The translations under genes and the position numbers were made by a program. A stretch of 64,000 bases of DNA, from positions 5,426 through 69,425 of the forward strand of contig JAKSIV010000009.1 in assembly GCA_024398635.1 (NCBI GenBank), in the 5' to 3' direction. Positions 1-64,000 of this stretch are shown piece by piece (positions within the stretch are counted from its first letter, which is position 1; each line of letters opens with the position of its first letter). The DNA comes from Bacteroidaceae bacterium (GTDB lineage: Bacteria > Bacteroidota > Bacteroidia > Bacteroidales > Bacteroidaceae). The notes below the pieces were generated by a model that saw only the letters and a list, made by a program, of their open reading frames with translations, had not been told where the DNA came from and did not search any database.

Positions 1-1161
1 GATGCCAACTCCCTTTTAGGCGAACTGATCCTGAAGGGGGCATACAGCTCATCGTTTGACGATGTATTTATCGAGAAGGTCTTCAATACTCCCCTACTCA
101 AGAAACAGGGCGAATGGGAGGACGATGAAGAGTACTGGTGCTATTACAGCATAACCGAGAAGGATTACCAGACACGCATCAAGTCCCTTGAGGACAGCAT
201 CTGCAGTCAGGCCGAGACAATGTGGAAACTGGGTATGTCATATCAGAAAGACGGAATGCTGTTTACGGCCGCCAAGACATATACCGAGGCCATGAACCTG
301 ATACATCCGCTCATCTACACCCAGCATAAGATCAAGTACAACTATGAGAACGTGGATCTGTTCACAAGCATATACAACAGCTACATCCACGTATATGACG
401 ACATCAAACTGACCTGTTCCATAGATGAGATCCCGGCAGTAGCCGGCGAGGGCGTCCCCGCCACATTCAAGGTTTCAGCCGAACAGAACGGTACTCCAGC
501 CCGCAAGATCGGAGTCGTGATGGAGTATGAAGGAACCATTGACGGAGCTTTCATGACCGATGATGAGGGTGTTGCCACATTCTCCATCGCCAAGGCAACC
601 GACGAGCCGTTGCAGACAATCACCTTCTCGCTTGACAAGGACGGTCTGTACGGCCTCCCCGAGACATACGCATTCAAACAGCTGACCGCCGGAGCTGACA
701 AACTCGCTTCAACCAAGACATCCGTCAAGCTGTTCGATCCAACGAATTACATCTACCTGAACGTCAATCCTGCCGATTCGGCCACCGAGAAAGCCGTCAA
801 CGACCTGATTTCGGCCCGTAAGGACCTGGTAATAGTAACCGACAAGAGCAAGGCGGACCTCATTCTCGATGTAACTCCTTCAGTAAAACTCGACCAGGAG
901 GCCGATCCGAAAGCCAAATGGCCCATAAACAAGTATCTTTCATCACTCAAGGTTACTCTTACCGAGGCATCGTCAGGCAATGAGCTGTTCCAGTACGGCA
1001 TCAGTGATTTCCAGTATCTGGCACCCTCAGGCAGGACCAAGGAGCAGGTGCTCCACTTATCGGCCAAGGAGATGTCACGCCAGCTGACGCGTGAATTCCC
1101 CGACAAGTTCAAATCATTCGGCTATGACAAGCGTTCACTTGTCTGGTCAAAACTCAAATAA
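1..1161 (+). CDS. hypothetical protein, 5' end lies outside the window
   Basis: Frame 1 is open from base 1 to the TAA at 1159-1161. The track ORF 220..1161 is only the part after the first Met. It sits 11 nt upstream of the next co-directional gene. No family recognised. Confidence 0.6.
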
Positions 1162-1172
1162 CACCGTTCCGC

Positions 1173-3410
<2,238 letters not shown>

Positions 3411-3414
3411 CCGA

Positions 3415-4539
3415 ATGATGAAAAGACTCAGATACATATTGATCATCGCTTTGCTTGCATCATCCGTCCCGATGCACGCACAGATAGAATTGAAGACGCC
3501 TGAACGTGTCGTCAGGATGCTGGAGAGCATGCCTGTCAGCGACATTCCCCAGTCCGGCCAGTTCAAGTGTCCCGATCTTAGCGGCACAATTGTGTTCTAT
3601 ACCGAGGCCCGGGACGGCGTAACCGTCCAGTTGGGAGCACGTCTTTTCTCCGACGGCATCCGCAACACATATGATCCTGTCATTATAAGTTTCGTTGAAC
3701 GCCTTTGGGTGGAGCTGCTCCTGCGCAAGACCACCGAATCGCAGGCAAGCCTGCTCAAGGAATACGGAGTCAGGATAGTCTTAGGCGGTTATCCGCTCGG
3801 TTCAGGCAGTTTTGGCAGGCTCAGTCAGGCTCTTGACGTAATCAATTCGCTCTCATCGCTCTCCATCACGACCGGAGGCAGCGAGATCGATATGTTCATG
3901 CGTGACAAGACCGGCACGACACTGCATATCTACATACCTTCAAGCCGCGACCTGCTGTTCCCCTATGACAAGAAGGAGCATGAAGAGTGGCTTATCAACG
4001 ACCTGACCCAAACCAAGATCCAATATAAGCAGACCGTTCCTGAACTTACAGATGTAAAGACAGCCGCCAACGGTCTTCTGGTAACAGGCGGTGAGTGCTA
4101 CATGATTGATTCCCTGCGCAACGACGTCTTCCTTGACAAGGACAGACGAGTTCTTTGGAATCCCATGTCATACCCTGAAGAGTCCATGCGCAACATCCTG
4201 ATGAGTGCGGCCGATGCACGTCATCTGACCGGTATTGTGCTTGACATCACACCGCACACATACAATCGTGACATAAAGAAATTCCGTATTCCACTGAATC
4301 TGTTCATGGGATATGTCCAGCAGCAGGGATACCGTTTCTTTACCGGTGACGTGGGACGCGACGGCGACCGTAGCCAGTGCCTGCTGACCATGTATCATCC
4401 GGTATACAACTACCTTCACATACTGTCAGTCAGTTTCACTCCTGACCAGTTGGAGTCAACCGGAGAGAGGGTCATAAAGGCAGATTTATCCACTTTCATT
4501 CCGCAACATAACATCAAGAACTTATTTCAGGAAAAATAA
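3415..4539 (+). CDS. hypothetical exported protein
   Basis: An internal ATG at 3415 gives the signal peptide MMKRLRYILIIALLASSVPMHAQ. The track start at 3373 overlaps the upstream gene and adds a non-signal extension. No family recognised. Confidence 0.7.
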   Translation: MMKRLRYILIIALLASSVPMHAQIELKTPERVVRMLESMPVSDIPQSGQFKCPDLSGTIVFYTEARDGVTVQLGARLFSDGIRNTYDPVIISFVERLWVELLLRKTTESQASLLKEYGVRIVLGGYPLGSGSFGRLSQALDVINSLSSLSITTGGSEIDMFMRDKTGTTLHIYIPSSRDLLFPYDKKEHEEWLINDLTQTKIQYKQTVPELTDVKTAANGLLVTGGECYMIDSLRNDVFLDKDRRVLWNPMSYPEESMRNILMSAADARHLTGIVLDITPHTYNRDIKKFRIPLNLFMGYVQQQGYRFFTGDVGRDGDRSQCLLTMYHPVYNYLHILSVSFTPDQLESTGERVIKADLSTFIPQHNIKNLFQEK

Positions 4540-4548
4540 CCGATAATT

Positions 4549-5544
4549 ATGAGAATAAAGCATTTTCTATTCACGGCAGCACTGGCATTATTCGCAGTGA
4601 CAGCCAACGCGCAATTGGACGTAGTACGTTTCAGCATCCAGGACGGCATATCGGACGCCAATCTGAAGGCCGGCATAGAGAAAAGTACATCTATACTGCT
4701 TTCAGCTCTCAACGCAACCGTCATCTCAGGAAAGTCAAAGATCAAGCTTGAAAAGGAGGACGAGTCACTGTTTACCAAAGACGGCCGCCGTTGCCTTGAC
4801 GAGATGTGGGCGTCAAGTGCCATGATGTGCCCCGTATCACAGGTTACTGAGAAGGGTATCTCAATGCAGAACGGAACGGTTCAGGTCCGAAACGTGCCTA
4901 TCACACTGCTTGCCGCCGATGAGGACAACTGCGAGCAGGAACTTGTTCTCTGCTTCAACGAGAAGGGCCAGATTGACAACATCATGATCGCACTTGAGGA
5001 GCATCGTTACCTTGATGTGATCAACGCCCAGATAAGCGTCAAGGATTTCCATCGCCGTCAGGCTATCATCGACTTCGTCGAGAACTTCCGCACAGCCTAT
5101 AACCGCAAGGACATTGAATACATCAACAACGTATTCAGCGACAACGCCCTCATCATCACCGGTAAGGTTGTCAAGATTGACAAGAAGAGACAGGACCTGA
5201 CCTCACAGTCACTCAACAACGAGCAGATCCAGTATCAGAAATCAACCAAGGAGGAGTATATCAACAACCTCAAGAGATGCTTCAAGAACAACAGCTACAT
5301 CAACCTCATTTTCGATGAGATCGAGGTTATGCGTCACCCCAAGCGTGATGACATATTCGGCGTAACCCTGAAGCAGCACTGGAACTCATCCAACTACTCG
5401 GATGTAGGTTATCTGTTCCTGATGATCAATTTCGAGGACGAGATGAATCCCAGCATCCAGGTACGCACATGGCAGCCTGACAAGTACAACGGCAAACCGC
5501 TGCCGCGTGACGAGGTATTCTCACTCGACATGTTCAGCATCTGA
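4549..5544 (+). CDS. hypothetical exported protein
   Basis: Signal peptide MRIKHFLFTAALALFAVTANAQ. It starts 9 nt after the upstream stop. No family recognised. Confidence 0.7.
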   Translation: MRIKHFLFTAALALFAVTANAQLDVVRFSIQDGISDANLKAGIEKSTSILLSALNATVISGKSKIKLEKEDESLFTKDGRRCLDEMWASSAMMCPVSQVTEKGISMQNGTVQVRNVPITLLAADEDNCEQELVLCFNEKGQIDNIMIALEEHRYLDVINAQISVKDFHRRQAIIDFVENFRTAYNRKDIEYINNVFSDNALIITGKVVKIDKKRQDLTSQSLNNEQIQYQKSTKEEYINNLKRCFKNNSYINLIFDEIEVMRHPKRDDIFGVTLKQHWNSSNYSDVGYLFLMINFEDEMNPSIQVRTWQPDKYNGKPLPRDEVFSLDMFSI

Positions 5545-5574
5545 TAATCACTTCACACCGAAAAAACTGATCCT

Positions 5575-6984
5575 ATGATAAGAAACTTAAAGACATTACT
5601 GACCATTGCAGTAATTTCACTGTTCACTACAGTCAGTGCACAGAATCAGCTCAAGAATCTGGTAATAACCAACATCACTCCCGAGTTGAGCGTTTATCCC
5701 TGCGGAGACCGTCATGAGGCATTGGTGATACTACGCTGTCAGGAACCTTTTGACCTTGTACTGGCATCGAACTACGATGCTAACCTTGACCTGAGCGTAA
5801 CGACCGAGGGTCCTGAGAAGGTCTATAGCATAATATTCAAGACCAAGGAGGAGGGAACATCCTTCAAGGGCCGTCAGCTCACCGTTGTGGCCGAAGGATT
5901 CCGTAAGAACTACATTCCACTGAACCTGAGCGACAAGGAGAAGCTGGAGTTCATGGTATCGGACCCCTACTCCAAGCTGCGCAGCCTGTTCTACACATCA
6001 TCCGAGGAGGGTTTGAGTTTCATGACCGACGGTCTGTATGACGCTGCCATCGACAAATTCAATGTAGCTAAGCAGTGCCCTGAGTACACCGAGGTTGAGA
6101 ATCATCTTGACAGCTATATCGAGAAGTGCGACTCATTGAAGGCATGGACCGCCACAGCAAGCGCATATATGGATAACGAGGATTATTTCAATGCCCGCCT
6201 CATGTACATGAAGATGCTGACAGAGAATCCTTCAAGCCAGCTTATCCGCGATCTCTATTTTAACGCCAATGAGAACTTCAACCGTGTCAGCAAGCACGAT
6301 ATTGAGGTTGCGCAGGCTTATTTTGACTCCAAGCGATATGAAGAGGCACGTACATTATACGAGCATGCCATCGCCCAGAACAACCCGCAGTCAGCATTGG
6401 CCGGCCAGAATCTGGCTTTCATCCAGCTCAAGCGTTACAAGCAGGACAACCACACCCGCTCTGTATCATATGTATATGCCAAGAACTACCCCATCGGATT
6501 CATGTATGCCGGACTTAAGCCTGACAAGACCGCAGGTTACATCTCATTAGGACTCGAGAAGGGAATGTTTGACCTGGCATCAGGCAGCGTCGATCCCATA
6601 ACGACCGAGAATACCGTGCCCGACAAACCCATGTACCAGGCAATGGCCAGCATCGGTTGGACATTACGCATTTACACCACCAACGAGAATGACATCGTTC
6701 CTAAGGTTTGGCTTCTGATGACTCCCTTCAGCTATGCAGGAGGCGGTTTCTACACCAAGATTGCCAATCCTAACTATAATCCTAACACAACCGAGGAGAA
6801 AGAGTTCATCGAGAAATACCACTGGATGAATGCCCTGGCTCCTGAAATTGGTCTTGCCGTACGCTCATGGCGTGCCGTACTCAGCTACCGCTTCCAGTAC
6901 CGATATGTCATGAACAAGGAGAGACCCGCATCAAACAATCTGGGAATGGCCAGACATCTCATCGGATTAGGATTCTGCTGGTAA
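5575..6984 (+). CDS. hypothetical exported protein, TPR-like middle region, possible outer-membrane beta-barrel C-terminus
   Basis: Signal peptide MIRNLKTLLTIAVISLFTTVSAQ. The C-terminal third has alternating aromatic/small residues and ends in GLGFCW. The terminal aromatic residue is typical of OMPs. Confidence 0.65.
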   Translation: MIRNLKTLLTIAVISLFTTVSAQNQLKNLVITNITPELSVYPCGDRHEALVILRCQEPFDLVLASNYDANLDLSVTTEGPEKVYSIIFKTKEEGTSFKGRQLTVVAEGFRKNYIPLNLSDKEKLEFMVSDPYSKLRSLFYTSSEEGLSFMTDGLYDAAIDKFNVAKQCPEYTEVENHLDSYIEKCDSLKAWTATASAYMDNEDYFNARLMYMKMLTENPSSQLIRDLYFNANENFNRVSKHDIEVAQAYFDSKRYEEARTLYEHAIAQNNPQSALAGQNLAFIQLKRYKQDNHTRSVSYVYAKNYPIGFMYAGLKPDKTAGYISLGLEKGMFDLASGSVDPITTENTVPDKPMYQAMASIGWTLRIYTTNENDIVPKVWLLMTPFSYAGGGFYTKIANPNYNPNTTEEKEFIEKYHWMNALAPEIGLAVRSWRAVLSYRFQYRYVMNKERPASNNLGMARHLIGLGFCW

Positions 6985-6993
6985 AAAGACAAA

Positions 6994-8112
6994 ATGCTTG
7001 AAATCAAAGAGGTCCTTACAGACAAGGACAAGAAGAAACTGTTCAGGTTCCCTATTGACCTGTACAGAGATTGCGATATGTATGTGCCGGTACTCATCGG
7101 CGATGAGATGGACACCTTCAATCCCAAGAAGAACGGAGCCTACAGCTATGCCGACAGCAGGCTGTGGTTAGCGTATCGTGACGGAAAGATCGTAGGCCGG
7201 ATAGGTGCCATCCTGAACCGCGCCGCCAATGAGAAAGACAACGTGAAACAGCTGCGTTTTACGCGCTTTGACTTCATTGATGACTTTGAGGTCTCCAAGG
7301 CACTGTTTGATACCGTTGCGGCATGGGCCCGCGAGCTTGGCATGACCGAGCTGGTAGGTCCGTTGGGATTCTCCAACCTGGACAAACAGGGAATGCTGGT
7401 GGATGGTTTTGACCAGCTTGACATGTACATAACGCTCTACAACTACCCCTACTACATTGAGCACATGAAACGTCTCGGGCTGACCAAGAAATGGGACTGG
7501 ACCGAGACCAAGGTGATTGTTCCTGACCAGGTTCCGCCCAAGATGGACCAGATTGCCGATATCTCCGAGAAGCGTTACGGATACTCCATCAAGAAGTTCC
7601 GCAACATGAAGGAGGTGCGTCCGTATATCCGCAAGGCAATGGAGATAATCAACATCGCCTTTGCCAAGCTGCACGGCGTGGTGCCCCTGTCCGACAAGCA
7701 GATTGAGAATATGGAACACCTTATAGCTTTGGTGGGACGCCCCGAGTATTCACTCATGGTACAGAACCAGCAGGGCGAGCTTGTGGGATTCGGATTCATC
7801 GCACCGTCAATCAGTCGCGGCATCCGTGCCAGTAAGGGTAAGTTGGGCCTGTTTTCGGCTTTGAAAATCCTGAGCGACCTGAACGATCATCGGCACATAG
7901 ATTTCTATATGATTGGCGTGCGGCCCGAGGACCAGAAAAAAGGCGTGGAATGCATCATTCTGCGTGAAGGAATCAAGGCCATCCAGTCACACGGAGGCAT
8001 AGACTGCCAGACCGGACCCATGCTTGAGGACAACGCCAACGTCCAGAACATCTGGAAGCACTTTGAGCACTATACGCACCGTCGTCGCCGCTGCTGGACA
8101 ATTGGGGTCTGA
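6994..8112 (+). CDS. cytoplasmic protein, probably a GNAT-fold acyltransferase-like family (recalled from Bacteroides annotations, not verified)
   Basis: 372-aa ORF with no signal peptide, 9 nt after the upstream gene. Its last codons and TGA stop lie inside a palindromic repeat. Confidence 0.6.
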   Translation: MLEIKEVLTDKDKKKLFRFPIDLYRDCDMYVPVLIGDEMDTFNPKKNGAYSYADSRLWLAYRDGKIVGRIGAILNRAANEKDNVKQLRFTRFDFIDDFEVSKALFDTVAAWARELGMTELVGPLGFSNLDKQGMLVDGFDQLDMYITLYNYPYYIEHMKRLGLTKKWDWTETKVIVPDQVPPKMDQIADISEKRYGYSIKKFRNMKEVRPYIRKAMEIINIAFAKLHGVVPLSDKQIENMEHLIALVGRPEYSLMVQNQQGELVGFGFIAPSISRGIRASKGKLGLFSALKILSDLNDHRHIDFYMIGVRPEDQKKGVECIILREGIKAIQSHGGIDCQTGPMLEDNANVQNIWKHFEHYTHRRRRCWTIGV

Positions 8113-8121
8113 CCCCAATTG
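8094..8121. repeat. palindromic element CTGGACAATTGGGGTCTGACCCCAATTG
   Basis: Bases 8099-8121 form a 23-nt palindrome. The TGA stop of CDS 6994..8112 (8110-8112) lies at its centre. Confidence 0.9.
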
Positions 8122-8167
8122 CGCATGCAAAAGCTGGCGATATACGGTGAGTTAACCACGTGCAAAA

Positions 8168-8190
8168 GGGGTCTGACCCCAATTGTCCAG
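8168..8190. repeat. second copy of the palindromic element, GGGGTCTGACCCCAATTGTCCAG
   Basis: It shares an 18-nt direct repeat, GGGGTCTGACCCCAATTG, with 8104-8121. The outer arms 8094-8109 and 8175-8190 are perfect inverted repeats. Confidence 0.9.
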
Positions 8191-8193
8191 CAC

Positions 8194-9081
8194 TCAAATC
8201 GCTGAAATTTTAAAGATAAAGCTAGCAGTTTTTCCTGCCTCCAGCCTGTTGATATAATCCCTGCCCGATATATCGCCGTCATAGCCCTGATAGTCGCAGC
8301 GACCCATCCAGGGCTCTATGCATACAAACGGGGCGTTTTTGCCGGGAGGTGACCACAGGCCCCAGACAGGTGCGTCCTGGGTCTGGACTGTTATGTAGGG
8401 ATTGCAGTCTTTGTCGTATAGTATTACCTGGTCCAGCTGATACTCCTCCAGCACCAGCGCATCATCTGCAAAAAGGCCCGGAGTAAGGGGCAGCATGGCG
8501 TCGCTGTCCAGTTCCATCATGCCGGCACTGTCGCTGCGGTAGCCGTCCTCTGTGAGTTGGCCTATGATTAACCGGCTTATGGGTTCATCGCCCTGCGTAA
8601 GGCGGAAGTAGCCGTGAATGGGATCATCCTTATGGAAATCGCGGTAATTGAATCCGGGGTGCGCACCTATCTGATAGTACATCGGCCCGTCACCCGGGTT
8701 TTTTATACGCCACTCAATTATGAGGGTGTTGTCCTCAAGGCGGTAGGTTGCCTCCAATCTGAACTCATACGGGAAGACCTTGAGTGACTGCTCATCGGAC
8801 TCAAGGCACAGTACTATACTCTCCTTGTCGTGACAGAGCACCTTGAAATCGCGGTCTCGGGCCAGTCCGTGCTGCGGCAGGCTGTAGGTATTGTCCCCAA
8901 CTCTGTACTGTCCGTTCCACACCTTGCCCACTATAGGGAAGAGCATGGGCGCATGTCGGCCCCAGTACTCCTTATCGGCCGTCCATATCAGTTCTTCGCC
9001 GGAGTCCTTTCTCTTGAGGCTGGTAAGCTCGGCTCCGTGCAGATCTATATCGGCACATATAAGATCATTCTCAATAATCAT
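8194..9081 (-). CDS. aldose 1-epimerase family protein
   Basis: The N-terminus (DLHGAELTSLK...WGRHAPMLFPIVGK...LPQHGLARD) is typical of the galactose-mutarotase-like family. Confidence 0.8.
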   Translation of the reverse strand: MIIENDLICADIDLHGAELTSLKRKDSGEELIWTADKEYWGRHAPMLFPIVGKVWNGQYRVGDNTYSLPQHGLARDRDFKVLCHDKESIVLCLESDEQSLKVFPYEFRLEATYRLEDNTLIIEWRIKNPGDGPMYYQIGAHPGFNYRDFHKDDPIHGYFRLTQGDEPISRLIIGQLTEDGYRSDSAGMMELDSDAMLPLTPGLFADDALVLEEYQLDQVILYDKDCNPYITVQTQDAPVWGLWSPPGKNAPFVCIEPWMGRCDYQGYDGDISGRDYINRLEAGKTASFIFKISAI

Positions 9082-9129
9082 AGGTCAAGTAATTACAACG
9101 CGAAGATAATGTTTTTCTGCAGTATTTAT

Positions 9130-9137
9130 TATTTTTG
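9130..9137 (+). promoter_or_regulatory. Bacteroidetes-type -7 box TATTTTTG
   Basis: Matches TAnnTTTG and lies 27 nt upstream of the ATG at 9165. Confidence 0.45.
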
Positions 9138-9164
9138 CAAAAACGCTAACCAAAAACTATCACA

Positions 9165-10418
9165 ATGAAAAGAATCCTACTTGTTATTGCGCTGTTTATA
9201 TGTGCTTTCTCATACGCACAGCGAATGAATGTGCTGGAAGAGGTCAAGGCCAATCCGCAAAAATCGTACGGTACCGACTACCCCTATACTTTCGATGCTC
9301 CGGCCCTGACAAAAGCCCCCAAAGGCTATTCTCCATTCTATATCAGCCATTATGCCCGTCACGGCTCGCGTTACTATTGGAACAATTCGCTCTATCTTGA
9401 GTTGGACACCATCATGACCGAGGCTCATGAGAAGCATCTTCTCAATGCCGAGGGCGAGAAGTTCTACGAGCAGTACAAGGCCCTCTACCCCGAATTCATG
9501 GCCGGCATGGGTGAGCTCACCCGCGTAGGCTGGGACCAGCATCAGGGAATAGCACGCAAGATGTATGAAAGTTTCCCCGAGGTATTCAAGAACGGCGGCA
9601 CAATACGCGCCATTTCATCCACAACGGGCCGATGCATCATCAGTATGGCAGCATTCTGCCAGGCAATGGTACAGTGCAACCCCAAGATTGACATATATGA
9701 GCAGGCATCAAGAGCAACCCTTCACGGCGTTAAACCCGATGCCGACGAAAATCCCTACAAGACCAGGGCTCCCCGAGCAAGACTTGAGATGGACATGAGC
9801 GGATTCAAACCTGAGACACAGCAGATTGCATCGAATGATGAGATCGTAGCACGTCTCTTCACCAGCACCGAGGGTCTCTCCCGCAACTCACGCCGCATAT
9901 ACAGCAACCTCAAGAATCTCTATACATCACTTCCCAGCATTGGTCATGAGGAGCTTCTGGTAGGTCTGTTCAAACCCGAAGAACTGACTGCAAATTGGGA
10001 GAGTTCCAACCTTAGTTCATACCGCAACTGGTATAGGGACATCAACGTCATGAAACCCATCGTGGCCGATATTCTCGAGCAGGCCAAGCTGGTCATTGAC
10101 GGTGAGTGCAATGATATTGCATCCCTGCGCTTTGGACATGACACCAATCTGGGACCGCTCACCATCCTGATGGGTATCAACATGCCCAAGGAGGGTGTAT
10201 CGGACCCCAATGAGCTCAAGTACTATTTCCAGAGCTGGCAGATAGGTAAGGCTGCCAACCTGCAGTTCATATTCTACAAGAGCAAGAAGAACCCAGAAAT
10301 TCTGGTAAAGTGCCTGCAGAACGGCTTTGAGGTACAGCTTCCGCTTGACACGGACAACTACCCCTACTACAAATGGAGTGACTTCTACGCTTACTACAGC
10401 GCCATCTGCGCCGAGTGA
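9165..10418 (+). CDS. histidine phosphatase superfamily (branch 2, acid phosphatase / MINPP-like), exported
   Basis: Signal peptide MKRILLVIALFICAFSYAQ. The catalytic RHGSRY motif is present (SHYARHGSRYYW). Confidence 0.8.
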   Translation: MKRILLVIALFICAFSYAQRMNVLEEVKANPQKSYGTDYPYTFDAPALTKAPKGYSPFYISHYARHGSRYYWNNSLYLELDTIMTEAHEKHLLNAEGEKFYEQYKALYPEFMAGMGELTRVGWDQHQGIARKMYESFPEVFKNGGTIRAISSTTGRCIISMAAFCQAMVQCNPKIDIYEQASRATLHGVKPDADENPYKTRAPRARLEMDMSGFKPETQQIASNDEIVARLFTSTEGLSRNSRRIYSNLKNLYTSLPSIGHEELLVGLFKPEELTANWESSNLSSYRNWYRDINVMKPIVADILEQAKLVIDGECNDIASLRFGHDTNLGPLTILMGINMPKEGVSDPNELKYYFQSWQIGKAANLQFIFYKSKKNPEILVKCLQNGFEVQLPLDTDNYPYYKWSDFYAYYSAICAE

Positions 10419-10425
10419 GCGTTTC

Positions 10426-10576
10426 GCCAAAGTGTCCCACAACGAACCCCGCCACAAGCTCTGTAGCGGGGTTCACTGTGTTACATACCCTCATTTTAGG
10501 GGGTGTGTCCCACGCTCATCGGCCCCAGAGAGGGCTCTCGCGGGGGTGCTTGTGGGACACTTTGGCGGGATTAGAG
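10426..10576. repeat. MITE-like element, copy 1 (141-bp core with 17-bp terminal inverted repeats GCCAAAGTGTCCCACAA, plus 10 shared flanking nt)
   Basis: It is the reverse complement of 13798..13948 apart from a 5-nt hairpin loop. It sits between two convergent gene ends. Confidence 0.9.
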
Positions 10577-11095
10577 GTAGCGGACGGTCTCGGACAGGGG
10601 CTTGCGCTTGGGGTGACGGTCCGATGCCACACCATCCGGGGCTGCATAGCCGATGGGCATGAGCGCAACGGGCTTGATATTGAGTGGCAGGTTGAACAGC
10701 TGGCGGGTAGCCTTGAAGTCAAAGCTGCATACCCAGCAGGAGCCGATGCCCAGCTCCCATGCCTGGAGCATCATGTGGGTGAGCACGATGGTGGCGTCCA
10801 TCTCGCCAGCGGAGTGACCCTCGTCCTCATGCTTGCGGTTTTTCCAGCAGATATCCTCATCATAGCACACCAGCAACGCCTGCGGAGCATGGAACATATA
10901 CGGCGTCACGCTAGCCATCTTGGCCACGGCATCCGGACTCTGAAGCACATAAATTACCTGTGGCTGGAAGTTTACGGCAGTAGGTGCCACGCGGCCTGCC
11001 TCAAGTATCTTTTCAAGTTTCTCAGGCTCCACCTTGCGGTCCGAGAACGAGCGCACCGAGTAGCGCGCCTTGCATAATTCAAGAAAATCTGTCAT
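10571..11095 (-). CDS. nitroreductase family protein
   Basis: MTDFLELCKARYSVRSFSDRKV...ILEAGRVAPTAVNFQP is a classic nitroreductase N-terminus. The start is moved to the ATG at 11095 because the track ORF carries a 21-aa non-homologous extension. Confidence 0.85.
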   Translation of the reverse strand: MTDFLELCKARYSVRSFSDRKVEPEKLEKILEAGRVAPTAVNFQPQVIYVLQSPDAVAKMASVTPYMFHAPQALLVCYDEDICWKNRKHEDEGHSAGEMDATIVLTHMMLQAWELGIGSCWVCSFDFKATRQLFNLPLNIKPVALMPIGYAAPDGVASDRHPKRKPLSETVRYL

Positions 11096-11099
11096 ATCA

Positions 11100-12662
11100 T
11101 TATCTGTTATTGATCGGATATTCAAAGTCATCAAACATGGCCATTCCGCCATCGGCACTGGTGTTGTAGCAGAACAGGCCTACGCGGGTGCCTTTCCAGA
11201 ATCCGCTTCGCTGGCTGAACTCGGTGCCTACAGGCTGCAGTGAACCGCGGTCCGATCCGGCCAGGAATCGGAATTTGTTGGTCTGGGCATCATATTCAAG
11301 TGCCAGGCAGATGGTATTGCCCACCTCAAAGTCATCGATATAGGTGGTGCGGTAGCCGCCGTCCTGATACAGGCATAGCTTGCCGTCACACTCCGTCACT
11401 CCTATGGCGTAGAATGACTGGCCCATCGATGTCAGGCCGGCGCGGGCATCGGCCAAACGGCTCACATCGACCGTTACCGATATCAGGCTCTTCCAGCCCA
11501 TAATCTTCTGGGTGATGATGTTGTGCGCCATCATAAGGCTGGTGGAGCGCTGGGCCTTGATTGTGAGCCGTCCGGGATTCTCAGTAAGGCTCCAAAAGTC
11601 ATTGTGCGGGTTATGGCAGAACTGCCACTGCGGGCTCAGGGTACTGCTATCAAATGAGTCCGATGTCTGCGTCAGGTGCGGTCCCCGAGATTTCTTAACC
11701 TTGGGCAGGGTCCATGAGGTTACGGGATTGCCTACGCCGTTGCCGTCCAGGTCCACTCCCATAAGCGGCCAGCCGTCCTCCCAGCGCACGGGCTGCAGAT
11801 GCACCACGCGGCCCATGGGGTTGGTCTCCTGGAAATGGTAGAACCACCATTCGCCCTCGGGGGTATCCACCAGTGCGCCCTGATGCGGGCCGTTTATGTT
11901 TGTGGGGCCTTGCTCCAGCACCACCTTGCGTTCATACGGGCCGTACAGGTCCTTGGAGCGGAGCACAGTCTGCCAGCCCTGGCCTACACCGCCCTCGGGT
12001 ATGATAAGATAGTACCAGCCGTCCTTGCGCAGGAATTTGGTGCCCTCGGCCACCGGTCCGGTGTAGATGGTATCACCATCATCCAGAAGTTCACGCCCGT
12101 CGGCACTCATGCGGTGCAGTATGATGGGTCCGGCTCCGTGGGCGCTTCGGCCCAGATAGGCGTTGCCCTTGTCATCCCAAACGGGACAGGGATCCTCCCA
12201 CTTGGGAACATCCTTTACGTGACAGAGAGGCTCCCAGGGACCTTCGGGCTTCTTGGCGCTGGTCATGAACAGGCCCTCATCGGGTGTGCAGAAATAGACC
12301 CAGAATCGGCCGTCGTGATAGCGGATGGAGGGCGCCCATGAGCCGCCGGAGTAGTGTCGGTTTTCATCCCATCCCGGCAGGTCAAAGCGGCTGTAGAGCT
12401 GTGTCAGTAGGGTCCAGTTTACCAGATCATCGGACTCCAGTATCTGCATTCCCAGGAAATGGAAATCGGACGCCACCATGTAATATTTCTTACCTACGCG
12501 GATTACGTCGGGGTCGGAATAATCGGCGTTGAGTACGGGGTTGATGTAGGTGCCGTTACCCTGGTCTCCCCACAGATACTGAACAGGGTTTTGTGCTGTA
12601 GCGGATACGGTTATCAGCGCCGATATGGCCAGAATAGCCGTCCTAATCATTGATTGGAACAT
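11100..12662 (-). CDS. glycoside hydrolase family 43 (beta-xylosidase / alpha-L-arabinofuranosidase type) with a C-terminal ConA-like domain
   Basis: Signal peptide MFQSMIRTAILAISALITVSATAQ, then NPVLNADYSDPDVIRVGKKYYMVASDF (GH43 N-terminal Asp motif). The start is chosen at 12662 (12650 is also possible). The longer track ORF would overlap the divergent gene. Confidence 0.85.
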   Translation of the reverse strand: MFQSMIRTAILAISALITVSATAQNPVQYLWGDQGNGTYINPVLNADYSDPDVIRVGKKYYMVASDFHFLGMQILESDDLVNWTLLTQLYSRFDLPGWDENRHYSGGSWAPSIRYHDGRFWVYFCTPDEGLFMTSAKKPEGPWEPLCHVKDVPKWEDPCPVWDDKGNAYLGRSAHGAGPIILHRMSADGRELLDDGDTIYTGPVAEGTKFLRKDGWYYLIIPEGGVGQGWQTVLRSKDLYGPYERKVVLEQGPTNINGPHQGALVDTPEGEWWFYHFQETNPMGRVVHLQPVRWEDGWPLMGVDLDGNGVGNPVTSWTLPKVKKSRGPHLTQTSDSFDSSTLSPQWQFCHNPHNDFWSLTENPGRLTIKAQRSTSLMMAHNIITQKIMGWKSLISVTVDVSRLADARAGLTSMGQSFYAIGVTECDGKLCLYQDGGYRTTYIDDFEVGNTICLALEYDAQTNKFRFLAGSDRGSLQPVGTEFSQRSGFWKGTRVGLFCYNTSADGGMAMFDDFEYPINNR

Positions 12663-12704
12663 ATGATTGAACTTTCGGTGTATGGCAAATATAGCAAAAA
12701 GCAT

Positions 12705-12712
12705 TAACTTCG
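12705..12712 (+). promoter_or_regulatory. -7-like box TAACTTCG (TTCG variant)
   Basis: Ends 7 nt before the ATG at 12720. Confidence 0.35.
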
Positions 12713-12719
12713 CGGTGCT

Positions 12720-13121
12720 ATGAAAGAGTATCTTTTTACAACCTGTCTTGAGACCCGTGACTACGAATGTGACCTTCAGGGCGTAGTCAACAACGCCAAT
12801 TACCAGCACTATCTGGAGTATACCCGCCACAAATGGCTGCAGAGCCGCGGCCAGTCATTCCAGCAGTGGCATGAGAAGGGCATTGATGCCATGGTATCTG
12901 AGATCAACATCAAATACAAGAGCCCGCTGCACGGCCAGGAGGAGTTCCTGTCATGCCTCAACCTGCACCGTGAGGGCGCCCGTTTCATTTTTGAGCAGGA
13001 CATATACCGCAAGGCCGATATGAAGCTCTGCATCCAGGCAACTGTCACCATAGTAAGCGTGGTAAACGGCCGTCTGAGCAAGGGTGACGAGATTGCGTTC
13101 CTTCTTGAAGATGTTCAATAA
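12720..13121 (+). CDS. acyl-CoA thioesterase, hotdog fold (YbgC/4HBT-like)
   Basis: 133 aa. The motif TRDYECDLQGVVNNANYQHYLEYTRHKWL is typical of 4HBT-type thioesterases. Confidence 0.8.
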   Translation: MKEYLFTTCLETRDYECDLQGVVNNANYQHYLEYTRHKWLQSRGQSFQQWHEKGIDAMVSEINIKYKSPLHGQEEFLSCLNLHREGARFIFEQDIYRKADMKLCIQATVTIVSVVNGRLSKGDEIAFLLEDVQ

Positions 13122-13803
13122 GGCAGATATAACAACCGTCCTGATGGATGTCGATGACACGCTCCTGGATTTCAAGGAGTGCGCCAGAGAGAATGTGCGC
13201 GGGTGCTGCCTAAAGAACGGCATCGAGTACTCGGACAGCATGTTTGATTTCTTCCTTAACCGCAACATTATTCTCTGGAAACGCATTGAGGACGGCCTGC
13301 TTACCGTTGATGAACTGCACCGCACCCGTTGGGCCGGCATATTCCGTGACCTTGGGATTGAGGCCGATGGCCCCGCTTTCGAACTTGATTTCATTGCCGG
13401 ACTGCGCGATACATCGGTCCCGGTGGCCGGTGCGCATGAGGTGATGAAGTATCTCCATGACCGCTACAAGGTCTATGTGGTGAGCAACGCATCCAATCTG
13501 CAGCAGTCCACACGTCTGGGCAAAGCCGGGCTGATGCAGTACGTGGACGGAATTTTCGGCTCACTGGACATCGGCTATAACAAACCGTCACGCGAGTATT
13601 TTGACTATTGTTTCAGCCAGTTGGGTGGCACCCGTCCTGACCAGACCGTAGTAGTGGGTGATTCCCTCAATGCCGATATCAGCGGCGGCCAGGCGTACGG
13701 TCTGCACACTATCTGGTTCAACATCCGCAGCGTGGAGGCATCGGCCACCATCACACCCGACCACACAATCCGCTCACTCAGCGACCTCACCTCACTGCTC
13801 TAA
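13111..13803 (+). CDS. HAD-superfamily hydrolase (YjjG-like nucleotidase type)
   Basis: MFNKADITTVLMDVDDTLLDF contains the DxDxT motif I. VVGDSLNADISG matches motif IV. The ATG at 13111 overlaps the upstream stop by 11 nt. Confidence 0.85.
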   Translation: MFNKADITTVLMDVDDTLLDFKECARENVRGCCLKNGIEYSDSMFDFFLNRNIILWKRIEDGLLTVDELHRTRWAGIFRDLGIEADGPAFELDFIAGLRDTSVPVAGAHEVMKYLHDRYKVYVVSNASNLQQSTRLGKAGLMQYVDGIFGSLDIGYNKPSREYFDYCFSQLGGTRPDQTVVVGDSLNADISGGQAYGLHTIWFNIRSVEASATITPDHTIRSLSDLTSLL

Positions 13804-13948
13804 TCCCGCCAAAGTGTCCCACAAGCACCCCCGCGAGAGCCCTCTCTGGGGCCGATGAGCGTGGGACACACCCCCTAAAATGAGGGTATGTAACACAGTG
13901 AACCCCGCTACAAGCTCTGTGGCGGGGTTCGTTGTGGGACACTTTGGC
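13798..13948. repeat. MITE-like element, copy 2, inverted relative to copy 1
   Basis: Compared base by base with 10426..10576. It is identical as a reverse complement except for the hairpin loop at 13913-13917. Confidence 0.9.
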
Positions 13949-13967
13949 AAGAGAGGGAACGGGCTGA

Positions 13968-14522
13968 TCAGTCAATGATCTTGTACACCACAATCATGAT
14001 AGCTATAGTGAACACCATGATCATTGCCAGTTTTGTTCCGATATTTCTCTTGGTGGGCAATCTGTCCAAGGGAATGGGACTGATGCCACGCTCCTGATTG
14101 TATTTGTCATAACTGGTCCGGATCATATTAAATGTCTCCTGAGCCCGGTCTCCATTCACTCCAAGATTATAACGTGACGGGGCCGATACCTCATCGGACC
14201 ATATAAGCAGCTGTCCTGAAACCATATCAACGTTCCTGACATCGGAATACAAATACTCTATTCTTTTGAAACTGAGAGGTTTTCTTATCTCAAGGCGGTC
14301 GTTACACACAATCATGACCGGTTTGTTTCTCCAGTAGAGGTCCATGACGAATGTAGCCAGGAAGGGGACAACCAGAACCACGGCTATCAGAATATCAATC
14401 ATAGACTGTTCTTTATCAACAAACAGATTCAGTATCGCCACAATCAGAATCAAAAAGGCAGATAACAGACTAGCCCATGTTTTTGATTCATAGTGCTCGT
14501 GTAAAACTCTAATCTGTCCCAT
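13968..14522 (-). CDS. hypothetical membrane protein
   Basis: Three hydrophobic segments. It starts 2 nt after the stop of the small upstream RHH gene. No family recognised. Confidence 0.6.
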   Translation of the reverse strand: MGQIRVLHEHYESKTWASLLSAFLILIVAILNLFVDKEQSMIDILIAVVLVVPFLATFVMDLYWRNKPVMIVCNDRLEIRKPLSFKRIEYLYSDVRNVDMVSGQLLIWSDEVSAPSRYNLGVNGDRAQETFNMIRTSYDKYNQERGISPIPLDRLPTKRNIGTKLAMIMVFTIAIMIVVYKIID

Positions 14523-14524
14523 AG

Positions 14525-14689
14525 TTACTGTTTAGGTTTTCGGCCGGCGCGACGCAGGGCATCGGCAATGATCCATTGCAGCTGGCCGTTCACGCTGCGG
14601 AACTCGCTGGCGGCCCATTCTTCAAGGGCCGTCATCGTAGCAGAGTCCACTCTCAGCAGAAAGCTTTTTGAATCAGCGTCTTTAGCCAT
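14525..14689 (-). CDS. small ribbon-helix-helix (Arc/MetJ-like) DNA-binding protein, 54 aa (not in the ORF track)
   Basis: Translated by hand: MAKDADSKSFLLRVDSATMTALEEWAASEFRSVNGQLQWIIADALRRAGRKPKQ. This gives a beta strand (FLLRV) plus two helices, the pattern of Arc-family proteins. It lies between two co-directional genes with gaps of 12 nt and 2 nt. Confidence 0.6.
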   Translation of the reverse strand: MAKDADSKSFLLRVDSATMTALEEWAASEFRSVNGQLQWIIADALRRAGRKPKQ

Positions 14690-14701
14690 CTGAAAGTCTT
14701 T

Positions 14702-15634
14702 TTAGTTATAAAGAGTACCGGCGTTTACCACAGGAGCTGCGGGCTCATCGCCGCACAGAACTACCAGCAGGTTGCTTACCATTGCGGCCTTGCGCTCCTC
14801 GTCCAGTTCAACCACACCGTCTTTCTTAAGGTTGTCAAGAGCCATCTTGACCATCGATACGGCACCCTCCACTATCTTCTCGCGGGCGGCTATGATGGCA
14901 TCGGCCTGCTGGCGGCGCAACATTACGGCTGCAATCTCGGGGGCGTATGCCAGGTAGTTGATACGGGCCTCGACAGCCTCGATTCCGGCTATTGCCAGAC
15001 GGTCGTTCAGGGTCTGCTTGAGTGCCTCGTTGATCTCATCGGCCCCTGAGCGCAGGGTTACGTCGTCGGCCGGGTTGCTGTTCTCATCGTAGTTGTATCG
15101 GCCGGCAACCTGACGCAGGGCTGCATCGGACTGAACCGATACAAAGTTCTCAAACGCCCTCATTGTAGAATTAAGAGTCGTGACACCGCCGGCAGTCTGA
15201 CCGATTGTCTGTGAATCTATCTCAAACAGAGCCTTGTAAACGTCCTTGATCTTCCAAACCATTACCAGACCAATCATGATGGGGTTACCGCTCTTGTCGT
15301 TAACCTTGATGGCCTCGGCGTTGAGGTTGCGGGCGCGCAGGGAGATTTTCTTCTTTGTGTAGAACGGGTTTACAATCCACCAGAAACCGTTCTCACGCAG
15401 GGTACCTTTATATTTACCGAAGAACACCATTGCGCGGGCCACGTTGGGCTCCAGCTGGACAAGTCCGCATGAGATCAGAATAATTACCAATAACAGAACA
15501 GGAGTGATGATTCCTGAATAAGAGAGCAGATAAACGTTTGTAAGAGCAATACCGGCAATACAAGCAAGAAGCAAAAGCAGTCCTATAAAACCGCTTACCT
15601 TAGTTCCTTTGAATTCAAATTCCTTTGTTTCCAT
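14702..15634 (-). CDS. SPFH / band-7 domain membrane protein
   Basis: Two N-terminal TM segments, then a core typical of SPFH proteins ([33 protein letters not shown]...SLRARNL). Confidence 0.85.
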
Positions 15635-15660
15635 AATCTATTATTGTTTTAATGTTGTTT

Positions 15661-15679
15661 TGATATCATTTTGATATCG
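15661..15679. promoter_or_regulatory. tandem TGATATC repeats (TGATATCATTTTGATATCG), candidate operator
   Basis: Two GATATC palindromes 11 nt apart, 27-45 nt upstream of the SPFH start codon. Confidence 0.3.
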
Positions 15680-15732
15680 TAAATGTAAGCACCTATTTTC
15701 TACCCGCCAAGCGTTTAGCGAATTTTAACAAT

Positions 15733-15763
15733 TGACACAAAGGGGTCGTTTAAGAATGCGTCA
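15733..15763. repeat. short palindromic element of the TGACRCAAAGGGG family
   Basis: TGACACAAAGGGGTCGTTTAAGAATGCGTCA closely resembles the reverse complement of 18591..18623. Confidence 0.7.
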
Positions 15764-15776
15764 CTTTATATAAATA

Positions 15777-16757
15777 TCAATTCAACCTGAAATTCACAGG
15801 AATTGTGTACATTACTCTAACCGGCTCACCATCCAGCCTGCCGGGCTCCCATACCGGCATTTCCGAGATTACCCTCAAAGCCTCATAATCAAGGGCCTCA
15901 TGAACCCCTCTGACCACTCTGGGAGCCTCAATCGAGCCATCCTTATTAATAATGAAAGATACCAGCACACGCCCCTGAATGCGGTTCTCACGGCAAATCT
16001 GCGGATATTTTATGTTTGCCCTGAGATATTCCAATAACACATTATTACCACCCGGGTATTGAGGCATCTCCTGCACATTGACATAAACCGCATCAACATC
16101 GGCAAGGCCGGATTTACCACCCTGCTGTGCCTTCTCCAATGATATCTGCCTTTGTATTTTGTTTATTTGGGCTGATGCTTCCCTTACACCGCCGGCCGAT
16201 GCCTTCCTGGAATACATCAACGCCTGTTCCAGATCTTTCTCAACTCCTATACCGTTGGCCAGCATATCGGCCAGGTTATATTGGGCCGATGCATCATTAT
16301 TATCGGCCGCTTTACGATACCATTTTACAGCCTCCACAAAACTCTGGTCAACTCCCAACCCTTCATCGTAAAAGTACGCAAGGCTGTTCTGCGCCATCAC
16401 AACGTTCTTATCGGCCGCCTTCCGGTACCAATGTGCGGCAACGGCATAATCCTTCTCTACTCCGTTTCCATTCTCATACATGTGGGCCAGGATGCACTCC
16501 GCATCCGCATTCTGGAGTTCGGCCGCTTGGGTGAGCAGATCCAGAGCCTTCTCAAAATTGCGGGTATATCCGCCCTTTCCGGTATAATAGCCTATACCCC
16601 TGGTTGCCAATTCCTTGGCACGGGCAATATCTTCGGCACTCAACTGGCGTTCTACAGTGACAAGGACGGTATCACCTGTAGCAGCATTTTCAATCTCTTG
16701 CGAATGGCATACAACTGTAGGCAATGCAAACAGTGCAAAAACAAAGGTTCTTCTCAT
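15777..16757 (-). CDS. exported Sel1-repeat protein with a C-terminal TonB-C domain
   Basis: Start placed at the ATG at 16757, giving the signal peptide MRRTFVFALFALPTVVCHSQ. Four to five Sel1 repeats (AHMYENGNGVEKDYAVAAHWYRKAADKN and others). The C-terminus (EMPQYPGGNNVLLEYLRANIKYP...GRVLVSFIINKDGS) is typical of TonB_C. Confidence 0.8.
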   Translation of the reverse strand: MRRTFVFALFALPTVVCHSQEIENAATGDTVLVTVERQLSAEDIARAKELATRGIGYYTGKGGYTRNFEKALDLLTQAAELQNADAECILAHMYENGNGVEKDYAVAAHWYRKAADKNVVMAQNSLAYFYDEGLGVDQSFVEAVKWYRKAADNNDASAQYNLADMLANGIGVEKDLEQALMYSRKASAGGVREASAQINKIQRQISLEKAQQGGKSGLADVDAVYVNVQEMPQYPGGNNVLLEYLRANIKYPQICRENRIQGRVLVSFIINKDGSIEAPRVVRGVHEALDYEALRVISEMPVWEPGRLDGEPVRVMYTIPVNFRLN

Positions 16758-16804
16758 AATTATTATGCTTAATCCACAAATATAGTTTTTTTTCGGCAAT
16801 GTAC

Positions 16805-16812
16805 TATCTTTG
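16805..16812 (+). promoter_or_regulatory. -7 box TATCTTTG
   Basis: Perfect TAnnTTTG match, ending 9 nt before the ATG at 16822. Confidence 0.5.
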
Positions 16813-16821
16813 CAGACCGAT

Positions 16822-18594
16822 ATGGAGAGTTTTCTGCAGATAGACGGACTGTGCAAGTCATTCGGCGACCGCGTGATTTTTGACGGCCTCTCGCTCAACA
16901 TAAACCAGGGCGAGAAGGTGGGTCTGATAGCACGCAACGGCCAGGGCAAGAGCACCCTGCTGGACGTGATTGCCGGTAAGGCCGATTACCGCAGCGGCAC
17001 CATCACATTCCGCCGTGACATCCGCACCGCCTATCTGGTGCAGACCCCCGTATTCCCCAAGGGCGCAAACGTGCTTACCGCCTGTTGTCCGGAGTCCGAT
17101 GAGGACAAGCTGCTGCGTGCCCGCCAGCTGCTCACCAAACTGGGCGTACCCGATTTTGACAAACCCATAGACCAGCTCTCAGGAGGTCAGGCCAAGCGTG
17201 TTGCATTGGCGCAGGCGCTGATGCAGGAACCCGATTTCCTGATACTGGACGAGCCCACCAACCACCTTGACGTAGAGGTGACCGAGTGGCTCGAGGACTA
17301 CCTGACAGCCAGCCGCCTTACCCTGTTTATGGTCACTCATGACCGATACCTGTTGGACCGCGTTTGCAACCGCATCATAGAGATTGATGATTTCCGCGCC
17401 TACTCCTATCAGGGCAACTACAGCTACTATCTGGAAAAGCGTCAGGAGCGTCTGGATGCCGAGTCATCGCAGCGCGAGAGTGACCTGAACCTGTACCGCC
17501 GCGAACTGGACTGGATGCGCCGAATGCCCTGCGCCCGCGGAGGCAAGGCCCGCTATCGCAAGGAGTCATTCCATCAGCTTGAGGAGCGCCTGCAGCACCG
17601 CCGTGACGAGCAGAGCGTGGCCCTGGATGTCAAGGCATCATACATCGGTAAAAAGATATTTGATATTGAGCACCTTAGCAAGTCGTTCGATGACAAGATA
17701 ATTCTCAAGGATTTCAGCTACATCTTTACCCGCTACGAGAAACTGGGTATAATAGGTGAGAACGGCGTGGGCAAATCCACTTTCCTAAAGCTGCTTTTGG
17801 GCATTGAGCAGCCCGACAGCGGTGTCATCGGCCGCGGAACAACATTAAAAATAGGATATTACTCGCAGGAGGGGCTCAAATTCCCCGAGGATGCCAAGGT
17901 GATTGACGTGGTGACCGCCATTGCCGACCATATAGTCCTGGATGACGGGCGCCGCATGTCGGCCGGTCAGTTCCTGCAGAAATTCCTCTTTACGCCCAAG
18001 ACGCAGTACAGTTACGTGAGCAAGCTGAGCGGAGGCGAGCGCCGCAGATTATATCTCTGCACCATCCTGATGCAGAGTCCCAATTTCCTTATCCTTGATG
18101 AGCCCACCAATGATTTGGACATCATGACGCTCCAGGTGCTCGAGGAGTACATTGCACAGTTCAAGGGATGCGTGATTGTGGTGTCGCATGACCGATACTT
18201 CATGGACAAGATTGCAGAGCATCTGCTGGTGTTTGAGGGCGACGGCAAGGTTACCAACTTCCCCTCATCGTACAGCGACTACATGGAGTACAAGGTGCTC
18301 AAGGAGGATGAGGAGAGAGCCGCCACAGCCAAGAGCAAGCCAGCCGCTCCCGCTCAGCAACCTGCAGCAACCGCCAATCGGCCTGTAAAACTCACATTCA
18401 AGGAGAAACGCGAGATGGAGCAGATTGAGCAGGAACTCCAGCAATTGGAGGAGGAGAAAGCCCAGCTTGAACAGGAACTGAACAGCGGCACCCTCCCCTA
18501 CGACCAGCTGCAGCAAAAGTCCGCTCGCATCGGCCAAATCCTTGACCGCACCGACGCCATCACCATGCGTTGGCTCGAGCTGAGCGAGAAGTGA
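16822..18594 (+). CDS. ABC-F family ATPase (Uup/EttA-like), two ABC cassettes plus a C-terminal coiled coil
   Basis: Walker A GQGKST and GVGKST, signature LSGGQ and LSGGE, no TM domain. The track start at 16810 is TTG, so the first ATG is used. Confidence 0.9.
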   Translation: MESFLQIDGLCKSFGDRVIFDGLSLNINQGEKVGLIARNGQGKSTLLDVIAGKADYRSGTITFRRDIRTAYLVQTPVFPKGANVLTACCPESDEDKLLRARQLLTKLGVPDFDKPIDQLSGGQAKRVALAQALMQEPDFLILDEPTNHLDVEVTEWLEDYLTASRLTLFMVTHDRYLLDRVCNRIIEIDDFRAYSYQGNYSYYLEKRQERLDAESSQRESDLNLYRRELDWMRRMPCARGGKARYRKESFHQLEERLQHRRDEQSVALDVKASYIGKKIFDIEHLSKSFDDKIILKDFSYIFTRYEKLGIIGENGVGKSTFLKLLLGIEQPDSGVIGRGTTLKIGYYSQEGLKFPEDAKVIDVVTAIADHIVLDDGRRMSAGQFLQKFLFTPKTQYSYVSKLSGGERRRLYLCTILMQSPNFLILDEPTNDLDIMTLQVLEEYIAQFKGCVIVVSHDRYFMDKIAEHLLVFEGDGKVTNFPSSYSDYMEYKVLKEDEERAATAKSKPAAPAQQPAATANRPVKLTFKEKREMEQIEQELQQLEEEKAQLEQELNSGTLPYDQLQQKSARIGQILDRTDAITMRWLELSEK

Positions 18595-18623
18595 CGCAAA
18601 ACGAAACGACCCCTTTGCGTCAC
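18591..18623. repeat. hairpin element GTGACGCAAA-N13-TTTGCGTCAC
   Basis: 10-bp perfect arms. The TGA stop of the ABC-F gene (18592-18594) lies inside the left arm. Confidence 0.8.
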
Positions 18624-18639
18624 TTTGCATCATTTTTCA

Positions 18640-18647
18640 TATATTCG
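18640..18647 (+). promoter_or_regulatory. -7-like box TATATTCG
   Basis: Ends 4 nt before the ATG at 18652. Confidence 0.35.
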
Positions 18648-18651
18648 CAGT

Positions 18652-20154
18652 ATGAGAAAGAGCCTTATATTACTGACCATCATGCTGGTATCCTGCACAG
18701 GAGCACAGCAGAGCGTGAATGTTAACGTGGCCGATGGCCGCAGGTACTGCAATCCGCTGCCTATGGTGATAGGTCCGGGCGGCAACGCATCGGGCGACGT
18801 ATCGGTAATGCGTGACGATGACGGCCGATACTACATGTTCTGCACCGGAGGCGGCGCCTGGCACAGCGACAACATGCTGGACTGGGAATTCACGCCCGTG
18901 CAGCGCGTGCCCGTGGCTCCCGATGTGGTCAAATTCCGTGGCAAATACTACATGTCCGGCAACGACTGCCCGCTATATGTGGCCGACAACCCCCTGGGCC
19001 CCTACTCCGTTCTGGGCGAATGGGAGAACACCCCCGATGTGGAGGGCGGCTGGAACGAGCCGTTCGATATGCACATTTTCATAGACGATGATAAGCCCTA
19101 CCTGTTCTACTCGGGCCGCGGCATAAGCGGCATATTCGGAGTGCCTCTGGACCCCGACCACATGAACCGTTTTGCCGATAAGCCCACTCACCTGTTCAGT
19201 TTCAACCCCAAGCACGAGTGGGAGCGTTACGGCGAGATGAACGAATATACCGGTGTGGCATGGATAGAAGGCCCCTGGCTCTTCAAGTACAAAGGCAAAT
19301 ACTACATGCAGTACTCTGCATCAGGCACTCAGTGGAAGACATACGCCGAGGGTTATTACACCGCAAAGAATCCTCTTGGCCCCTACACATACGCCGATAA
19401 CAACCCACTCCTGCGCAAGACCGAGGGTCTGGTCACAGGTACGGCTCACGGCAGCGTGATCGAAGGACCTGACGGCGGACTGTGGCAGTTCTACACCATC
19501 GTGCTCTCCAACCCACCCGGCGGCCGCCGCATAGGCATGGACCGCATAGACGTAGATAAAAAGGGCCGATGGTCCGTTCAGATTACCGATACCCCCCAGC
19601 CCGCTCCCGGCGTAACGAATGCCCGCGCATCACTCCCCGTGACCATCAACAAGATGAACGCCATGAACGCGCTCTCCAAGTTCTCGTCACAGCAGCCGGG
19701 CCGATACGCATCATACGCCGTAGATAACTCCAGCGGCACGGTCTGGGAGCCGGATCCATCGGACACAGAGCCATCAATTACGATAGAACTCTCACCCGCA
19801 ACCCGTTTTGACGAGGTACAACTCTTTGACGTGGATGCCGTAAGGATAATGTTCAACGCCGGCGGCCGTCGCGGATTCGGAGGCGGTGGAGCCAGTGCCG
19901 GTACAGTTTACAAATACAAGATTGATGTCTCGCTTGACGGTGAAAACTACACCACCGTGCTTGACAAAACTGCAAACACCGAGCAGCGCAACACCATATT
20001 TGAGGAGTTCAAACCCGTCGAGGCCCGTTTTGTCCGCCTCACGGTTACCGAATGGCCAGGCACACAGCTTGGCGTGATTGAGTTTACGGCATTCGGCCTG
20101 CCCAGTCGCACCGAGCCTGCCCGAGTGGCAATTCCACCTGTAATAACTTACTAA
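18652..20154 (+). CDS. GH43-family glycoside hydrolase lipoprotein with a C-terminal F5/8 type C (discoidin/CBM32-like) domain
   Basis: Lipobox MRKSLILLTIMLVSC. A five-bladed-propeller-like N-terminal part (DVSVMRDDDGRYYMFCTG, WIEGPWLFKYKGKYYMQYSA). The C-terminus (YKYKIDVSLDGENYTTV...ARFVRLTVTEW) is discoidin-like. Confidence 0.8.
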   Translation: MRKSLILLTIMLVSCTGAQQSVNVNVADGRRYCNPLPMVIGPGGNASGDVSVMRDDDGRYYMFCTGGGAWHSDNMLDWEFTPVQRVPVAPDVVKFRGKYYMSGNDCPLYVADNPLGPYSVLGEWENTPDVEGGWNEPFDMHIFIDDDKPYLFYSGRGISGIFGVPLDPDHMNRFADKPTHLFSFNPKHEWERYGEMNEYTGVAWIEGPWLFKYKGKYYMQYSASGTQWKTYAEGYYTAKNPLGPYTYADNNPLLRKTEGLVTGTAHGSVIEGPDGGLWQFYTIVLSNPPGGRRIGMDRIDVDKKGRWSVQITDTPQPAPGVTNARASLPVTINKMNAMNALSKFSSQQPGRYASYAVDNSSGTVWEPDPSDTEPSITIELSPATRFDEVQLFDVDAVRIMFNAGGRRGFGGGGASAGTVYKYKIDVSLDGENYTTVLDKTANTEQRNTIFEEFKPVEARFVRLTVTEWPGTQLGVIEFTAFGLPSRTEPARVAIPPVITY

Positions 20155-20166
20155 CCTATAAGCCTT

Positions 20167-23100
20167 ATGAAAAAATCCAGTATTATCCTGCTGTTGGCCA
20201 GTGTAGCGGTAGCGCCGGTCCTGATTGCTACAGTTGCCGTGGCTGCAGGTGACAGCCGCATCCCGCAGCGTCCCGACGGACCTTGCGACGTTTATGAAAA
20301 GGGTGGCGCCCCCTGCGTGGCAGCTCATTCCACCACCCGTGCTCTCTACAAGAACTATAACGGCCCGCTCTACCAGGTAATGCGTCAGAGTGACGGCAAG
20401 ACACTTGACATCGGCGTGGTACAGCCCTCAGCCGGCGATCCCGGAGGATATGCCGATGCCGCCGGACAGGACAAGTTCTGCAAGGACACCTACTGCTGGA
20501 TAACGGTCATCTATGACCAGTCCGGCAAGGAGAACCACCTGCAGCAGGCTCCGCGCGGAGGATTCAGTGGACAGGCAATGGGAGGATTCAATAATGTGCC
20601 GATGGCCGATTGGGCTCCCGTCACGCTCATGGGCCACAAGGTTTACGGCGTATTCATCACAGCCGGTATGGGTCTGCGCTGGAACGATGCCCACGGCACC
20701 GCTGTCGATGACCAGGCCGAAGGTCAGTACTGGGTGATAAACGGTCACCACTATAACACCGGCTGCTGCTTTGACTACGGTAATGCCGAGACCGACAGCC
20801 GTGATGACGGTGACGGTACAATGGAGACCACCTATTACGGCAACCAGCCCTCGTGGTATCACGGACAGGCTCCCGGCCCGTGGATCATGACCGATCAGGA
20901 GAACAACCTGGTGGGTTGTGTCAATCCAGATCCAAACGATAAATACTGCGCTGACCTGCCCAGTATCAGCTGGCGTTTCGTGACCGCTACGGCCGATGGT
21001 GAGCCTCACCATTGGCGTTCAATGGGCGGCGATGCCCAGGGCGGTGACCTGCAGATAATGTATGACGGAGGCAGAATCCAGAACCCACGCAGCAGCTATG
21101 ACCCAATGCGTAAGCAGGGTGCCATCCTGCTGGGTAACGGCGGTGACAACTCCAACGGCTCATCAGGCACATTCTATGAGGGTGCAATGACCGCTCCGGG
21201 TACATTCCCCACCATTGAGACCAACCAGGCCGTACAAGCCAATGTGGTAGCAGCCGGATACGATGTCCAGATGCTGCAGATAAGTGCATCAAACAAGATT
21301 GACAAGCCCAATCTGCTGCAGACATTCGCACCCAAGACCACTCAGAACGTAACCGTAGTGTTCAAGAACACCTCAAAGCAGGTAATTGATGACCTTGAGC
21401 TCAGCCTCATCGTCCCCAGAGGATGGAAGGCCATCGGTAAGGATATCATGAGCAAAACCCGCAAGATTCCGTTCGCGCTTGAGCCTGGTCAGAGCGTTTC
21501 AGTACAGTTCGCAGTGACATCGGCCAAGAAACTCATCAATGCCGATATTACCGCAAAGGCCAGCTGGAACAACGGCAAGAGCCAGTGGACTGCATCCCAG
21601 AAGGTACGTAACGTGGAGCCCGTAAAGATCAACGAGTTCCGTATAGCCGATGGCAGCGGCAACCAGACCAACTCATTCATTGAGCTGTACAATGCAGGCG
21701 ACAAGGCTGTGAACCTGTCCGGATGGACACTCACCCACCACGCCGTCAACCTGCCCTACTTCTCATCAATCAACATCCCCAAGGGTACCAAACTTGCTCC
21801 CAAGTCATTCTATCTGATGGGTATAAGCAACTCAGGTCTCTCTGTCGATGCAGCCAAGGGCGACAACATCATTTATGTACGCAACGTGACAGGCATCGAG
21901 CCCGGACACAGCATAACGATCGGTACCGGACGTGAGGCCGAAAAACGTACCGTCAAGAACGTAATCCAGCCTCAGGCACAGCAGCAACAGCAGCAGCCTC
22001 AGGGATTCGGAGGATTCCGCGGTGCAGGTCCCACAGGTGCTCCCACCACCGTATGGCAGCCTCTGCCCGAGGGTCCGGTCATCACCATCCCCGCCGGCTC
22101 CAACAACATCCCCGTTACCAGCACCAACGGTTTTGTGGAGGGTCAGAAGATGGCCATCGGTTACGGTTCAACCTACCCCGCTGTATCCAACTCACTTGAG
22201 AAGTATGAGGTTGTGACCATCACCAAGGTTGGCAAGCCCGGTACACAGGCATGGCTTGCAGTCGATGTCAAGAAGGGCGACACCAACATCAAGGTTACAA
22301 GCACCCAGAACATCACCGCCGGCGACAAGATACGTCTGGACATTGACTCCGAGGGTCACGGAATTGAATGGGTAACCGTCAAGTCAGTAGGAACCCAGTC
22401 ATCACGCGGCAGCAACGGCGGTCCCCTTGGCCCCAACGACAACCCGGGCACCGGTCTTGAGCTTGAAGCTCCGCTTAAGTTTGACCACTCTGCAAACATG
22501 CCGTTCGCAGTTAACGGAACCGGTATCACATTTGAACCCGCAACCAAGTTTGACCACTCCAGCAACGAGCCCGTACTGCCTCTGATCTATGCAATCGAGC
22601 TTGACCAGCCGCTATCCAAGAAGCACGCAATAAACAGCGTGGTTCAGGATGTGATGGTAACCAACGCAGGCTTCTATGACTATGCAATGCCCGACCTTCT
22701 GTTCGGTGGTCCCACACTTGATGCATCACGCGGCAACATGACTCTGCGTAACGGCAAGGGTCTGATTGTAGATGCTCTCAACTACGGCGGTCTGGTTGAC
22801 CCGTGGCTTGCCGAAGGTTATCATGCCGATTCAGGTGCAGGTGCCGAGGGTGCTTACGCTCCCGTTCCTCAGAGCGGACGCGGACGTGGCGGATTCGGCG
22901 GTTTCGGAGCCGCTCCCGCAGCAACTCCAGCAGCAGGTCCCGACCTGAGCACAGGCCGTTATCCCGACGGATATGACACCGATGACAACAAGCTGGATTT
23001 CCATACGTCACAGGCATCGACCATAGCCGCTCCCGCCAAGGCCGGAGATGACAACATCAAGGTCGCATCAGTACAGGGCCTGGCCATCGGACAGGTTATG

Positions 23101-23523
23101 TACATCGGCTCAGGAGCCAGCATGGAGAAGGTCAGGATTGCCACCATCGGTACAGCCGGCGTTACAACCCTTTCGGCCGATGCAAAGAAGGGTGACAAGA
23201 CCGTTGCCGTAGCAGCCGCACAGGGCTTCCAGGCAGGTCAGATAATACTCATTGGCGGTGAGAAATACACTATCGCTTCAATCCAGGCAGTTCCCCGCCG
23301 CGGATTCGGTGGATTTGGCGGCTTTGGTGGCCGTGGCGGTCAGCAGCAGCCTGTCGAGCCCGACAAAATCACCCTGACCGAAGGCCTCAAGGCTCCAGTG
23401 GCCAGCGGTGAGTATCTGTCAGGAACCGGCGTCACGCTGGGTACTCCTCTGACAAAAAATCATGGTGCAGGCGATGCATTCACCGCTTCAGTAGCGACAC
23501 CCGGTAGATCCAACATCCAATAA
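20167..23523 (+). CDS. large exported multidomain protein: GH54-type alpha-L-arabinofuranosidase B catalytic domain + NEW3/CARDB-like domain + lamin-tail domain + five repeated modules separated by Gly/Phe/Arg/Gln linkers
   Basis: Residues ~37-345 align by eye with fungal AbfB (GPCDVYEKGGAPCVAAHSTTRALY, ITVIYDQSGKENHL, GCCFDYGNAETDSRDDGDGTMETTYYGN, AILLGNGGDNSNGSSGTFYEGAMT). The LTD motif INEFRIADGSGNQTNSFIELYNAG is present. Confidence 0.85.
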   Translation: MKKSSIILLLASVAVAPVLIATVAVAAGDSRIPQRPDGPCDVYEKGGAPCVAAHSTTRALYKNYNGPLYQVMRQSDGKTLDIGVVQPSAGDPGGYADAAGQDKFCKDTYCWITVIYDQSGKENHLQQAPRGGFSGQAMGGFNNVPMADWAPVTLMGHKVYGVFITAGMGLRWNDAHGTAVDDQAEGQYWVINGHHYNTGCCFDYGNAETDSRDDGDGTMETTYYGNQPSWYHGQAPGPWIMTDQENNLVGCVNPDPNDKYCADLPSISWRFVTATADGEPHHWRSMGGDAQGGDLQIMYDGGRIQNPRSSYDPMRKQGAILLGNGGDNSNGSSGTFYEGAMTAPGTFPTIETNQAVQANVVAAGYDVQMLQISASNKIDKPNLLQTFAPKTTQNVTVVFKNTSKQVIDDLELSLIVPRGWKAIGKDIMSKTRKIPFALEPGQSVSVQFAVTSAKKLINADITAKASWNNGKSQWTASQKVRNVEPVKINEFRIADGSGNQTNSFIELYNAGDKAVNLSGWTLTHHAVNLPYFSSINIPKGTKLAPKSFYLMGISNSGLSVDAAKGDNIIYVRNVTGIEPGHSITIGTGREAEKRTVKNVIQPQAQQQQQQPQGFGGFRGAGPTGAPTTVWQPLPEGPVITIPAGSNNIPVTSTNGFVEGQKMAIGYGSTYPAVSNSLEKYEVVTITKVGKPGTQAWLAVDVKKGDTNIKVTSTQNITAGDKIRLDIDSEGHGIEWVTVKSVGTQSSRGSNGGPLGPNDNPGTGLELEAPLKFDHSANMPFAVNGTGITFEPATKFDHSSNEPVLPLIYAIELDQPLSKKHAINSVVQDVMVTNAGFYDYAMPDLLFGGPTLDASRGNMTLRNGKGLIVDALNYGGLVDPWLAEGYHADSGAGAEGAYAPVPQSGRGRGGFGGFGAAPAATPAAGPDLSTGRYPDGYDTDDNKLDFHTSQASTIAAPAKAGDDNIKVASVQGLAIGQVMYIGSGASMEKVRIATIGTAGVTTLSADAKKGDKTVAVAAAQGFQAGQIILIGGEKYTIASIQAVPRRGFGGFGGFGGRGGQQQPVEPDKITLTEGLKAPVASGEYLSGTGVTLGTPLTKNHGAGDAFTASVATPGRSNIQ

Positions 23524-23528
23524 GACAG

Positions 23529-24665
23529 ATGTTTAAGGATACAGAGAAAATCAGAAAGGCAATGGTGGCACTGGTCACCATTGTCCTTCTTTTATCAATA
23601 ATCCTCTGTTTCCACTCCATATCCGGACGCGGTCTTATAGGCTGCAGTCAGGGTACAAACTGCAACACCGTACTGGGCAGTAAGTGGTCATTCCTGTTCG
23701 GAATAATCCCTGTCAGTGCACTGGCCGCAGGAGTATGGATTGCATTCCTTGTATGCCTTATCCTGCACAGCCGTAACAGCGACCTTGAACTTCAGTATTT
23801 CCTGAACCGGATACTGCTCATACTGTCAGGTGCCGTAACCGGCAGCGCCGCATGGTTCATCTGGCTACAGAGCCATATGATAAAGGCCTTCTGCCCCTAC
23901 TGCATGACAGCCCACATCCTGGGCATATTAATATCGGTATTGACCGTAATCTGGTGCGTAAGACAAAAGCCGGGACACAGTCTGCTCAACATAGGCTTTG
24001 GACTGACAATTGCCGTGGCACTGGCTGTAGTCCAGTTTGCCACCACCCCGCTCACGCTTGCCGAGCGCGGATTCGCAAGAGAACCGCTGCCTGAACTCAG
24101 CCCCCGCGAACTGCCCGTAACAGGTGATCCCGATGCCCCGCACGTAATAACACTGCTCTATGACTGGCAGTGCTCACATTGCCGCAAAATTCACAATATG
24201 CTGCCCGATGTCGTTGACATTCTGTCCGGCCGTGTGGCATTCATACTCTGCCCCATCTCACTGAGCCGCGAGTGCAACCCGCTCATTCCGCAGGGCAGCA
24301 CCGACCGTTTCACCGGATCCTGCCAACTGCTCCACATAGGCCTTGCCCTGTGGCGCACCGACCCCATCGCCTACTCCCGCTACGAGGAGTGGTACTGGGG
24401 TGATCCCGCCAAGGGCTGGAACCCGCCAAGCGTGGATGAAGCAACGGCGTATGCATCGGACCTGATTGGAGCCGACAGACTGGAACAGGCCATAAAAGAC
24501 CCGTGGATAGAGAGTTATATGCAGACAGTCCTTCAGATATTCGGACGCACGTCATCCGAGGGACGTTCTGCCGTTCCCCGTTTTATCTACAATAATGACT
24601 GGCTTATACCTGAGGCCGATGACGCCGCGGGTCTCGCTTCGCTCGTCAGCGAAATGACACAATAG
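23529..24665 (+). CDS. VKOR-family membrane protein fused to a thioredoxin/DsbA-like domain
   Basis: Loop cysteines GCSQGTNCNTVLGSKWS, a membrane CxxC (CPYC), five TM segments, then a periplasmic domain with WQCSHC. It starts 5 nt after the GH54 stop. Confidence 0.8.
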   Translation: MFKDTEKIRKAMVALVTIVLLLSIILCFHSISGRGLIGCSQGTNCNTVLGSKWSFLFGIIPVSALAAGVWIAFLVCLILHSRNSDLELQYFLNRILLILSGAVTGSAAWFIWLQSHMIKAFCPYCMTAHILGILISVLTVIWCVRQKPGHSLLNIGFGLTIAVALAVVQFATTPLTLAERGFAREPLPELSPRELPVTGDPDAPHVITLLYDWQCSHCRKIHNMLPDVVDILSGRVAFILCPISLSRECNPLIPQGSTDRFTGSCQLLHIGLALWRTDPIAYSRYEEWYWGDPAKGWNPPSVDEATAYASDLIGADRLEQAIKDPWIESYMQTVLQIFGRTSSEGRSAVPRFIYNNDWLIPEADDAAGLASLVSEMTQ

Positions 24666-24685
24666 GGTCAGACCCCTTTGTGTCA
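24655..24685. repeat. hairpin TGACACAA-N15-TTGTGTCA with inner palindrome GGGTCAGACCC
   Basis: Read directly. The TAG stop of the VKOR gene (24663-24665) lies between the left arm and the inner palindrome. Confidence 0.8.
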
Positions 24686-25330
24686 TTAACCTATATACTT
24701 CAGAATAAGGTCTACGGCCTCTTCCTCGGTACGGTCCTTCATTGAGATTACAAGATCGTAGTTGCGGGGGTCATAACGGCTCACACCGGTATGGCGCTTT
24801 GAATATTCATCACACAACTCGTCAACCTCCTTTATGAACTTCTCGGCTTCTGCCTTGGAGGCGATGCCCTTCTTCTTCATGACTCTCTCTACACGGCACT
24901 CCATGGGAGACTGAATCCATATATGAAGGTGATTGGGATGGTCCTTGAATGTTACGAAGCTGCAACGTCCTACTACCACGCATGACTCGGCATCGGCAAT
25001 ACCTTTTAGTATCTCCTGCTCGGTCTTGAACTTCTCATCCGTATCATTTTTCTCCGGAACTGCAAAATTGGGCAGGTTGTCATAGATGGAAACTGCAAAA
25101 CCACCGTCCAGTTCAACCATCCGCTTAAGGTCGGGCCACCATGTACGTTTTTTTGATTTCAGACTCTCTATTTTCTCTTCGTTCACGCCTTCTTTGTCCT
25201 CAAGTGACTGCAAATGAGCTCTATCATAAAAAGGTACACCCAACTTCTGGGCAAGCAACTTTGCCACACTCCTTCCGCCTGTACCTAATTCACGATTGAT
25301 TGTGATGACATACTTGTTTGATAAATCCAT
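24686..25330 (-). CDS. cytidylate-kinase-like family protein
   Basis: Start moved to the ATG at 25330. MDLSNKYVITINRELGTGGRSVAKLLAQKLGVPFYD is the typical N-terminus of this P-loop-like family. Confidence 0.75.
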   Translation of the reverse strand: MDLSNKYVITINRELGTGGRSVAKLLAQKLGVPFYDRAHLQSLEDKEGVNEEKIESLKSKKRTWWPDLKRMVELDGGFAVSIYDNLPNFAVPEKNDTDEKFKTEQEILKGIADAESCVVVGRCSFVTFKDHPNHLHIWIQSPMECRVERVMKKKGIASKAEAEKFIKEVDELCDEYSKRHTGVSRYDPRNYDLVISMKDRTEEEAVDLILKYIG

Positions 25331-25414
25331 AAAAAACCTCTTTTGGTATAGTGTAATCACAAATATAAAGCATATTTTCACATTTGTCAACACTTCACCA
25401 CAAAAAAAATGCTT

Positions 25415-25422
25415 TACCTTTG
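25415..25422 (+). promoter_or_regulatory. -7 box TACCTTTG
   Basis: Perfect TAnnTTTG match immediately upstream of the riboswitch. Confidence 0.5.
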
Positions 25423-25424
25423 CC

Positions 25425-25516
25425 CTCGAATGAAAGGGGGTGCCCTTAGCAGGGCTGAGATTATACCCTATGAACCTGATCCGGACAGTGCCGGCGGAGG
25501 GATTGGATTTCAAGTT
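25425..25516 (+). promoter_or_regulatory. TPP (THI-box) riboswitch
   Basis: GGGGGUGCCC..GGGCUGAGA..ACCCUAUGAACCUGAUCCGGACAGUGCCGGCGGAGGGA reproduces the conserved CUGAGA and ACCUGAUC..GG....GCC.GCG.AGGGA cores. It lies 43 nt upstream of the TonB-dependent receptor. Confidence 0.85.
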
Positions 25517-25558
25517 ATTGGTATACCCTTTTCATTTGGATTAACTAATTAAATCTAT

Positions 25559-27976
25559 ATGAAGAAGGTATTTTTTTTGTCCTTAACCCTAATGACAGGC
25601 CTTACAGCAAAGGCCTATGTGGAAAACCTTGTGTCCGATGCAGACTCCCTGCGTCTTGAACAGCTTAACGAAGTAGTAATAAACGGTGTACGTGCCCATG
25701 AAAACGAGCCGTTTGCAACCACCGACATCAGCCGTCAGGAACTTGACAGCTACTCCAAGAGCGGCCGTGAACTGCCCTTCCTGTTCTCCCGCACACCCGG
25801 CGTGATATCATGGAGCGAGAACGGAACCGGCATCGGCACCACATACATGCGTATTCGCGGTGCGGCCGATTCACGCATCAACGTAACACTGGACGGCGTT
25901 GCCCTGAACTCACCCGAGGACCAGTGCGTATTCTGGGCCAACATGAACAGTTACGCATCCCTGCTGGGCGGTGCACAGGTACAGCGCGGTCTGGGAACAT
26001 CGACCGTAGGTGACGGCGCGTTCGGCGGTTCAGTAGCCCTTACAAGCAAACTTCCCAACCCCGAGAAAAGCGCAGAGCTCACAGCATCATACGGATCATT
26101 CAATACACTGCGTCTGGGTGGCTCGTTCTCAACCGGAACCATACTAAACAGCATAATAATGGACGGAGCGTTCCACATGACCCAGACCGACGGTTTCATG
26201 CACGGAACCCAAGGCAAGGCCGGCAGCTACTACGCAGGTCTGCTCTGGACTCCCGGTGATAACCTGATGATCCGTTACCGCAACATAGGCAACTTTGAGA
26301 ATACCGGCCAGGCCTGGAGCGGTGCCACTGCAGGTGACAACGACCTGAGTCTTATGGACGGCACATACGGCGCCAGCACCGGCATCAAGACCTACCAGAA
26401 TATGTACAATCACGGTCTGGGCCAGTTCAACAGCCTGTATGAGGCCCTCCAGTATGATGACAACGGCAATTTCATGCAGGATGCCGACGGCAATTACGTG
26501 GCCGCCCGCTACCAGATGAAGGACGGTTCATACTGGGACCGTACCACCGACAACTTCTGGCAGGACCACAACATACTGACCCTTCCCTGGAATGTGAGCG
26601 ATCAATTCCTTACTTCACTCACAGCCCACTACACCTACGGTTACGGCTATTATGATGAGTTCCGTCCGGACAACAAGGTTGGAAAGTTCGGTCTGTCAAA
26701 TGCAATGAACGCTGCCGGCAAGCCGGTATGGGCAACCCCCACCGATTCGGTCCGCAAGAGTGACTTTGTTCGCAAGAAAGGCCTTGACCAGCACACCTAC
26801 GGCGTAATCTGGAACACTGCTTACAAAAACGGAGCTCTGGACCTGCGTAGCGGCGTATCGTTCCAGCAGTTCAAGGGCAACCATTTCGGTTACATAACAT
26901 ACATAAAGAACGATGCCATGAGCAGCGCCCTGCTGGCCGACGGAGACTACAAATACTATGATTCCGATGCCTCCAAGACCGATATCAGCGCATACGTCAA
27001 GGCCGGTTACGACATCTACGATGACCTCCATGCCTTTGCCGATGTGCAGTTCCGTCATGTGGGTTACATAAGCGATGGCTACAATGATAAATATATCAAC
27101 AATGACGACGGTACATGCACCAAGCATTTCCTTGATATCAATGAGACTTACAACTTCCTGAACGGCAAGGCCGGTCTGACCTACACCAACGGCGGCAACC
27201 GTCTGTACGCCCTGCTGGCCACCGCAAGCCGTGAGCCCGAGCGAAACAACTTTACAGACAACGGCAACTACCCTGCCCCCAAGTCCGAGAGCATGATTGA
27301 CTACGAGGCCGGCTACAGCTACCAGGGAGATATCTGGAATGTGGGTATAAACGTCTACTATATGGATTATGACAACCAGTTCGTACAGACCGGAGCCCAG
27401 AGTGACATAGGTGAGAATCTGACCACAAACATCAAGAGCTCATACCGCACCGGCGTCGAGCTGACGGCAGCCGTATCCCCGCTCTCATGGTTGGAACTGG
27501 AAGCCAATGCCGCACTCAGCAAAAACCGCATCAAGGACTTTGACGAGGTTGTCGAGGACTGGGACAACGACTGGACCACCATCCACTATGACAATTCAAC
27601 CCTGGCATTTTCACCCAGTGCCATCCTGAACGGATTCATCAACTTCAATCTGGGCCGGTTCAAAGCCACATGGCACACCGGTTACGTGAGCCGTCAGTAT
27701 CTTGACAACTCGCAGAACAACGACCGTTCACTGCCCGCATACTCTCTCTCGGATCTCTCGTTCTCATACACGATACCCATGAAAAAAGCTTTCAGCAGCT
27801 TCGTGATAGGTACTGACCTGAACAATGTTCTCAATGCCCGCGTCGCCACAAGCGGCTGGGTATATTCGGCAGTTGATGAGAAAGACGGCTTCACTCCCGA
27901 CAACCGCTACTATCAGATCGGTTTCATCCCTGCCGCACCCTTCTCTGCACTGGCACATTTAACTCTAAAATTCTAA
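25559..27976 (+). CDS. TonB-dependent outer-membrane receptor (thiamine-related by riboswitch context)
   Basis: Signal peptide, a plug domain (VINGVRAHENEPFATTDISRQEL, YMRIRGAADSRINVTLDGVALN) and a terminal beta-barrel ending in LTLKF. Confidence 0.9.
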   Translation: MKKVFFLSLTLMTGLTAKAYVENLVSDADSLRLEQLNEVVINGVRAHENEPFATTDISRQELDSYSKSGRELPFLFSRTPGVISWSENGTGIGTTYMRIRGAADSRINVTLDGVALNSPEDQCVFWANMNSYASLLGGAQVQRGLGTSTVGDGAFGGSVALTSKLPNPEKSAELTASYGSFNTLRLGGSFSTGTILNSIIMDGAFHMTQTDGFMHGTQGKAGSYYAGLLWTPGDNLMIRYRNIGNFENTGQAWSGATAGDNDLSLMDGTYGASTGIKTYQNMYNHGLGQFNSLYEALQYDDNGNFMQDADGNYVAARYQMKDGSYWDRTTDNFWQDHNILTLPWNVSDQFLTSLTAHYTYGYGYYDEFRPDNKVGKFGLSNAMNAAGKPVWATPTDSVRKSDFVRKKGLDQHTYGVIWNTAYKNGALDLRSGVSFQQFKGNHFGYITYIKNDAMSSALLADGDYKYYDSDASKTDISAYVKAGYDIYDDLHAFADVQFRHVGYISDGYNDKYINNDDGTCTKHFLDINETYNFLNGKAGLTYTNGGNRLYALLATASREPERNNFTDNGNYPAPKSESMIDYEAGYSYQGDIWNVGINVYYMDYDNQFVQTGAQSDIGENLTTNIKSSYRTGVELTAAVSPLSWLELEANAALSKNRIKDFDEVVEDWDNDWTTIHYDNSTLAFSPSAILNGFINFNLGRFKATWHTGYVSRQYLDNSQNNDRSLPAYSLSDLSFSYTIPMKKAFSSFVIGTDLNNVLNARVATSGWVYSAVDEKDGFTPDNRYYQIGFIPAAPFSALAHLTLKF

Positions 27977-27982
27977 AAGACA

Positions 27983-28618
27983 ATGTTATCCGATATCTGG
28001 CAGTATATCGCCGGGCAGTTTACCGGCATGGATTTCTGGGCTACGATCCAGACAGTCGGGCTCATACTGAGCTTTCTCTACCTGTGGCTGGAATTCCATC
28101 AGAAACCTCTGATGTGGATTGTCAGCGCCATGTGCTCCATAATCTATGCAAGCGTATACTTCCACAGCAAGATATATGCCGATATGGGATTCAGCTGCTT
28201 CAATATCTGCATGTGCGTTTACGGTTTTATAAGATGGCTCCATGGTGACCGTAAACGCGCATCGCAGTATATTGTCTACCGCCACTTCCGCAGCTTGGAA
28301 CTGATGGCTGTCATAGGGGTATCGGCCCTGATCTGGGGTGCCATTTTCAGTATTCTGTATTTCCTTACGGACTCTCCTGTCCCGGCTCTCGATGCCCTTA
28401 CCACCATGCTCAACATCGTTGGTACATGGGTACTTGCACAGAAGATAATCGAGGTCTGGGGAATCTGGTTCCTGGTCAATGCCATCTCCATCTACATATA
28501 CTGCCGACGGGGCCTGCATCTGACCACGATACTGCTCTACAGCTTCTATCTGGGGGCATCGGTTTACGGCTATTTCAAGTGGCGCATAAAGGGTACCGAA
28601 TTACTTGAAAATTGTTGA
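27983..28618 (+). CDS. PnuC-family transporter (PnuT-like thiamine/nicotinamide-riboside type)
   Basis: 211 aa with 7 predicted TM segments. The motifs TIQTVGLILSFLYLWL and W..NAISIYIY are typical of PnuC proteins. It starts 6 nt after the receptor gene. Confidence 0.8.
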   Translation: MLSDIWQYIAGQFTGMDFWATIQTVGLILSFLYLWLEFHQKPLMWIVSAMCSIIYASVYFHSKIYADMGFSCFNICMCVYGFIRWLHGDRKRASQYIVYRHFRSLELMAVIGVSALIWGAIFSILYFLTDSPVPALDALTTMLNIVGTWVLAQKIIEVWGIWFLVNAISIYIYCRRGLHLTTILLYSFYLGASVYGYFKWRIKGTELLENC

Positions 28619-28661
28619 AAACTTTCACCGGATAGGCAACTGACAACCCGCTCTATCTGAG

Positions 28662-28669
28662 TACCTTTG
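28662..28669 (+). promoter_or_regulatory. -7 box TACCTTTG
   Basis: Perfect TAnnTTTG match, 25 nt upstream of the ATG at 28695. This suggests the next two genes can be transcribed independently of the riboswitch. Confidence 0.45.
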
Positions 28670-28694
28670 GTTTCCAGAATAAAGCAAACGCATC

Positions 28695-29795
28695 ATGCAG
28701 CCTTATCTGGAGAATACTTACCTGCAGCCCGCAGGACGTCACAAAGGGACTGACATCTACCGCCTTGACGGTGGCAATTTCGTCAACAAGTACTTTATTA
28801 TCAGCAACGAAGGGACGCGTCACCTGCTCGCCTCACCCGAGGTGATAGGTTATGACTCCTACCTTGCTATGTGCGGTGCCACATCCGAGATGCTGGGCTG
28901 GTGCCGTAAACAGAAAATGATACCCGCAAACGTCGATATCATGACCATCCTGCGCGGCGGCCTCAACTATCCGCTCGAGGAGTGCTGCTACCGCAACGGA
29001 ATCCGCGTAAGCAATATGGATTTTGTGTCATGCGAGCGCGTTATCCGCAACAACCAGATTACCGGTCTTGACATCCGATACACCAAACTGCGTGCCCCTC
29101 AGGACATCACACTGATGATTGGTGACATCATCGCATCGGGTGAGACTCTGGCCCGCTGCATCCGCTACATCATAGCCGAGTTCAAGCGTCTGGGAGGAAG
29201 TATCCGCCACATGGTGTTCTTTACCATCGGAGGCACCCGCGCCATAGAACTCTTTGAGGAACTCACTCCCGAATTCCGTTTCCACTGGCCTGATTTTGAG
29301 GGCATTACATGCATATTCTACGAGGGCATCTTCTCGGCCTACAAGGACAAGGGCGTAACCGGCATAAGCTGGCCCGCAATTGACTTCTTCTGGAAAGACG
29401 GCGTGATTTCACCCGAATTCCGCAAGTATGTCCTGGCCGATGACGACGCACTGTTTGAGAAGTGCATAATCTACGACGGAGGCGCCCGCCGTTACGAGAT
29501 TCCCGACCACTATCATGAGGTTACCGAATACTGGGAAGGCATTAAGGAGGTAGCCGACAACTTTACGTTCAAGGATTTCCTGGACGAGAAACTTGGCTAC
29601 CCCACTCCCGTAAGTTTTGAGGATTGGCTCAGACTCAATCACTATCAGAAACTTGACAGCAACCTGATGAATGAGCTCTACATATTTGAGAGAGAGTTTG
29701 CCAGCAGGTCCGAGGACCTCTCAATACACCAGATTGCCGACCGCCGTCTGAGCGAGTTCCGCAAGGCGCTTAAGCCCTATATGTCCACCAAATGA
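28695..29795 (+). CDS. uracil-phosphoribosyltransferase-like (type I PRTase fold) protein with N- and C-terminal extensions
   Basis: ILRGGLNYP resembles UPRT ILRAGL. The stretch YTKLRAPQDITLMIGDIIASGETL resembles the PRPP loop (D-P-M-L-A-T-G-G-S position). At 366 aa it is far longer than the ~210 aa of canonical UPRT. Confidence 0.55.
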   Translation: MQPYLENTYLQPAGRHKGTDIYRLDGGNFVNKYFIISNEGTRHLLASPEVIGYDSYLAMCGATSEMLGWCRKQKMIPANVDIMTILRGGLNYPLEECCYRNGIRVSNMDFVSCERVIRNNQITGLDIRYTKLRAPQDITLMIGDIIASGETLARCIRYIIAEFKRLGGSIRHMVFFTIGGTRAIELFEELTPEFRFHWPDFEGITCIFYEGIFSAYKDKGVTGISWPAIDFFWKDGVISPEFRKYVLADDDALFEKCIIYDGGARRYEIPDHYHEVTEYWEGIKEVADNFTFKDFLDEKLGYPTPVSFEDWLRLNHYQKLDSNLMNELYIFEREFASRSEDLSIHQIADRRLSEFRKALKPYMSTK

Positions 29796-29820
29796 TTTTA
29801 CACACTAAACTATTAAAGAT

Positions 29821-31077
29821 ATGGCTTACAAGAAACCCGATGTAGACTTTACATCAAGCAGAGTGACCCCCGACGGTCGCAAGAGCAACATCAGTATGTT
29901 TATGGTAATGCTGGGATTCACCTTCTTCTCGGCAAGTATGTGGGCTGGACAGAGTCTGGCTGCAGGCCTTAACTTCGGACAGTTTATCGGCGCATTAATC
30001 CTGGGTGGTATCATCCTGGGCGCTTACACCGGCACACTCGGTTTCATCGGTGCCAAGACCGGTCTCACACTTGACATGCTTGCACACCGCAGTTTCGGCC
30101 GCAAAGGCAGCTGGCTTCCCAGTGCAATGATCAGTTTCACTCAGATCGGTTGGTTCGGCGTAGGTCTGGCCATGTTTGCCATTCCCGTTGCCCAGGAGGT
30201 TTTCCATCTGGAGGTTACTCCTGACCACATGCCGGCCTTCGGTTATATCTTGGTTGCAATAGCAGGTGTCCTGATGACCGCCAGCGCATACTTTGGAATC
30301 AAGAGCCTTACCATCGTAAGCTGGATTGCCGTTCCTCTGGTAGGTTTCCTTGGTACCGTGGCAATGATTATGGCTGTACATCGCGGCGACTCTACTCTGG
30401 TTGAGCAGTTTGCTAAGGTCAATGACGGATCACTTACCGTTATCGCCGGTGCAGGTCTGGTTATCGGTAGTTTCGTATCAGGCGGTACCGCAACACCTAA
30501 CTTCGCCCGTTTCAGCAAGACCGCAAAGATAGGCTGCATCACCACAGTCGTTGCTTTCTTCCTGGGTAACTCACTGATGTTCTTCTTCGGTGCCGTTTCA
30601 AGCATCTACGTAGGCGGTAACGATATCTTTGAGGTTATGCTTAACCTGAACATGTTCTACATCGCTGTATTCGTTCTGGGTCTGAACATCTGGACAACCA
30701 ATGACAACGCCCTCTACTCATCCGGTCTGGGTCTGTCAAACATTTTCGGATTCTCCAAGAAGACCATGGTGCTCATAGCCGGTATCATCGGCACAGTAGC
30801 AGCCGTATGGCTTTACTGGAACTTCTGCGGCTGGCTGAACGTTCTGAACTGCACCCTGCCTCCCATCGGTGCCATCCTGATTATCAGCTACTTCATGAAC
30901 CAGGCCGACTATCACTCAGATAACGTACAGATCAAAGCCGTAAACTGGGCATCAGTTATCGGTGTGGTACTGGGAGCCGTAGTTGCCAACCTGCTCCACT
31001 GGGGTATCGCCTCCATCAACGGTATGGTCGTAGCAGTCATCTGCTACCTCATTGGATATGCCATAGACCGCAAATAA
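29821..31077 (+). CDS. NCS1-family nucleobase permease (CodB / CytX-like)
   Basis: 418 aa with ~12 TM segments. The N-terminal region and the motif NDNALYSSGL are typical of cytosine/HMP permeases. Confidence 0.8.
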   Translation: MAYKKPDVDFTSSRVTPDGRKSNISMFMVMLGFTFFSASMWAGQSLAAGLNFGQFIGALILGGIILGAYTGTLGFIGAKTGLTLDMLAHRSFGRKGSWLPSAMISFTQIGWFGVGLAMFAIPVAQEVFHLEVTPDHMPAFGYILVAIAGVLMTASAYFGIKSLTIVSWIAVPLVGFLGTVAMIMAVHRGDSTLVEQFAKVNDGSLTVIAGAGLVIGSFVSGGTATPNFARFSKTAKIGCITTVVAFFLGNSLMFFFGAVSSIYVGGNDIFEVMLNLNMFYIAVFVLGLNIWTTNDNALYSSGLGLSNIFGFSKKTMVLIAGIIGTVAAVWLYWNFCGWLNVLNCTLPPIGAILIISYFMNQADYHSDNVQIKAVNWASVIGVVLGAVVANLLHWGIASINGMVVAVICYLIGYAIDRK

Positions 31078-31102
31078 TAGTACACATCTTGTATTTTTTG
31101 TC

Positions 31103-31110
31103 TATCTTCG
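31103..31110 (+). promoter_or_regulatory. -7-like box TATCTTCG
   Basis: 24 nt upstream of the ATG at 31135. Confidence 0.35.
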
Positions 31111-31134
31111 CGGCAAAACAACACTAAACAGAAA

Positions 31135-32001
31135 ATGAAAAAAGGATTATTCTTTCTTGTTGCTCTGTTGCCTCTGAGCCTTGCAGCTCAAGAGGAATCC
31201 CAGTCCGCATGGTCACACAGCGGTCTCGCCGGACTCAATTTTTCACAGACATCGTTCACCAACTGGAGCGAAGGCGGTGAGAACGCAATGTCCGGTAACG
31301 TATATTTCAATGGTTCACTCAACTACAAGGAGGGTAAGAACGCATGGGATAACAGTTTGAGCGCCAACTATGGCCTGAACTATACCGATGCTACCGATTG
31401 GCGCAAGAACATAGACAATCTGAACCTGTCGTCCAAGTACGGTCGTCAGATCACAGAGAAACTGTACTGTGCAGCCCTCTTTGATTTCAAGACCCAGATG
31501 GGTAACGGATATCAGTACAACGATTCCACAAAAGAGATCATCTCAAAGTTCCTTACCCCGGGTTACCTGAACCTTTCTGTAGGTCTTGACTACAAACCCA
31601 ATGACCACATCAGCCTTTACTACTCACCGGTAGCAGGCAAGATGACTCTTACCAATGACACCCTGTTCTCAACCCGTTACGGTGTTGATGCCGGTAAGAA
31701 GACACGCTTTGAGCTCGGTTCCAGTTTCAAGGGTACTGTTAACTACAGCCTCCTGGAGGACAAGCTCACACTCAAGTCAACACTTGACCTGTTCACCGCA
31801 TACAACGAGACATTCGGTAATGTCGATGTAAACTGGGACGTTCTTGTAGGCCTGAACGTAACCAGCCTGCTCACCGTCACCTTCCAGTCAACCCTGAAGT
31901 ATGACGATGACATTAAGTTCATTGATGCCGATGGCGTTACCCACGGTGCACGCGTTCAGTTCAAGGAGATCCTTGGTGTAGGTCTCAGTTACAAGTTCTG
32001 A
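31135..32001 (+). CDS. outer-membrane beta-barrel protein, DUF3078-like
   Basis: Signal peptide, then WSHSGLAGLNFSQTSFTNWSEGGENAMSGN. The protein ends in GLSYKF. Confidence 0.6.
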   Translation: MKKGLFFLVALLPLSLAAQEESQSAWSHSGLAGLNFSQTSFTNWSEGGENAMSGNVYFNGSLNYKEGKNAWDNSLSANYGLNYTDATDWRKNIDNLNLSSKYGRQITEKLYCAALFDFKTQMGNGYQYNDSTKEIISKFLTPGYLNLSVGLDYKPNDHISLYYSPVAGKMTLTNDTLFSTRYGVDAGKKTRFELGSSFKGTVNYSLLEDKLTLKSTLDLFTAYNETFGNVDVNWDVLVGLNVTSLLTVTFQSTLKYDDDIKFIDADGVTHGARVQFKEILGVGLSYKF

Positions 32002-32022
32002 TAAACCAGTAGGCAGGCAGTC

Positions 32023-32922
32023 ATGTGGTTGGCATTCGCGCTTGTATCGGCCCTCTTTCTGGGACTGTATGACGTAGCCAAGAAGCAATCACTCAAGGAG
32101 AACGCGGTCATTCCGGTTCTCTGGTTCAACACCCTGTTCTGCTCACTCTTAATGCTGCCGTTCACGCTCCTGTCAGCCAAGACAGGACTGCTGGACGGCA
32201 GTATTTTTTATGTTCCATCAGCCGGATGGGAGCTGCATCGCCTGCTCATGCTCAAGGCGTTCATCGTGCTGGGCTCCTGGATTTTCGGCTATTTTGGCAT
32301 GAAGCATCTGCCAATCACACTGTTCGGCCCCATCAACGCCACACGGCCTATAATCGTGCTGCTGGGAGGCCTTCTTCTGTTTGGCGAGCGCCTCAACCTT
32401 TACCAGTGGATCGGTGTTATAATTGCCGTAATCTCTTTCTATCTGCTTAGTCTGAGCGGCAAGAAAGAGGGCATTACTTTCTACAAGAACAAATGGGTGT
32501 TCTGCGTTATCATGGCGACCATACTGGGAGCCATCAGCGCCCTGTTTGACAAGTATCTGCTGGGCCGATTCAACAACATGTTCGTACAGGCATGGAGCAA
32601 CTTCTACCAGCTGGCTCTCATGACTGTGATCCTATTCACCCTTTGGTGGCCTACGCGTAAGCACACCACTCCCTTCCAATGGAAGTGGCCCATCATCTTC
32701 ATCGCCGTCTTCCTCACGCTGGCTGATTACGCCTACTTTGTCTCCCTGGCATCCAGCGCCTCAATGGTGTCAATCGTATCCATGATACGCCGCTCAAGCG
32801 TCATCGTAAGCTTCCTGTGCGGCGCCATGCTCTTCCACGAGAAAAATCTACGGAGCAAAGTCATCGACCTCCTCCTGGTCCTCCTCGGCCTCTTCTTCCT
32901 GCTCATCGGCTCCCTGCAATAA
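32023..32922 (+). CDS. EamA/DMT-family transporter
   Basis: 10 TM segments and a typical EamA N-terminus, MWLAFALVSALFLGLYDVAKK. Confidence 0.8.
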   Translation: MWLAFALVSALFLGLYDVAKKQSLKENAVIPVLWFNTLFCSLLMLPFTLLSAKTGLLDGSIFYVPSAGWELHRLLMLKAFIVLGSWIFGYFGMKHLPITLFGPINATRPIIVLLGGLLLFGERLNLYQWIGVIIAVISFYLLSLSGKKEGITFYKNKWVFCVIMATILGAISALFDKYLLGRFNNMFVQAWSNFYQLALMTVILFTLWWPTRKHTTPFQWKWPIIFIAVFLTLADYAYFVSLASSASMVSIVSMIRRSSVIVSFLCGAMLFHEKNLRSKVIDLLLVLLGLFFLLIGSLQ

Positions 32923-33067
32923 TCAAACGGTACAATTAAGCAGAATTATAACTTATTTTATAATAAGCTCTGCGGAGTTTTTCGTAATTTCGCGGAGTTT
33001 AAGCGTACTAATTTTTGCGGTGCGCCAAAAAATTGCATATAACGAACATAAATAAAGATTTTTCAGT

Positions 33068-34345
33068 ATGATGAAAGACATTTTTGAGAGAATCAAAGAG
33101 ACTCCGGGCCCGCTCGGACAGTATCAGGGAATCGGCGACGGTTACTTCATGTTCCCCCGCTTAGTAGGTGAAATCGGCCCCGAGATGGAGTTCAACGGCA
33201 AGCCCGTCCTCAACTGGAGCCTTAACAACTACCTGGGTCTGGCCAATCATCCCGAGGTAAGAAAGGCCGATGCCGAGGCTGCTGCAAAGTTTGGTCTTGG
33301 TGCTCCTATGGGTGCCCGCATGATGTCTGGTAATACTGATTACCATATCAAGTTTGAGAATGACTTCTCAGAGTTCGTAGGCAAGAAGGCAGGTTTGTGC
33401 CTCAACTTCGGTTATCAGGGCATGATCTCAATCATCGACGTTCTGACCAGCCGTAAGGATGTTATCGTTTACGACTCTGAGTCACACGCCTGCATCCTGG
33501 ACGGTATGCGTCTGAGCCTGGCCAAGCGTTTCGCTTTCCAGCACAACAACATGGAGAGCCTTGAGAAGCAGCTGGGTCACGCCTGCAAGCTGGCCGATGA
33601 GCAGGGCGGCGGCGTTCTGGTCATCACCGAGGGTGTATTCGGCATGGCCGGTGACCTGGGTCATCTCGCTGACATCGTAGAACTCAAGAAGAAATATCCG
33701 TTCCGCATACTTATCGACGATGCACACGGTTTCGGTACAATGGGTGCACACGGTCGCGGTACCGCCGAGCACTACGGCGTAATCGACGAGATCGATGTAA
33801 TATTCGACGCATTCGCCAAGAGTATGGCTTCAATCGGTGGTGTAGTAAGCTCAGAGCCTGAGATCATTGACCACCTCAAGTGCAACATGCGTTCACAGAT
33901 CTACGCCAAGTCACTGCCGCTGCCGCTGGTTATCGGTAACCAGAAGCGTCTGGACCTGATCAAGGCTCACCCCGAGTACCGCGAGCATCTGTGGGAGGTT
34001 GTAAACGCTCTGCAGGGCGGTCTCAAGGCCGAGGGCTTCAACATCGGCGTAACAGAGTCACCTGTAACACCCGTATTCTTTGAGGGTGGCGTGAACGAGG
34101 GCACCAACGTTGTTGTTGACCTGCGTGAGAACTACGGAATCTTCTGCTCAATCGTTACATATCCCGTTATCCCGAAGGGCCAGCTGATGCTGCGTATCAT
34201 CCCGACCGCTTCACACACTCTGGATCATGTTAAGCGTACCATCGAGGTATTCAAGGATGTCCAGAAGAAGCTCAAGGCCGGTTACTACGAGGGCCCCATC
34301 CAGGATATGAACGTATTCAAGCGTGCTCAGATAAAGAGAGGATGA
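33068..34345 (+). CDS. alpha-oxoamine synthase family PLP enzyme, probably cysteate-C-fatty-acyltransferase (CapB/SulA-like)
   Basis: The motifs NNYLGLANHPEV, LIDDAHGFGTMG and the FAKSMAS lysine are AOS-family hallmarks. The specificity is inferred from the two downstream genes. Confidence 0.75.
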   Translation: MMKDIFERIKETPGPLGQYQGIGDGYFMFPRLVGEIGPEMEFNGKPVLNWSLNNYLGLANHPEVRKADAEAAAKFGLGAPMGARMMSGNTDYHIKFENDFSEFVGKKAGLCLNFGYQGMISIIDVLTSRKDVIVYDSESHACILDGMRLSLAKRFAFQHNNMESLEKQLGHACKLADEQGGGVLVITEGVFGMAGDLGHLADIVELKKKYPFRILIDDAHGFGTMGAHGRGTAEHYGVIDEIDVIFDAFAKSMASIGGVVSSEPEIIDHLKCNMRSQIYAKSLPLPLVIGNQKRLDLIKAHPEYREHLWEVVNALQGGLKAEGFNIGVTESPVTPVFFEGGVNEGTNVVVDLRENYGIFCSIVTYPVIPKGQLMLRIIPTASHTLDHVKRTIEVFKDVQKKLKAGYYEGPIQDMNVFKRAQIKRG

Positions 34346-35565
34346 AATACCAGCTTGTCTGCAAGAAGTGCGGCAAGGTAATAGGTGACTTTGCCGCCTG
34401 GTTCAGTCAGGACCAGCTGTGTGAGTGCGGAAGCAATCACGCAGAGGTTACATACACCACAGATTACCGTCTTCTTGACGAGCTCTGCAAGCCCGGCCAG
34501 AAGGTCGATAACCTTTACCACTACCTGCCCTTCCTTCCTCTTGATGAGGCCGATGAGCAGGTAAGCTGCGGTGAAGGTGCAGTACCCATCGAGGAGTGGG
34601 AGTTCCTGAGCCGATACGCAAAGGACAACTACGGCATTGACTGCAAGGTTGTGGTGGCCCGCAATGACCTGAACGGAGGCAGCGGCACATTCAAGGACAT
34701 AGCCGCATCACTGGCAGCAACGCTGTTCAAGAAACACGGAGTCAAGGAGTATTGCCTGGCATCAACAGGTAATGCTGCAACAGCATACGCCACATACCTT
34801 GCCAAGGCAGGTGTGAAGTTTGACGTATTCGCTCCGCACGACATGCATCAGGAGACCCAGCAGGCCATCCGCGCCACCGGTCAGAACCTCCAGGTATCTG
34901 AGGGCGGTTACGGCCAGGCCAAGGCCGAGGCTGCTGATTTCCATAAGAACCAGAGCGTGATGATATCGGCCGGTAACATCGACCCCATCCGCGTAGAGGC
35001 CAAGAAGACTCTCGTCTTTGAGTGCATGCGCCAGTTGGGCCGTATCCCCGATGTCTATATGCAGGCCGTTGCAGGCGGCACAAGCCCCATCGCATTCGAG
35101 AAGGGAATGCGTGAGATAGCAAGTGCTTATCCGCAGTATAAGATGCCCCGCATGCTGCTGGTTCAGCAGGACACCTGCGATCCTATGGTACAGGCATGGG
35201 AATGGGCAATTGAGAACGAGTTCCCGCAGGGCTGGAACAAGCACTTCCCCACTGTGGTTCCGCAGACAAATATTTCCATCCTGACAGCAGGCACCCCCGG
35301 CATGTATCCGCTTGTCGGCCCCATCGTAAAGAACAGCGGTGGCTCATTCCTGCGTATCAGGGAGGAGGGTCTGGAGCGTTACGGCCGTATGGTCAAGGAC
35401 GCAACAGGCGTTTATATGGGACCCGCATCGGTGGTATGCATAGCAGGATTCTTCAAGGCACTTGAGGAGAATAAACTCAAGAGCGGCGATCTGGTTCTGC
35501 TCAACACCGGCGAGGGTTGCGAGCGCGCCCTTTGGTTTAAGAAAGCAATAGACGATTGCAAATGA
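34342..35565 (+). CDS. threonine-synthase-like PLP enzyme, probably cysteate synthase (CapA-like)
   Basis: N-terminal Zn-ribbon CKKCG...CECG and PLP-lysine motif GSGTFKDIAAS. The ATGA start overlaps the upstream stop. Confidence 0.65.
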   Translation: MKYQLVCKKCGKVIGDFAAWFSQDQLCECGSNHAEVTYTTDYRLLDELCKPGQKVDNLYHYLPFLPLDEADEQVSCGEGAVPIEEWEFLSRYAKDNYGIDCKVVVARNDLNGGSGTFKDIAASLAATLFKKHGVKEYCLASTGNAATAYATYLAKAGVKFDVFAPHDMHQETQQAIRATGQNLQVSEGGYGQAKAEAADFHKNQSVMISAGNIDPIRVEAKKTLVFECMRQLGRIPDVYMQAVAGGTSPIAFEKGMREIASAYPQYKMPRMLLVQQDTCDPMVQAWEWAIENEFPQGWNKHFPTVVPQTNISILTAGTPGMYPLVGPIVKNSGGSFLRIREEGLERYGRMVKDATGVYMGPASVVCIAGFFKALEENKLKSGDLVLLNTGEGCERALWFKKAIDDCK

Positions 35566-36362
35566 AAAAGTTTACCGACAAGGTAGTTTGGATAACAGGC
35601 TCTTCATCAGGTATAGGTGAGGCAACCGCATATGAGTTTGCACGTGAAGGCGCAAAACTCATTCTCACTGCACTTGAGGCCGATCTTCTTGAGAAGGTTG
35701 CCGCCCGTTGCATAGAGTTGGGTGCCCCCGATGCCAAGCCCCTGCCCTTTGACCTCTCCAAGAAGGATGAGGTTGCCGGGTTGGCAGAGCAGGCATGGCA
35801 GGTATTCGGCCACATAGACGTGTTCTACAACAACGCCGGCATCAGCCAGCGCGGCACCACCTGTGAGACCGAAATGCGTGTAATCAACAAGGTCATGGAC
35901 ATAAACTGGTTCGCTCCGGTAATCATGACCAAGGTGATACTGCCCAAGATGATTGAGAACGGCGGAGGCCAGCTTATGGTAACCACCAGTATCAACGGAC
36001 GGTTCGGATTCCCGCTGCGCTGCGCCTACAGTTCATCCAAGCACGCCCTGTACGGATTCTTTGAGACAGTCCAGGCAGAGTATTACAAGGATAACATCCG
36101 CGTAACCATTGTATGCCCCGGACGTGTTCAGACCCGCATATCATTCTATGCATTAGAGAAAGACGGAAAACAGCATGCCAAGATGGATGCCGGTCAGGCA
36201 GGAGGTTGCACCCCCGAGCAGGCCGCCCGCAAGATCGTCAAGGCTGTTTACCGTAAAAAGCGTGAAGTCCTTGTGGGACGCAAGGAGCTGCTGATGGTTT
36301 ACATCAGGCGTTTCCTGCCCGGACTCTGCGCCAAGATAGCCCGTTCCATTAATCCGATGTAA
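35562..36362 (+). CDS. short-chain dehydrogenase/reductase, probably 3-dehydrocapnine reductase (CapC-like)
   Basis: TGSSSGIG cofactor motif and YSSSKHAL catalytic motif. The ATG at 35562 overlaps the upstream TGA (ATGA). Confidence 0.7.
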   Translation: MKKFTDKVVWITGSSSGIGEATAYEFAREGAKLILTALEADLLEKVAARCIELGAPDAKPLPFDLSKKDEVAGLAEQAWQVFGHIDVFYNNAGISQRGTTCETEMRVINKVMDINWFAPVIMTKVILPKMIENGGGQLMVTTSINGRFGFPLRCAYSSSKHALYGFFETVQAEYYKDNIRVTIVCPGRVQTRISFYALEKDGKQHAKMDAGQAGGCTPEQAARKIVKAVYRKKREVLVGRKELLMVYIRRFLPGLCAKIARSINPM

Positions 36363-36383
36363 ATAACAAAAACACATAGAACT

Positions 36384-38165
36384 ATGAAAAAAGAGATTCA
36401 ATTCAGTCTTGTTTACCGTGACATGTGGCAGTCATCAGGCAAGTACGTACCACGCAAGGATCAGTTGGCCAAGATTGCCCCGGTAATTATTGATATGGGT
36501 TGCTTCGACCGCGTTGAGACCAACGGCGGTGCCATGGAGCAAGTCAATCTTCTGTACGGCGAGAACCCCAACCAGGCAGTCCGCACATTCACCAAGCCCT
36601 TCAACGAGGTGGGCATCAAGACCCACATGCTTGACCGTGGCCTGAACGCATTGCGCATGAACCCTGTTCCGGCCGATGTACGTCAGCTCATGTATAAGGT
36701 AAAGCACGCTCAGGGCGTTGATATAACACGTATATTCTGCGGTCTGAATGACCCGCGTAACATAATCCCCTCAATCAAGTGGGCCAAGCAGGCTGGCATG
36801 ACCGCTCAGGCAACCATGTGTATCACCTACTCCAAGGTACACAATGCCGAGTACTACATCAACCTGGCCGAGCAGCTCATCGAGGGCGGCGCACAGGAGA
36901 TCTGCCTCAAGGATATGGCCGGTATCGGCCGTCCCGCAATGCTGGGCACCATCGTTCGCGCCATCAAGGAGAAACATCCCGACATCGTCATACAGTACCA
37001 CGGCCACAACGGCCCCGGTTTCGCAGTAGCTTCAATGCTTGAGGTTGCCAAGGCCGGCGGTGACGTTCTGGACGTAGCCATGGAGCCGCTGTCATGGGGT
37101 AAGGTTCATCCGGATGTAATCACCATCCAGGCCATGCTCAAGGATGCCGGATTCCTGGTAAAGGACATCAACATGAAGGCTTACATGGAGGCTCGTTCAC
37201 TCACTCAGAGCTTCATGGACGATTTCCTGGGCTACTGGATCGACCCCAAGAACTCACTGATGAGTTCACTGCTGGTAGGTTGCGGCCTGCCCGGCGGTAT
37301 GATGGGATCACTTATGGCTGACCTTAAGGGTATGCACGCCGCCATCAACGCCAACCTCAAGAAGAAGGGTGAGAAGGAGCTGTCTGAGGACGAGCTGCTC
37401 GTTGAGCTCTTTGATGAGGTACAGCGCATATGGCCTATGCTGGGTACTCCCTGCCTGGTTACACCTTTCAGCCAGTACGTAAAGAACGCCGCTTTGATGA
37501 ACCTCTACTCCAAGTCAATGGACGAGAAGCCCTTCACCCGTATGGATCCCGCCATGTGGGGCATGGTTCTTGGTAAGTCAGGTAAACTGCCCGGCCAGCT
37601 GGCTCCCGAGATCGTTGAGATTGCCAAGGAGAAAGGCTTTGAATTCTATACCGATGATCCTCAGGTACTCTACCCCAACGAGCTCCCGCGCTTTGAGAAG
37701 GAGATGAAGGAGAACGGCTGGGACCGCGGTCAGGATGATGAGGAGCTCTTTGAGTTCGCTATGCATGAGAAGCAGTACCGCGAGTACAAGTCCGGTCAGG
37801 CCAAGGATCAGTTCAACAAGGATCTTATGGAGCGCATGGAGAAGGCTCAGGCCGGTACCGCCGGTGCACCCGTCAAGCACTTCACCGCAGCCGACAAGCG
37901 CGCCATCCTGCATCCCGATGCAGAACCCATCCAGGCAGCTGTCAGCGGCCGCGTAATCTGGGATCTGGACTACATGGATCAGTCAACCAATCCTCCCTTC
38001 GGCAAGCAGTACAAGAAGGGTGACTGGATGGTCGGTATACAGGCCAGCGGCAATAGCTTCATTGACAACGCCACCGCACCTTACGACTGCCACCTGGCAG
38101 CTGTCGAGAAGGAGCACGGCTCACTCGTAACAAAGGGTGAAGTCATCGGCTGGATAGAGAGGTGA
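36384..38165 (+). CDS. pyruvate/oxaloacetate carboxyltransferase (5S / OadA-type TIM barrel) with a degenerate C-terminal biotinyl-like domain
   Basis: The N-terminus (VYRDMWQSSGKYVPRKDQL..VETNGGA..HMLDRGLNALRM) is typical of this family. The C-terminal ~75 aa has the biotinyl-domain layout, but QASGN occupies the place of EAMKM. Confidence 0.75.
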   Translation: MKKEIQFSLVYRDMWQSSGKYVPRKDQLAKIAPVIIDMGCFDRVETNGGAMEQVNLLYGENPNQAVRTFTKPFNEVGIKTHMLDRGLNALRMNPVPADVRQLMYKVKHAQGVDITRIFCGLNDPRNIIPSIKWAKQAGMTAQATMCITYSKVHNAEYYINLAEQLIEGGAQEICLKDMAGIGRPAMLGTIVRAIKEKHPDIVIQYHGHNGPGFAVASMLEVAKAGGDVLDVAMEPLSWGKVHPDVITIQAMLKDAGFLVKDINMKAYMEARSLTQSFMDDFLGYWIDPKNSLMSSLLVGCGLPGGMMGSLMADLKGMHAAINANLKKKGEKELSEDELLVELFDEVQRIWPMLGTPCLVTPFSQYVKNAALMNLYSKSMDEKPFTRMDPAMWGMVLGKSGKLPGQLAPEIVEIAKEKGFEFYTDDPQVLYPNELPRFEKEMKENGWDRGQDDEELFEFAMHEKQYREYKSGQAKDQFNKDLMERMEKAQAGTAGAPVKHFTAADKRAILHPDAEPIQAAVSGRVIWDLDYMDQSTNPPFGKQYKKGDWMVGIQASGNSFIDNATAPYDCHLAAVEKEHGSLVTKGEVIGWIER

Positions 38166-38286
38166 CAAAGGGGACGGTTCTTTTTGGCACCTTATGATAA
38201 AAAGCGTCTGGAAATCCAGACGCTTTTTTGTTGGATAGCGAACTCATGTCAAAAGGTGCCAAAAAGAACCGTCCCCTTTGTCACCT
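38160..38286. repeat. 34-bp perfect inverted repeat (AGGTGACAAAGGGGACGGTTCTTTTTGGCACCTT) enclosing an intrinsic terminator
   Basis: Arms are 38160-38193 and 38253-38286. Each arm contains the final Arg codon and the TGA stop of one of the two convergent genes. Confidence 0.9.
38199..38229. terminator. bidirectional rho-independent terminator
   Basis: AAAAA-GCGTCTGG-AAAT-CCAGACGC-TTTTTT, located between convergent genes. Confidence 0.8.
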
Positions 38287-39063
38287 TTTCACGATGTGGA
38301 TGCTTAGCTCGTATAGGAGGTAGATAGGTAACGTGACTATAGTCAGGGTAAAGATATCTGTTGTGGGGGTAATAATAGCCGCGATAATCAGGATGACTAC
38401 TATTGCGTGACGACGGTACTTTTTCATGAAGGCCGCGTCAATAATACCCAGTTTGTGCAGGAACCATGCCAGTATGGGAAGTTCAAACAGTATACCCATC
38501 AAAAGGGTCAGTGTAATAAGCAGGTTGGTATAGGATTCCAGGGTTATTACATTGGGAATGCTTTCACTCACCTGATAGGTGCCAAGGAAGCGGAATGCCA
38601 GGGGAAATATTATAAGGTAATCAAGAATTATACCTACCATGAACAGGATGTATGACCATACAACAACACGTGTGGTACTGCGGCGTTCATTTGAGTACAG
38701 TGCCGGTCTGACAAAGCCGAAAAGCAGATAAAGCGTGTATGGCATTATCACCACCAGACTCAGATAGAACGCCATTTTCATGTGGATCATGAACTGGGCG
38801 GTAAGCGTGGTGCTGAACATATCGACGTTGAAATCGCGCAGAGCCGATGCATCAAACCCGGCCCACCCCGCTACGGCCGATATCCACCTGTAAAGAATGA
38901 AATCGGGACTACTGGGTGCAAGTATCAGTTTAAAGAGCGGTTCCTTGAAGCAGAACGCGACAATAAACCCCACCACAGCTACGGCGAGGACGCGCAGAAT
39001 GACATCCCTGAGAGCGTCCAGATGGTCCCAGAAAGTCATGGGCTTGTCTTCCGGAACAGCCAT
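38281..39063 (-). CDS. tatC: twin-arginine translocase subunit TatC
   Basis: MTFWDHLDALRDVILRVL followed by six TM segments, as is typical of TatC. Confidence 0.9.
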   Translation of the reverse strand: MAVPEDKPMTFWDHLDALRDVILRVLAVAVVGFIVAFCFKEPLFKLILAPSSPDFILYRWISAVAGWAGFDASALRDFNVDMFSTTLTAQFMIHMKMAFYLSLVVIMPYTLYLLFGFVRPALYSNERRSTTRVVVWSYILFMVGIILDYLIIFPLAFRFLGTYQVSESIPNVITLESYTNLLITLTLLMGILFELPILAWFLHKLGIIDAAFMKKYRRHAIVVILIIAAIITPTTDIFTLTIVTLPIYLLYELSIHIVKR

Positions 39064-39075
39064 AAAAGAATAGGA

Positions 39076-39300
39076 TTACTTGGATTCGGGCTCCTTATCG
39101 GTTTCCTTGGCGGCAGTCTCATCAGGAGCGTTGATCTCCTTTTCAACCTCCTTCATGCCCTCTTTGAAGCTCTTTACGCCCTTGCCCATACTCTTCATGA
39201 GTTCGGGAATACGCTTAGCTCCGAACAGAAGCAGGATAACAACGACAATAAGTATTATTTCACCGGTTCCCAGTCCCAGTATAAGCGGATAAAGTGTCAT
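39076..39300 (-). CDS. tatA: twin-arginine translocase subunit TatA/E
   Basis: 74 aa. GTGEIILIVVVILLLFGAKRIPELMKSMGKGVKSFKEG is the TatA signature. Confidence 0.85.
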   Translation of the reverse strand: MTLYPLILGLGTGEIILIVVVILLLFGAKRIPELMKSMGKGVKSFKEGMKEVEKEINAPDETAAKETDKEPESK

Positions 39301-39323
39301 AGCGTTTGGTAGTTTGTTGTTTG

Positions 39324-39331
39324 CAAATGTA
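39324..39331 (-). promoter_or_regulatory. -7 box TACATTTG (minus strand)
   Basis: Reverse complement of CAAATGTA. It lies 23 nt upstream of the tatA start. Confidence 0.45.
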
Positions 39332-39450
39332 ATCCTATTTACGGAATATGCTGAAATGTGCTCTGTTTTTTTTGTTTGAGGCCGGCTTTTTGACCCGAAA
39401 CGGATTGCACAAGCCGCAGAAAATGACTAATATTGCATCTTAATAAACTA

Positions 39451-40539
39451 ATGGAAAAGAATATGTACAAAGACGGTTTCTTTATAACTGGAATTCAACA
39501 GATAGGCGTGGGTACAACATCGGTTTATGATTCATGGAAATGGTTCATAAAGATGTTCGGCGTCGATATAAGAGTATTGGAAGATGACACTGTTGCAGAG
39601 CGTATGCTCCCCTACACCGGCGGTCATCCGCGCAAGCGCCACGCCGCCATTGCAGTAAGCCTGCAGGGAGGTGGCGGATTTGAGATCTGGCAGTACTCTG
39701 AGCGCAAGCCCAAACCGGTGGATTTCCAGATTCAGGTTGGTGACCTGGGCATATTCTGCGCCAAAGTTAAGTGCCGCAACACCGAGAGCGCACATAAGTA
39801 CGCATCGGAGCGTTGGGATAAGGTAAGCCCTATCGTCACCGCACCCGACGGCAGCAAGACCTTCTATATCACCGACCCTGAGGGCAACTGGTTCCAGGCC
39901 GTACAGGATGATTACCTTCTGCTGGATGAGGGCAAGGAGTTCGGCGGTATGATTGGCTGCATGATTGGCGTGACCGATATGGACAAGGCACGCACCGTCT
40001 ATTCCGATATACTGGGTTATGACCAGCTGATATATAACGAATACGGCCATTTTGATGACCTCAAGCCTCTGGCAGGCGGTGACGGAGAGTTCCGTCGCGT
40101 GTTGCTCAAGTGGTCAAAGCCTAACAAGGGCGCCTTTTCATCCATATTCCCCTCCGGTTACATAGAGCTGGTACAGTGCCGTGACCGCGAGCCCCGCAAG
40201 ATTTTCGAGGGACGTTATTGGGGAGATCCCGGATTCATACAGATTTGCTTTGACGTAACCGGAATGGACGAACTGGGCAAGTGGTGCGCCGATCACGGAC
40301 ATCCCTTCACGGTTGACAGCTGCCCCGACGGCAAGCAGTTTGCCATGGGTGACGCATCGGGCCGATTCACATACATAGAGGATCAGGACGGCACTCTGAT
40401 TGAGTTTGTGGAGACCTACCGCATATCGGTAGCCAAGAAGCTGGGCTGGTATATCAACCTGCTTTACCGTAACCGCGAGAAGCCGCTTTCAAAGCTGCTC
40501 TTCCGTGCCATGAAAATGAACCGCAAGAAGTTTGACTGA
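39451..40539 (+). CDS. VOC-superfamily (glyoxalase/dioxygenase fold) protein, two tandem modules
   Basis: ITGIQQIGVGTTSVYDSWKWFIKMFG, and a second module GCMIGVTDMDKARTVYSDILGY. The track start at 39433 is TTG, so the first ATG is used. Confidence 0.65.
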   Translation: MEKNMYKDGFFITGIQQIGVGTTSVYDSWKWFIKMFGVDIRVLEDDTVAERMLPYTGGHPRKRHAAIAVSLQGGGGFEIWQYSERKPKPVDFQIQVGDLGIFCAKVKCRNTESAHKYASERWDKVSPIVTAPDGSKTFYITDPEGNWFQAVQDDYLLLDEGKEFGGMIGCMIGVTDMDKARTVYSDILGYDQLIYNEYGHFDDLKPLAGGDGEFRRVLLKWSKPNKGAFSSIFPSGYIELVQCRDREPRKIFEGRYWGDPGFIQICFDVTGMDELGKWCADHGHPFTVDSCPDGKQFAMGDASGRFTYIEDQDGTLIEFVETYRISVAKKLGWYINLLYRNREKPLSKLLFRAMKMNRKKFD

Positions 40540-40553
40540 TCAACTATCCGCTT

Positions 40554-41171
40554 ATGGGAAATCTCATTGATCTTATCAAGTCCGACGTCCGTTACGAGGA
40601 CTCGCTCAAGGCATGCATGAACTGCGGAATCTGTACCGCAATATGCCCGGCGGCCGAGTTCTACGACTATGACCCCCGCCGCATCTGCGATACTGTGCAG
40701 CGCGGTGATGAGGAGCAGGTAGAAAAGCTTCTGCGTTCGGACACAATCTGGTACTGCGGACAATGCATGTCATGCAAGCCCCGTTGCCCGCGCGGCAATA
40801 TTCCCGGAGCCGTAATCAACATACTGCGTAAGGTTTCCCAGGATATGGGATACTATAAGGATAGTCACATGGGCCGCCAGCAGGTTGAGTTGATGGAAGG
40901 CATCGGCAACAACATTCTGGAGATAGGTTATTGCGTACATCCCGATAAGGTCCTGCCTGAAAGACATCCCGAGCAGGGACCTGTCTGGGAGTGGTATGTA
41001 AAGAATATCAAGACCGTTTCGCCCAAGTTCGGAGCCAACTATCACGGCGAGGGTGCCGGTGCATTGCGTACCATCACACCTGAGACCATGGAAGAACTTC
41101 GCAACATATTCCGCGTAACCGGAGGCATGGGTTTCCATGACACGATTTTAAACGGCCCGCACGATGAATAA
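40554..41171 (+). CDS. HdrC-like 2x[4Fe-4S] ferredoxin-domain protein
   Basis: CMNCGICTAICP and CGQCMSCKPRCP, with the long inter-cluster spacer typical of HdrC/SdhB-like proteins. Confidence 0.75.
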   Translation: MGNLIDLIKSDVRYEDSLKACMNCGICTAICPAAEFYDYDPRRICDTVQRGDEEQVEKLLRSDTIWYCGQCMSCKPRCPRGNIPGAVINILRKVSQDMGYYKDSHMGRQQVELMEGIGNNILEIGYCVHPDKVLPERHPEQGPVWEWYVKNIKTVSPKFGANYHGEGAGALRTITPETMEELRNIFRVTGGMGFHDTILNGPHDE

Positions 41172-41496
41172 ATTCGGTTTCGCCATAAAGACTCCCCGAT
41201 CGGAGGATATGGACAAGGTATCGCTTGAGCGGTACAACATGCTGCTTGACCGCGTCCCTTCGTTCAAGCGCTGTTTCCAGTGCGGGTGCTGCAGTGCCAC
41301 CTGTTCGGCACGTCAGTATACCGAGTTCAGCATCCGCCGCATTCACACCTCGTTCCGTCGCGGTGAATATGAAGGGCTTGACGAGCAGCTCAAAAAGTGC
41401 ATGCTCTGCGGTAAATGCACCTTGGTTTGCCCGCGTGGGGTAAACCTGCGTTCACTGATTATCAATATGCGTCAGATCCTTGACGAAACAAAATAA
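41164..41496 (+). CDS. second small HdrC-like 2x[4Fe-4S] protein
   Basis: CFQCGCCSATCS and CMLCGKCTLVCP. Its start overlaps the upstream gene by 8 nt. Confidence 0.7.
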   Translation: MNKFGFAIKTPRSEDMDKVSLERYNMLLDRVPSFKRCFQCGCCSATCSARQYTEFSIRRIHTSFRRGEYEGLDEQLKKCMLCGKCTLVCPRGVNLRSLIINMRQILDETK

Positions 41497-41502
41497 GCCG
41501 CC

Positions 41503-43458
41503 ATGAAGATACACGCATATCCATATAATGATTTTGTGATACCGTTCCTGATTGGAACTATCCTGCTGTTCTCAATCATTATATACAAATACATACGCTG
41601 GATAAGACGTTTCAGCGACGAGCAGCGTAAGGTAATCCGCAGCAACTGGTATTCATGGAAGATATTCCCCGCTATATGGGAGATGATACGTGAAGGCCTC
41701 CTGCACGTGCGTATTCTAAAGGAAAACCTGCTTCTGGGCATAATGCACCAGGCATATGCCTTAGGCTGGTTCCTGCTCATATTGGTAGGTGCAATTGAGA
41801 GCCGTGACGCCTTCTTTACACTGCAGCACGAGCAGTCAATTGAGACGGTACGTGAACTCGATGCACAGAACGGCTGGTATATATACAATACCGGCGAGAA
41901 TAAGGACCCCGAGTATCTCAATCAGCGCCGTTATCGTGTTGAGACCGAGGACGGAATAGCCCGTATCCACTACCACCGTCCCTTCTATGTAGGTATATTC
42001 TACCGCTACTTTGTACATAAGGCACCGGCAGCGTTCCATCAACATAAGGCATATTCAGACCTGATGGACGCATTGCTGCTCTACGTGTTCTTAGGTCTCA
42101 CAATGGCCATCATAAAGATATTCTGGTCCAAGATACTGGGAATGCGCCGCACCACCAAGCATACCATTGTAGACCGATTCTCAAAGTTCTCACTTTGGAT
42201 GATATTCCCGTTACGTCTGCTGGCCGAGTCTGTCACAGCCTGTCTTTACGGCAACGGCGGATTCTTTACCCAGGCGGTGGGTAACCTGTTCGACCCTATG
42301 ATTGTACGCGGCCTGGAGACATCGGTATGGATGCTCTATTCCCTTATGCTGGGCGTATTCTTTGTGACCATGCCGTTCACCCGCTACATGCATATCTTCA
42401 CCGAGCTACTGCTCATATACTTCCGTAAGATCGGAGTCCGTGAAGAGACCGGCAAGACAGGCTATACCCTATTTGAGCTGAATGCCTGCTCACGTTGCGG
42501 CGTCTGCATATCGGGCTGTCCCATTGACCGGGTGCTTGAGAACCACGAGATACAGTCCGTCTATCTGATACGCAGCCTGCGTAACCAGGAGCGCGGAAGC
42601 CGTCTTAAGATGATTGCCGACAACTGTCTTATGTGTGACCGATGCACGGTCGATTGTCCCGTAGGCATTGACCTGAGCGCCCTACGCCGTCAAACCAGAG
42701 CCAAAGGCGCCATCGACACTGTTGGCAATTATTCATATCTGAACAAGCGACAGTCACCGTTCAACGCCATAGGACGTGTAGCTTACTTTGGAGGTTGTAT
42801 GTCTCATCTTACCCCTGGCATCACCGAGTCAATGGAGAAGATATTCACTGCAGCCGGTCAGAAGTACTGGTACATGGACAAGTTGGGAACCATATGCTGC
42901 GGACGTCCTTTGCAGCAGCAGGGATTCACCAATCAGGCAGCCGAACTGCGAAAGAAGAATACCGATCTGATAGAGAAATCAGGCTCAACCATGTTGGTAA
43001 CCTCCTGCCCAATCTGCTATCAGTCATTCAAGAAGGAGTACAATCTGAACATACCGGTAGTTCATCACACAGAGTATATCGATATGCTCATCAAGCAGGG
43101 ATGTCTTAAGGTGCGTCACGATGACCGCAAGGTATCATATCATGATCCGTGCGAGCTGGGTCGCGGATGCGGAATCTACGAAGAACCACGCCAGGTTCTC
43201 AGTGCCGTAACCAACTTGCAAAAGACCCGTTACCAAAGAGAAAAGAGTGTGTGCTGCGGATTCAACCTGGGAGACACCAAACTCAGCCTTGAGGAGCAGA
43301 CCAAGATAAGGAACGCATCACTTGCCAACCTGACAAGCAAGCCGGTTGATGCAATCGCAACCGCCTGCCCCATGTGTAAGAAGGCGTTCCAGCATGCCAC
43401 CAACGACTATCCTGTAAAGGACATAGCCGAGATTGTGGCAGAGAACCTTATAAACTGA
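41503..43458 (+). CDS. membrane-anchored Fe-S / CCG-domain protein (HdrE/DsrM-like N-terminus fused to an HdrD/DsrK/GlpC-like C-terminus)
   Basis: About 5 TM segments with conserved His residues (GIMHQAYALGWF, TRYMHIFTELL). Then CSRCGVCISGCP and CLMCDRCTVDCP. Then two CCG motifs (ICCGRP..CPIC and CCGFNLG..CPMC). Confidence 0.75.
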   Translation: MKIHAYPYNDFVIPFLIGTILLFSIIIYKYIRWIRRFSDEQRKVIRSNWYSWKIFPAIWEMIREGLLHVRILKENLLLGIMHQAYALGWFLLILVGAIESRDAFFTLQHEQSIETVRELDAQNGWYIYNTGENKDPEYLNQRRYRVETEDGIARIHYHRPFYVGIFYRYFVHKAPAAFHQHKAYSDLMDALLLYVFLGLTMAIIKIFWSKILGMRRTTKHTIVDRFSKFSLWMIFPLRLLAESVTACLYGNGGFFTQAVGNLFDPMIVRGLETSVWMLYSLMLGVFFVTMPFTRYMHIFTELLLIYFRKIGVREETGKTGYTLFELNACSRCGVCISGCPIDRVLENHEIQSVYLIRSLRNQERGSRLKMIADNCLMCDRCTVDCPVGIDLSALRRQTRAKGAIDTVGNYSYLNKRQSPFNAIGRVAYFGGCMSHLTPGITESMEKIFTAAGQKYWYMDKLGTICCGRPLQQQGFTNQAAELRKKNTDLIEKSGSTMLVTSCPICYQSFKKEYNLNIPVVHHTEYIDMLIKQGCLKVRHDDRKVSYHDPCELGRGCGIYEEPRQVLSAVTNLQKTRYQREKSVCCGFNLGDTKLSLEEQTKIRNASLANLTSKPVDAIATACPMCKKAFQHATNDYPVKDIAEIVAENLIN

Positions 43459-43465
43459 TAAGATT

Positions 43466-44518
43466 ATGAACCGTTTTTGGAACGAATATCAGAAAGCTAT
43501 AGCTGATGACCATTTCTTCTACGAGCGCAGCTGCATCCGCCAGACCTTTTTCCCGGGCTCTGAGACTGCTTTCCTGCGTATGCTCCGCGAAGAACTGAAC
43601 AAGGATATCTTTGACGATTTCCGTCAGCACACCTGCACCGGTATAGGTTTTCACTGCGATATAGTACCGCTCGAAACCACAATGACCGTAGTGGCCCGTC
43701 TGTTCTCACTCATGACCGAGCACGGCTATGAGAACTACGTTCCCTCATGCGTAACGTCATTCGGCGTCTTTACCGAAATGGTACATATGTGGGAGGAGCA
43801 TCCCGAACTTCTTGAGAAGACCCGTGAAAACCTCTACAAGGCCTGCAAGCGCGAGTTCAACATACCCAAGAACATAGCCCACCCGTCGGACGTGATTTAT
43901 CATTTCCGTAACGAATTGGCCGAAAAGATGAAATACCGCCTGGTAAACCGCTTTACCGGAAAGCCGCTCAAGGTTGTGGAGCACATAGGTTGCCACTATG
44001 CCAAGATATTTCCCGACAAGGGCGTTGGTAAGGCAGAGTTCCCCTACGTTCTGGCAGGCATGATAGAGTCCTGGGGTGGCGAGGTTGTCGATTACCCCGA
44101 GCGCCGTCACTGCTGCGGATTCGGATTCCGCCAGTATCTGGTTCAGGAGAACCGCGGATACTCCGTATCCAACACCAAGAAGAAACTTGAGTCAATGGAG
44201 CCCTACGAGCCCGATTTCATAGTATCCAACTGTCCCGGCTGTTCCATGTTCCTGGACCGCTGGCAGTATACCATCGCCGAGATGGAGCACAAGACCTATG
44301 ACCGTGAGGGTTACGGCATTCCCGTCCTGACCTATGAGGAAATGGCCGGTCTGCTCCTTGGATATGACCCATGGGAACTTGGACTCCAGATTCATCAGGT
44401 ACAATCAGAGCGCCTGCTTGACAAGATAGGCATACCGTATGACCCCAAGGCCAAATACAGAACAGCCGACGGCAAGATACTGCGTGCCCCCGAAAAACCC
44501 GAAAACCTGTTAGTGTAA
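43466..44518 (+). CDS. HdrB-like CCG-domain protein
   Basis: HCCGFGFRQ and NCPGC in the C-terminal half, about 300 aa of HdrB-like layout, and no TM segment. Confidence 0.7.
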   Translation: MNRFWNEYQKAIADDHFFYERSCIRQTFFPGSETAFLRMLREELNKDIFDDFRQHTCTGIGFHCDIVPLETTMTVVARLFSLMTEHGYENYVPSCVTSFGVFTEMVHMWEEHPELLEKTRENLYKACKREFNIPKNIAHPSDVIYHFRNELAEKMKYRLVNRFTGKPLKVVEHIGCHYAKIFPDKGVGKAEFPYVLAGMIESWGGEVVDYPERRHCCGFGFRQYLVQENRGYSVSNTKKKLESMEPYEPDFIVSNCPGCSMFLDRWQYTIAEMEHKTYDREGYGIPVLTYEEMAGLLLGYDPWELGLQIHQVQSERLLDKIGIPYDPKAKYRTADGKILRAPEKPENLLV

Positions 44519-44525
44519 ACCGCTT

Positions 44526-45548
44526 ATGAGAAAAGTCGCAATAATAGGAGCCGGCCCCGCCGGTATAGAGGCCGCATCAACACTGGCCAAGAACGGTATT
44601 GAGGTCACTCTGTTTGAAAAGTCAGAGACTCCGCTCAAGAACATACAGGACAAGGCTTTCCTGTTCCCCAATTTCCAGGCAGCCCAGGAGATTGCCGATG
44701 ATCTGAGCGGCAAGCTGCTCACCGACGGCATCACTACCGCTTTCGGAGTTGACATAGCCGACATCAAATGGCAGGGCACCGAGTGGAAACTCATAGATGC
44801 CAAGAACCAGACCTATGTGGCCGATGCAGTTCTCGTTGCCACCGGCTATCAGGTATTTGATGCCCACCGCAAGGAAGAACTGGGTTACGGTATCTACAAA
44901 GGCGTAATCACATCACTCGATATGGAGCAGATGATCAAACACGGCAAGATCCTGAATGCCAACGGCGATGAGCCCAAGCGCGTTACATTCCTGCAGTGCG
45001 TAGGCTCACGTGACGAGAAGAGCGGCAACCACTACTGCTCCAAGATTTGCTGCGTTACAGCCGTAAAGCAGGCTATCGAGGTACGCAAGCAACTGCCAAA
45101 GTGTGAAGCATCGATATTCTACATGGACCTGCGTATGTGGGGCCAGGGATTCGAGGAGATGTACCGCACCGCCCAGGAGAAATACGGTGTAAGCTTCGTT
45201 CGCGGACGTATATCGGAGGCTGCTGCCACATTCGACGGCCGTGTACAGCTTAAGAGTGAGGATACCCTGATGGGACTGCCACTCAAGATGACTACCGACC
45301 TTCTGGTACTTATGGTAGGTATGGAGGCCTCATGCGGCACCAAGGAGCTTGGCAAGGCTTGCGACATAAGCGGTGACTACGGCTTTATCAAGTCCGTAAA
45401 TCCCCACCTCTACGACAATGAGACCGGCAAGCCCGGACTCTTTGTGGCAGGCACCTGCAAGCGTCCCATGAGCGTATCGGACTCCATCAACGATGCCCGC
45501 TCTGCCGCCATAGCGATCAAGGACTACCTTGACACCCTACCTCAATAA
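44526..45548 (+). CDS. HdrA-like FAD-dependent oxidoreductase (core domain only)
   Basis: Dinucleotide fold VAIIGAGPAGIEAA. The signature FLQCVGSRDEKSGNHYCSKICC matches the HdrA-type CxGSRD...C..CC cluster. Confidence 0.75.
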   Translation: MRKVAIIGAGPAGIEAASTLAKNGIEVTLFEKSETPLKNIQDKAFLFPNFQAAQEIADDLSGKLLTDGITTAFGVDIADIKWQGTEWKLIDAKNQTYVADAVLVATGYQVFDAHRKEELGYGIYKGVITSLDMEQMIKHGKILNANGDEPKRVTFLQCVGSRDEKSGNHYCSKICCVTAVKQAIEVRKQLPKCEASIFYMDLRMWGQGFEEMYRTAQEKYGVSFVRGRISEAAATFDGRVQLKSEDTLMGLPLKMTTDLLVLMVGMEASCGTKELGKACDISGDYGFIKSVNPHLYDNETGKPGLFVAGTCKRPMSVSDSINDARSAAIAIKDYLDTLPQ

Positions 45549-45552
45549 TAAT

Positions 45553-45589
45553 AAAAAAATGACCGCTCGATTGAGCGGTCATTTTTTTT
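45553..45589. terminator. bidirectional rho-independent terminator
   Basis: AAAAAAA-TGACCGCTC-GATT-GAGCGGTCA-TTTTTTTT, between convergent gene ends. Confidence 0.85.
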
Positions 45590-46589
45590 ATTTAAAACCT
45601 GTCTGTGCCCAGGGGATCCACTTCTGGACTTCTTTGTCGGCGAGAGTCTCGTCAACATGCATGATGATGGTGTTGGCATCCTCCTTGCCAAGCAGGAACT
45701 TGTCTATGAATGCCTCAACCTCGGGATACTGGCTCTGGGGAAGTTGGCAGTGACCATGCTTGCCCTGGATTGAGAATCCCATACGGTCCTCGATTCCGAA
45801 CTTCTTCCATACCTCACGTGCAGCTACGCATGATACGTAACCGGCCTCATCGGCCAGCCACTCATAATCGGTGTTACCCAATACCAGCAGGACACGCGGG
45901 CAAACCAGGGCGCAGAGCTCGTGGTGGTCATACGGAAGCTTTGATACGTTGGCATCCTTCCAATCCCACATTGACTCCTTGAACCAGTGAGGATCAGTGT
46001 TACCCAAGGTCTCTACATGACCCAGAGTCTCGGATACGCGCCATGCAGCAGCACCGCCGCCAAAGCCGCCCATCTGTGAGTAGCTGTTAACCTGACGCTC
46101 GTTGAAATTCATCTGAGCAATCTTACGATCAGTAAAGAACTGACGCGGCAGAGCGTTGTTTGATGCACCGATCATGAGAGGGAACGGACCGTCACCCTCG
46201 GGGTAAGTAATTCTGGCTGAAAGCTCAAGAGTCTCACCGTTACGTGTAACCTTGACTGTCAGTGTATTGTTCTCAAGAGTTGCCTCGATGTCCTCCTTGC
46301 CTATAATAGGCTTCTCACCTATTTCATAGTGCTGGAGCTCGCGTACGATCTCTGCACGACGCTTCTCCCAATCCTTGAACTTCCTGACCTGCTTGGTGCT
46401 GTTTGAGAACTCAAACGGGTTAGGCAGAGTCTCCAGACTCTTTGCCTCATCTACTGTGGGGAATGCGGGAGCGGGATACTTTGCACCTGCAAATTCCTGG
46501 TCATAAACCAGAGGAATGGACTATCGAGCCATTGCCGGAATTACAGCCAAAGCTGCAGCGGCAGCAAAAAATAATTTGATTCTCTTCAT
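45588..46589 (-). pseudogene. decayed CE15 glucuronoyl-esterase gene (in-frame TAG at codon 23, and the nucleophile motif is missing)
   Basis: The ATG at 46589 gives MKRIKLFFAAAAALAVIPAMAR, then a TAG (46521-46523), and then the same frame stays open to 45588. CE15 hallmarks are present: LPNPFEFSNSTKQVRKFKDWEKRRAEI, YDHHELCALVCPR, HGHCQLP. There is no GCSRxG serine motif, and the region where it belongs is about 70 aa too short. Confidence 0.65.
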
Positions 46590-46703
46590 ATCGTAAGTTT
46601 TAGGTTAATAAATCGCGGTTCGTTTAAAGCCTTCAAATATAGCCGTTATATTTAATATACCTGTTCACTAGGCGGGTTAAACCTTTTAAAAAAAAGCAAC
46701 AAT

Positions 46704-47705
46704 TCAGAATCCGACTTGCATTTTGACGGGCAGATGGTCCGAATATCCGCCTTGGTATCGGCGTCCGTTGTATGTACGGAAAGGTTTTACGCCGCCATAG
46801 TTGTCATCATTGGTCAACAGGAACGGCAGATTCATTATTTCTGCGTCAATCATTCCGGTGCAGCCCAATCCGTTCATCAGTGATGCCGACACTACAAACT
46901 GGTCATACTTATCCCATACACCGTCATATTTGTAACTCCCTCCGTCAAGCGGATCCATAACCGTAACCAGTTCACGGTCGCCCAGGCCCCATCCTTTTGA
47001 ATACTGATGCGCTTTCAGACCTTCACGCACAGCAGGGTCATCAGGACCGTCGTTAAGGTCACCCATTATAATGATATACGGTTTACGCCGCACCCTGAAT
47101 ATACTGTCTACCGATGCCCTCACGACTTTAGCCGCACACATACGCAGCGGCTCTGTCTGCTCCATGCCGTTATATCGGCTGGGCCAGTGGCAGACATAGA
47201 CGTCTATCGTATCGTGATTTTCCAACACTCCGGTAACATGAAGAATATCACGCGTGGGACCGCCGCCATACGGACGCAGATTTACTCTCAAAGACTCACA
47301 GTCCAGCAGTTTGAAGAAACTCCTGCGATACAGGAGAGCTACATCTATACCGCGGCGGTCAGGCGAATCCGTCATCACATACCTGTAACCGGCCCCACGC
47401 AGCGCAGAACGTGCGGTAAGATCCCTAAGTACCGTATCATTCTCAACCTCAGCCAGGCCCACAAGTGCAGGAGCCTGCTCCTCATCGGCGGCAACAATCA
47501 CTTTCGATATGGCATCAAGCTTATCCCAATAACGGGAACGTGTCCAGTGGTAATCACCAGCAGGCGTATATGCATCGTCATCCTTGAGAGGATCATCATC
47601 CGGATCAAACAGGTTTTCGGCATTACAGAACATGACAGTCATACTCTGCGAGCATAACGTCAACGTAAAAGGGCAAACAATCAGGAAAAGGAATAAACGT
47701 CTCAT
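46704..47705 (-). CDS. endonuclease/exonuclease/phosphatase (EEP) family protein, exported
   Basis: Signal peptide, then MTVMFCNAENLFD, LVGLAEVEN and SDHLPV, which are motifs of the EEP fold. Confidence 0.8.
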   Translation of the reverse strand: MRRLFLFLIVCPFTLTLCSQSMTVMFCNAENLFDPDDDPLKDDDAYTPAGDYHWTRSRYWDKLDAISKVIVAADEEQAPALVGLAEVENDTVLRDLTARSALRGAGYRYVMTDSPDRRGIDVALLYRRSFFKLLDCESLRVNLRPYGGGPTRDILHVTGVLENHDTIDVYVCHWPSRYNGMEQTEPLRMCAAKVVRASVDSIFRVRRKPYIIIMGDLNDGPDDPAVREGLKAHQYSKGWGLGDRELVTVMDPLDGGSYKYDGVWDKYDQFVVSASLMNGLGCTGMIDAEIMNLPFLLTNDDNYGGVKPFRTYNGRRYQGGYSDHLPVKMQVGF

Positions 47706-47716
47706 TATTTAGGAAA

Positions 47717-49144
47717 TTATCTTACAGATGGCTGGTATTGGAAGCAACCCGCATCGGCCCCCGACGGAGGTCGCGGCACCCCGGCCAGATCTATGGGCAA
47801 TAGCACAGACAGCGTATCGGCAATGCCGCGTGCAACCGACAGCGAATCAAGCGCGAATACGGAGCTGTACCCCCTCATTGAGTGGTCAACAAAATTGTAT
47901 GCGCCATATACTTCGTGTTCGCGGTCTTCAAATACTACGTTGCTGTAACGGGCATCGGCAGTATCTTTCACAGTGAGATATGAGTTGCTCACGCTGTAGG
48001 GAGCACTTTTAGCTATGGAATCGGTAAACAACGGTATAAACTCCGTTTCATGACGTCCGGTAATTATGCAGTTGCGGAACGATGCACCAAGGAACGGCAC
48101 CACGCTCTCCCCGCGCCTATCAGTAATAATTACAGCCTGACTGCCCACACTCCAGAGCGAGAACCCGGCTATGGTGCAGAACGTAAATTCAGCCCAACCT
48201 CCGGTCAGGTCAACACATGAGACGCCAGCATTGGTTATCTGAGAGTTAGCCACCTCAATACGACATCCTGTAGTCTCAATACCATTACCGTTCACATTAT
48301 GTATTATAGAGGATATCATGGTCAGTTTTGTCCGGTCAGCATCTGCGCTGTCCGCCAGTATACCCCAGTTGCCGCCATGAATATCACACCATTCCAGTTT
48401 ATTGTCATAACTGCCGCTGCGCAGCCTAATACCGCCCCACTGTCCTGTCAGCAGGTCATACGGCAATTCCGAAAGCATATTATCAAGACGGTCTCCGCGC
48501 ATCATGATCATACTGTCCAAAGTGCCTTGAGCAACAATGCGGCCAGCCACGTCAAGCACAGCGTTATTATGGTAATAAAATCTTACACCAGGTTCAAGTG
48601 TAAGAGTAGCACCCTCTGCCACGTGAAGAGTGTCGAATATGATATAAGGCAAACGCGCCGTCAGGACTGTATCGGACTCTATCCGTTTACTACGCAGCCT
48701 GACAACGTTCTGTCCGCAGGCCGACAGTCTTACTGCCTGCACCGTCCCACTCTCCAGCACGAACCTGATTGAATCAAATGCATCAAAAAGCGCTGGCGTA
48801 TCAGTCTCAGGAATATTGACCGAAACAAAGCAGAACAGGCTGTCGCCTGCCGCAATCTCCAGTCCGGTTATCACCGCACCGCCCTCACCGTCCAGGTTCA
48901 TACGGAACGGGCTGGATGTACCGCCACCCATAAGGGCATCAAACCTGAGCCCGACATCATTGGTGTTGTAAATCATGAACCCATTGGATGCCGACGCCAC
49001 ACCCGTAAAGACAGTGTCAAAACGTACGGTATCGGCCGAAAATCCCAGCCCATAGCGGAGACTCGCACTGAAAGTCCAATCGTCAGTGCATGACCCCAAA
49101 GCCAGCACTGCACATATCAACCAGGCTATCCCGAAACGTTTCAT
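47717..49144 (-). CDS. hypothetical lipoprotein with beta-helix-like repeats
   Basis: Start moved to the ATG at 49144, giving the lipobox MKRFGIAWLICAVLALGSC. The C-terminal half has repeated short G/N-rich strands. It lies 11 nt upstream of the EEP gene. Confidence 0.65.
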   Translation of the reverse strand: MKRFGIAWLICAVLALGSCTDDWTFSASLRYGLGFSADTVRFDTVFTGVASASNGFMIYNTNDVGLRFDALMGGGTSSPFRMNLDGEGGAVITGLEIAAGDSLFCFVSVNIPETDTPALFDAFDSIRFVLESGTVQAVRLSACGQNVVRLRSKRIESDTVLTARLPYIIFDTLHVAEGATLTLEPGVRFYYHNNAVLDVAGRIVAQGTLDSMIMMRGDRLDNMLSELPYDLLTGQWGGIRLRSGSYDNKLEWCDIHGGNWGILADSADADRTKLTMISSIIHNVNGNGIETTGCRIEVANSQITNAGVSCVDLTGGWAEFTFCTIAGFSLWSVGSQAVIITDRRGESVVPFLGASFRNCIITGRHETEFIPLFTDSIAKSAPYSVSNSYLTVKDTADARYSNVVFEDREHEVYGAYNFVDHSMRGYSSVFALDSLSVARGIADTLSVLLPIDLAGVPRPPSGADAGCFQYQPSVR

Positions 49145-49201
49145 ATAGCGTTTTTGCGAGTTTTGATGCGCTAAGTTAAAACGTAAATCGCAAATAAAAA
49201 G

Positions 49202-49209
49202 TATCTTCG
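49202..49209 (+). promoter_or_regulatory. -7-like box TATCTTCG
   Basis: Ends 7 nt before the ATG at 49217. Confidence 0.35.
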
Positions 49210-49216
49210 CACTCAA

Positions 49217-51382
49217 ATGAAGAGCAGATTTCTCAAATTTCTAAAGGACTGGATGCTGGTTATCGGCATGATATCGGGTGCGGGAGCATACCTCATATAC
49301 TCGCAGATACCCTCCATACACACCGCGGGGCCCGTTCTGGAATACATCTGCCGTAAAGCCCAGCCCATTCTGCTTTTCATGATGCTATTCATCAGTTTCA
49401 GCCTCATAGAACCACGTCAGCTGGTGTTCAAAAGATGGCATATCCGCAACCTGCTTATCCAGGTGACAGCATTCCTGGCCCTGTGCCTTACAGTGATCTG
49501 GGCCATGCACAGCACATCAGATGCCGCCGCATGGATACTGCGTCACCGCATTCTGTTTGAATCGGCCATGTTGTGCATGATCTGCCCCACCGCCACGGCA
49601 TGCGCCGTAGTGACCGGCAAGCTGGGAGGAGACATGGCGCAGGTAGTCATGTACACCATCATAATCAACCTGGCGGTGTCCATCGTGGTTCCGCTTACAG
49701 TGCCGTTACTGTATCCGCAGGCCGGAATATCATTCCTTGCCGCATTCAGCCGTATTCTTGCCAAGGTATTCCCGCTTCTGATACTGCCCTGCCTCACCGC
49801 ATGGGCGGTGCGCTGGCTTATGCCGAGGTTCCACAACTGGGTAGCATCCAGGATGAACCTGAGTTTCCATCTTTGGAGCATATCGCTCACCATAGCCATT
49901 CTGATGAGCACCCGTGCCATTGTACACAGCGGCTGCGGGATAATCACCCTGACAGGCATCGCTCTTGTATCAATGCTTTGCTGCATCTTCCAATTCTGGG
50001 CAGGCCGTATCACCGGACGCCGCTCAGACAGCCGCATCGAATCCAGCCAGGCATTCGGCCAGAAGAACACCGTATTCGGAATCTGGATGGGATACACCTT
50101 CTGGAACCCGCTGGTATCGGTAGCCGGTGGTTTCTACACCATCTGGCACAACATACATAACACACGCCAGCTTTATAAAATGGCACGGAAAGCAGCCGTA
50201 ATCCTGGCAATTCTTGTCTTCGCGGGATGCGAGAGAGAGGATTTTGGCCGATCATCGGCCCCAAAGGATGAAGTATGGTATGAGTTGGTCAGTACGGATA
50301 CTGTGAGTTCCAGCAAGATATACAAGAACCTTACCGGTTATTACATGCCTGTAGGTCCTAACCTGGTACGCAACACATTCCTTTATCATTCTGTCAACAA
50401 ATCCGATACGCTAACCCTCTCGGGCGTAGCATGCTGGCCTATCGGTACCCAGGAGTGCTCGGAAATAATTCTGGCAAACCACTTTATCACCGTACGTTGG
50501 GACCAGTGTCCGTCCCAGACCCCGCAACCCGGAATGCTCATCTGCTCCAGCCGCAAATCCTTCTACGTCTGTGCCGATTATCAGGGACTAGGCCTGTCAC
50601 GTAACCTTTATCAGCCATATCTCAATACTCCTCTCATTGCTACCCAAAGCATAGACTGCCACAAAGCGGCAATGCAGTTGCTCAAGGACCGTGGCCCTGC
50701 TCTATCCGATGATTACTGCACCTACAATATAGGTTTCTCGCTGGGAGGTGCCGTGGCATTGGGTGTGGCAAAAAAGATTGAACAGGATCCTGAGCTACGT
50801 AATATGGTAAACCTACGTAAAAGTTTCTGCTGTGCCGGACCGTATGATATGAATGCCTATTTTGAGCATTATATGGTCGATCCCGACCAGGAAATGGTAT
50901 ATCCAGTAGGATTTCTGTGCGCAATAATAACACTGGTCGATGACAATCCATCATTCAGGGAGAAATACGGTTACAGTGACCTTTTCACCCGAAAACTGAT
51001 AGAGACTGGCGTAATAGAGGATATCGGGACCAAGAACTATGACACAGACCGGATTAACCTGATACTTCATGAGAACGGATGCAACACCCTGAGACAGATC
51101 CTGGCCGAGCCTCTTCTGGACAGCAGCACAACCGTTCATATGGACGTAATCAAAGAGATCGGAAAGTTTAACCTGGCCGCAGGATGGACTCCCACCATCC
51201 CTATCCTGTTCCGACAGTCCAAGGCCGATGACTACATACCGTTTGAGTGTCTTGAGAGTGTACAGGCCAATATGTCCGGTAATCCCGTCATCACCTACGA
51301 TATCCACGAGTCAGGATCACATGTAGAAGACGGAGTCTCATTTTATACAAACATTCTGTTTGGCAGGTATCCTCTTTACTGA
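49217..51382 (+). CDS. single ORF joining a polytopic membrane transporter-like module (aa 1-321, SBF/BASS-like by appearance) to a lipoprotein alpha/beta-hydrolase-like module (aa 322-721)
   Basis: There is no stop codon between the last TM region (..FYTIWHNIHNTRQLYK) and an intact lipoprotein signal, MARKAAVILAILVFAGC, that begins at the ATG at 50180. The second module has a lipase-type GxSxG motif (GFSLGGA). Confidence 0.6.
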   Translation: MKSRFLKFLKDWMLVIGMISGAGAYLIYSQIPSIHTAGPVLEYICRKAQPILLFMMLFISFSLIEPRQLVFKRWHIRNLLIQVTAFLALCLTVIWAMHSTSDAAAWILRHRILFESAMLCMICPTATACAVVTGKLGGDMAQVVMYTIIINLAVSIVVPLTVPLLYPQAGISFLAAFSRILAKVFPLLILPCLTAWAVRWLMPRFHNWVASRMNLSFHLWSISLTIAILMSTRAIVHSGCGIITLTGIALVSMLCCIFQFWAGRITGRRSDSRIESSQAFGQKNTVFGIWMGYTFWNPLVSVAGGFYTIWHNIHNTRQLYKMARKAAVILAILVFAGCEREDFGRSSAPKDEVWYELVSTDTVSSSKIYKNLTGYYMPVGPNLVRNTFLYHSVNKSDTLTLSGVACWPIGTQECSEIILANHFITVRWDQCPSQTPQPGMLICSSRKSFYVCADYQGLGLSRNLYQPYLNTPLIATQSIDCHKAAMQLLKDRGPALSDDYCTYNIGFSLGGAVALGVAKKIEQDPELRNMVNLRKSFCCAGPYDMNAYFEHYMVDPDQEMVYPVGFLCAIITLVDDNPSFREKYGYSDLFTRKLIETGVIEDIGTKNYDTDRINLILHENGCNTLRQILAEPLLDSSTTVHMDVIKEIGKFNLAAGWTPTIPILFRQSKADDYIPFECLESVQANMSGNPVITYDIHESGSHVEDGVSFYTNILFGRYPLY

Positions 51383-51391
51383 TTAGTTGAG

Positions 51392-51399
51392 TATCTTTG
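51392..51399 (+). promoter_or_regulatory. -7 box TATCTTTG
   Basis: Perfect TAnnTTTG match, ending 5 nt before the ATG at 51405. Confidence 0.5.
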
Positions 51400-51404
51400 C
51401 AGGG

Positions 51405-52751
51405 ATGGCCAACAGCTTTGTAGACAGAATTAAGGATTACATCGGCTGCAACAGTCTGCTCACGGACGGAGCAAAAGTTGTAGTGGGATTGAGCGGAGGC
51501 GCCGACAGCACGGCGCTGCTGCTGGTACTCATACGTCTGGGATACCGTGTCCATGCCGTTCACTGCAATTTCCATCTGCGCGGCGCAGAGAGTGACCGTG
51601 ACCAGGAGTTCGTCAAAGACCTATGCAAGCGTACGAGTGTGGAACTTACCGTCTGTGATTACGACACCCGGGAGTACGCATCGGCCCACGGTATCTCCAT
51701 TGAAATGGCCGCACGGGAGTTGCGTTACGCTGATTTTGAACGCATAATGCAGGAATGCGGGGCAAGCGCAATCTGCATAGCCCACCACCGTGACGATTCC
51801 GTCGAGACACTGCTTCTCAACCTGATCCGCGGTACCGGAATCAAAGGCCTTACCGGCATCAAGCCGCAAAACGGCCATATAATCCGTCCCCTGCTCTGTG
51901 TCTCCAGACAGCAGATTGAGGATTGGCTCCACGAGATAGGTCAGTCATACGTAACAGACAGCACCAATCTCGAGACAGACTACACCCGCAATAAGATTCG
52001 CCTGCAACTGATGCCGCTCATGCGCAGCATCAATCCAGATGTCAACAATGCCGTCAACGACACCGCGCGGCATCTGCAGCAGGCTTTCTCAATCTACAGC
52101 AAAGCCATTGAGGATGCAAAAAAACGCATTGTAACCGTCAGTGCCGATATTACCTCCATCAGCATTCCGGAACTCAACAGACATGCAACGCCTGCAGCTG
52201 TCCTGTTTGAGATTCTCGCCCCCTTTGGCTTCAACAGTACTCAGGTAAGTGATATCCTGGCTGCCGTAGATTCTCAGCCCGGAACACGATTCCTATCGGC
52301 AACCCATCAGCTGGTCAAGGACCGTGATTCATTCACGGTATCACCTGTCAAAACAGCTCAATTCCAACCGTTAACCATTGTTCTTAAGCCCGGAACCGCA
52401 GTCACCCTACCCAATGGCACTTCGCTGAGTATCAGCACGGCCCCTGCCGGCACCCCTATCTCAACCAGTCCAAACACTGCCACATTTGATGCGTCGCTGC
52501 TCGGTGAAGGCATAATTACCATACGCGAGTGGACACCGGGCGATTGGTTCATTCCGTTCGGCATGAAGGGCCGCAAGCTCATAAGTGATTTCCTGACCGA
52601 CTGCAAAACAGCTCCGACAGAGCGCAGCAACCAACTGATAGCATCTTTTAACAATGACATAATCTGGGTATTGGGACGCCGGACAGACAACCGTTACCGC
52701 GTAACCCCAAAAACCACCACCCAGCTTATACTCACTTTATCGGCCGAATAA
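51405..52751 (+). CDS. tilS: tRNA(Ile)-lysidine synthetase
   Basis: PP-loop VVGLSGGADSTALL, and the length and C-terminal domain are typical of TilS. The track start at 51387 is TTG, so the ATG at 51405 is used. Confidence 0.85.
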   Translation: MANSFVDRIKDYIGCNSLLTDGAKVVVGLSGGADSTALLLVLIRLGYRVHAVHCNFHLRGAESDRDQEFVKDLCKRTSVELTVCDYDTREYASAHGISIEMAARELRYADFERIMQECGASAICIAHHRDDSVETLLLNLIRGTGIKGLTGIKPQNGHIIRPLLCVSRQQIEDWLHEIGQSYVTDSTNLETDYTRNKIRLQLMPLMRSINPDVNNAVNDTARHLQQAFSIYSKAIEDAKKRIVTVSADITSISIPELNRHATPAAVLFEILAPFGFNSTQVSDILAAVDSQPGTRFLSATHQLVKDRDSFTVSPVKTAQFQPLTIVLKPGTAVTLPNGTSLSISTAPAGTPISTSPNTATFDASLLGEGIITIREWTPGDWFIPFGMKGRKLISDFLTDCKTAPTERSNQLIASFNNDIIWVLGRRTDNRYRVTPKTTTQLILTLSAE

Positions 52752-52938
52752 GTCCTTAAGAATCAAGTCCTTTCATCTCCGACCAGTCTGTTTCCATTCG
52801 ACCGATAGTAAAAAGTTTTGAACAGATTGGTATATTAACTATTATAATTTTTCGTTATTATTTAAATAGTTGTCCCCAATTATAAGGTGTAGAAAAAAGG
52901 ACCATATCAAAATGGACTATACAACAAGTTTTTCAATA

Positions 52939-54225
52939 TCAACCTATTTTGTCATTCTCCTTAAAAAACGCCGCAAAGAGCAGTGCTACGGCCACCATAT
53001 ACCCGGCAAACACTAGCCATGCCGAACTCCAGTCAGGCGCAGAATTTTTAAATACATAACGGTCCATTACCGCCCCTGCTCCCATCATACCGATGGTTGC
53101 ACCCACTCCGTTTGACATCATCATAAAGAGTCCCTGGGCGCTGGCTCGTATGCTCTTGTCTACATTCTGCTCCACATAGAGAGAACCGGCTATATTGAAG
53201 AAATCAAAAGCTATTCCATACAGTATGCAGCTCAATATGAACAGAAGTACGCCGGGCATATCGGGAGTGCCTATTCCAAACAGCCCGAACCTTAGTACCC
53301 ATGCAGTCATAGACATGAGCAGCACCTTCTTGATTCCGAACCTTTTCATGCAGAAAGGAACAAGCAGGAAGCAGAGTGTCTCTGATATCTGCGACAGTGA
53401 TAACAGCGCGTTTGAGTTCCTGACGGCAAACGTATCGGCCATAGCGGGATTTGACGAGAACGAACTCAGGAAAGTGTTGGCATAACCGTTTGTGATCTGA
53501 AGAGCTGAACCCATCAGTATGCAGAATATAAAGAATACAGCCATATGTCTTTGACCGAACAGTCTGAAAGCATTGATTCCAAAAGCTTCAGCCACGCTGC
53601 GCTCAGCACGCTTTCCGCCAGTAGGACATTCAGGAAGAGTAAGCGAGTAAATGCAAAGAATAAGCGATAAAACGCCCGACAGAATAAGCTGCGTATATGA
53701 GTCCTGCATCTGGACACCTCCTATTTTAATAAAGTTGACGGCAAGCATGCTGCATATAAAGCCCACAGTTCCGAACAGACGTATCGGAGGATAGTCCTTA
53801 ACCGGATCTCCTCCCGCACGGGTTATGATGCTGTATGAGACCGAATTGGTCAATGCTACGGTCGGCATGAAGAACAGTATGCTCAAAGCGTAAAGCGGAT
53901 ACAAGGAATTGAACGATACCTGACCGGCACCAAGGCAATAGAGTCCTGCCGACAGCATGAAACCGCCAGCAAGCAGATGGCAAATGGCAAGCAGACGCTG
54001 TGCCTGGATATATCGGTCAGCAATGATTCCCACAAGTGCCGGCATAAAGAGCGAAACTATTCCGTTTGCTGCAAAAAACCACTTGATCTGACTGCCCAAT
54101 CCGGCCTGTGCAAGATACCTGCCAATTGAGATAAGATATACTCCCCAAACCGCATATTCCAGGAACACCAGAGTTATCAACCGAACCCTGAGTTTTCCAC
54201 CGATATAAATTGAAAACCTGTTCAT
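52939..54225 (-). CDS. MFS nucleoside:H+ symporter (NupG/XapB-like)
   Basis: 12 TM segments. The N-terminus (LRVRLITLVFLEYAVWGVYLISIGRYL...LVGIIADRY) resembles the NHS family. Confidence 0.75.
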   Translation of the reverse strand: MNRFSIYIGGKLRVRLITLVFLEYAVWGVYLISIGRYLAQAGLGSQIKWFFAANGIVSLFMPALVGIIADRYIQAQRLLAICHLLAGGFMLSAGLYCLGAGQVSFNSLYPLYALSILFFMPTVALTNSVSYSIITRAGGDPVKDYPPIRLFGTVGFICSMLAVNFIKIGGVQMQDSYTQLILSGVLSLILCIYSLTLPECPTGGKRAERSVAEAFGINAFRLFGQRHMAVFFIFCILMGSALQITNGYANTFLSSFSSNPAMADTFAVRNSNALLSLSQISETLCFLLVPFCMKRFGIKKVLLMSMTAWVLRFGLFGIGTPDMPGVLLFILSCILYGIAFDFFNIAGSLYVEQNVDKSIRASAQGLFMMMSNGVGATIGMMGAGAVMDRYVFKNSAPDWSSAWLVFAGYMVAVALLFAAFFKENDKIG

Positions 54226-54277
54226 AACTTTTCCCGTAATCGGATGCTAAGATAGCACTTAATCGTGGGACATATGG

Positions 54278-54285
54278 TATCTTTG
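54278..54285 (+). promoter_or_regulatory. -7 box TATCTTTG
   Basis: Perfect TAnnTTTG match, 37 nt upstream of the small ORF at 54323. Confidence 0.45.
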
Positions 54286-54322
54286 CATATAAACGATTGG
54301 CATAGACAGTACGTTTAAGGGG

Positions 54323-54442
54323 ATGAGAAAAATTCTTACTATTGCTATGGCTGGTATGGGACTATTCAGTGCCATAACCGTCCCTGCTTATTCCCAAGTC
54401 AACTATCTCTCCGAGAACCTTCTCAAGGTCAAAGACAAGTAA
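54323..54442 (+). CDS. possible 39-aa exported peptide (not in the ORF track)
   Basis: Hand translation: MRKILTIAMAGMGLFSAITVPAYSQVNYLSENLLKVKDK. It consists of a signal-peptide-like N-terminus plus 15 further residues. It follows a -7 box and lies 38 nt upstream of the next gene. Confidence 0.35.
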   Translation: MRKILTIAMAGMGLFSAITVPAYSQVNYLSENLLKVKDK

Positions 54443-54480
54443 GAGTATTTTCTTCCACTGCCATTTAAACCATTCATCAT

Positions 54481-55767
54481 ATGAAAAAAATTTGCCTTAT
54501 TCTGACTTCATTGTCATTGTCTCTGTCATTGCTGGCACAAAAGGATGAGATAATCAAAACCGGTTGGAATATCGGTGTCCTTCCTGTAGTAGGATTTGAC
54601 TCTGACCTGGGTTTCCAATATGGAATATGTTCTGACATTTTCAACTATGGTAACGGTGAAAACTACCCGCAATACAACTATAAAATCAACGTTGAGGCAT
54701 CGACCTACACCAAGGGCTCAAGCGTGCTGCGCACATACGGAGATTTCAAGACCCTTATCCCCGATGGAAAGCTGTTTTTTGACGTAACATATTTCAATGC
54801 GCCCAAGTTCGGATTCTACGGATACAACGGATTCGCTCAGGAATATGACCCCGACCTGATATTCTGGAACTCAGGCGCCGCCTACGATCCGGATGCCAAG
54901 ACCGGCTACAACTATATGTCACGTAACCAGTTCCGCGCATTGGTAAGCGTGCGTAAAACCATAAGCGGCAATCTGAGTGCAGCAGCCGGACTTGCATTCT
55001 ATCATATCTCTACCGGTGATCTGAAGTTGAAGGAATACAACGGTCAGCAGACACTGTATGACATATACAAGTTAGCCAATCTTATCCGCCCCAACGAAAA
55101 GGACGGAGGCAACGTAACACAGCTGCGTGCCGGTCTGGTATATGACTCCCGCAATCATGACAGCGACCCGACAAAAGGAGAGAATGTTGAGCTTTCACTG
55201 GTATATGCTCCTGACCTGATTGACGGAAACGGCTATAGCAATTTAGGCCTGCATCTTAGCATATCACAGTTTTTGCCCGTTTTCACCGAAAGATTGACGT
55301 TTGCATACCGTGCAATGCTGCAGACAAACCTTTGGGGAGAGATACCTTACTACTTCACGAACAACATCAACAGCATGTTTTTCCGCAAGATGTACACCGA
55401 AGGTTTAGGCGGTAACGCCTCGGTTAGAGGACTCAACCGCAACGGTGTCCTGAGCAACGGATTCTTCATGCTGAACGCCGAATTGCGCTGGCGTATATAT
55501 GATTTCAAGTTCATTAATCAGAACTGGCAGATAGCTACAAACCCGTTCTTTGATATGGGTAAAATCATGCAGCCCTATCGCCTTGAGGAGCAGAAAAACG
55601 CCGGCCTCTACAATGGTGGAGAAAAAAGCCCCCATTTCACCGCCGGTTTAGGAATCAAGCTGATTATGAACCACAACATGATCATTTCATTTGAAGGCGG
55701 CAAACCGTTTGACAAGAATGACGGAACCGGACTTTGGACAAACATAGGCTTCAACTACCTGTTCTGA
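54481..55767 (+). CDS. Omp85/BamA-TamA-like outer-membrane beta-barrel (surface antigen D15-type barrel without POTRA repeats)
   Basis: Signal peptide. TGWNIGVLPVVGFDSDLGFQYG near the N-terminus. GGNASVRGL resembles the Omp85 loop-6 motif. The protein ends in IGFNYLF. Confidence 0.65.
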   Translation: MKKICLILTSLSLSLSLLAQKDEIIKTGWNIGVLPVVGFDSDLGFQYGICSDIFNYGNGENYPQYNYKINVEASTYTKGSSVLRTYGDFKTLIPDGKLFFDVTYFNAPKFGFYGYNGFAQEYDPDLIFWNSGAAYDPDAKTGYNYMSRNQFRALVSVRKTISGNLSAAAGLAFYHISTGDLKLKEYNGQQTLYDIYKLANLIRPNEKDGGNVTQLRAGLVYDSRNHDSDPTKGENVELSLVYAPDLIDGNGYSNLGLHLSISQFLPVFTERLTFAYRAMLQTNLWGEIPYYFTNNINSMFFRKMYTEGLGGNASVRGLNRNGVLSNGFFMLNAELRWRIYDFKFINQNWQIATNPFFDMGKIMQPYRLEEQKNAGLYNGGEKSPHFTAGLGIKLIMNHNMIISFEGGKPFDKNDGTGLWTNIGFNYLF

Positions 55768-55771
55768 TTCT

Positions 55772-57097
55772 ATGTCCCTGCGCCGCCTCTACTCAACAAT
55801 CCTTTTTACAGCGCTCATATCATTGAGTGCCAGAGGCGCTGACGCCGATGACCCCACAGTCAAGCAAGGTTGGTCCGTAAACCCGATACCATCCATGGCC
55901 TACGACTCCGATTTTGGTCTGATGGCTGGCGGTATCATCGACATATACTATTACGGCGGACTCTATCCTAATTATAAACACCGCTTGTGTCTTGAAGCTC
56001 TGACATACTCCAAGCATGCCAGCTACTACATGATCCAGTATGACTCCAAGTACCTGATTCCGGGCATACGCACATCATTCAAAGCATATTTTGACGACAA
56101 CCCGCTCTATTGGTTTTACGGCTTCAACGGTGCGGTCAACGACTATGACTCCCGCCTCAATTGCAACCAGAAAGACGGCATAGCATATTACAGTCTGGAC
56201 AGAATTTTTCTCAACACACGTCTGGAACTGGGCGGCCCTCTGGGACCTTATCTGGATTGGACCTCCAAGTTCTCATATTGGCATTACTGGATATCGGAAC
56301 TTAATTGGGAGGGATATGACCGCAACAACACCCTTTTCCGTAAATACAGGCAGATGGGCCTGATCGAGGATGCCGAAGCCGATGGCGGCGATGTGATGGA
56401 ATTCCAGGTCGGGCTCAAATATGATACCCGGAACATTGAAGCCACTCCCACCCGCGGCATATATGCCGATGTAAACGTGGCCTGGGCTCCCGATATTTTC
56501 AGTACCGGTTACAACTATCTCAAACTGGCAGCAAGATTCCGCCAATATCTGAGCCTTGGGACCGAGCGTCTGGTATTTGCATACAGCCTTGCGTATCAGG
56601 GAACCGTGGCAGGCAACCAGCCATTCTACACACAGTCATACATGATCCACTTCAAGCCATCGGACGGACTGGGTGGAGCCACCACACTACGCGGTATACT
56701 TTATAACCGTATTGTTGGTGATGATTACGCATGGGGTAATTTCGAGATGCGAGCCCGCGTCTTTGACGTGAATGTATTCAAGCGCAGGGTATTTGGAGTA
56801 TTGAGTCCGTTCTTTGATGCAGGTGCCGTCTTGAGACCCTACCGTTTTGACCGTCAGGCCACCGCATTCTATGATGAATATAAGACCCAATGTGTCACTG
56901 ACAATGTGACACCCGTACCATACGACCAATACCGCTCATCACTTATGGACAAGGCCCAGGAGTTGCATATGGCATGGGGCATAGGCGGCCAGCTGGTAAT
57001 TGACTACAATTTCATTCCGTCAATCACCTTTGGCATACCTTTTGACAAAAGAGACGGTGACTTTGGTCTCTACATGGTTCTTGATTATATCTTCTGA
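55772..57097 (+). CDS. paralog of the preceding Omp85-like barrel
   Basis: Same architecture: QGWSVNPIPSMAYDSDFGLMAGG, GGATTLRGI, and an ending of VLDYIF. It starts 4 nt after the upstream stop. Confidence 0.65.
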   Translation: MSLRRLYSTILFTALISLSARGADADDPTVKQGWSVNPIPSMAYDSDFGLMAGGIIDIYYYGGLYPNYKHRLCLEALTYSKHASYYMIQYDSKYLIPGIRTSFKAYFDDNPLYWFYGFNGAVNDYDSRLNCNQKDGIAYYSLDRIFLNTRLELGGPLGPYLDWTSKFSYWHYWISELNWEGYDRNNTLFRKYRQMGLIEDAEADGGDVMEFQVGLKYDTRNIEATPTRGIYADVNVAWAPDIFSTGYNYLKLAARFRQYLSLGTERLVFAYSLAYQGTVAGNQPFYTQSYMIHFKPSDGLGGATTLRGILYNRIVGDDYAWGNFEMRARVFDVNVFKRRVFGVLSPFFDAGAVLRPYRFDRQATAFYDEYKTQCVTDNVTPVPYDQYRSSLMDKAQELHMAWGIGGQLVIDYNFIPSITFGIPFDKRDGDFGLYMVLDYIF

Positions 57098-57099
57098 TT

Positions 57100-58281
57100 A
57101 TGACAAATACTACTCCGGTCCTGCTGCTCACCGGTTATCTGGGCAGCGGTAAGACAACTTTGCTCAACCGCATACTGGCCAACAGCAAGGGTATAAAATT
57201 CGCGGTAATAGTAAATGATATAGGTGAGGTCAACATTGATGCCAGCCTTATCCAGCAGGGAGGCGTCGTAGGCATGAATGATGACAGCCTGGTTGCCCTT
57301 CAGAACGGATGCATATGCTGCACCCTGAAGATGGACCTTGTGGAGCAGCTGCGCCAGATCATTGCTCTGCACCGCTTTGATTATATCGTGATTGAGGCCA
57401 GCGGAATCTGCGAGCCCGGCCCCATTGCACAGACCATAGAATCCATACCCCGCATGGAGGCCAAGTTCACCAAGGACGGTACTCCCAAACTTGATTGCAT
57501 AGTAACGGTTGTCGACGCACTGCGCATACGTGACGAGTTCGGTTGCGGCGATGACCTGGTAAAAAAGAATATCGGCGAGGAGGATCTTGAGAACCTGGTT
57601 ATCCAGCAGATTGAGTTCTGCAACATCATCCTGCTCAACAAGGCATCCGAGGTCAGCGCCGAAGAGCTTCTGCGCATACGCAAGATTGTACGCGCCCTGC
57701 AGCCCCGCGCCCGCATACTTGAGTGTGACTATGGCGACATAGAGCTTGACGACATCCTCAATACCGGAATGTTCGATTTTGAGAAGGTTGCCACAAGCGC
57801 CACATGGATCCATGAGATTGAGAAACGCGGCGATGAACTGGAGCATCAGGACGATGACGATGATGATGAGCATGAGCATCATCACCATGACCATGAAGGC
57901 GGCGAAGTCGAGGAGTACGGAATAGGCACTTACGTCTATTACGCACGCCGTCCAATGGACCTTAACCGCTTTGACTGGTTCGTCTCAAAACGCTGGCCGA
58001 AAGGGGTCATCCGAACTAAAGGAATGTGCTATTTCACCGATGAATTCGACATTTGTTACCTGTTTGAACAGGCCGGAAAACAGATGTCTCTCAAGAATGC
58101 TGGACAGTGGTACGCCACAATGCCCGAGAACCAGTTGGCAAACATGCTGCGCTCCGACCCCACCCTTGCCGCCGACTGGGATGAAGTGTACGGTGACCGA
58201 ATGCAAAAGCTCGTTTTCATCGGGCAAAATCTGGATAAAGCCTATATTAAAAAGGAACTGGACGCCTGTCTTGTTGATTAA
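57100..58281 (+). CDS. COG0523 / CobW-family G3E GTPase (metallochaperone type) with a His/Asp-rich insert
   Basis: P-loop GYLGSGKTTLLN, metal motif GCICCT and the insert HQDDDDDDEHEHHHHDHEG. It starts 2 nt after the upstream stop. Confidence 0.85.
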   Translation: MTNTTPVLLLTGYLGSGKTTLLNRILANSKGIKFAVIVNDIGEVNIDASLIQQGGVVGMNDDSLVALQNGCICCTLKMDLVEQLRQIIALHRFDYIVIEASGICEPGPIAQTIESIPRMEAKFTKDGTPKLDCIVTVVDALRIRDEFGCGDDLVKKNIGEEDLENLVIQQIEFCNIILLNKASEVSAEELLRIRKIVRALQPRARILECDYGDIELDDILNTGMFDFEKVATSATWIHEIEKRGDELEHQDDDDDDEHEHHHHDHEGGEVEEYGIGTYVYYARRPMDLNRFDWFVSKRWPKGVIRTKGMCYFTDEFDICYLFEQAGKQMSLKNAGQWYATMPENQLANMLRSDPTLAADWDEVYGDRMQKLVFIGQNLDKAYIKKELDACLVD

Positions 58282-58294
58282 GACCCGCGACAAT

Positions 58295-58329
58295 AAAAAA
58301 GGTTCGGAATTTTTTCCGAACCTTTTTTT
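58295..58329. terminator. bidirectional rho-independent terminator
   Basis: AAAAAA-GGTTCGGAA-TTTT-TTCCGAACC-TTTTTTT, between convergent genes. Confidence 0.85.
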
Positions 58330-58349
58330 CAATTTTCAATTTTCAATTC

Positions 58350-59378
58350 TCACTTCTTGGCAGCGAGAGCCTGAGCTACGTCAACGGCGCAAGCTACTGA
58401 GCAACCTACCATAGGGTTGTTACCGATACCCAGGAAGCCCATCATCTCAACGTGTGCGGGAACCGAAGATGAACCTGCAAACTGAGCGTCTGAGTGCATA
58501 CGACCCATGGTGTCAGTCATACCGTAAGAGGCAGGACCGGCGGCCATGTTATCGGGATGCAGGGTACGGCCTGTACCACCACCTGAAGCTACTGAGAAGT
58601 AAGGCTTGCCGGCCAGTACACGCTCCTTCTTGTAAGTACCTGCAACGGGATGCTGGAAACGTGTAGGGTTAGTTGAGTTACCTGTGATGGATACGTCAAC
58701 GCCCTCCTTCCACATGATGGCTACACCCTCACGAACATCGTCGGCACCATAGCACTTAACCTTTGCGCGGGGACCGTCGCTGTAAGGAATAGTCTTTACA
58801 ACCTTGAGCTTACCGGTATAGTAGTCAAACTTGGTCTGTACATAAGTGAAACCGTTGATACGGCTGATGATCTGTGCGGCATCCTTGCCCAGACCGTTCA
58901 GGATAACACGCAGGGGCTGCTTGCGAACCTTATCGGCCTTAGCGGCAATCTTGATGGCACCCTCGGCAGCAGCGAAACTCTCGTGACCGGCCAGGAATGC
59001 AAAGCACTGAGTATTCTCAGAGAGCAGACGGGCAGCCAGGTTACCATGACCAAGACCTACCTTACGGTCATCGGCCACTGAACCGGGAATGCAGAAACTC
59101 TGAAGGCCGATACCAATGTTCTCGGCAGCCTTGACAGCGCTCTTGTCACCGGTCTTCTCACCCTCCTTGAGAGCGATGGCGCAACCTACAACGTAAGCCC
59201 ACTTGGCGTTCTCAAAGCAGATAGGCTGAGTCTCCTCACAAGCCTTGTAAGGATCGATGCCGTAACTGTCACAAATCTTGTTAGCCTCTTCTATTGAGGA
59301 GATTCCATGCTCCTTGAGAGCAGCGAGGATCTGCTTCATGCGGCGATCCTGTGATTCGAACTTCACTTCTCTAATCAT
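58350..59378 (-). CDS. GGGtGRT-family protein (function unknown)
   Basis: Contains the eponymous motif in VASGGGTGRTLHPDN. Confidence 0.8.
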   Translation of the reverse strand: MIREVKFESQDRRMKQILAALKEHGISSIEEANKICDSYGIDPYKACEETQPICFENAKWAYVVGCAIALKEGEKTGDKSAVKAAENIGIGLQSFCIPGSVADDRKVGLGHGNLAARLLSENTQCFAFLAGHESFAAAEGAIKIAAKADKVRKQPLRVILNGLGKDAAQIISRINGFTYVQTKFDYYTGKLKVVKTIPYSDGPRAKVKCYGADDVREGVAIMWKEGVDVSITGNSTNPTRFQHPVAGTYKKERVLAGKPYFSVASGGGTGRTLHPDNMAAGPASYGMTDTMGRMHSDAQFAGSSSVPAHVEMMGFLGIGNNPMVGCSVACAVDVAQALAAKK

Positions 59379-59390
59379 AGTAGTATCTCC

Positions 59391-60092
59391 TTATTCTTTA
59401 CGGGGGTCAATAATCTTAACTGCACCGGCCTCCTTGCTGAAACGTCCGTAGGTTGAAGTAACCTTCTTCAGTGCCTCGTTGGCATCGGCACCCTTCTTAA
59501 TCTCATCCATGAGCTTACCAAAGTTTATGAACTCATAACCGCAAACCTGATCGTCCTTATCGAGAGCGATACGGTTTACATAACCCTCGGCCATCTCAAG
59601 GTAGCGAACGCCCTTGGCCTTGGTGCCGTACATGGTACCAACCTGGCTGCGCAGGCCCTTACCCAGATCCTCCAGACCGGCGCCTACAATCAGACCACCC
59701 TCTGAGAAGGCGCTCTGCGAACGACCGTAAACAATCTGCAGGAACAGCTCACGCATAGCGGTGTTGATAGCGTCACATACAAGGTCAGTGTTCAGAGCCT
59801 CAAGCAGAGTCTTACCCTGCAGGATCTCGGCAGCCATAGCAGCTGAGTGAGTCATACCTGAGCAACCGATAGTCTCAACGAGAGCCTCCTCAATAATACC
59901 GTTCTTGATATTCAGAGACAGTTTGCATGCACCCTGCTGAGGAGCGCACCAACCAATACCGTGGGTATAGCCTGAGATATCCTTGATCTCCTTGGCCTTG
60001 ATCCACTTACCCTCTTCCGGAATGGGAGCGGGACCGTGCTTGGGACCTTTCTGGACCACGCACATGTTTTCAACTTCTTTTGAGTAAATCAT
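59391..60092 (-). CDS. NifU/IscU-N-like scaffold-type protein with an extended C-terminus
   Basis: GIGWCAPQQGACKLSLNIKNGIIEEALVETIGCSGMTHSAAMAAEIL resembles the IscU-like Cys layout. It lies 12 nt upstream of the GGGtGRT gene. Confidence 0.6.
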   Translation of the reverse strand: MIYSKEVENMCVVQKGPKHGPAPIPEEGKWIKAKEIKDISGYTHGIGWCAPQQGACKLSLNIKNGIIEEALVETIGCSGMTHSAAMAAEILQGKTLLEALNTDLVCDAINTAMRELFLQIVYGRSQSAFSEGGLIVGAGLEDLGKGLRSQVGTMYGTKAKGVRYLEMAEGYVNRIALDKDDQVCGYEFINFGKLMDEIKKGADANEALKKVTSTYGRFSKEAGAVKIIDPRKE

Positions 60093-60133
60093 AAATGGAA
60101 TATGGTTTTTTATGATGATTTCTTAACAGGATG

Positions 60134-60141
60134 CAAAAATA
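60134..60141 (-). promoter_or_regulatory. -7 box TATTTTTG (minus strand)
   Basis: Reverse complement of CAAAAATA. It lies 41 nt upstream of the start at 60092. Confidence 0.45.
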
Positions 60142-60184
60142 CTCTTTTTTTGTTTTTATAGAGCAGAACTTGTGTTATCTTTCA

Positions 60185-60192
60185 TAAATTTG
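60185..60192 (+). promoter_or_regulatory. -7 box TAAATTTG
   Basis: Perfect TAnnTTTG match, 27 nt upstream of the ATG at 60220. Confidence 0.45.
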
Positions 60193-60219
60193 CGGATGGA
60201 AAAACAAAAAAGAACAGCT

Positions 60220-61032
60220 ATGAAAAGAAACATATTTTGCGTTTTGTTTGCTGCGTGCCTGGTATCGGCATCCGTTGTATCATGCGACCCTATGGAACCA
60301 GCCACATACACTGAAAACTTTTTCCGTATAGCATCTGTCAAGTGTGTTGACGGCAAGGCTTCACTGGTGTTTGACTACACGCGTGAGAACTTCAACATCA
60401 GCAATTTCAAGACCGAATCGGACCTGCAGGACTTTAAGCTCAAGAACGGAGACCGTATCATAGCCCAACTGCAACTTTATGCAGTAGGCAACATGGCCAA
60501 CAACAAGCTTACCCTGCTGGATGCCACAAGGTTCCCCATTGACAAACTGGACGAATCCAAGCCTGCGGATACCCTCAATCATGACTACCGCTTTAACATG
60601 CTTACTCTGATTGACACCCAGTATCCCAACGTCTGGTCTCAGGGACATCTGGTTAATGTTGCACCCGTTTACTACGTTCCGGAATCTGATTGCAAGGCCG
60701 AATTCCATCTGTATCCACTTGACGTTAGACGTGACACGCTGATTATGCGTCTCTACTCATACATACCTGAGAACGACCTGTCACTTCGCGGATTTGCCAG
60801 CCCGGTACAGTCTCTGCTCTGCTATGACATCTCCTCTCTGAGAGATTCTGTGGCCGATGCCGACGAGAACAATCACCGCAAGAATCTGCTCAATAAGCTT
60901 ACTGCGCTCAACCGCGATACAATCATGGTACGCATATGCCAACCCGACACTCTGTGCGGAATGCTTGACACCATCTACTACGAGCGTTACGTGAAAGCAT
61001 CGGTTTCAACCAGTATCCCCTTTGATTTCTAA
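60220..61032 (+). CDS. hypothetical lipoprotein (possibly NigD-like)
   Basis: Start moved to the ATG at 60220, giving the lipobox MKRNIFCVLFAACLVSASVVSC. The family assignment is only a weak recollection. Confidence 0.6.
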   Translation: MKRNIFCVLFAACLVSASVVSCDPMEPATYTENFFRIASVKCVDGKASLVFDYTRENFNISNFKTESDLQDFKLKNGDRIIAQLQLYAVGNMANNKLTLLDATRFPIDKLDESKPADTLNHDYRFNMLTLIDTQYPNVWSQGHLVNVAPVYYVPESDCKAEFHLYPLDVRRDTLIMRLYSYIPENDLSLRGFASPVQSLLCYDISSLRDSVADADENNHRKNLLNKLTALNRDTIMVRICQPDTLCGMLDTIYYERYVKASVSTSIPFDF

Positions 61033-61041
61033 GCTCAGCCA

Positions 61042-61506
61042 ATGGCCAAGCGCACCGCGTCCAAGAACGTAAACATAAAGAACAAACGGGCAACTTTTGA
61101 CTACGAATTGCTCGACACTTGGACGGCAGGCATTGTACTCACCGGAACTGAGATCAAATCCATCCGTGACTCAAAAGCCAGCCTGGCCGATTCTTATTGT
61201 ACATTCATTAACGGTGAACTGTGGGTAAAGAACATGCATGTTGCACAGTACTTCTACGGATCGTACAACAATCACGACGCCAAGCGTGACCGCAAGCTGC
61301 TGCTAACCAAGAAAGAGCTGCGCAAACTGGCAGCCGAAAGCAAGAATCCGGGCTTTACCATCATCCCCACCCGCCTCTTCATAGGCGACAAAGGGCTGGC
61401 AAAACTCGTCATCGCGCTTGCCAAAGGTAAGCACGAGTTTGACAAACGTCAGTCAATCAAAGAAAACGAGGATAAACGCGAAATGGCCCGCGCCTTCAAA
61501 GTTTAG
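61042..61506 (+). CDS. smpB: SsrA-binding protein
   Basis: [29 protein letters not shown]...[12 protein letters not shown] is the canonical SmpB sequence. Confidence 0.9.
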
Positions 61507-62064
61507 CGCTTTGCGCTGAGCATCACGGCGTGAACGGCTTGCAGCCAGCCCTGACGGTTCTTTATTCTCTCATCGGGCTTCATATCCGGAATACAGATCT
61601 CACTGATCTTACGCACCTCCCTAATCTCCTGTACGGAGGTATAGATGCCGCATGCACAGCAGTTAAGGATAGCCGATCCCAGACCCGATGCCTCCTCCAG
61701 TCCCAGTCTCTTAACCGGGAAGCCCAGGATGTCGGCCTGGAACTGCATCAGGAAATCATTCTTGGCAGACTCACCGTCAATGCAGAGCTCACGCAAAGGC
61801 GTTGTCAGGTCACGCATGGCCAGTTCAACCACATCGGCCACCTGATAAGCTATAGACTCAAGGGCAGCCCTTACCACATGGGCACGGGCAACCTGCATGG
61901 TAAGACCTGTTATAGTAGCCTTGGCTTCAGGCACCCACCCAGTCTTCACGCGGGTGGTTCACCTTGTGAGGGATTATCTTGTGGTCAATCAGATTCAGTT
62001 TCTCATCGAACAGCAGCGCCTTTGATGATGATGTGCGCTGGTCAATCGTTATTATATATCTCAT
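61503..62064 (-). pseudogene. remnant of an FGGY carbohydrate kinase (glycerol/xylulose-kinase type) with a ~300-codon internal deletion and a frameshift
   Basis: The ATG at 62064 gives MRYIITIDQRTSSSKALLFDEKLNLIDHKIIPHKVNHPREDWVGA, then a TGA at 61927-61929. This is the FGGY N-terminal phosphate-1 motif with Gly replaced by Arg. ORF 61503..61949 in another frame encodes only the FGGY C-terminal region (GLT..ARAHVVRAALESIAYQ..IDGESAKNDFLMQFQADI). Confidence 0.7.
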
Positions 62065-62084
62065 TACTTGTTGATTTCAGTTTT

Positions 62085-62831
62085 TTACATGTTGTTTTCG
62101 GCCAGTTTTTCATAAGCCCGGAACAACAGATCCCGTTCCTTGTATTCCTTATATTTGCTGGTTACAAGCCGTACATAATTCAATGTCTCCGTTGCATCAA
62201 ACGGACCGTACTGGCAAACGCTGTCATTATAGACATTGGGGTCCGATAAGGACGCCAACACCGGAGCCAGACTGTTCCAGTTATATCGGTTTATACCTTT
62301 CTTGCGGGCTATACGCATGGCATCGAATATATGGTTCGAGCCGCCGTTGTAACTGCCCAGTATGTAGTTTATCCTCTCCCTGTCATTTATGAATCCGAAC
62401 AAATTGCTCAGATCATCCATGTAACGTACCGCAACCCTGACATCAAGCTCCACATTCTGAGCCATTGTATCGGGAACGCCCATCTTTGCCAGAGTATGGC
62501 GGTAAGTGGCAGGCATTATCTGCATCAGACCCTGAGCGCCACGATGTGAGCGTACAGCGGTGTCAAACTTAGACTCCACGTATGCTATCGCAGCCAGCAT
62601 TTTCCAGTCACATACGCTGTCTGCGTAGAGACGGAAAAGCGAATCAAATGGGGATATGTAAAGATTTTGCTCTTGTTTGGGATCTACCACAACCTCCTCC
62701 TCAATCGGTTCAGACGGATTTGAGCATCGCGTTCTGGTGAGGAACAGAGTCAATATCAGGGCCGCAGTAAGAAGCAGGACCAACAGCTTCCTGATATTCA
62801 TTTCGGGCCCGTTGTATTTTGTTTCAACCAT
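62085..62831 (-). CDS. lytic transglycosylase (SLT domain), membrane-anchored
   Basis: Catalytic motif AIAYVESKFD and GAQGLMQIMPATY. An alternative start is the ATG at 62801. Confidence 0.85.
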   Translation of the reverse strand: MVETKYNGPEMNIRKLLVLLLTAALILTLFLTRTRCSNPSEPIEEEVVVDPKQEQNLYISPFDSLFRLYADSVCDWKMLAAIAYVESKFDTAVRSHRGAQGLMQIMPATYRHTLAKMGVPDTMAQNVELDVRVAVRYMDDLSNLFGFINDRERINYILGSYNGGSNHIFDAMRIARKKGINRYNWNSLAPVLASLSDPNVYNDSVCQYGPFDATETLNYVRLVTSKYKEYKERDLLFRAYEKLAENNM

Positions 62832-62874
62832 TGCAAACGTCGCGTTATCAAGCGACTCAATTCAAATATCGCTG

Positions 62875-62882
62875 CAAAGTTA
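62875..62882 (-). promoter_or_regulatory. -7 box TAACTTTG (minus strand)
   Basis: Reverse complement of CAAAGTTA. It lies 43 nt upstream of the ATG at 62831. Confidence 0.45.
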
Positions 62883-62960
62883 CACCTTTTTTATAAGGTG
62901 ACACCATCCGCTAATCCGAAAATAAAAATGAAATTTTTTGCATATCCCGATAATTGACAG

Positions 62961-62968
62961 TACTTTTG
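62961..62968 (+). promoter_or_regulatory. -7 box TACTTTTG
   Basis: Perfect TAnnTTTG match, ending 8 nt before the leader-peptide ATG. Confidence 0.5.
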
Positions 62969-62976
62969 CAGTCAGA

Positions 62977-63024
62977 ATGAAACAGATAAGCTCATATCAC
63001 CATCATCATACCTGCAGATCCTGA
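62977..63024 (+). CDS. his operon leader peptide, 15 aa (MKQISSYHHHHTCRS)
   Basis: Hand translation. There are four consecutive His codons at 62998-63009. A terminator hairpin follows, and hisG is the next gene. Confidence 0.7.
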   Translation: MKQISSYHHHHTCRS

Positions 63025-63056
63025 TCGGTAGGCTATAAATGGTGTATAAATATACA

Positions 63057-63089
63057 AGAGGCTTGCCGGTTATCGGTGAGCCTCTTTTT
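63057..63089 (+). terminator. attenuator terminator hairpin plus U-tract
   Basis: AGAGGCT-tg-CCG-GTTAT-CGG-tg-AGCCTCT followed by TTTT. It ends 29 nt before the hisG ATG. Confidence 0.65.
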
Positions 63090-63117
63090 AATTACAAGAT
63101 TTAAAACAATTTACAAT

Positions 63118-63969
63118 ATGTTGAGAATAGCAGTACAGTCAAAAGGTCGTTTATACGACGAGACAATGGAGTTGCTTCAGGAATCAGGCATCAGCCTGGG
63201 AGTATCCAAAAGAACACTTCTGGTTCAGGCCGGAAACTTCCCCGTCGAGGTCCTGTTCCTTCGTGACGATGACATACCCCAGTCAGTAGCCGGCGGTGTA
63301 GCCGATGTAGGCATCGTTGGAGAGAACGAATTCGTGGAGCGCGCCGAGAAGGCCGATATCATCAAGCGTCTGGGATTCAGCCGCTGCCGTCTCTCTCTGG
63401 CTATCCCCAAGGCAATTGACTACAAAGGTCTTGAGTGGTTCAACGGCAAGAAGATTGCCACCTCCTACCCCGGAATCCTCAAATCATTCCTCAAGGAGAA
63501 AGGCATCAAGGCCGATATCCACGTCATAACCGGCTCCGTAGAGATTGCGCCCGGCATAGGTCTGGCCGATGCCATATTCGACATTGTAAGCTCAGGCTCC
63601 ACACTGGTAAGCAACAACCTGCGCGAGGTTGAGGTTGTTATGCAGTCCGAGGCACTGCTTATAGGCAATCCCAAGATGGATGCAGAGAAGAAAGCCATCC
63701 TTGAGGAGCTGCTGTTCCGCTTTGACGCAGTCAAGGCCGCACAGGGCAAGAAATACATAATGATGAACGTGCCCGATGACCGCATGAGCGAGGTCCTGGC
63801 CGAGCTCCCCGGCATCAAGAGCCCCACGGTAATGCCTCTGGCAACCAAGGGCTGGAGCTCAGTTCACACCGTACTTGATGAGAAACGTTTCTGGGAAATC
63901 ATAGGCAAGCTCAAGGCCGCAGGTGCCGAGGGCATACTTGTTCTCCCCATTGAAAAGATGATATTATGA
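63118..63969 (+). CDS. hisG: ATP phosphoribosyltransferase, long form
   Basis: MLRIAVQSKGRLYDETMELL..., DIVSSGSTL, and a C-terminal regulatory domain. The start is moved to the ATG at 63118. Confidence 0.9.
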   Translation: MLRIAVQSKGRLYDETMELLQESGISLGVSKRTLLVQAGNFPVEVLFLRDDDIPQSVAGGVADVGIVGENEFVERAEKADIIKRLGFSRCRLSLAIPKAIDYKGLEWFNGKKIATSYPGILKSFLKEKGIKADIHVITGSVEIAPGIGLADAIFDIVSSGSTLVSNNLREVEVVMQSEALLIGNPKMDAEKKAILEELLFRFDAVKAAQGKKYIMMNVPDDRMSEVLAELPGIKSPTVMPLATKGWSSVHTVLDEKRFWEIIGKLKAAGAEGILVLPIEKMIL

Positions 63970-63975
63970 CCCATT

Positions 63976-63988
63976 GGGGACTGTCCCC
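63976..63988. repeat. palindrome GGGGACTGTCCCC just after the hisG stop (the element may continue beyond the window)
   Basis: Read directly. It has the same GGGGnC-T-GnCCCC design as the elements at 8104 and 8168. Confidence 0.6.
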
Positions 63989-64000
63989 CTGTGCCATTTT

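Follow-up and report, generated by a model that had tools for sequence, protein, structure and literature searches.

An operon for a putative membrane-anchored heterodisulfide-reductase-like complex in a rumen Bacteroidales bacterium and its conserved synteny with sulfonolipid genes

Six genes (g1–g6) of an uncultured rumen Bacteroidales bacterium form what, from their sequences, appears to be a single operon for a membrane-anchored heterodisulfide reductase (Hdr)-like complex. The new element is the link between this complex and the genes for sulfonolipid biosynthesis, for which the conserved and repeatedly rearranged synteny of the two gene sets provides the best-supported functional clue; no publication connecting Hdr with sulfonolipids turned up in a literature search. 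We consider it possible, though short of probable, that the complex oxidizes reduced sulfur to sulfite and delivers the electrons to menaquinone, thereby feeding cysteate synthase.

The operon was found in a 64,000-nucleotide stretch of DNA (the window), where the ORF list places g1–g6 close together on the + strand between 39463 and 45548:

39463..40539, + strand: g1, 358-aa two-domain (four-module) VOC/glyoxalase-fold protein
40554..41171, + strand: g2, HdrC1-like subunit, 205 aa, with two [4Fe-4S] motifs
41164..41496, + strand: g3, small HdrC2-like dicluster ferredoxin, 110 aa
41503..43458, + strand: g4, 651-aa membrane subunit, HdrB2/HdrD-like
43466..44518, + strand: g5, HdrB1-like subunit, 350 aa
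44526..45548, + strand: g6, short HdrA-like FAD/[4Fe-4S] flavoprotein, 340 aa
45553..45588, no strand: bidirectional intrinsic-terminator-like hairpin closing the operon, with a 16-bp stem containing 6 GC pairs

The first-pass annotation had described six packed, co-directional genes followed by a strong terminator, and all ORFs, gaps (14, -8, 6, 7 and 7 nt, in order) and the hairpin were found as described. The hairpin, which has a run of A at one end and a run of T at the opposite end, was by far the strongest terminator-like site of the region, across which such sites were not in excess (8 found vs. 7.3 expected from shuffles). The start of g1 was taken as the ATG at 39463, picked by gene callers and homologue alignment; other in-frame starts are at 39451 and 39433. 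The domain matches agreed with the anatomy proposed for this Bacteroidales genome, a membrane-anchored Hdr-like complex whose operon starts with a VOC gene. The HdrC, CCG and HdrA calls also held in profile searches, with all matches to the curated Hdr equivalog models far under their cut-offs, and every Cys motif that had been quoted was conserved in 55–73 homologues.

The g2 protein matched the Fer4_8 dicluster family, HdrC models over residues 3–160 (under cut-off) and HdrC chains in the PDB (E ≈ 1e-11). In the homologue alignment, all eight of its Cys were 100% conserved, and C45, C127 and H138 were conserved as well. The g3 protein matched Fer4_8 and, partially, HdrC models, and its eight Cys were also conserved in the alignment. 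The g3 gene always lies immediately 5' of g4, and the pair was present in 64 of 79 related loci, including loci that lack g2, g5 and g6. Within the set, conservation was highest for g5 (51% of columns at least 95% identical), which matched HdrB models over nearly its full length (residues 18–320, under cut-off) and HdrB in the PDB with an E-value of 7e-30. Its earlier description as an HdrB-like CCG protein needs one correction: it has one complete CCG motif, at the C-terminal end (C176, C216, C217, C256 and C259); the N-terminal site is left with three of five Cys (C23, C57 and C95), and H55 and H63 are conserved. The g5 family is narrow (768 matches among 1.84 billion representatives), and its closest outside relatives by sequence were archaeal HdrB proteins (Altiarchaeales, Methanomassiliicoccales and Methanosphaera), not identified sulfur-oxidizer sHdrB1. 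We propose that g5 is the catalytic subunit of the complex. The g6 protein corresponds to the HdrA core and has the same short architecture as the 349-aa sHdrA of Hyphomicrobium denitrificans (6TJR), with which residues 1–331 align at an E-value of 5.9e-51. In contrast, methanogen HdrA chains covered mainly residues 100–331, with only weak separate matches to the N-terminal FAD motif, and their ferredoxin and MvhD-type domains are missing from g6. C158, C171, C175 and C176 of g6 are invariant.

Pfam matches in g4 comprised Fer4_8 and two copies of CCG, and the protein consists of a NarI/HdrE-type 5-TM domain, two cubane [4Fe-4S] sites and two complete CCG motifs. The AlphaFold (AF2) model (pLDDT 83.5) has five TM helices (residues 10–35, 76–110, 181–211, 222–249 and 272–310), and H68, H82, H220 and H297 of the membrane domain are conserved, bearing out the membrane module of about five TM helices with His residues noted earlier. 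Foldseek showed similarity over the whole length of g4 to EtfD of M. smegmatis (9OJN, TMq 0.70), a menaquinone reductase of known structure (PMC13083937), which argues for the coupling to the quinone pool that the first-pass annotation had suggested. The cofactors of EtfD/EMO have been described (PMC13083937; bioRxiv 10.64898/2026.08.18.745454). While these electron wires have a degenerate distal site, all ten Cys of both catalytic-type CCG motifs are kept in g4 across the homologue alignment. In g4, B2 is joined to a quinone-linked membrane domain of the EtfD/EMO/HdrE type, the proposed link to menaquinone.

The VOC/glyoxalase fold of g1 was confirmed by Pfam matches (Glyoxalase and Glyoxalase_4, on the C-terminal half) and by the AF2 model (pLDDT 89.6), which shows a four-module VOC fold. 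The NCBIfam search returned no matching model for g1, and the best Foldseek matches (1ZSW, GLOD4, PcpA and maize GlxI) had TM-scores of about 0.55 at 12–14% identity; g1 is a new subfamily of this fold. It ends in a basic amphipathic helix, and its invariant residues in the homologue alignment include Q12, Q13, E74, E235, Q260, C262, E314 and E317.

The C1-B1-A-C2-B2 gene order common among the related loci is that of type I sHdr (PMC11094781), although here B2 is fused to a membrane domain. A g5 homologue of 37% identity sits in a soluble C1-B1-A-C2-B2 cluster, and another of 46% identity belongs to a cluster of [TM-HdrC]-HdrB-short HdrA that is followed by the gene for a bona fide sulfide:quinone reductase (SQR; 3HYV, E 1e-77), two genes from the homologue. 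The five-gene module was also found in Altiarchaeales at 32–49% identity (43% for g2, 36% for g3 and 44% for g6), without sulfonolipid genes. Since Archaea, to our knowledge, have no sulfonolipid, this occurrence favors small-molecule or inorganic chemistry over lipid tailoring.

In agreement with the reported lack of the usual partners, no mvh/frh, flx, dsrAB, aprAB or lbpA was found among window ORFs of at least 150 aa or intergenic ORFs of 55–150 aa, nor were tusA, dsrE or rhodanese genes. LutABC/GlcDEF and type E succinate:quinone reductase were rejected as candidates, as there were no LUD/DUF162, FAD_binding_4, SdhA/B or GlpA/B partners.

Upstream of the operon, the window contains three genes of sulfonolipid biosynthesis:

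33068..34345, + strand: cysteate-C-fatty acyltransferase (CFAT; SulA/CapB orthologue), first committed sulfonolipid step, from PDB matches
34342..35565, + strand: PLP enzyme of the threonine-synthase/cysteate-synthase family (PALP), presumed cysteate synthase
35556..36362, + strand: SDR (adh_short), presumed 3-ketocapnine (dehydrocapnine) reductase

CFAT matched 7U7H with 608 bits and 28EH ("cysteate-C-fatty acyltransferase") with 543 bits, compared to 252 bits for serine palmitoyltransferase. It is thus clearly orthologous to SulA of A. finegoldii, and the sulfonolipid pathway is real in the window. The PLP enzyme, whose gene overlaps those on both sides, matched PRK08197 (149 bits) and TIGR03844 cysteate_syn (104 bits), both under cut-off; this presumed cysteate synthase, the proposed consumer of sulfite, is assigned at the family level. 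In the window, 3.1 kb containing tatAC and a carboxylase-like gene separate the sulfonolipid genes from the Hdr-like operon, and the two sets belong to different transcription units.

Across about 12 of the 22 g4 lineages (defined by clustering at 70% identity), the genes for CFAT, the PLP enzyme, SDR and VOC directly adjoin the Hdr-like genes in the same orientation, in at least six different gene orders. The gaps of 0–100 nt (e.g., L045, L052, L065, L066 and L069) make co-transcription likely, and the g4 proteins of lineages that keep the linkage through these rearrangements are just 43–55% identical. A neighborhood survey of the kind suggested earlier showed Hdr-like genes co-occurring with VOC, AOS, PALP and SDR: unbiased clustering of all ORFs in the 79 loci gave counts of 77 for g4, 64 for g3, 58 for g5, 56 for g6, 55 for g2 and 42 for VOC, with AOS, PALP and SDR in 28 loci each. 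No further family was conserved widely across lineages in this clustering; the next, TatC (20) and the carboxylase-like protein (15), were limited to the window's own clades. The VOC gene is accompanied by SDR about as frequently as by Hdr genes, and SDR lies directly 5' of it in other genomes (L035, L036, L041, L042, L052, L059, L065, L066, L069, L074, L076, L082, L155, L163, L167, L169 and L170). The reverse test used 29 metagenome loci that had the PLP enzyme at the center and 8 kb or more to either side; Hdr-like genes were found in 10 of them, compared to 16 for CFAT and 18 for SDR, the canonical partners. A large PLP-enzyme clade (61–64% identity, L113–L141) had no Hdr-like gene within 10 kb, some genomes have g3-g4 alone or VOC-g2-g3-g4, and many Bacteroidales loci have the Hdr-like module without sulfonolipid genes. 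The first-pass annotation had called a sulfonolipid link conceivable but unsupported; the synteny now supports it, and the earlier interpretation as a whole was partly supported.

Beyond the anatomy, cofactor motifs, fold relationships and conserved synteny described above, we infer a substrate, a direction of electron flow, the formation of a complex and a role for the VOC protein. The cytoplasmic catalytic module would consist of g2, g5 and g6, with g3 as a small ferredoxin, and the HdrB2/HdrD-like part of g4 would exchange electrons with menaquinone through its NarI/HdrE-type haem-b membrane domain. Sulfide-derived sulfane sulfur or a persulfide would be oxidized to sulfite at the non-cubane clusters of g5, as proposed for the sHdr of sulfur oxidizers. 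Electrons would pass via g2, g6 and g3 to g4, the menaquinone pool and fumarate reductase. The adjacent cysteate synthase would use the sulfite (O-phosphoserine + sulfite → cysteate), and cysteate would proceed to cysteate acyltransferase, coupling the complex functionally to sulfonolipid (capnine) biosynthesis. For the VOC protein, presenting or processing the sulfur substrate is one possible role; another is to act on the lipid intermediate beside SDR.

Sulfur oxidation is suggested by the type I sHdr order, the short sHdrA architecture, the cluster of the 37% homologue and the SQR neighbor, and menaquinone as acceptor by the EtfD-like fold of g4. A role in sulfite supply is suggested by the synteny in its several orders, the lack of other conserved neighbors, the reverse test and the fact that sulfite is the sole pathway precursor without an obvious source; the 64 kb contain no sulfate-assimilation gene. 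With potentials of about -116 mV for HSO3-/HS- and -74 mV for menaquinone, the oxidation would be feasible if sulfite were removed and fumarate pulled the quinol pool. If correct, the complex may be the route of strict anaerobes to sulfite for sulfonolipid synthesis. Several observations argue against this explanation: sHdr has been described as always accompanied by LbpA, lipoate-assembly genes, TusA, DsrE and rhodanese (PMC11094781), but this accessory set is missing in the window and not conserved within 10 kb in the 79 loci; g5 is nearest to archaeal HdrB; and the ten Cys in two CCG motifs of g4 are the signature of true disulfide reductases (HdrB/HdrD). Also against it are the PLP-enzyme clade without Hdr-like genes, the genomes with partial sets, the separate transcription units in the window and the family-level assignment of the PLP enzyme.

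We considered the possibility that the complex works in the reductive direction, as a true disulfide or S-sulfonate reductase with menaquinol, or a donor acting via g6, as the source of electrons. Proposed substrates are a heterodisulfide, a persulfide or an S-sulfonate (e.g., S-sulfocysteine or a thiosulfate-derived adduct of a low-molecular-weight thiol); the first-pass annotation had raised such a thiol as a possibility. Like glyoxalase I or FosB, the VOC enzyme would depend on this thiol. The complex would then be tied to sulfonolipids either by freeing sulfite from thiosulfate or S-sulfocysteine with the help of a thiol, or by regenerating a thiol of the pathway. This is consistent with the complete CCG motifs of g4, as in catalytic HdrB and HdrD and unlike EtfD/EMO, the archaeal HdrB relatives of g5, the thiol dependence of some VOC enzymes and the conserved Gln/Glu-type residues of g1, which we take to resemble the glyoxalase I Zn site; synteny with the cysteate genes fits equally well. 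We nevertheless think it unlikely, since menaquinol would be a poor donor to ordinary disulfides, barring proton-motive force or confurcation, genes for thiol biosynthesis did not co-vary with the cluster in the 79 loci, the ferredoxin-binding domains on which the known bifurcating mechanism relies are missing from the short HdrA, and the SQR beside a close g5 homologue suggests oxidation. The same oxidation chemistry might instead help cells in sulfide-rich guts and sediments to detoxify sulfide or to conserve some extra energy, with cysteate synthase making opportunistic use of by-product sulfite or just sharing a sulfur regulon. The module does occur without sulfonolipid genes in Altiarchaeales and many Bacteroidales loci, SQR adjoins one relative, and isolates from the sulfidic Black Sea, including anaerobic Bacteroidota, were noted to have complete "HDR" gene sets for which sulfide detoxification was suggested (10.1101/2023.09.28.559987). 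However, the tight, repeated joining to biosynthetic genes in several independent orders exceeds what a regulon needs, and no Soe, Sor, Apr/Sat or TauE genes that could dispose of toxic sulfite are conserved nearby in the 79 loci, making this reading distinctly improbable.

An EMO/EtfD-like electron collector that serves redox modification of the lipid itself, without sulfur redox chemistry, is very unlikely. Capnine or its acyl chain might, for example, be desaturated or hydroxylated anaerobically, or the step might involve the membrane-peripheral VOC protein, consistent with the amphipathic C-terminal helix of that protein, the VOC gene beside the SDR (which presumably acts on 3-ketocapnine) in many orders and the fold that g4 shares with EtfD, which serves lipid β-oxidation (PMC13083937). 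However, the module occurs in Altiarchaeales, not known to have such a lipid, and beside SQR, and there was no EtfAB or acyl-CoA dehydrogenase near the cluster in the 79 loci. We know of no C–C or C–H chemistry carried out by HdrA/B/C-type proteins. Furthermore, the known sulfobacin route requires no additional redox step (PMC11211663). Finally, the Hdr-like genes could be an independent respiratory or redox module that lies near the sulfonolipid genes through an accident of history inherited within Bacteroidales, as the intervening genes in the window and the 19 of 29 PLP-centered loci without Hdr genes nearby might suggest. This is highly improbable, as the linkage outlasts the rearrangements at such low g4 identity while no other neighbor is conserved.

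The six operon genes lie on the same strand and are tightly packed, as had been described, with gaps of 14, −8, 6, 7 and 7 nt in the ORF listing. The divergent tat genes lie immediately upstream.

Genes of the operon and the adjacent tat genes (window coordinates, strand, product; g1–g6 coordinates from the ORF listing)
38281–39063, minus strand, tatC, divergent from the operon
39076–39300, minus strand, tatA, divergent from the operon
39463–40539, plus strand, g1, VOC protein; in-frame alternative starts at 39451 and 39433
40554–41171, plus strand, g2, HdrC1-like protein
41164–41496, plus strand, g3, HdrC2-like protein
41503–43458, plus strand, g4, membrane HdrB2/HdrD-like protein
43466–44518, plus strand, g5, HdrB1-like protein
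44526–45548, plus strand, g6, short HdrA-like protein

The predicted strong bidirectional terminator was found as a hairpin at 45553–45588, with a 16-bp stem, an A run on one side and a T run on the other. An identical gene arrangement was present on contigs from independent metagenome assemblies, on which gene callers placed the start of g1 at the ATG equivalent to 39463. The GC content of the operon (0.517) matches that of the window (0.513), and thus does not suggest recent acquisition. No Bacteroidetes −7 promoter motif (TAnnTTTG) was found on the plus strand upstream of g1; the sole match there was on the minus strand, for tatA (TACATTTG at 39331). A 195-aa ORF on the minus strand (45588–46175) is convergent with the operon and uses the same bidirectional terminator. 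Its match is limited to the C-terminal part (positions 134–231) of a glucuronyl esterase family, and it may be a truncated gene or have a mis-called start.

The first-pass annotation had described g5 as an HdrB-like CCG protein (CCG being the cysteine-rich domain of HdrB and HdrD), and HdrB models indeed matched this 350-aa protein over nearly its full length, and methanogen HdrB structures matched it too; the HdrB equivalog scored 144 bits against a cut-off of 450. The C-terminal CCG motif of g5 is complete, and its N-terminal site retains just C23, C57 and C95, together with the conserved H55 and H63. Among the six proteins, conservation is highest in g5, with 51% of alignment columns at least 95% identical, compared to 24–37% in the others, and its family is narrow: a full HMMER pass over 1.84 billion representatives gave 768 hits at E < 1e-3 and 56 at E < 1e-30. 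The short HdrA-like flavoprotein, g6, was confirmed as such. It is 340 aa long, and the four Cys of its HdrA [4Fe–4S] motif are invariant. Residues 1–331 aligned with residues 1–336 of the 349-aa sHdrA, from the sulfur-oxidising Hdr-like complex (sHdr) of Hyphomicrobium denitrificans (6TJR; E 5.9e-51). Against the 650-aa methanogen HdrA chains, the alignment covered mainly residues 100–331, and HdrA models scored 179–233 bits, with cut-offs of 1100–1400. The short HdrA typical of type I sHdr (≈340 aa, with FAD and one [4Fe–4S] cluster) is therefore found in g6.

Domain and profile matches agreed with the reading of g2 (205 aa) and g3 (110 aa) as HdrC-like proteins with two [4Fe–4S] sites each, and eight Cys are invariant in either protein. 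The proposal that the 651-aa g4 is a fusion of five TM helices, ferredoxin-type clusters and two CCG motifs held in every part. In the structural model (pLDDT 83.5), the predicted TM helices span residues 10–35, 76–110, 181–211, 222–249 and 272–310. H68, H82 and H297 are conserved at 100% and H220 at 92%; all four appear to be placed towards the cytoplasmic side in the model, and this placement relative to the model helix boundaries suggests that only the proximal haem would be present. Eight Cys are available for two cubane clusters, and both CCG motifs are complete (C432/C465C466/C502/C505 and C550/C584C585/C622/C625; 97–100% conserved). Over its whole length, the predicted fold resembles that of Mycobacterium smegmatis EtfD (9OJN; Foldseek TMq 0.70, E 1e-17). 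In related loci, g3 and g4 are always adjacent. An insertion of ≈50 aa in g4 (window 41809–41973, residues ≈103–157), situated in the predicted periplasmic loop after TM2 and with short β-strands in the model, is limited to the window's clade (homologues with at least 59% identity) and is missing from the 590–605-aa forms.

Several known systems share parts with this set. Methanogenic HdrABC has homologous A, B and C subunits and supplied the best PDB matches of g2, g5 and the core of g6. However, the ferredoxin domains that methanogenic HdrA (≈650 aa) has at the N-terminus, as an insertion and at the C-terminus are missing from g6, methanogenic HdrB has two complete CCG motifs where g5 has one, and neither Mvh, Fdh or Elp modules nor CoM/CoB metabolism were found in the window or the 79 related loci. 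The statement that the usual partners are absent from the window also stood, as Pfam scans of the ORFs found no mvh-type, aprAB or lbpA genes. A methanogen-type HdrABC was rejected because of the HdrA length, the Cys pattern of g5, the missing partners and equivalog scores far below cut-off. QmoABC, known from sulfate reducers and some sulfur oxidisers, likewise combines two HdrA-like flavoproteins with a membrane subunit, QmoC, that unites HdrC-like and HdrE-like parts, and is quinone-linked with sulfite/APS chemistry. Its partner is AprAB and it contains no HdrB-type (CCG) subunit, and it was rejected because CCG subunits are present here and aprAB is absent; the QmoC model matched the dicluster part only, with 48 bits for g2 and 29 for g3 against a cut-off of 300. 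Matches of the GlcF, GlpC and LdhH models to g4 were confined to its CCG part and scored far under the cut-offs. LutABC/GlcDEF/GlpABC systems and type E succinate:quinone reductase, the kind of system that the first-pass annotation had named as contrary scenarios, were rejected since the partner domains (LUD, FAD_binding_4, GlpA/B) are absent and only the CCG and dicluster parts match.

Type I sHdr (shdrC1B1AHC2B2), found in Hyphomicrobium denitrificans and Aquifex aeolicus, has a corresponding set of subunits C1, B1, short A, C2 and B2, and many of the related loci, though not the window, show its gene order (PMC11094781) less the H gene. In both systems, one B subunit has two classical CCG motifs (here g4) and another a non-classical site (here g5). 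By analogy, the chemistry, from sulfane sulfur to sulfite, may also be alike, the sequence comparison with type I sHdr here being that of g6 with 6TJR alone (E 6e-51). Unlike in type I sHdr, B2 is fused in g4 to a 5-TM haem-type membrane domain and has its own dicluster domain, the sHdrH gene is missing, a VOC gene is attached, the cluster is tied to a biosynthetic pathway, and the hosts are not sulfur lithotrophs but fermenters with a strictly anaerobic life. TusA, DsrE3 and rhodanese are said always to accompany sHdr (PMC11094781). No LbpA, lipoate-assembly, TusA, DsrE or rhodanese genes were found in the 64-kb window or as conserved neighbours in the 79 loci, and sulfate-assimilation genes were likewise absent from the window ORFs and from the conserved neighbours of the 79 loci. 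In the window, these searches consisted of Pfam scans of almost all window ORFs of at least 150 aa and of intergenic ORFs of 55–150 aa. Type II sHdr (shdrC1B1AHB3-etfAB-emo) likewise uses an EMO-type membrane protein that is proposed to lead to menaquinone (PMC11094781). Unlike type II, the present system has no EtfAB and no HdrB3, and its EMO-like protein, with complete CCG motifs, seems to replace B2.

EtfD/EMO proteins (M. smegmatis 9OJN and Syntrophus aciditrophicus) have the same single-chain composition as g4, namely a 5-TM NarI-like domain, two cubane sites and two CCG domains. In these proteins, a wire to menaquinone is made up of the haem-b-binding NarI-like domain, the two cubane clusters and the clusters of the two CCG domains (PMC13083937; 10.64898/2026.08.18.745454). 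Their distal non-cubane site is degenerate, shielded and non-catalytic ([3Fe–4S] or [4Fe–5S], with one Cys missing), whereas g4 keeps ten Cys, as in catalytic HdrB and HdrD. EtfD/EMO is fed by EtfAB, whose genes are usually close by, while g4 is always found with its small HdrC-like partner, g3; the ETF family is absent from the window and from the conserved neighbours.

The window also contains genes for the biosynthesis of sulfonolipids (capnine/sulfobacin type), for which cysteate is a precursor.

Sulfonolipid genes and their flanks (window coordinates, strand where listed, product)
28695–32922, plus strand, unknown 366-aa protein, cytosine/purine-type permease, DUF3078 protein and EamA (DMT) transporter, upstream of the sulfonolipid genes
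33068–34345, AOS/CFAT (acyltransferase), clear orthologue of Alistipes finegoldii SulA
34342–35565, PALP, a PLP enzyme of the threonine-synthase/cysteate-synthase family
35556–36362, SDR, of the kind that reduces 3-ketocapnine (PMC11211663)
36384–38165, plus strand, carboxyltransferase-like protein of 593 aa, HMGL-like and PYC_OADA domains, similar to OadA/PycB, below cut-offs

The AOS/CFAT protein scored 608 bits to SulA (7U7H), 543 to 28EH, a "cysteate-C-fatty acyltransferase", and 252 to serine palmitoyltransferase, and it fell under the cut-off of the CFB SPT model, as expected of an acyltransferase distinct from serine palmitoyltransferase. The PLP enzyme conserves the PLP Lys; it is 22% identical to bona fide cysteate synthase in a comparison that was archaeal only, and scores below the TIGR03844 cut-off. 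Cysteate synthase (EC 2.5.1.76), in work attributed to Graham et al. from 2009 and listed in PMC12068725, reportedly joins O-phosphoserine and sulfite. The sulfonolipid pathway begins from L-phosphoserine via cysteate (PMC11211663). The published capnine/sulfobacin pathway comprises cysteate synthase, CFAT/SulA/CapB and KCR/CapC, for which the window has one clear counterpart (of SulA) and two putative ones, and an N-acyltransferase; in the literature searched, neither Hdr-like or VOC genes nor the origin of the sulfite are named. No paper in that literature had both "sulfonolipid" and "heterodisulfide reductase", and none brought together capnine, sulfite and cysteate synthase. Bacteroidota are not mentioned where the distribution of sHdr has been surveyed (PMC11094781).

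The neighbourhoods of 79 related loci (loci outside the window carry L-numbers) were surveyed by mapping the window proteins with tblastn and by unbiased clustering of all ORFs. The five Hdr-like genes form a conserved set across these loci. Only four other families were kept across lineages: VOC (42 of 79 loci) and AOS, PALP and SDR (28 each). TatC and the carboxylase-like protein, present at 20 and 15 loci, were limited to the window's own clades. Linkage of the Hdr-like and sulfonolipid genes was found in at least six gene orders and in ≈12 of the 22 g4 lineages (clusters at 70% identity), frequently with junctions of 0–100 nt; in L065 and L066, g4 and SDR abut. Among the Hdr-like genes themselves, the window has the permuted order C1-C2-B2-B1-A.

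Gene orders in related loci
g2-g5-g6-g3-g4 (C1-B1-A-C2-B2): L052, L056, L065–L067, L069, L071, L073–L078, L082, L159–L161, L168
AOS-PALP-SDR-VOC-g2-g3-g4-g5-g6: L035, L036, L041, L155, L163, L167, L169
AOS-PALP-g2-g5-g6-g3-g4-SDR-VOC: L052, L065, L066
g2-g5-g6-g3-g4-AOS-PALP-SDR-VOC: L069, L074, L076, L082; also L067, with VOC inverted
AOS-PALP-SDR-g2-g3-g4-g5-g6, without VOC: L045, L143
Window type: carboxylase-like gene and tatCA separate the sulfonolipid and Hdr-like genes
Inverted linkage: L012, L014, L017, L018, L020

In the reverse test, metagenomes were scanned with an alignment of the PLP enzyme, which gave 29 loci having at least 8 kb on both sides. Hdr-like genes were present in 10 of these, VOC in 11, AOS in 16 and SDR in 18, so that Hdr-like genes are ≈60% as frequent in this neighbourhood as the canonical genes of the pathway. 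In one PLP clade (61–64% identity), no Hdr linkage was found within 10 kb.

The VOC gene co-varies with both gene sets and adjoins SDR in most orders. That g1 is a VOC/glyoxalase-fold protein was supported by Pfam Glyoxalase and Glyoxalase_4 matches to its C-terminal half and by the AlphaFold model (pLDDT 89.6, pTM 0.90), which shows the VOC fold and predicts a four-module protein, where two modules had been described. The paired βαβββ modules that form the metal site in the VOC superfamily are thus predicted for g1 (AF2 model, Foldseek and Pfam). The best structural neighbours by Foldseek were the two-domain glyoxalase-family proteins 1ZSW, GLOD4, PcpA and maize glyoxalase I, at TM ≈0.55 and 12–14% identity, and these low values indicate a new VOC subfamily; g1 belonged to no characterised subfamily, with identity of at most 14% and zero NCBIfam models matching. 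Most of the residues that are invariant in g1 are Gln, Glu or Cys (Q12, Q13, E74, E235, Q260, C262, E314 and E317), with a single nearly invariant His (H60), and the C-terminus is predicted to be a basic amphipathic helix (residues 344–353). The gene was found with Hdr genes alone in L025–L034, with AOS-PALP-SDR in L153 (4158–8530) and after PALP-SDR in L170 (1097–4200). Around the latter two, no Hdr-like genes were found within the 4–5 kb of flank available, and VOC may thus be part of the lipid pathway, not of the Hdr complex. The protein might handle a sulfur substrate or act on 3-ketocapnine.

In some Bacteroidales genomes the set within 10 kb is reduced, either to the g3-g4 pair alone or to VOC-g2-g3-g4, with g5 and g6 missing (L051, L054, L055, L057, L058, L060, L061, L070, L079 and L080, and also L032, L043, L046 and L047). 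No alternative partner was found at the g3-g4-only loci, where the flanks (TamB-like, AI-2E-type permease, Kbl, PpiD-like, GdhA and PepD) look unrelated on sequence inspection. It may be that the membrane module has other partners there, or that g5 and g6 are encoded at another place in those genomes.

In MAGs of Bacteroidaceae and Bacteroidales, homologues of g4 bear only the annotation "(Fe-S)-binding protein". Relatives were found in at least 591 genomes when one genome per GTDB species was scanned. The best 80 all belonged to uncultured Bacteroidia, sampled from rumen, gut, digesters and sediments; Paludibacteraceae, Lentimicrobiaceae, Marinilabiliales and Tannerella MAGs were among them. 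No named cultured carrier was recovered in three homologue searches, which gave only uncultured Bacteroidales and Salinivirgaceae. A preprint hints at possible carriers among isolates of Lentimicrobiales, Ancylomarina, Labilibaculum and Lutibacter (10.1101/2023.09.28.559987).

Orthologues of all five Hdr-like genes were also found in an archaeon, Altiarchaeales WOR_SM1 (L083; MCBE01000066.1, 6393–17685), in the order C1-(NifX-like)-B1-short A-(ferredoxin)-C2-630-aa TM/dicluster/CCG protein. Altiarchaeales g5 relatives are 46–49% identical, and the corresponding values are 43% for g2, 44% for g6, 36% for g3 and 32% for g4, which matches over its full length, including the PFTRYMHI helix. The neighbours in L083 are not lipid genes: immediately downstream, the other strand encodes a BchN/BchB-like pair of the nitrogenase family. 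The extra gene between C1 and B1 is NifX/MrpORP-like, a small ferredoxin gene follows A, and a second HdrC-HdrB pair lies upstream of the module. On a high-GC metagenome contig, a 46% relative of g5 is encoded in the order [NarI/HdrE-like TM + HdrC fusion]-HdrB-short HdrA, followed by a sulfide:quinone reductase (SQR) that is bona fide (Aquifex SQR 3HYV, E 1e-77, full length). A 37% relative belongs to a soluble cluster with the layout of type I sHdr, C1-B1-short A-C2-B2. Other g5 relatives at 33–37% identity are ordinary methanogen HdrB genes adjoining a long HdrA, and some of them adjoin the gene for cysteate synthase (TIGR03844, 559 bits), for the CoM synthase MMP16 or for comA/comB/comDE. 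These archaeal HdrB genes beside CoM biosynthesis genes (L087, 3851–5104; L089, 2121–8855; L173, 5088–6136) were left out as support because methanogen Hdr acts on CoM-S-S-CoB. In M. acetivorans, hdrABC is up-regulated on CoM starvation (PMC12068725).

We tentatively favor a function in which the complex makes sulfite for sulfonolipid synthesis by sulfur oxidation, with electrons passing to menaquinone, though we hold this as rather less than an even chance. The reaction of sHdr is the oxidation of sulfane sulfur to sulfite (PMC11094781). Where an anaerobic habitat is rich in sulfide and poor in sulfate, sulfite would be the one input that sulfonolipid synthesis lacks. Sulfane sulfur derived from sulfide would be oxidised to sulfite at g5, the electrons would leave via g2, g6, g3 and g4 to menaquinone, and cysteate synthase would remove the sulfite. 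With potentials of ≈−116 mV for HSO3−/HS−, ≈−74 mV for menaquinone and ≈+30 mV for fumarate/succinate, this oxidation is feasible if cysteate synthase removes the sulfite. Pointing to this function are the five-protein Hdr-type set, a membrane subunit that is quinone-linked by its fold, a flavoprotein built like the short sHdrA, the sHdr-like gene order, a linkage to the cysteate and sulfonolipid genes that resists rearrangement, the archaeal copy of the module and the close relative beside SQR; the absence of the LbpA/TusA/DsrE set and the fully catalytic-type CCG motifs of g4 weaken it. More broadly, and with somewhat greater reserve, we consider that strictly anaerobic Bacteroidia, and possibly some archaea, could have a dedicated menaquinone-linked Hdr-type maker of anabolic sulfite that works without LbpA, perhaps with VOC handling sulfur.

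We considered other possibilities. The complex could run reductively, as a disulfide or S-sulfonate reductase for an unidentified thiol, as the first-pass annotation had suggested. HdrDE of Methanosarcina, with its HdrE cytochrome b and an HdrD that has a dicluster and two complete CCG motifs, has the domain content of g4; it catalyses disulfide reduction and is linked to a quinone-like carrier in the membrane. Unlike g4, it has two subunits, uses methanophenazine, acts on CoM-S-S-CoB and has no HdrA/B/C partners. To our knowledge, Bacteroidales have neither CoM nor CoB. We regard a reductive role as unlikely. The same oxidative chemistry might instead serve sulfide detoxification or energy, as was guessed for detoxification in the case of the "HDR" genes of Black Sea anaerobic isolates that include Bacteroidota (10.1101/2023.09.28.559987); set beside the tie to a biosynthetic pathway, such a purpose seems decidedly doubtful. 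A redox module that tailors the lipid is disfavored by the archaeal and SQR-linked relatives, and we hold it to be quite improbable. That the Hdr-like and sulfonolipid genes are close by chance is hardly credible next to a linkage that persists through at least six gene orders.

The components are of known kinds, and their combination is absent from the literature searched: an sHdr-type set with an EtfD/EMO/HdrDE-like membrane B2, no LbpA and a VOC gene attached, within a sulfonolipid cluster of strict anaerobes. If sulfite production is indeed its function, no other sHdr-type system before it would have had a biosynthetic instead of a dissimilatory role, here the supply of the sulfonate of cysteate and sulfonolipids. 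Its membrane-anchored B2, together with the lack of LbpA, would define a third sHdr architecture. Chemistry of the sHdr type, which serves lithotrophs in energy metabolism, would then also serve fermenters in biosynthesis, and the system would offer a candidate answer to where sulfide-living anaerobes obtain sulfite for sulfonate cofactors and lipids. Gut Bacteroidia (Alistipes, Odoribacter and relatives) have sulfonolipids with immunological activity, which have been connected with inflammatory bowel disease (PMC11525784), and the complex would constitute an upstream, redox-coupled and potentially rate-limiting step in the production of these lipids. It would also provide a testable lead on the sulfite supply for archaeal coenzyme M biosynthesis, where HdrB genes may lie beside cysteate synthase and comA/comDE because of the CoM-S-S-CoB reductase alone. 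Even if it has no part in sulfite supply, the module would remain an uncharacterised complex of respiratory type with a wide distribution, present in at least 591 species-level genomes and thousands of metagenome proteins from two domains of life.

Among the other genes in the window, tatA and tatC adjoin the operon in 20 of the 79 loci, all in the window's own clades, and this adjacency is lost in more distant ones. No twin-arginine motif was visible in any of the six proteins. Because of this and the limitation to one set of clades, the tat genes were rejected as part of the system and treated as incidental. The 593-aa carboxyltransferase-like protein is 95–99% identical among relatives in which the neighbouring genes are 85–95% identical. 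It was rejected as an LbpA-like carrier, since no biotinyl or lipoyl domain was detected in it and it is linked only in close relatives; by eye, its C-terminal barrel-like segment is missing the expected Lys. The genes at 28695–32922 stay with the sulfonolipid genes in close relatives (L091, L093, L096, L099, L101, L105, L110 and L150), and an EamA homologue (50% identity) is also near the cluster in the distant locus L082. EamA could be a transporter of a sulfonate or a precursor. Two further features of the window were recorded.

Other window features (coordinates, strand, product)
23529–24665, plus strand, 378-aa protein with an N-terminal VKOR (vitamin K epoxide reductase) domain
58350–60092, minus strand, GGGtGRT-family protein (PF14057, E 1e-188), then a 233-aa protein with a weak NifU_N-like match

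VKOR is a quinone-linked thiol oxidoreductase family, and thus provides another thiol/quinone link in the window. The PF14057 protein and the 233-aa protein look like a pair.
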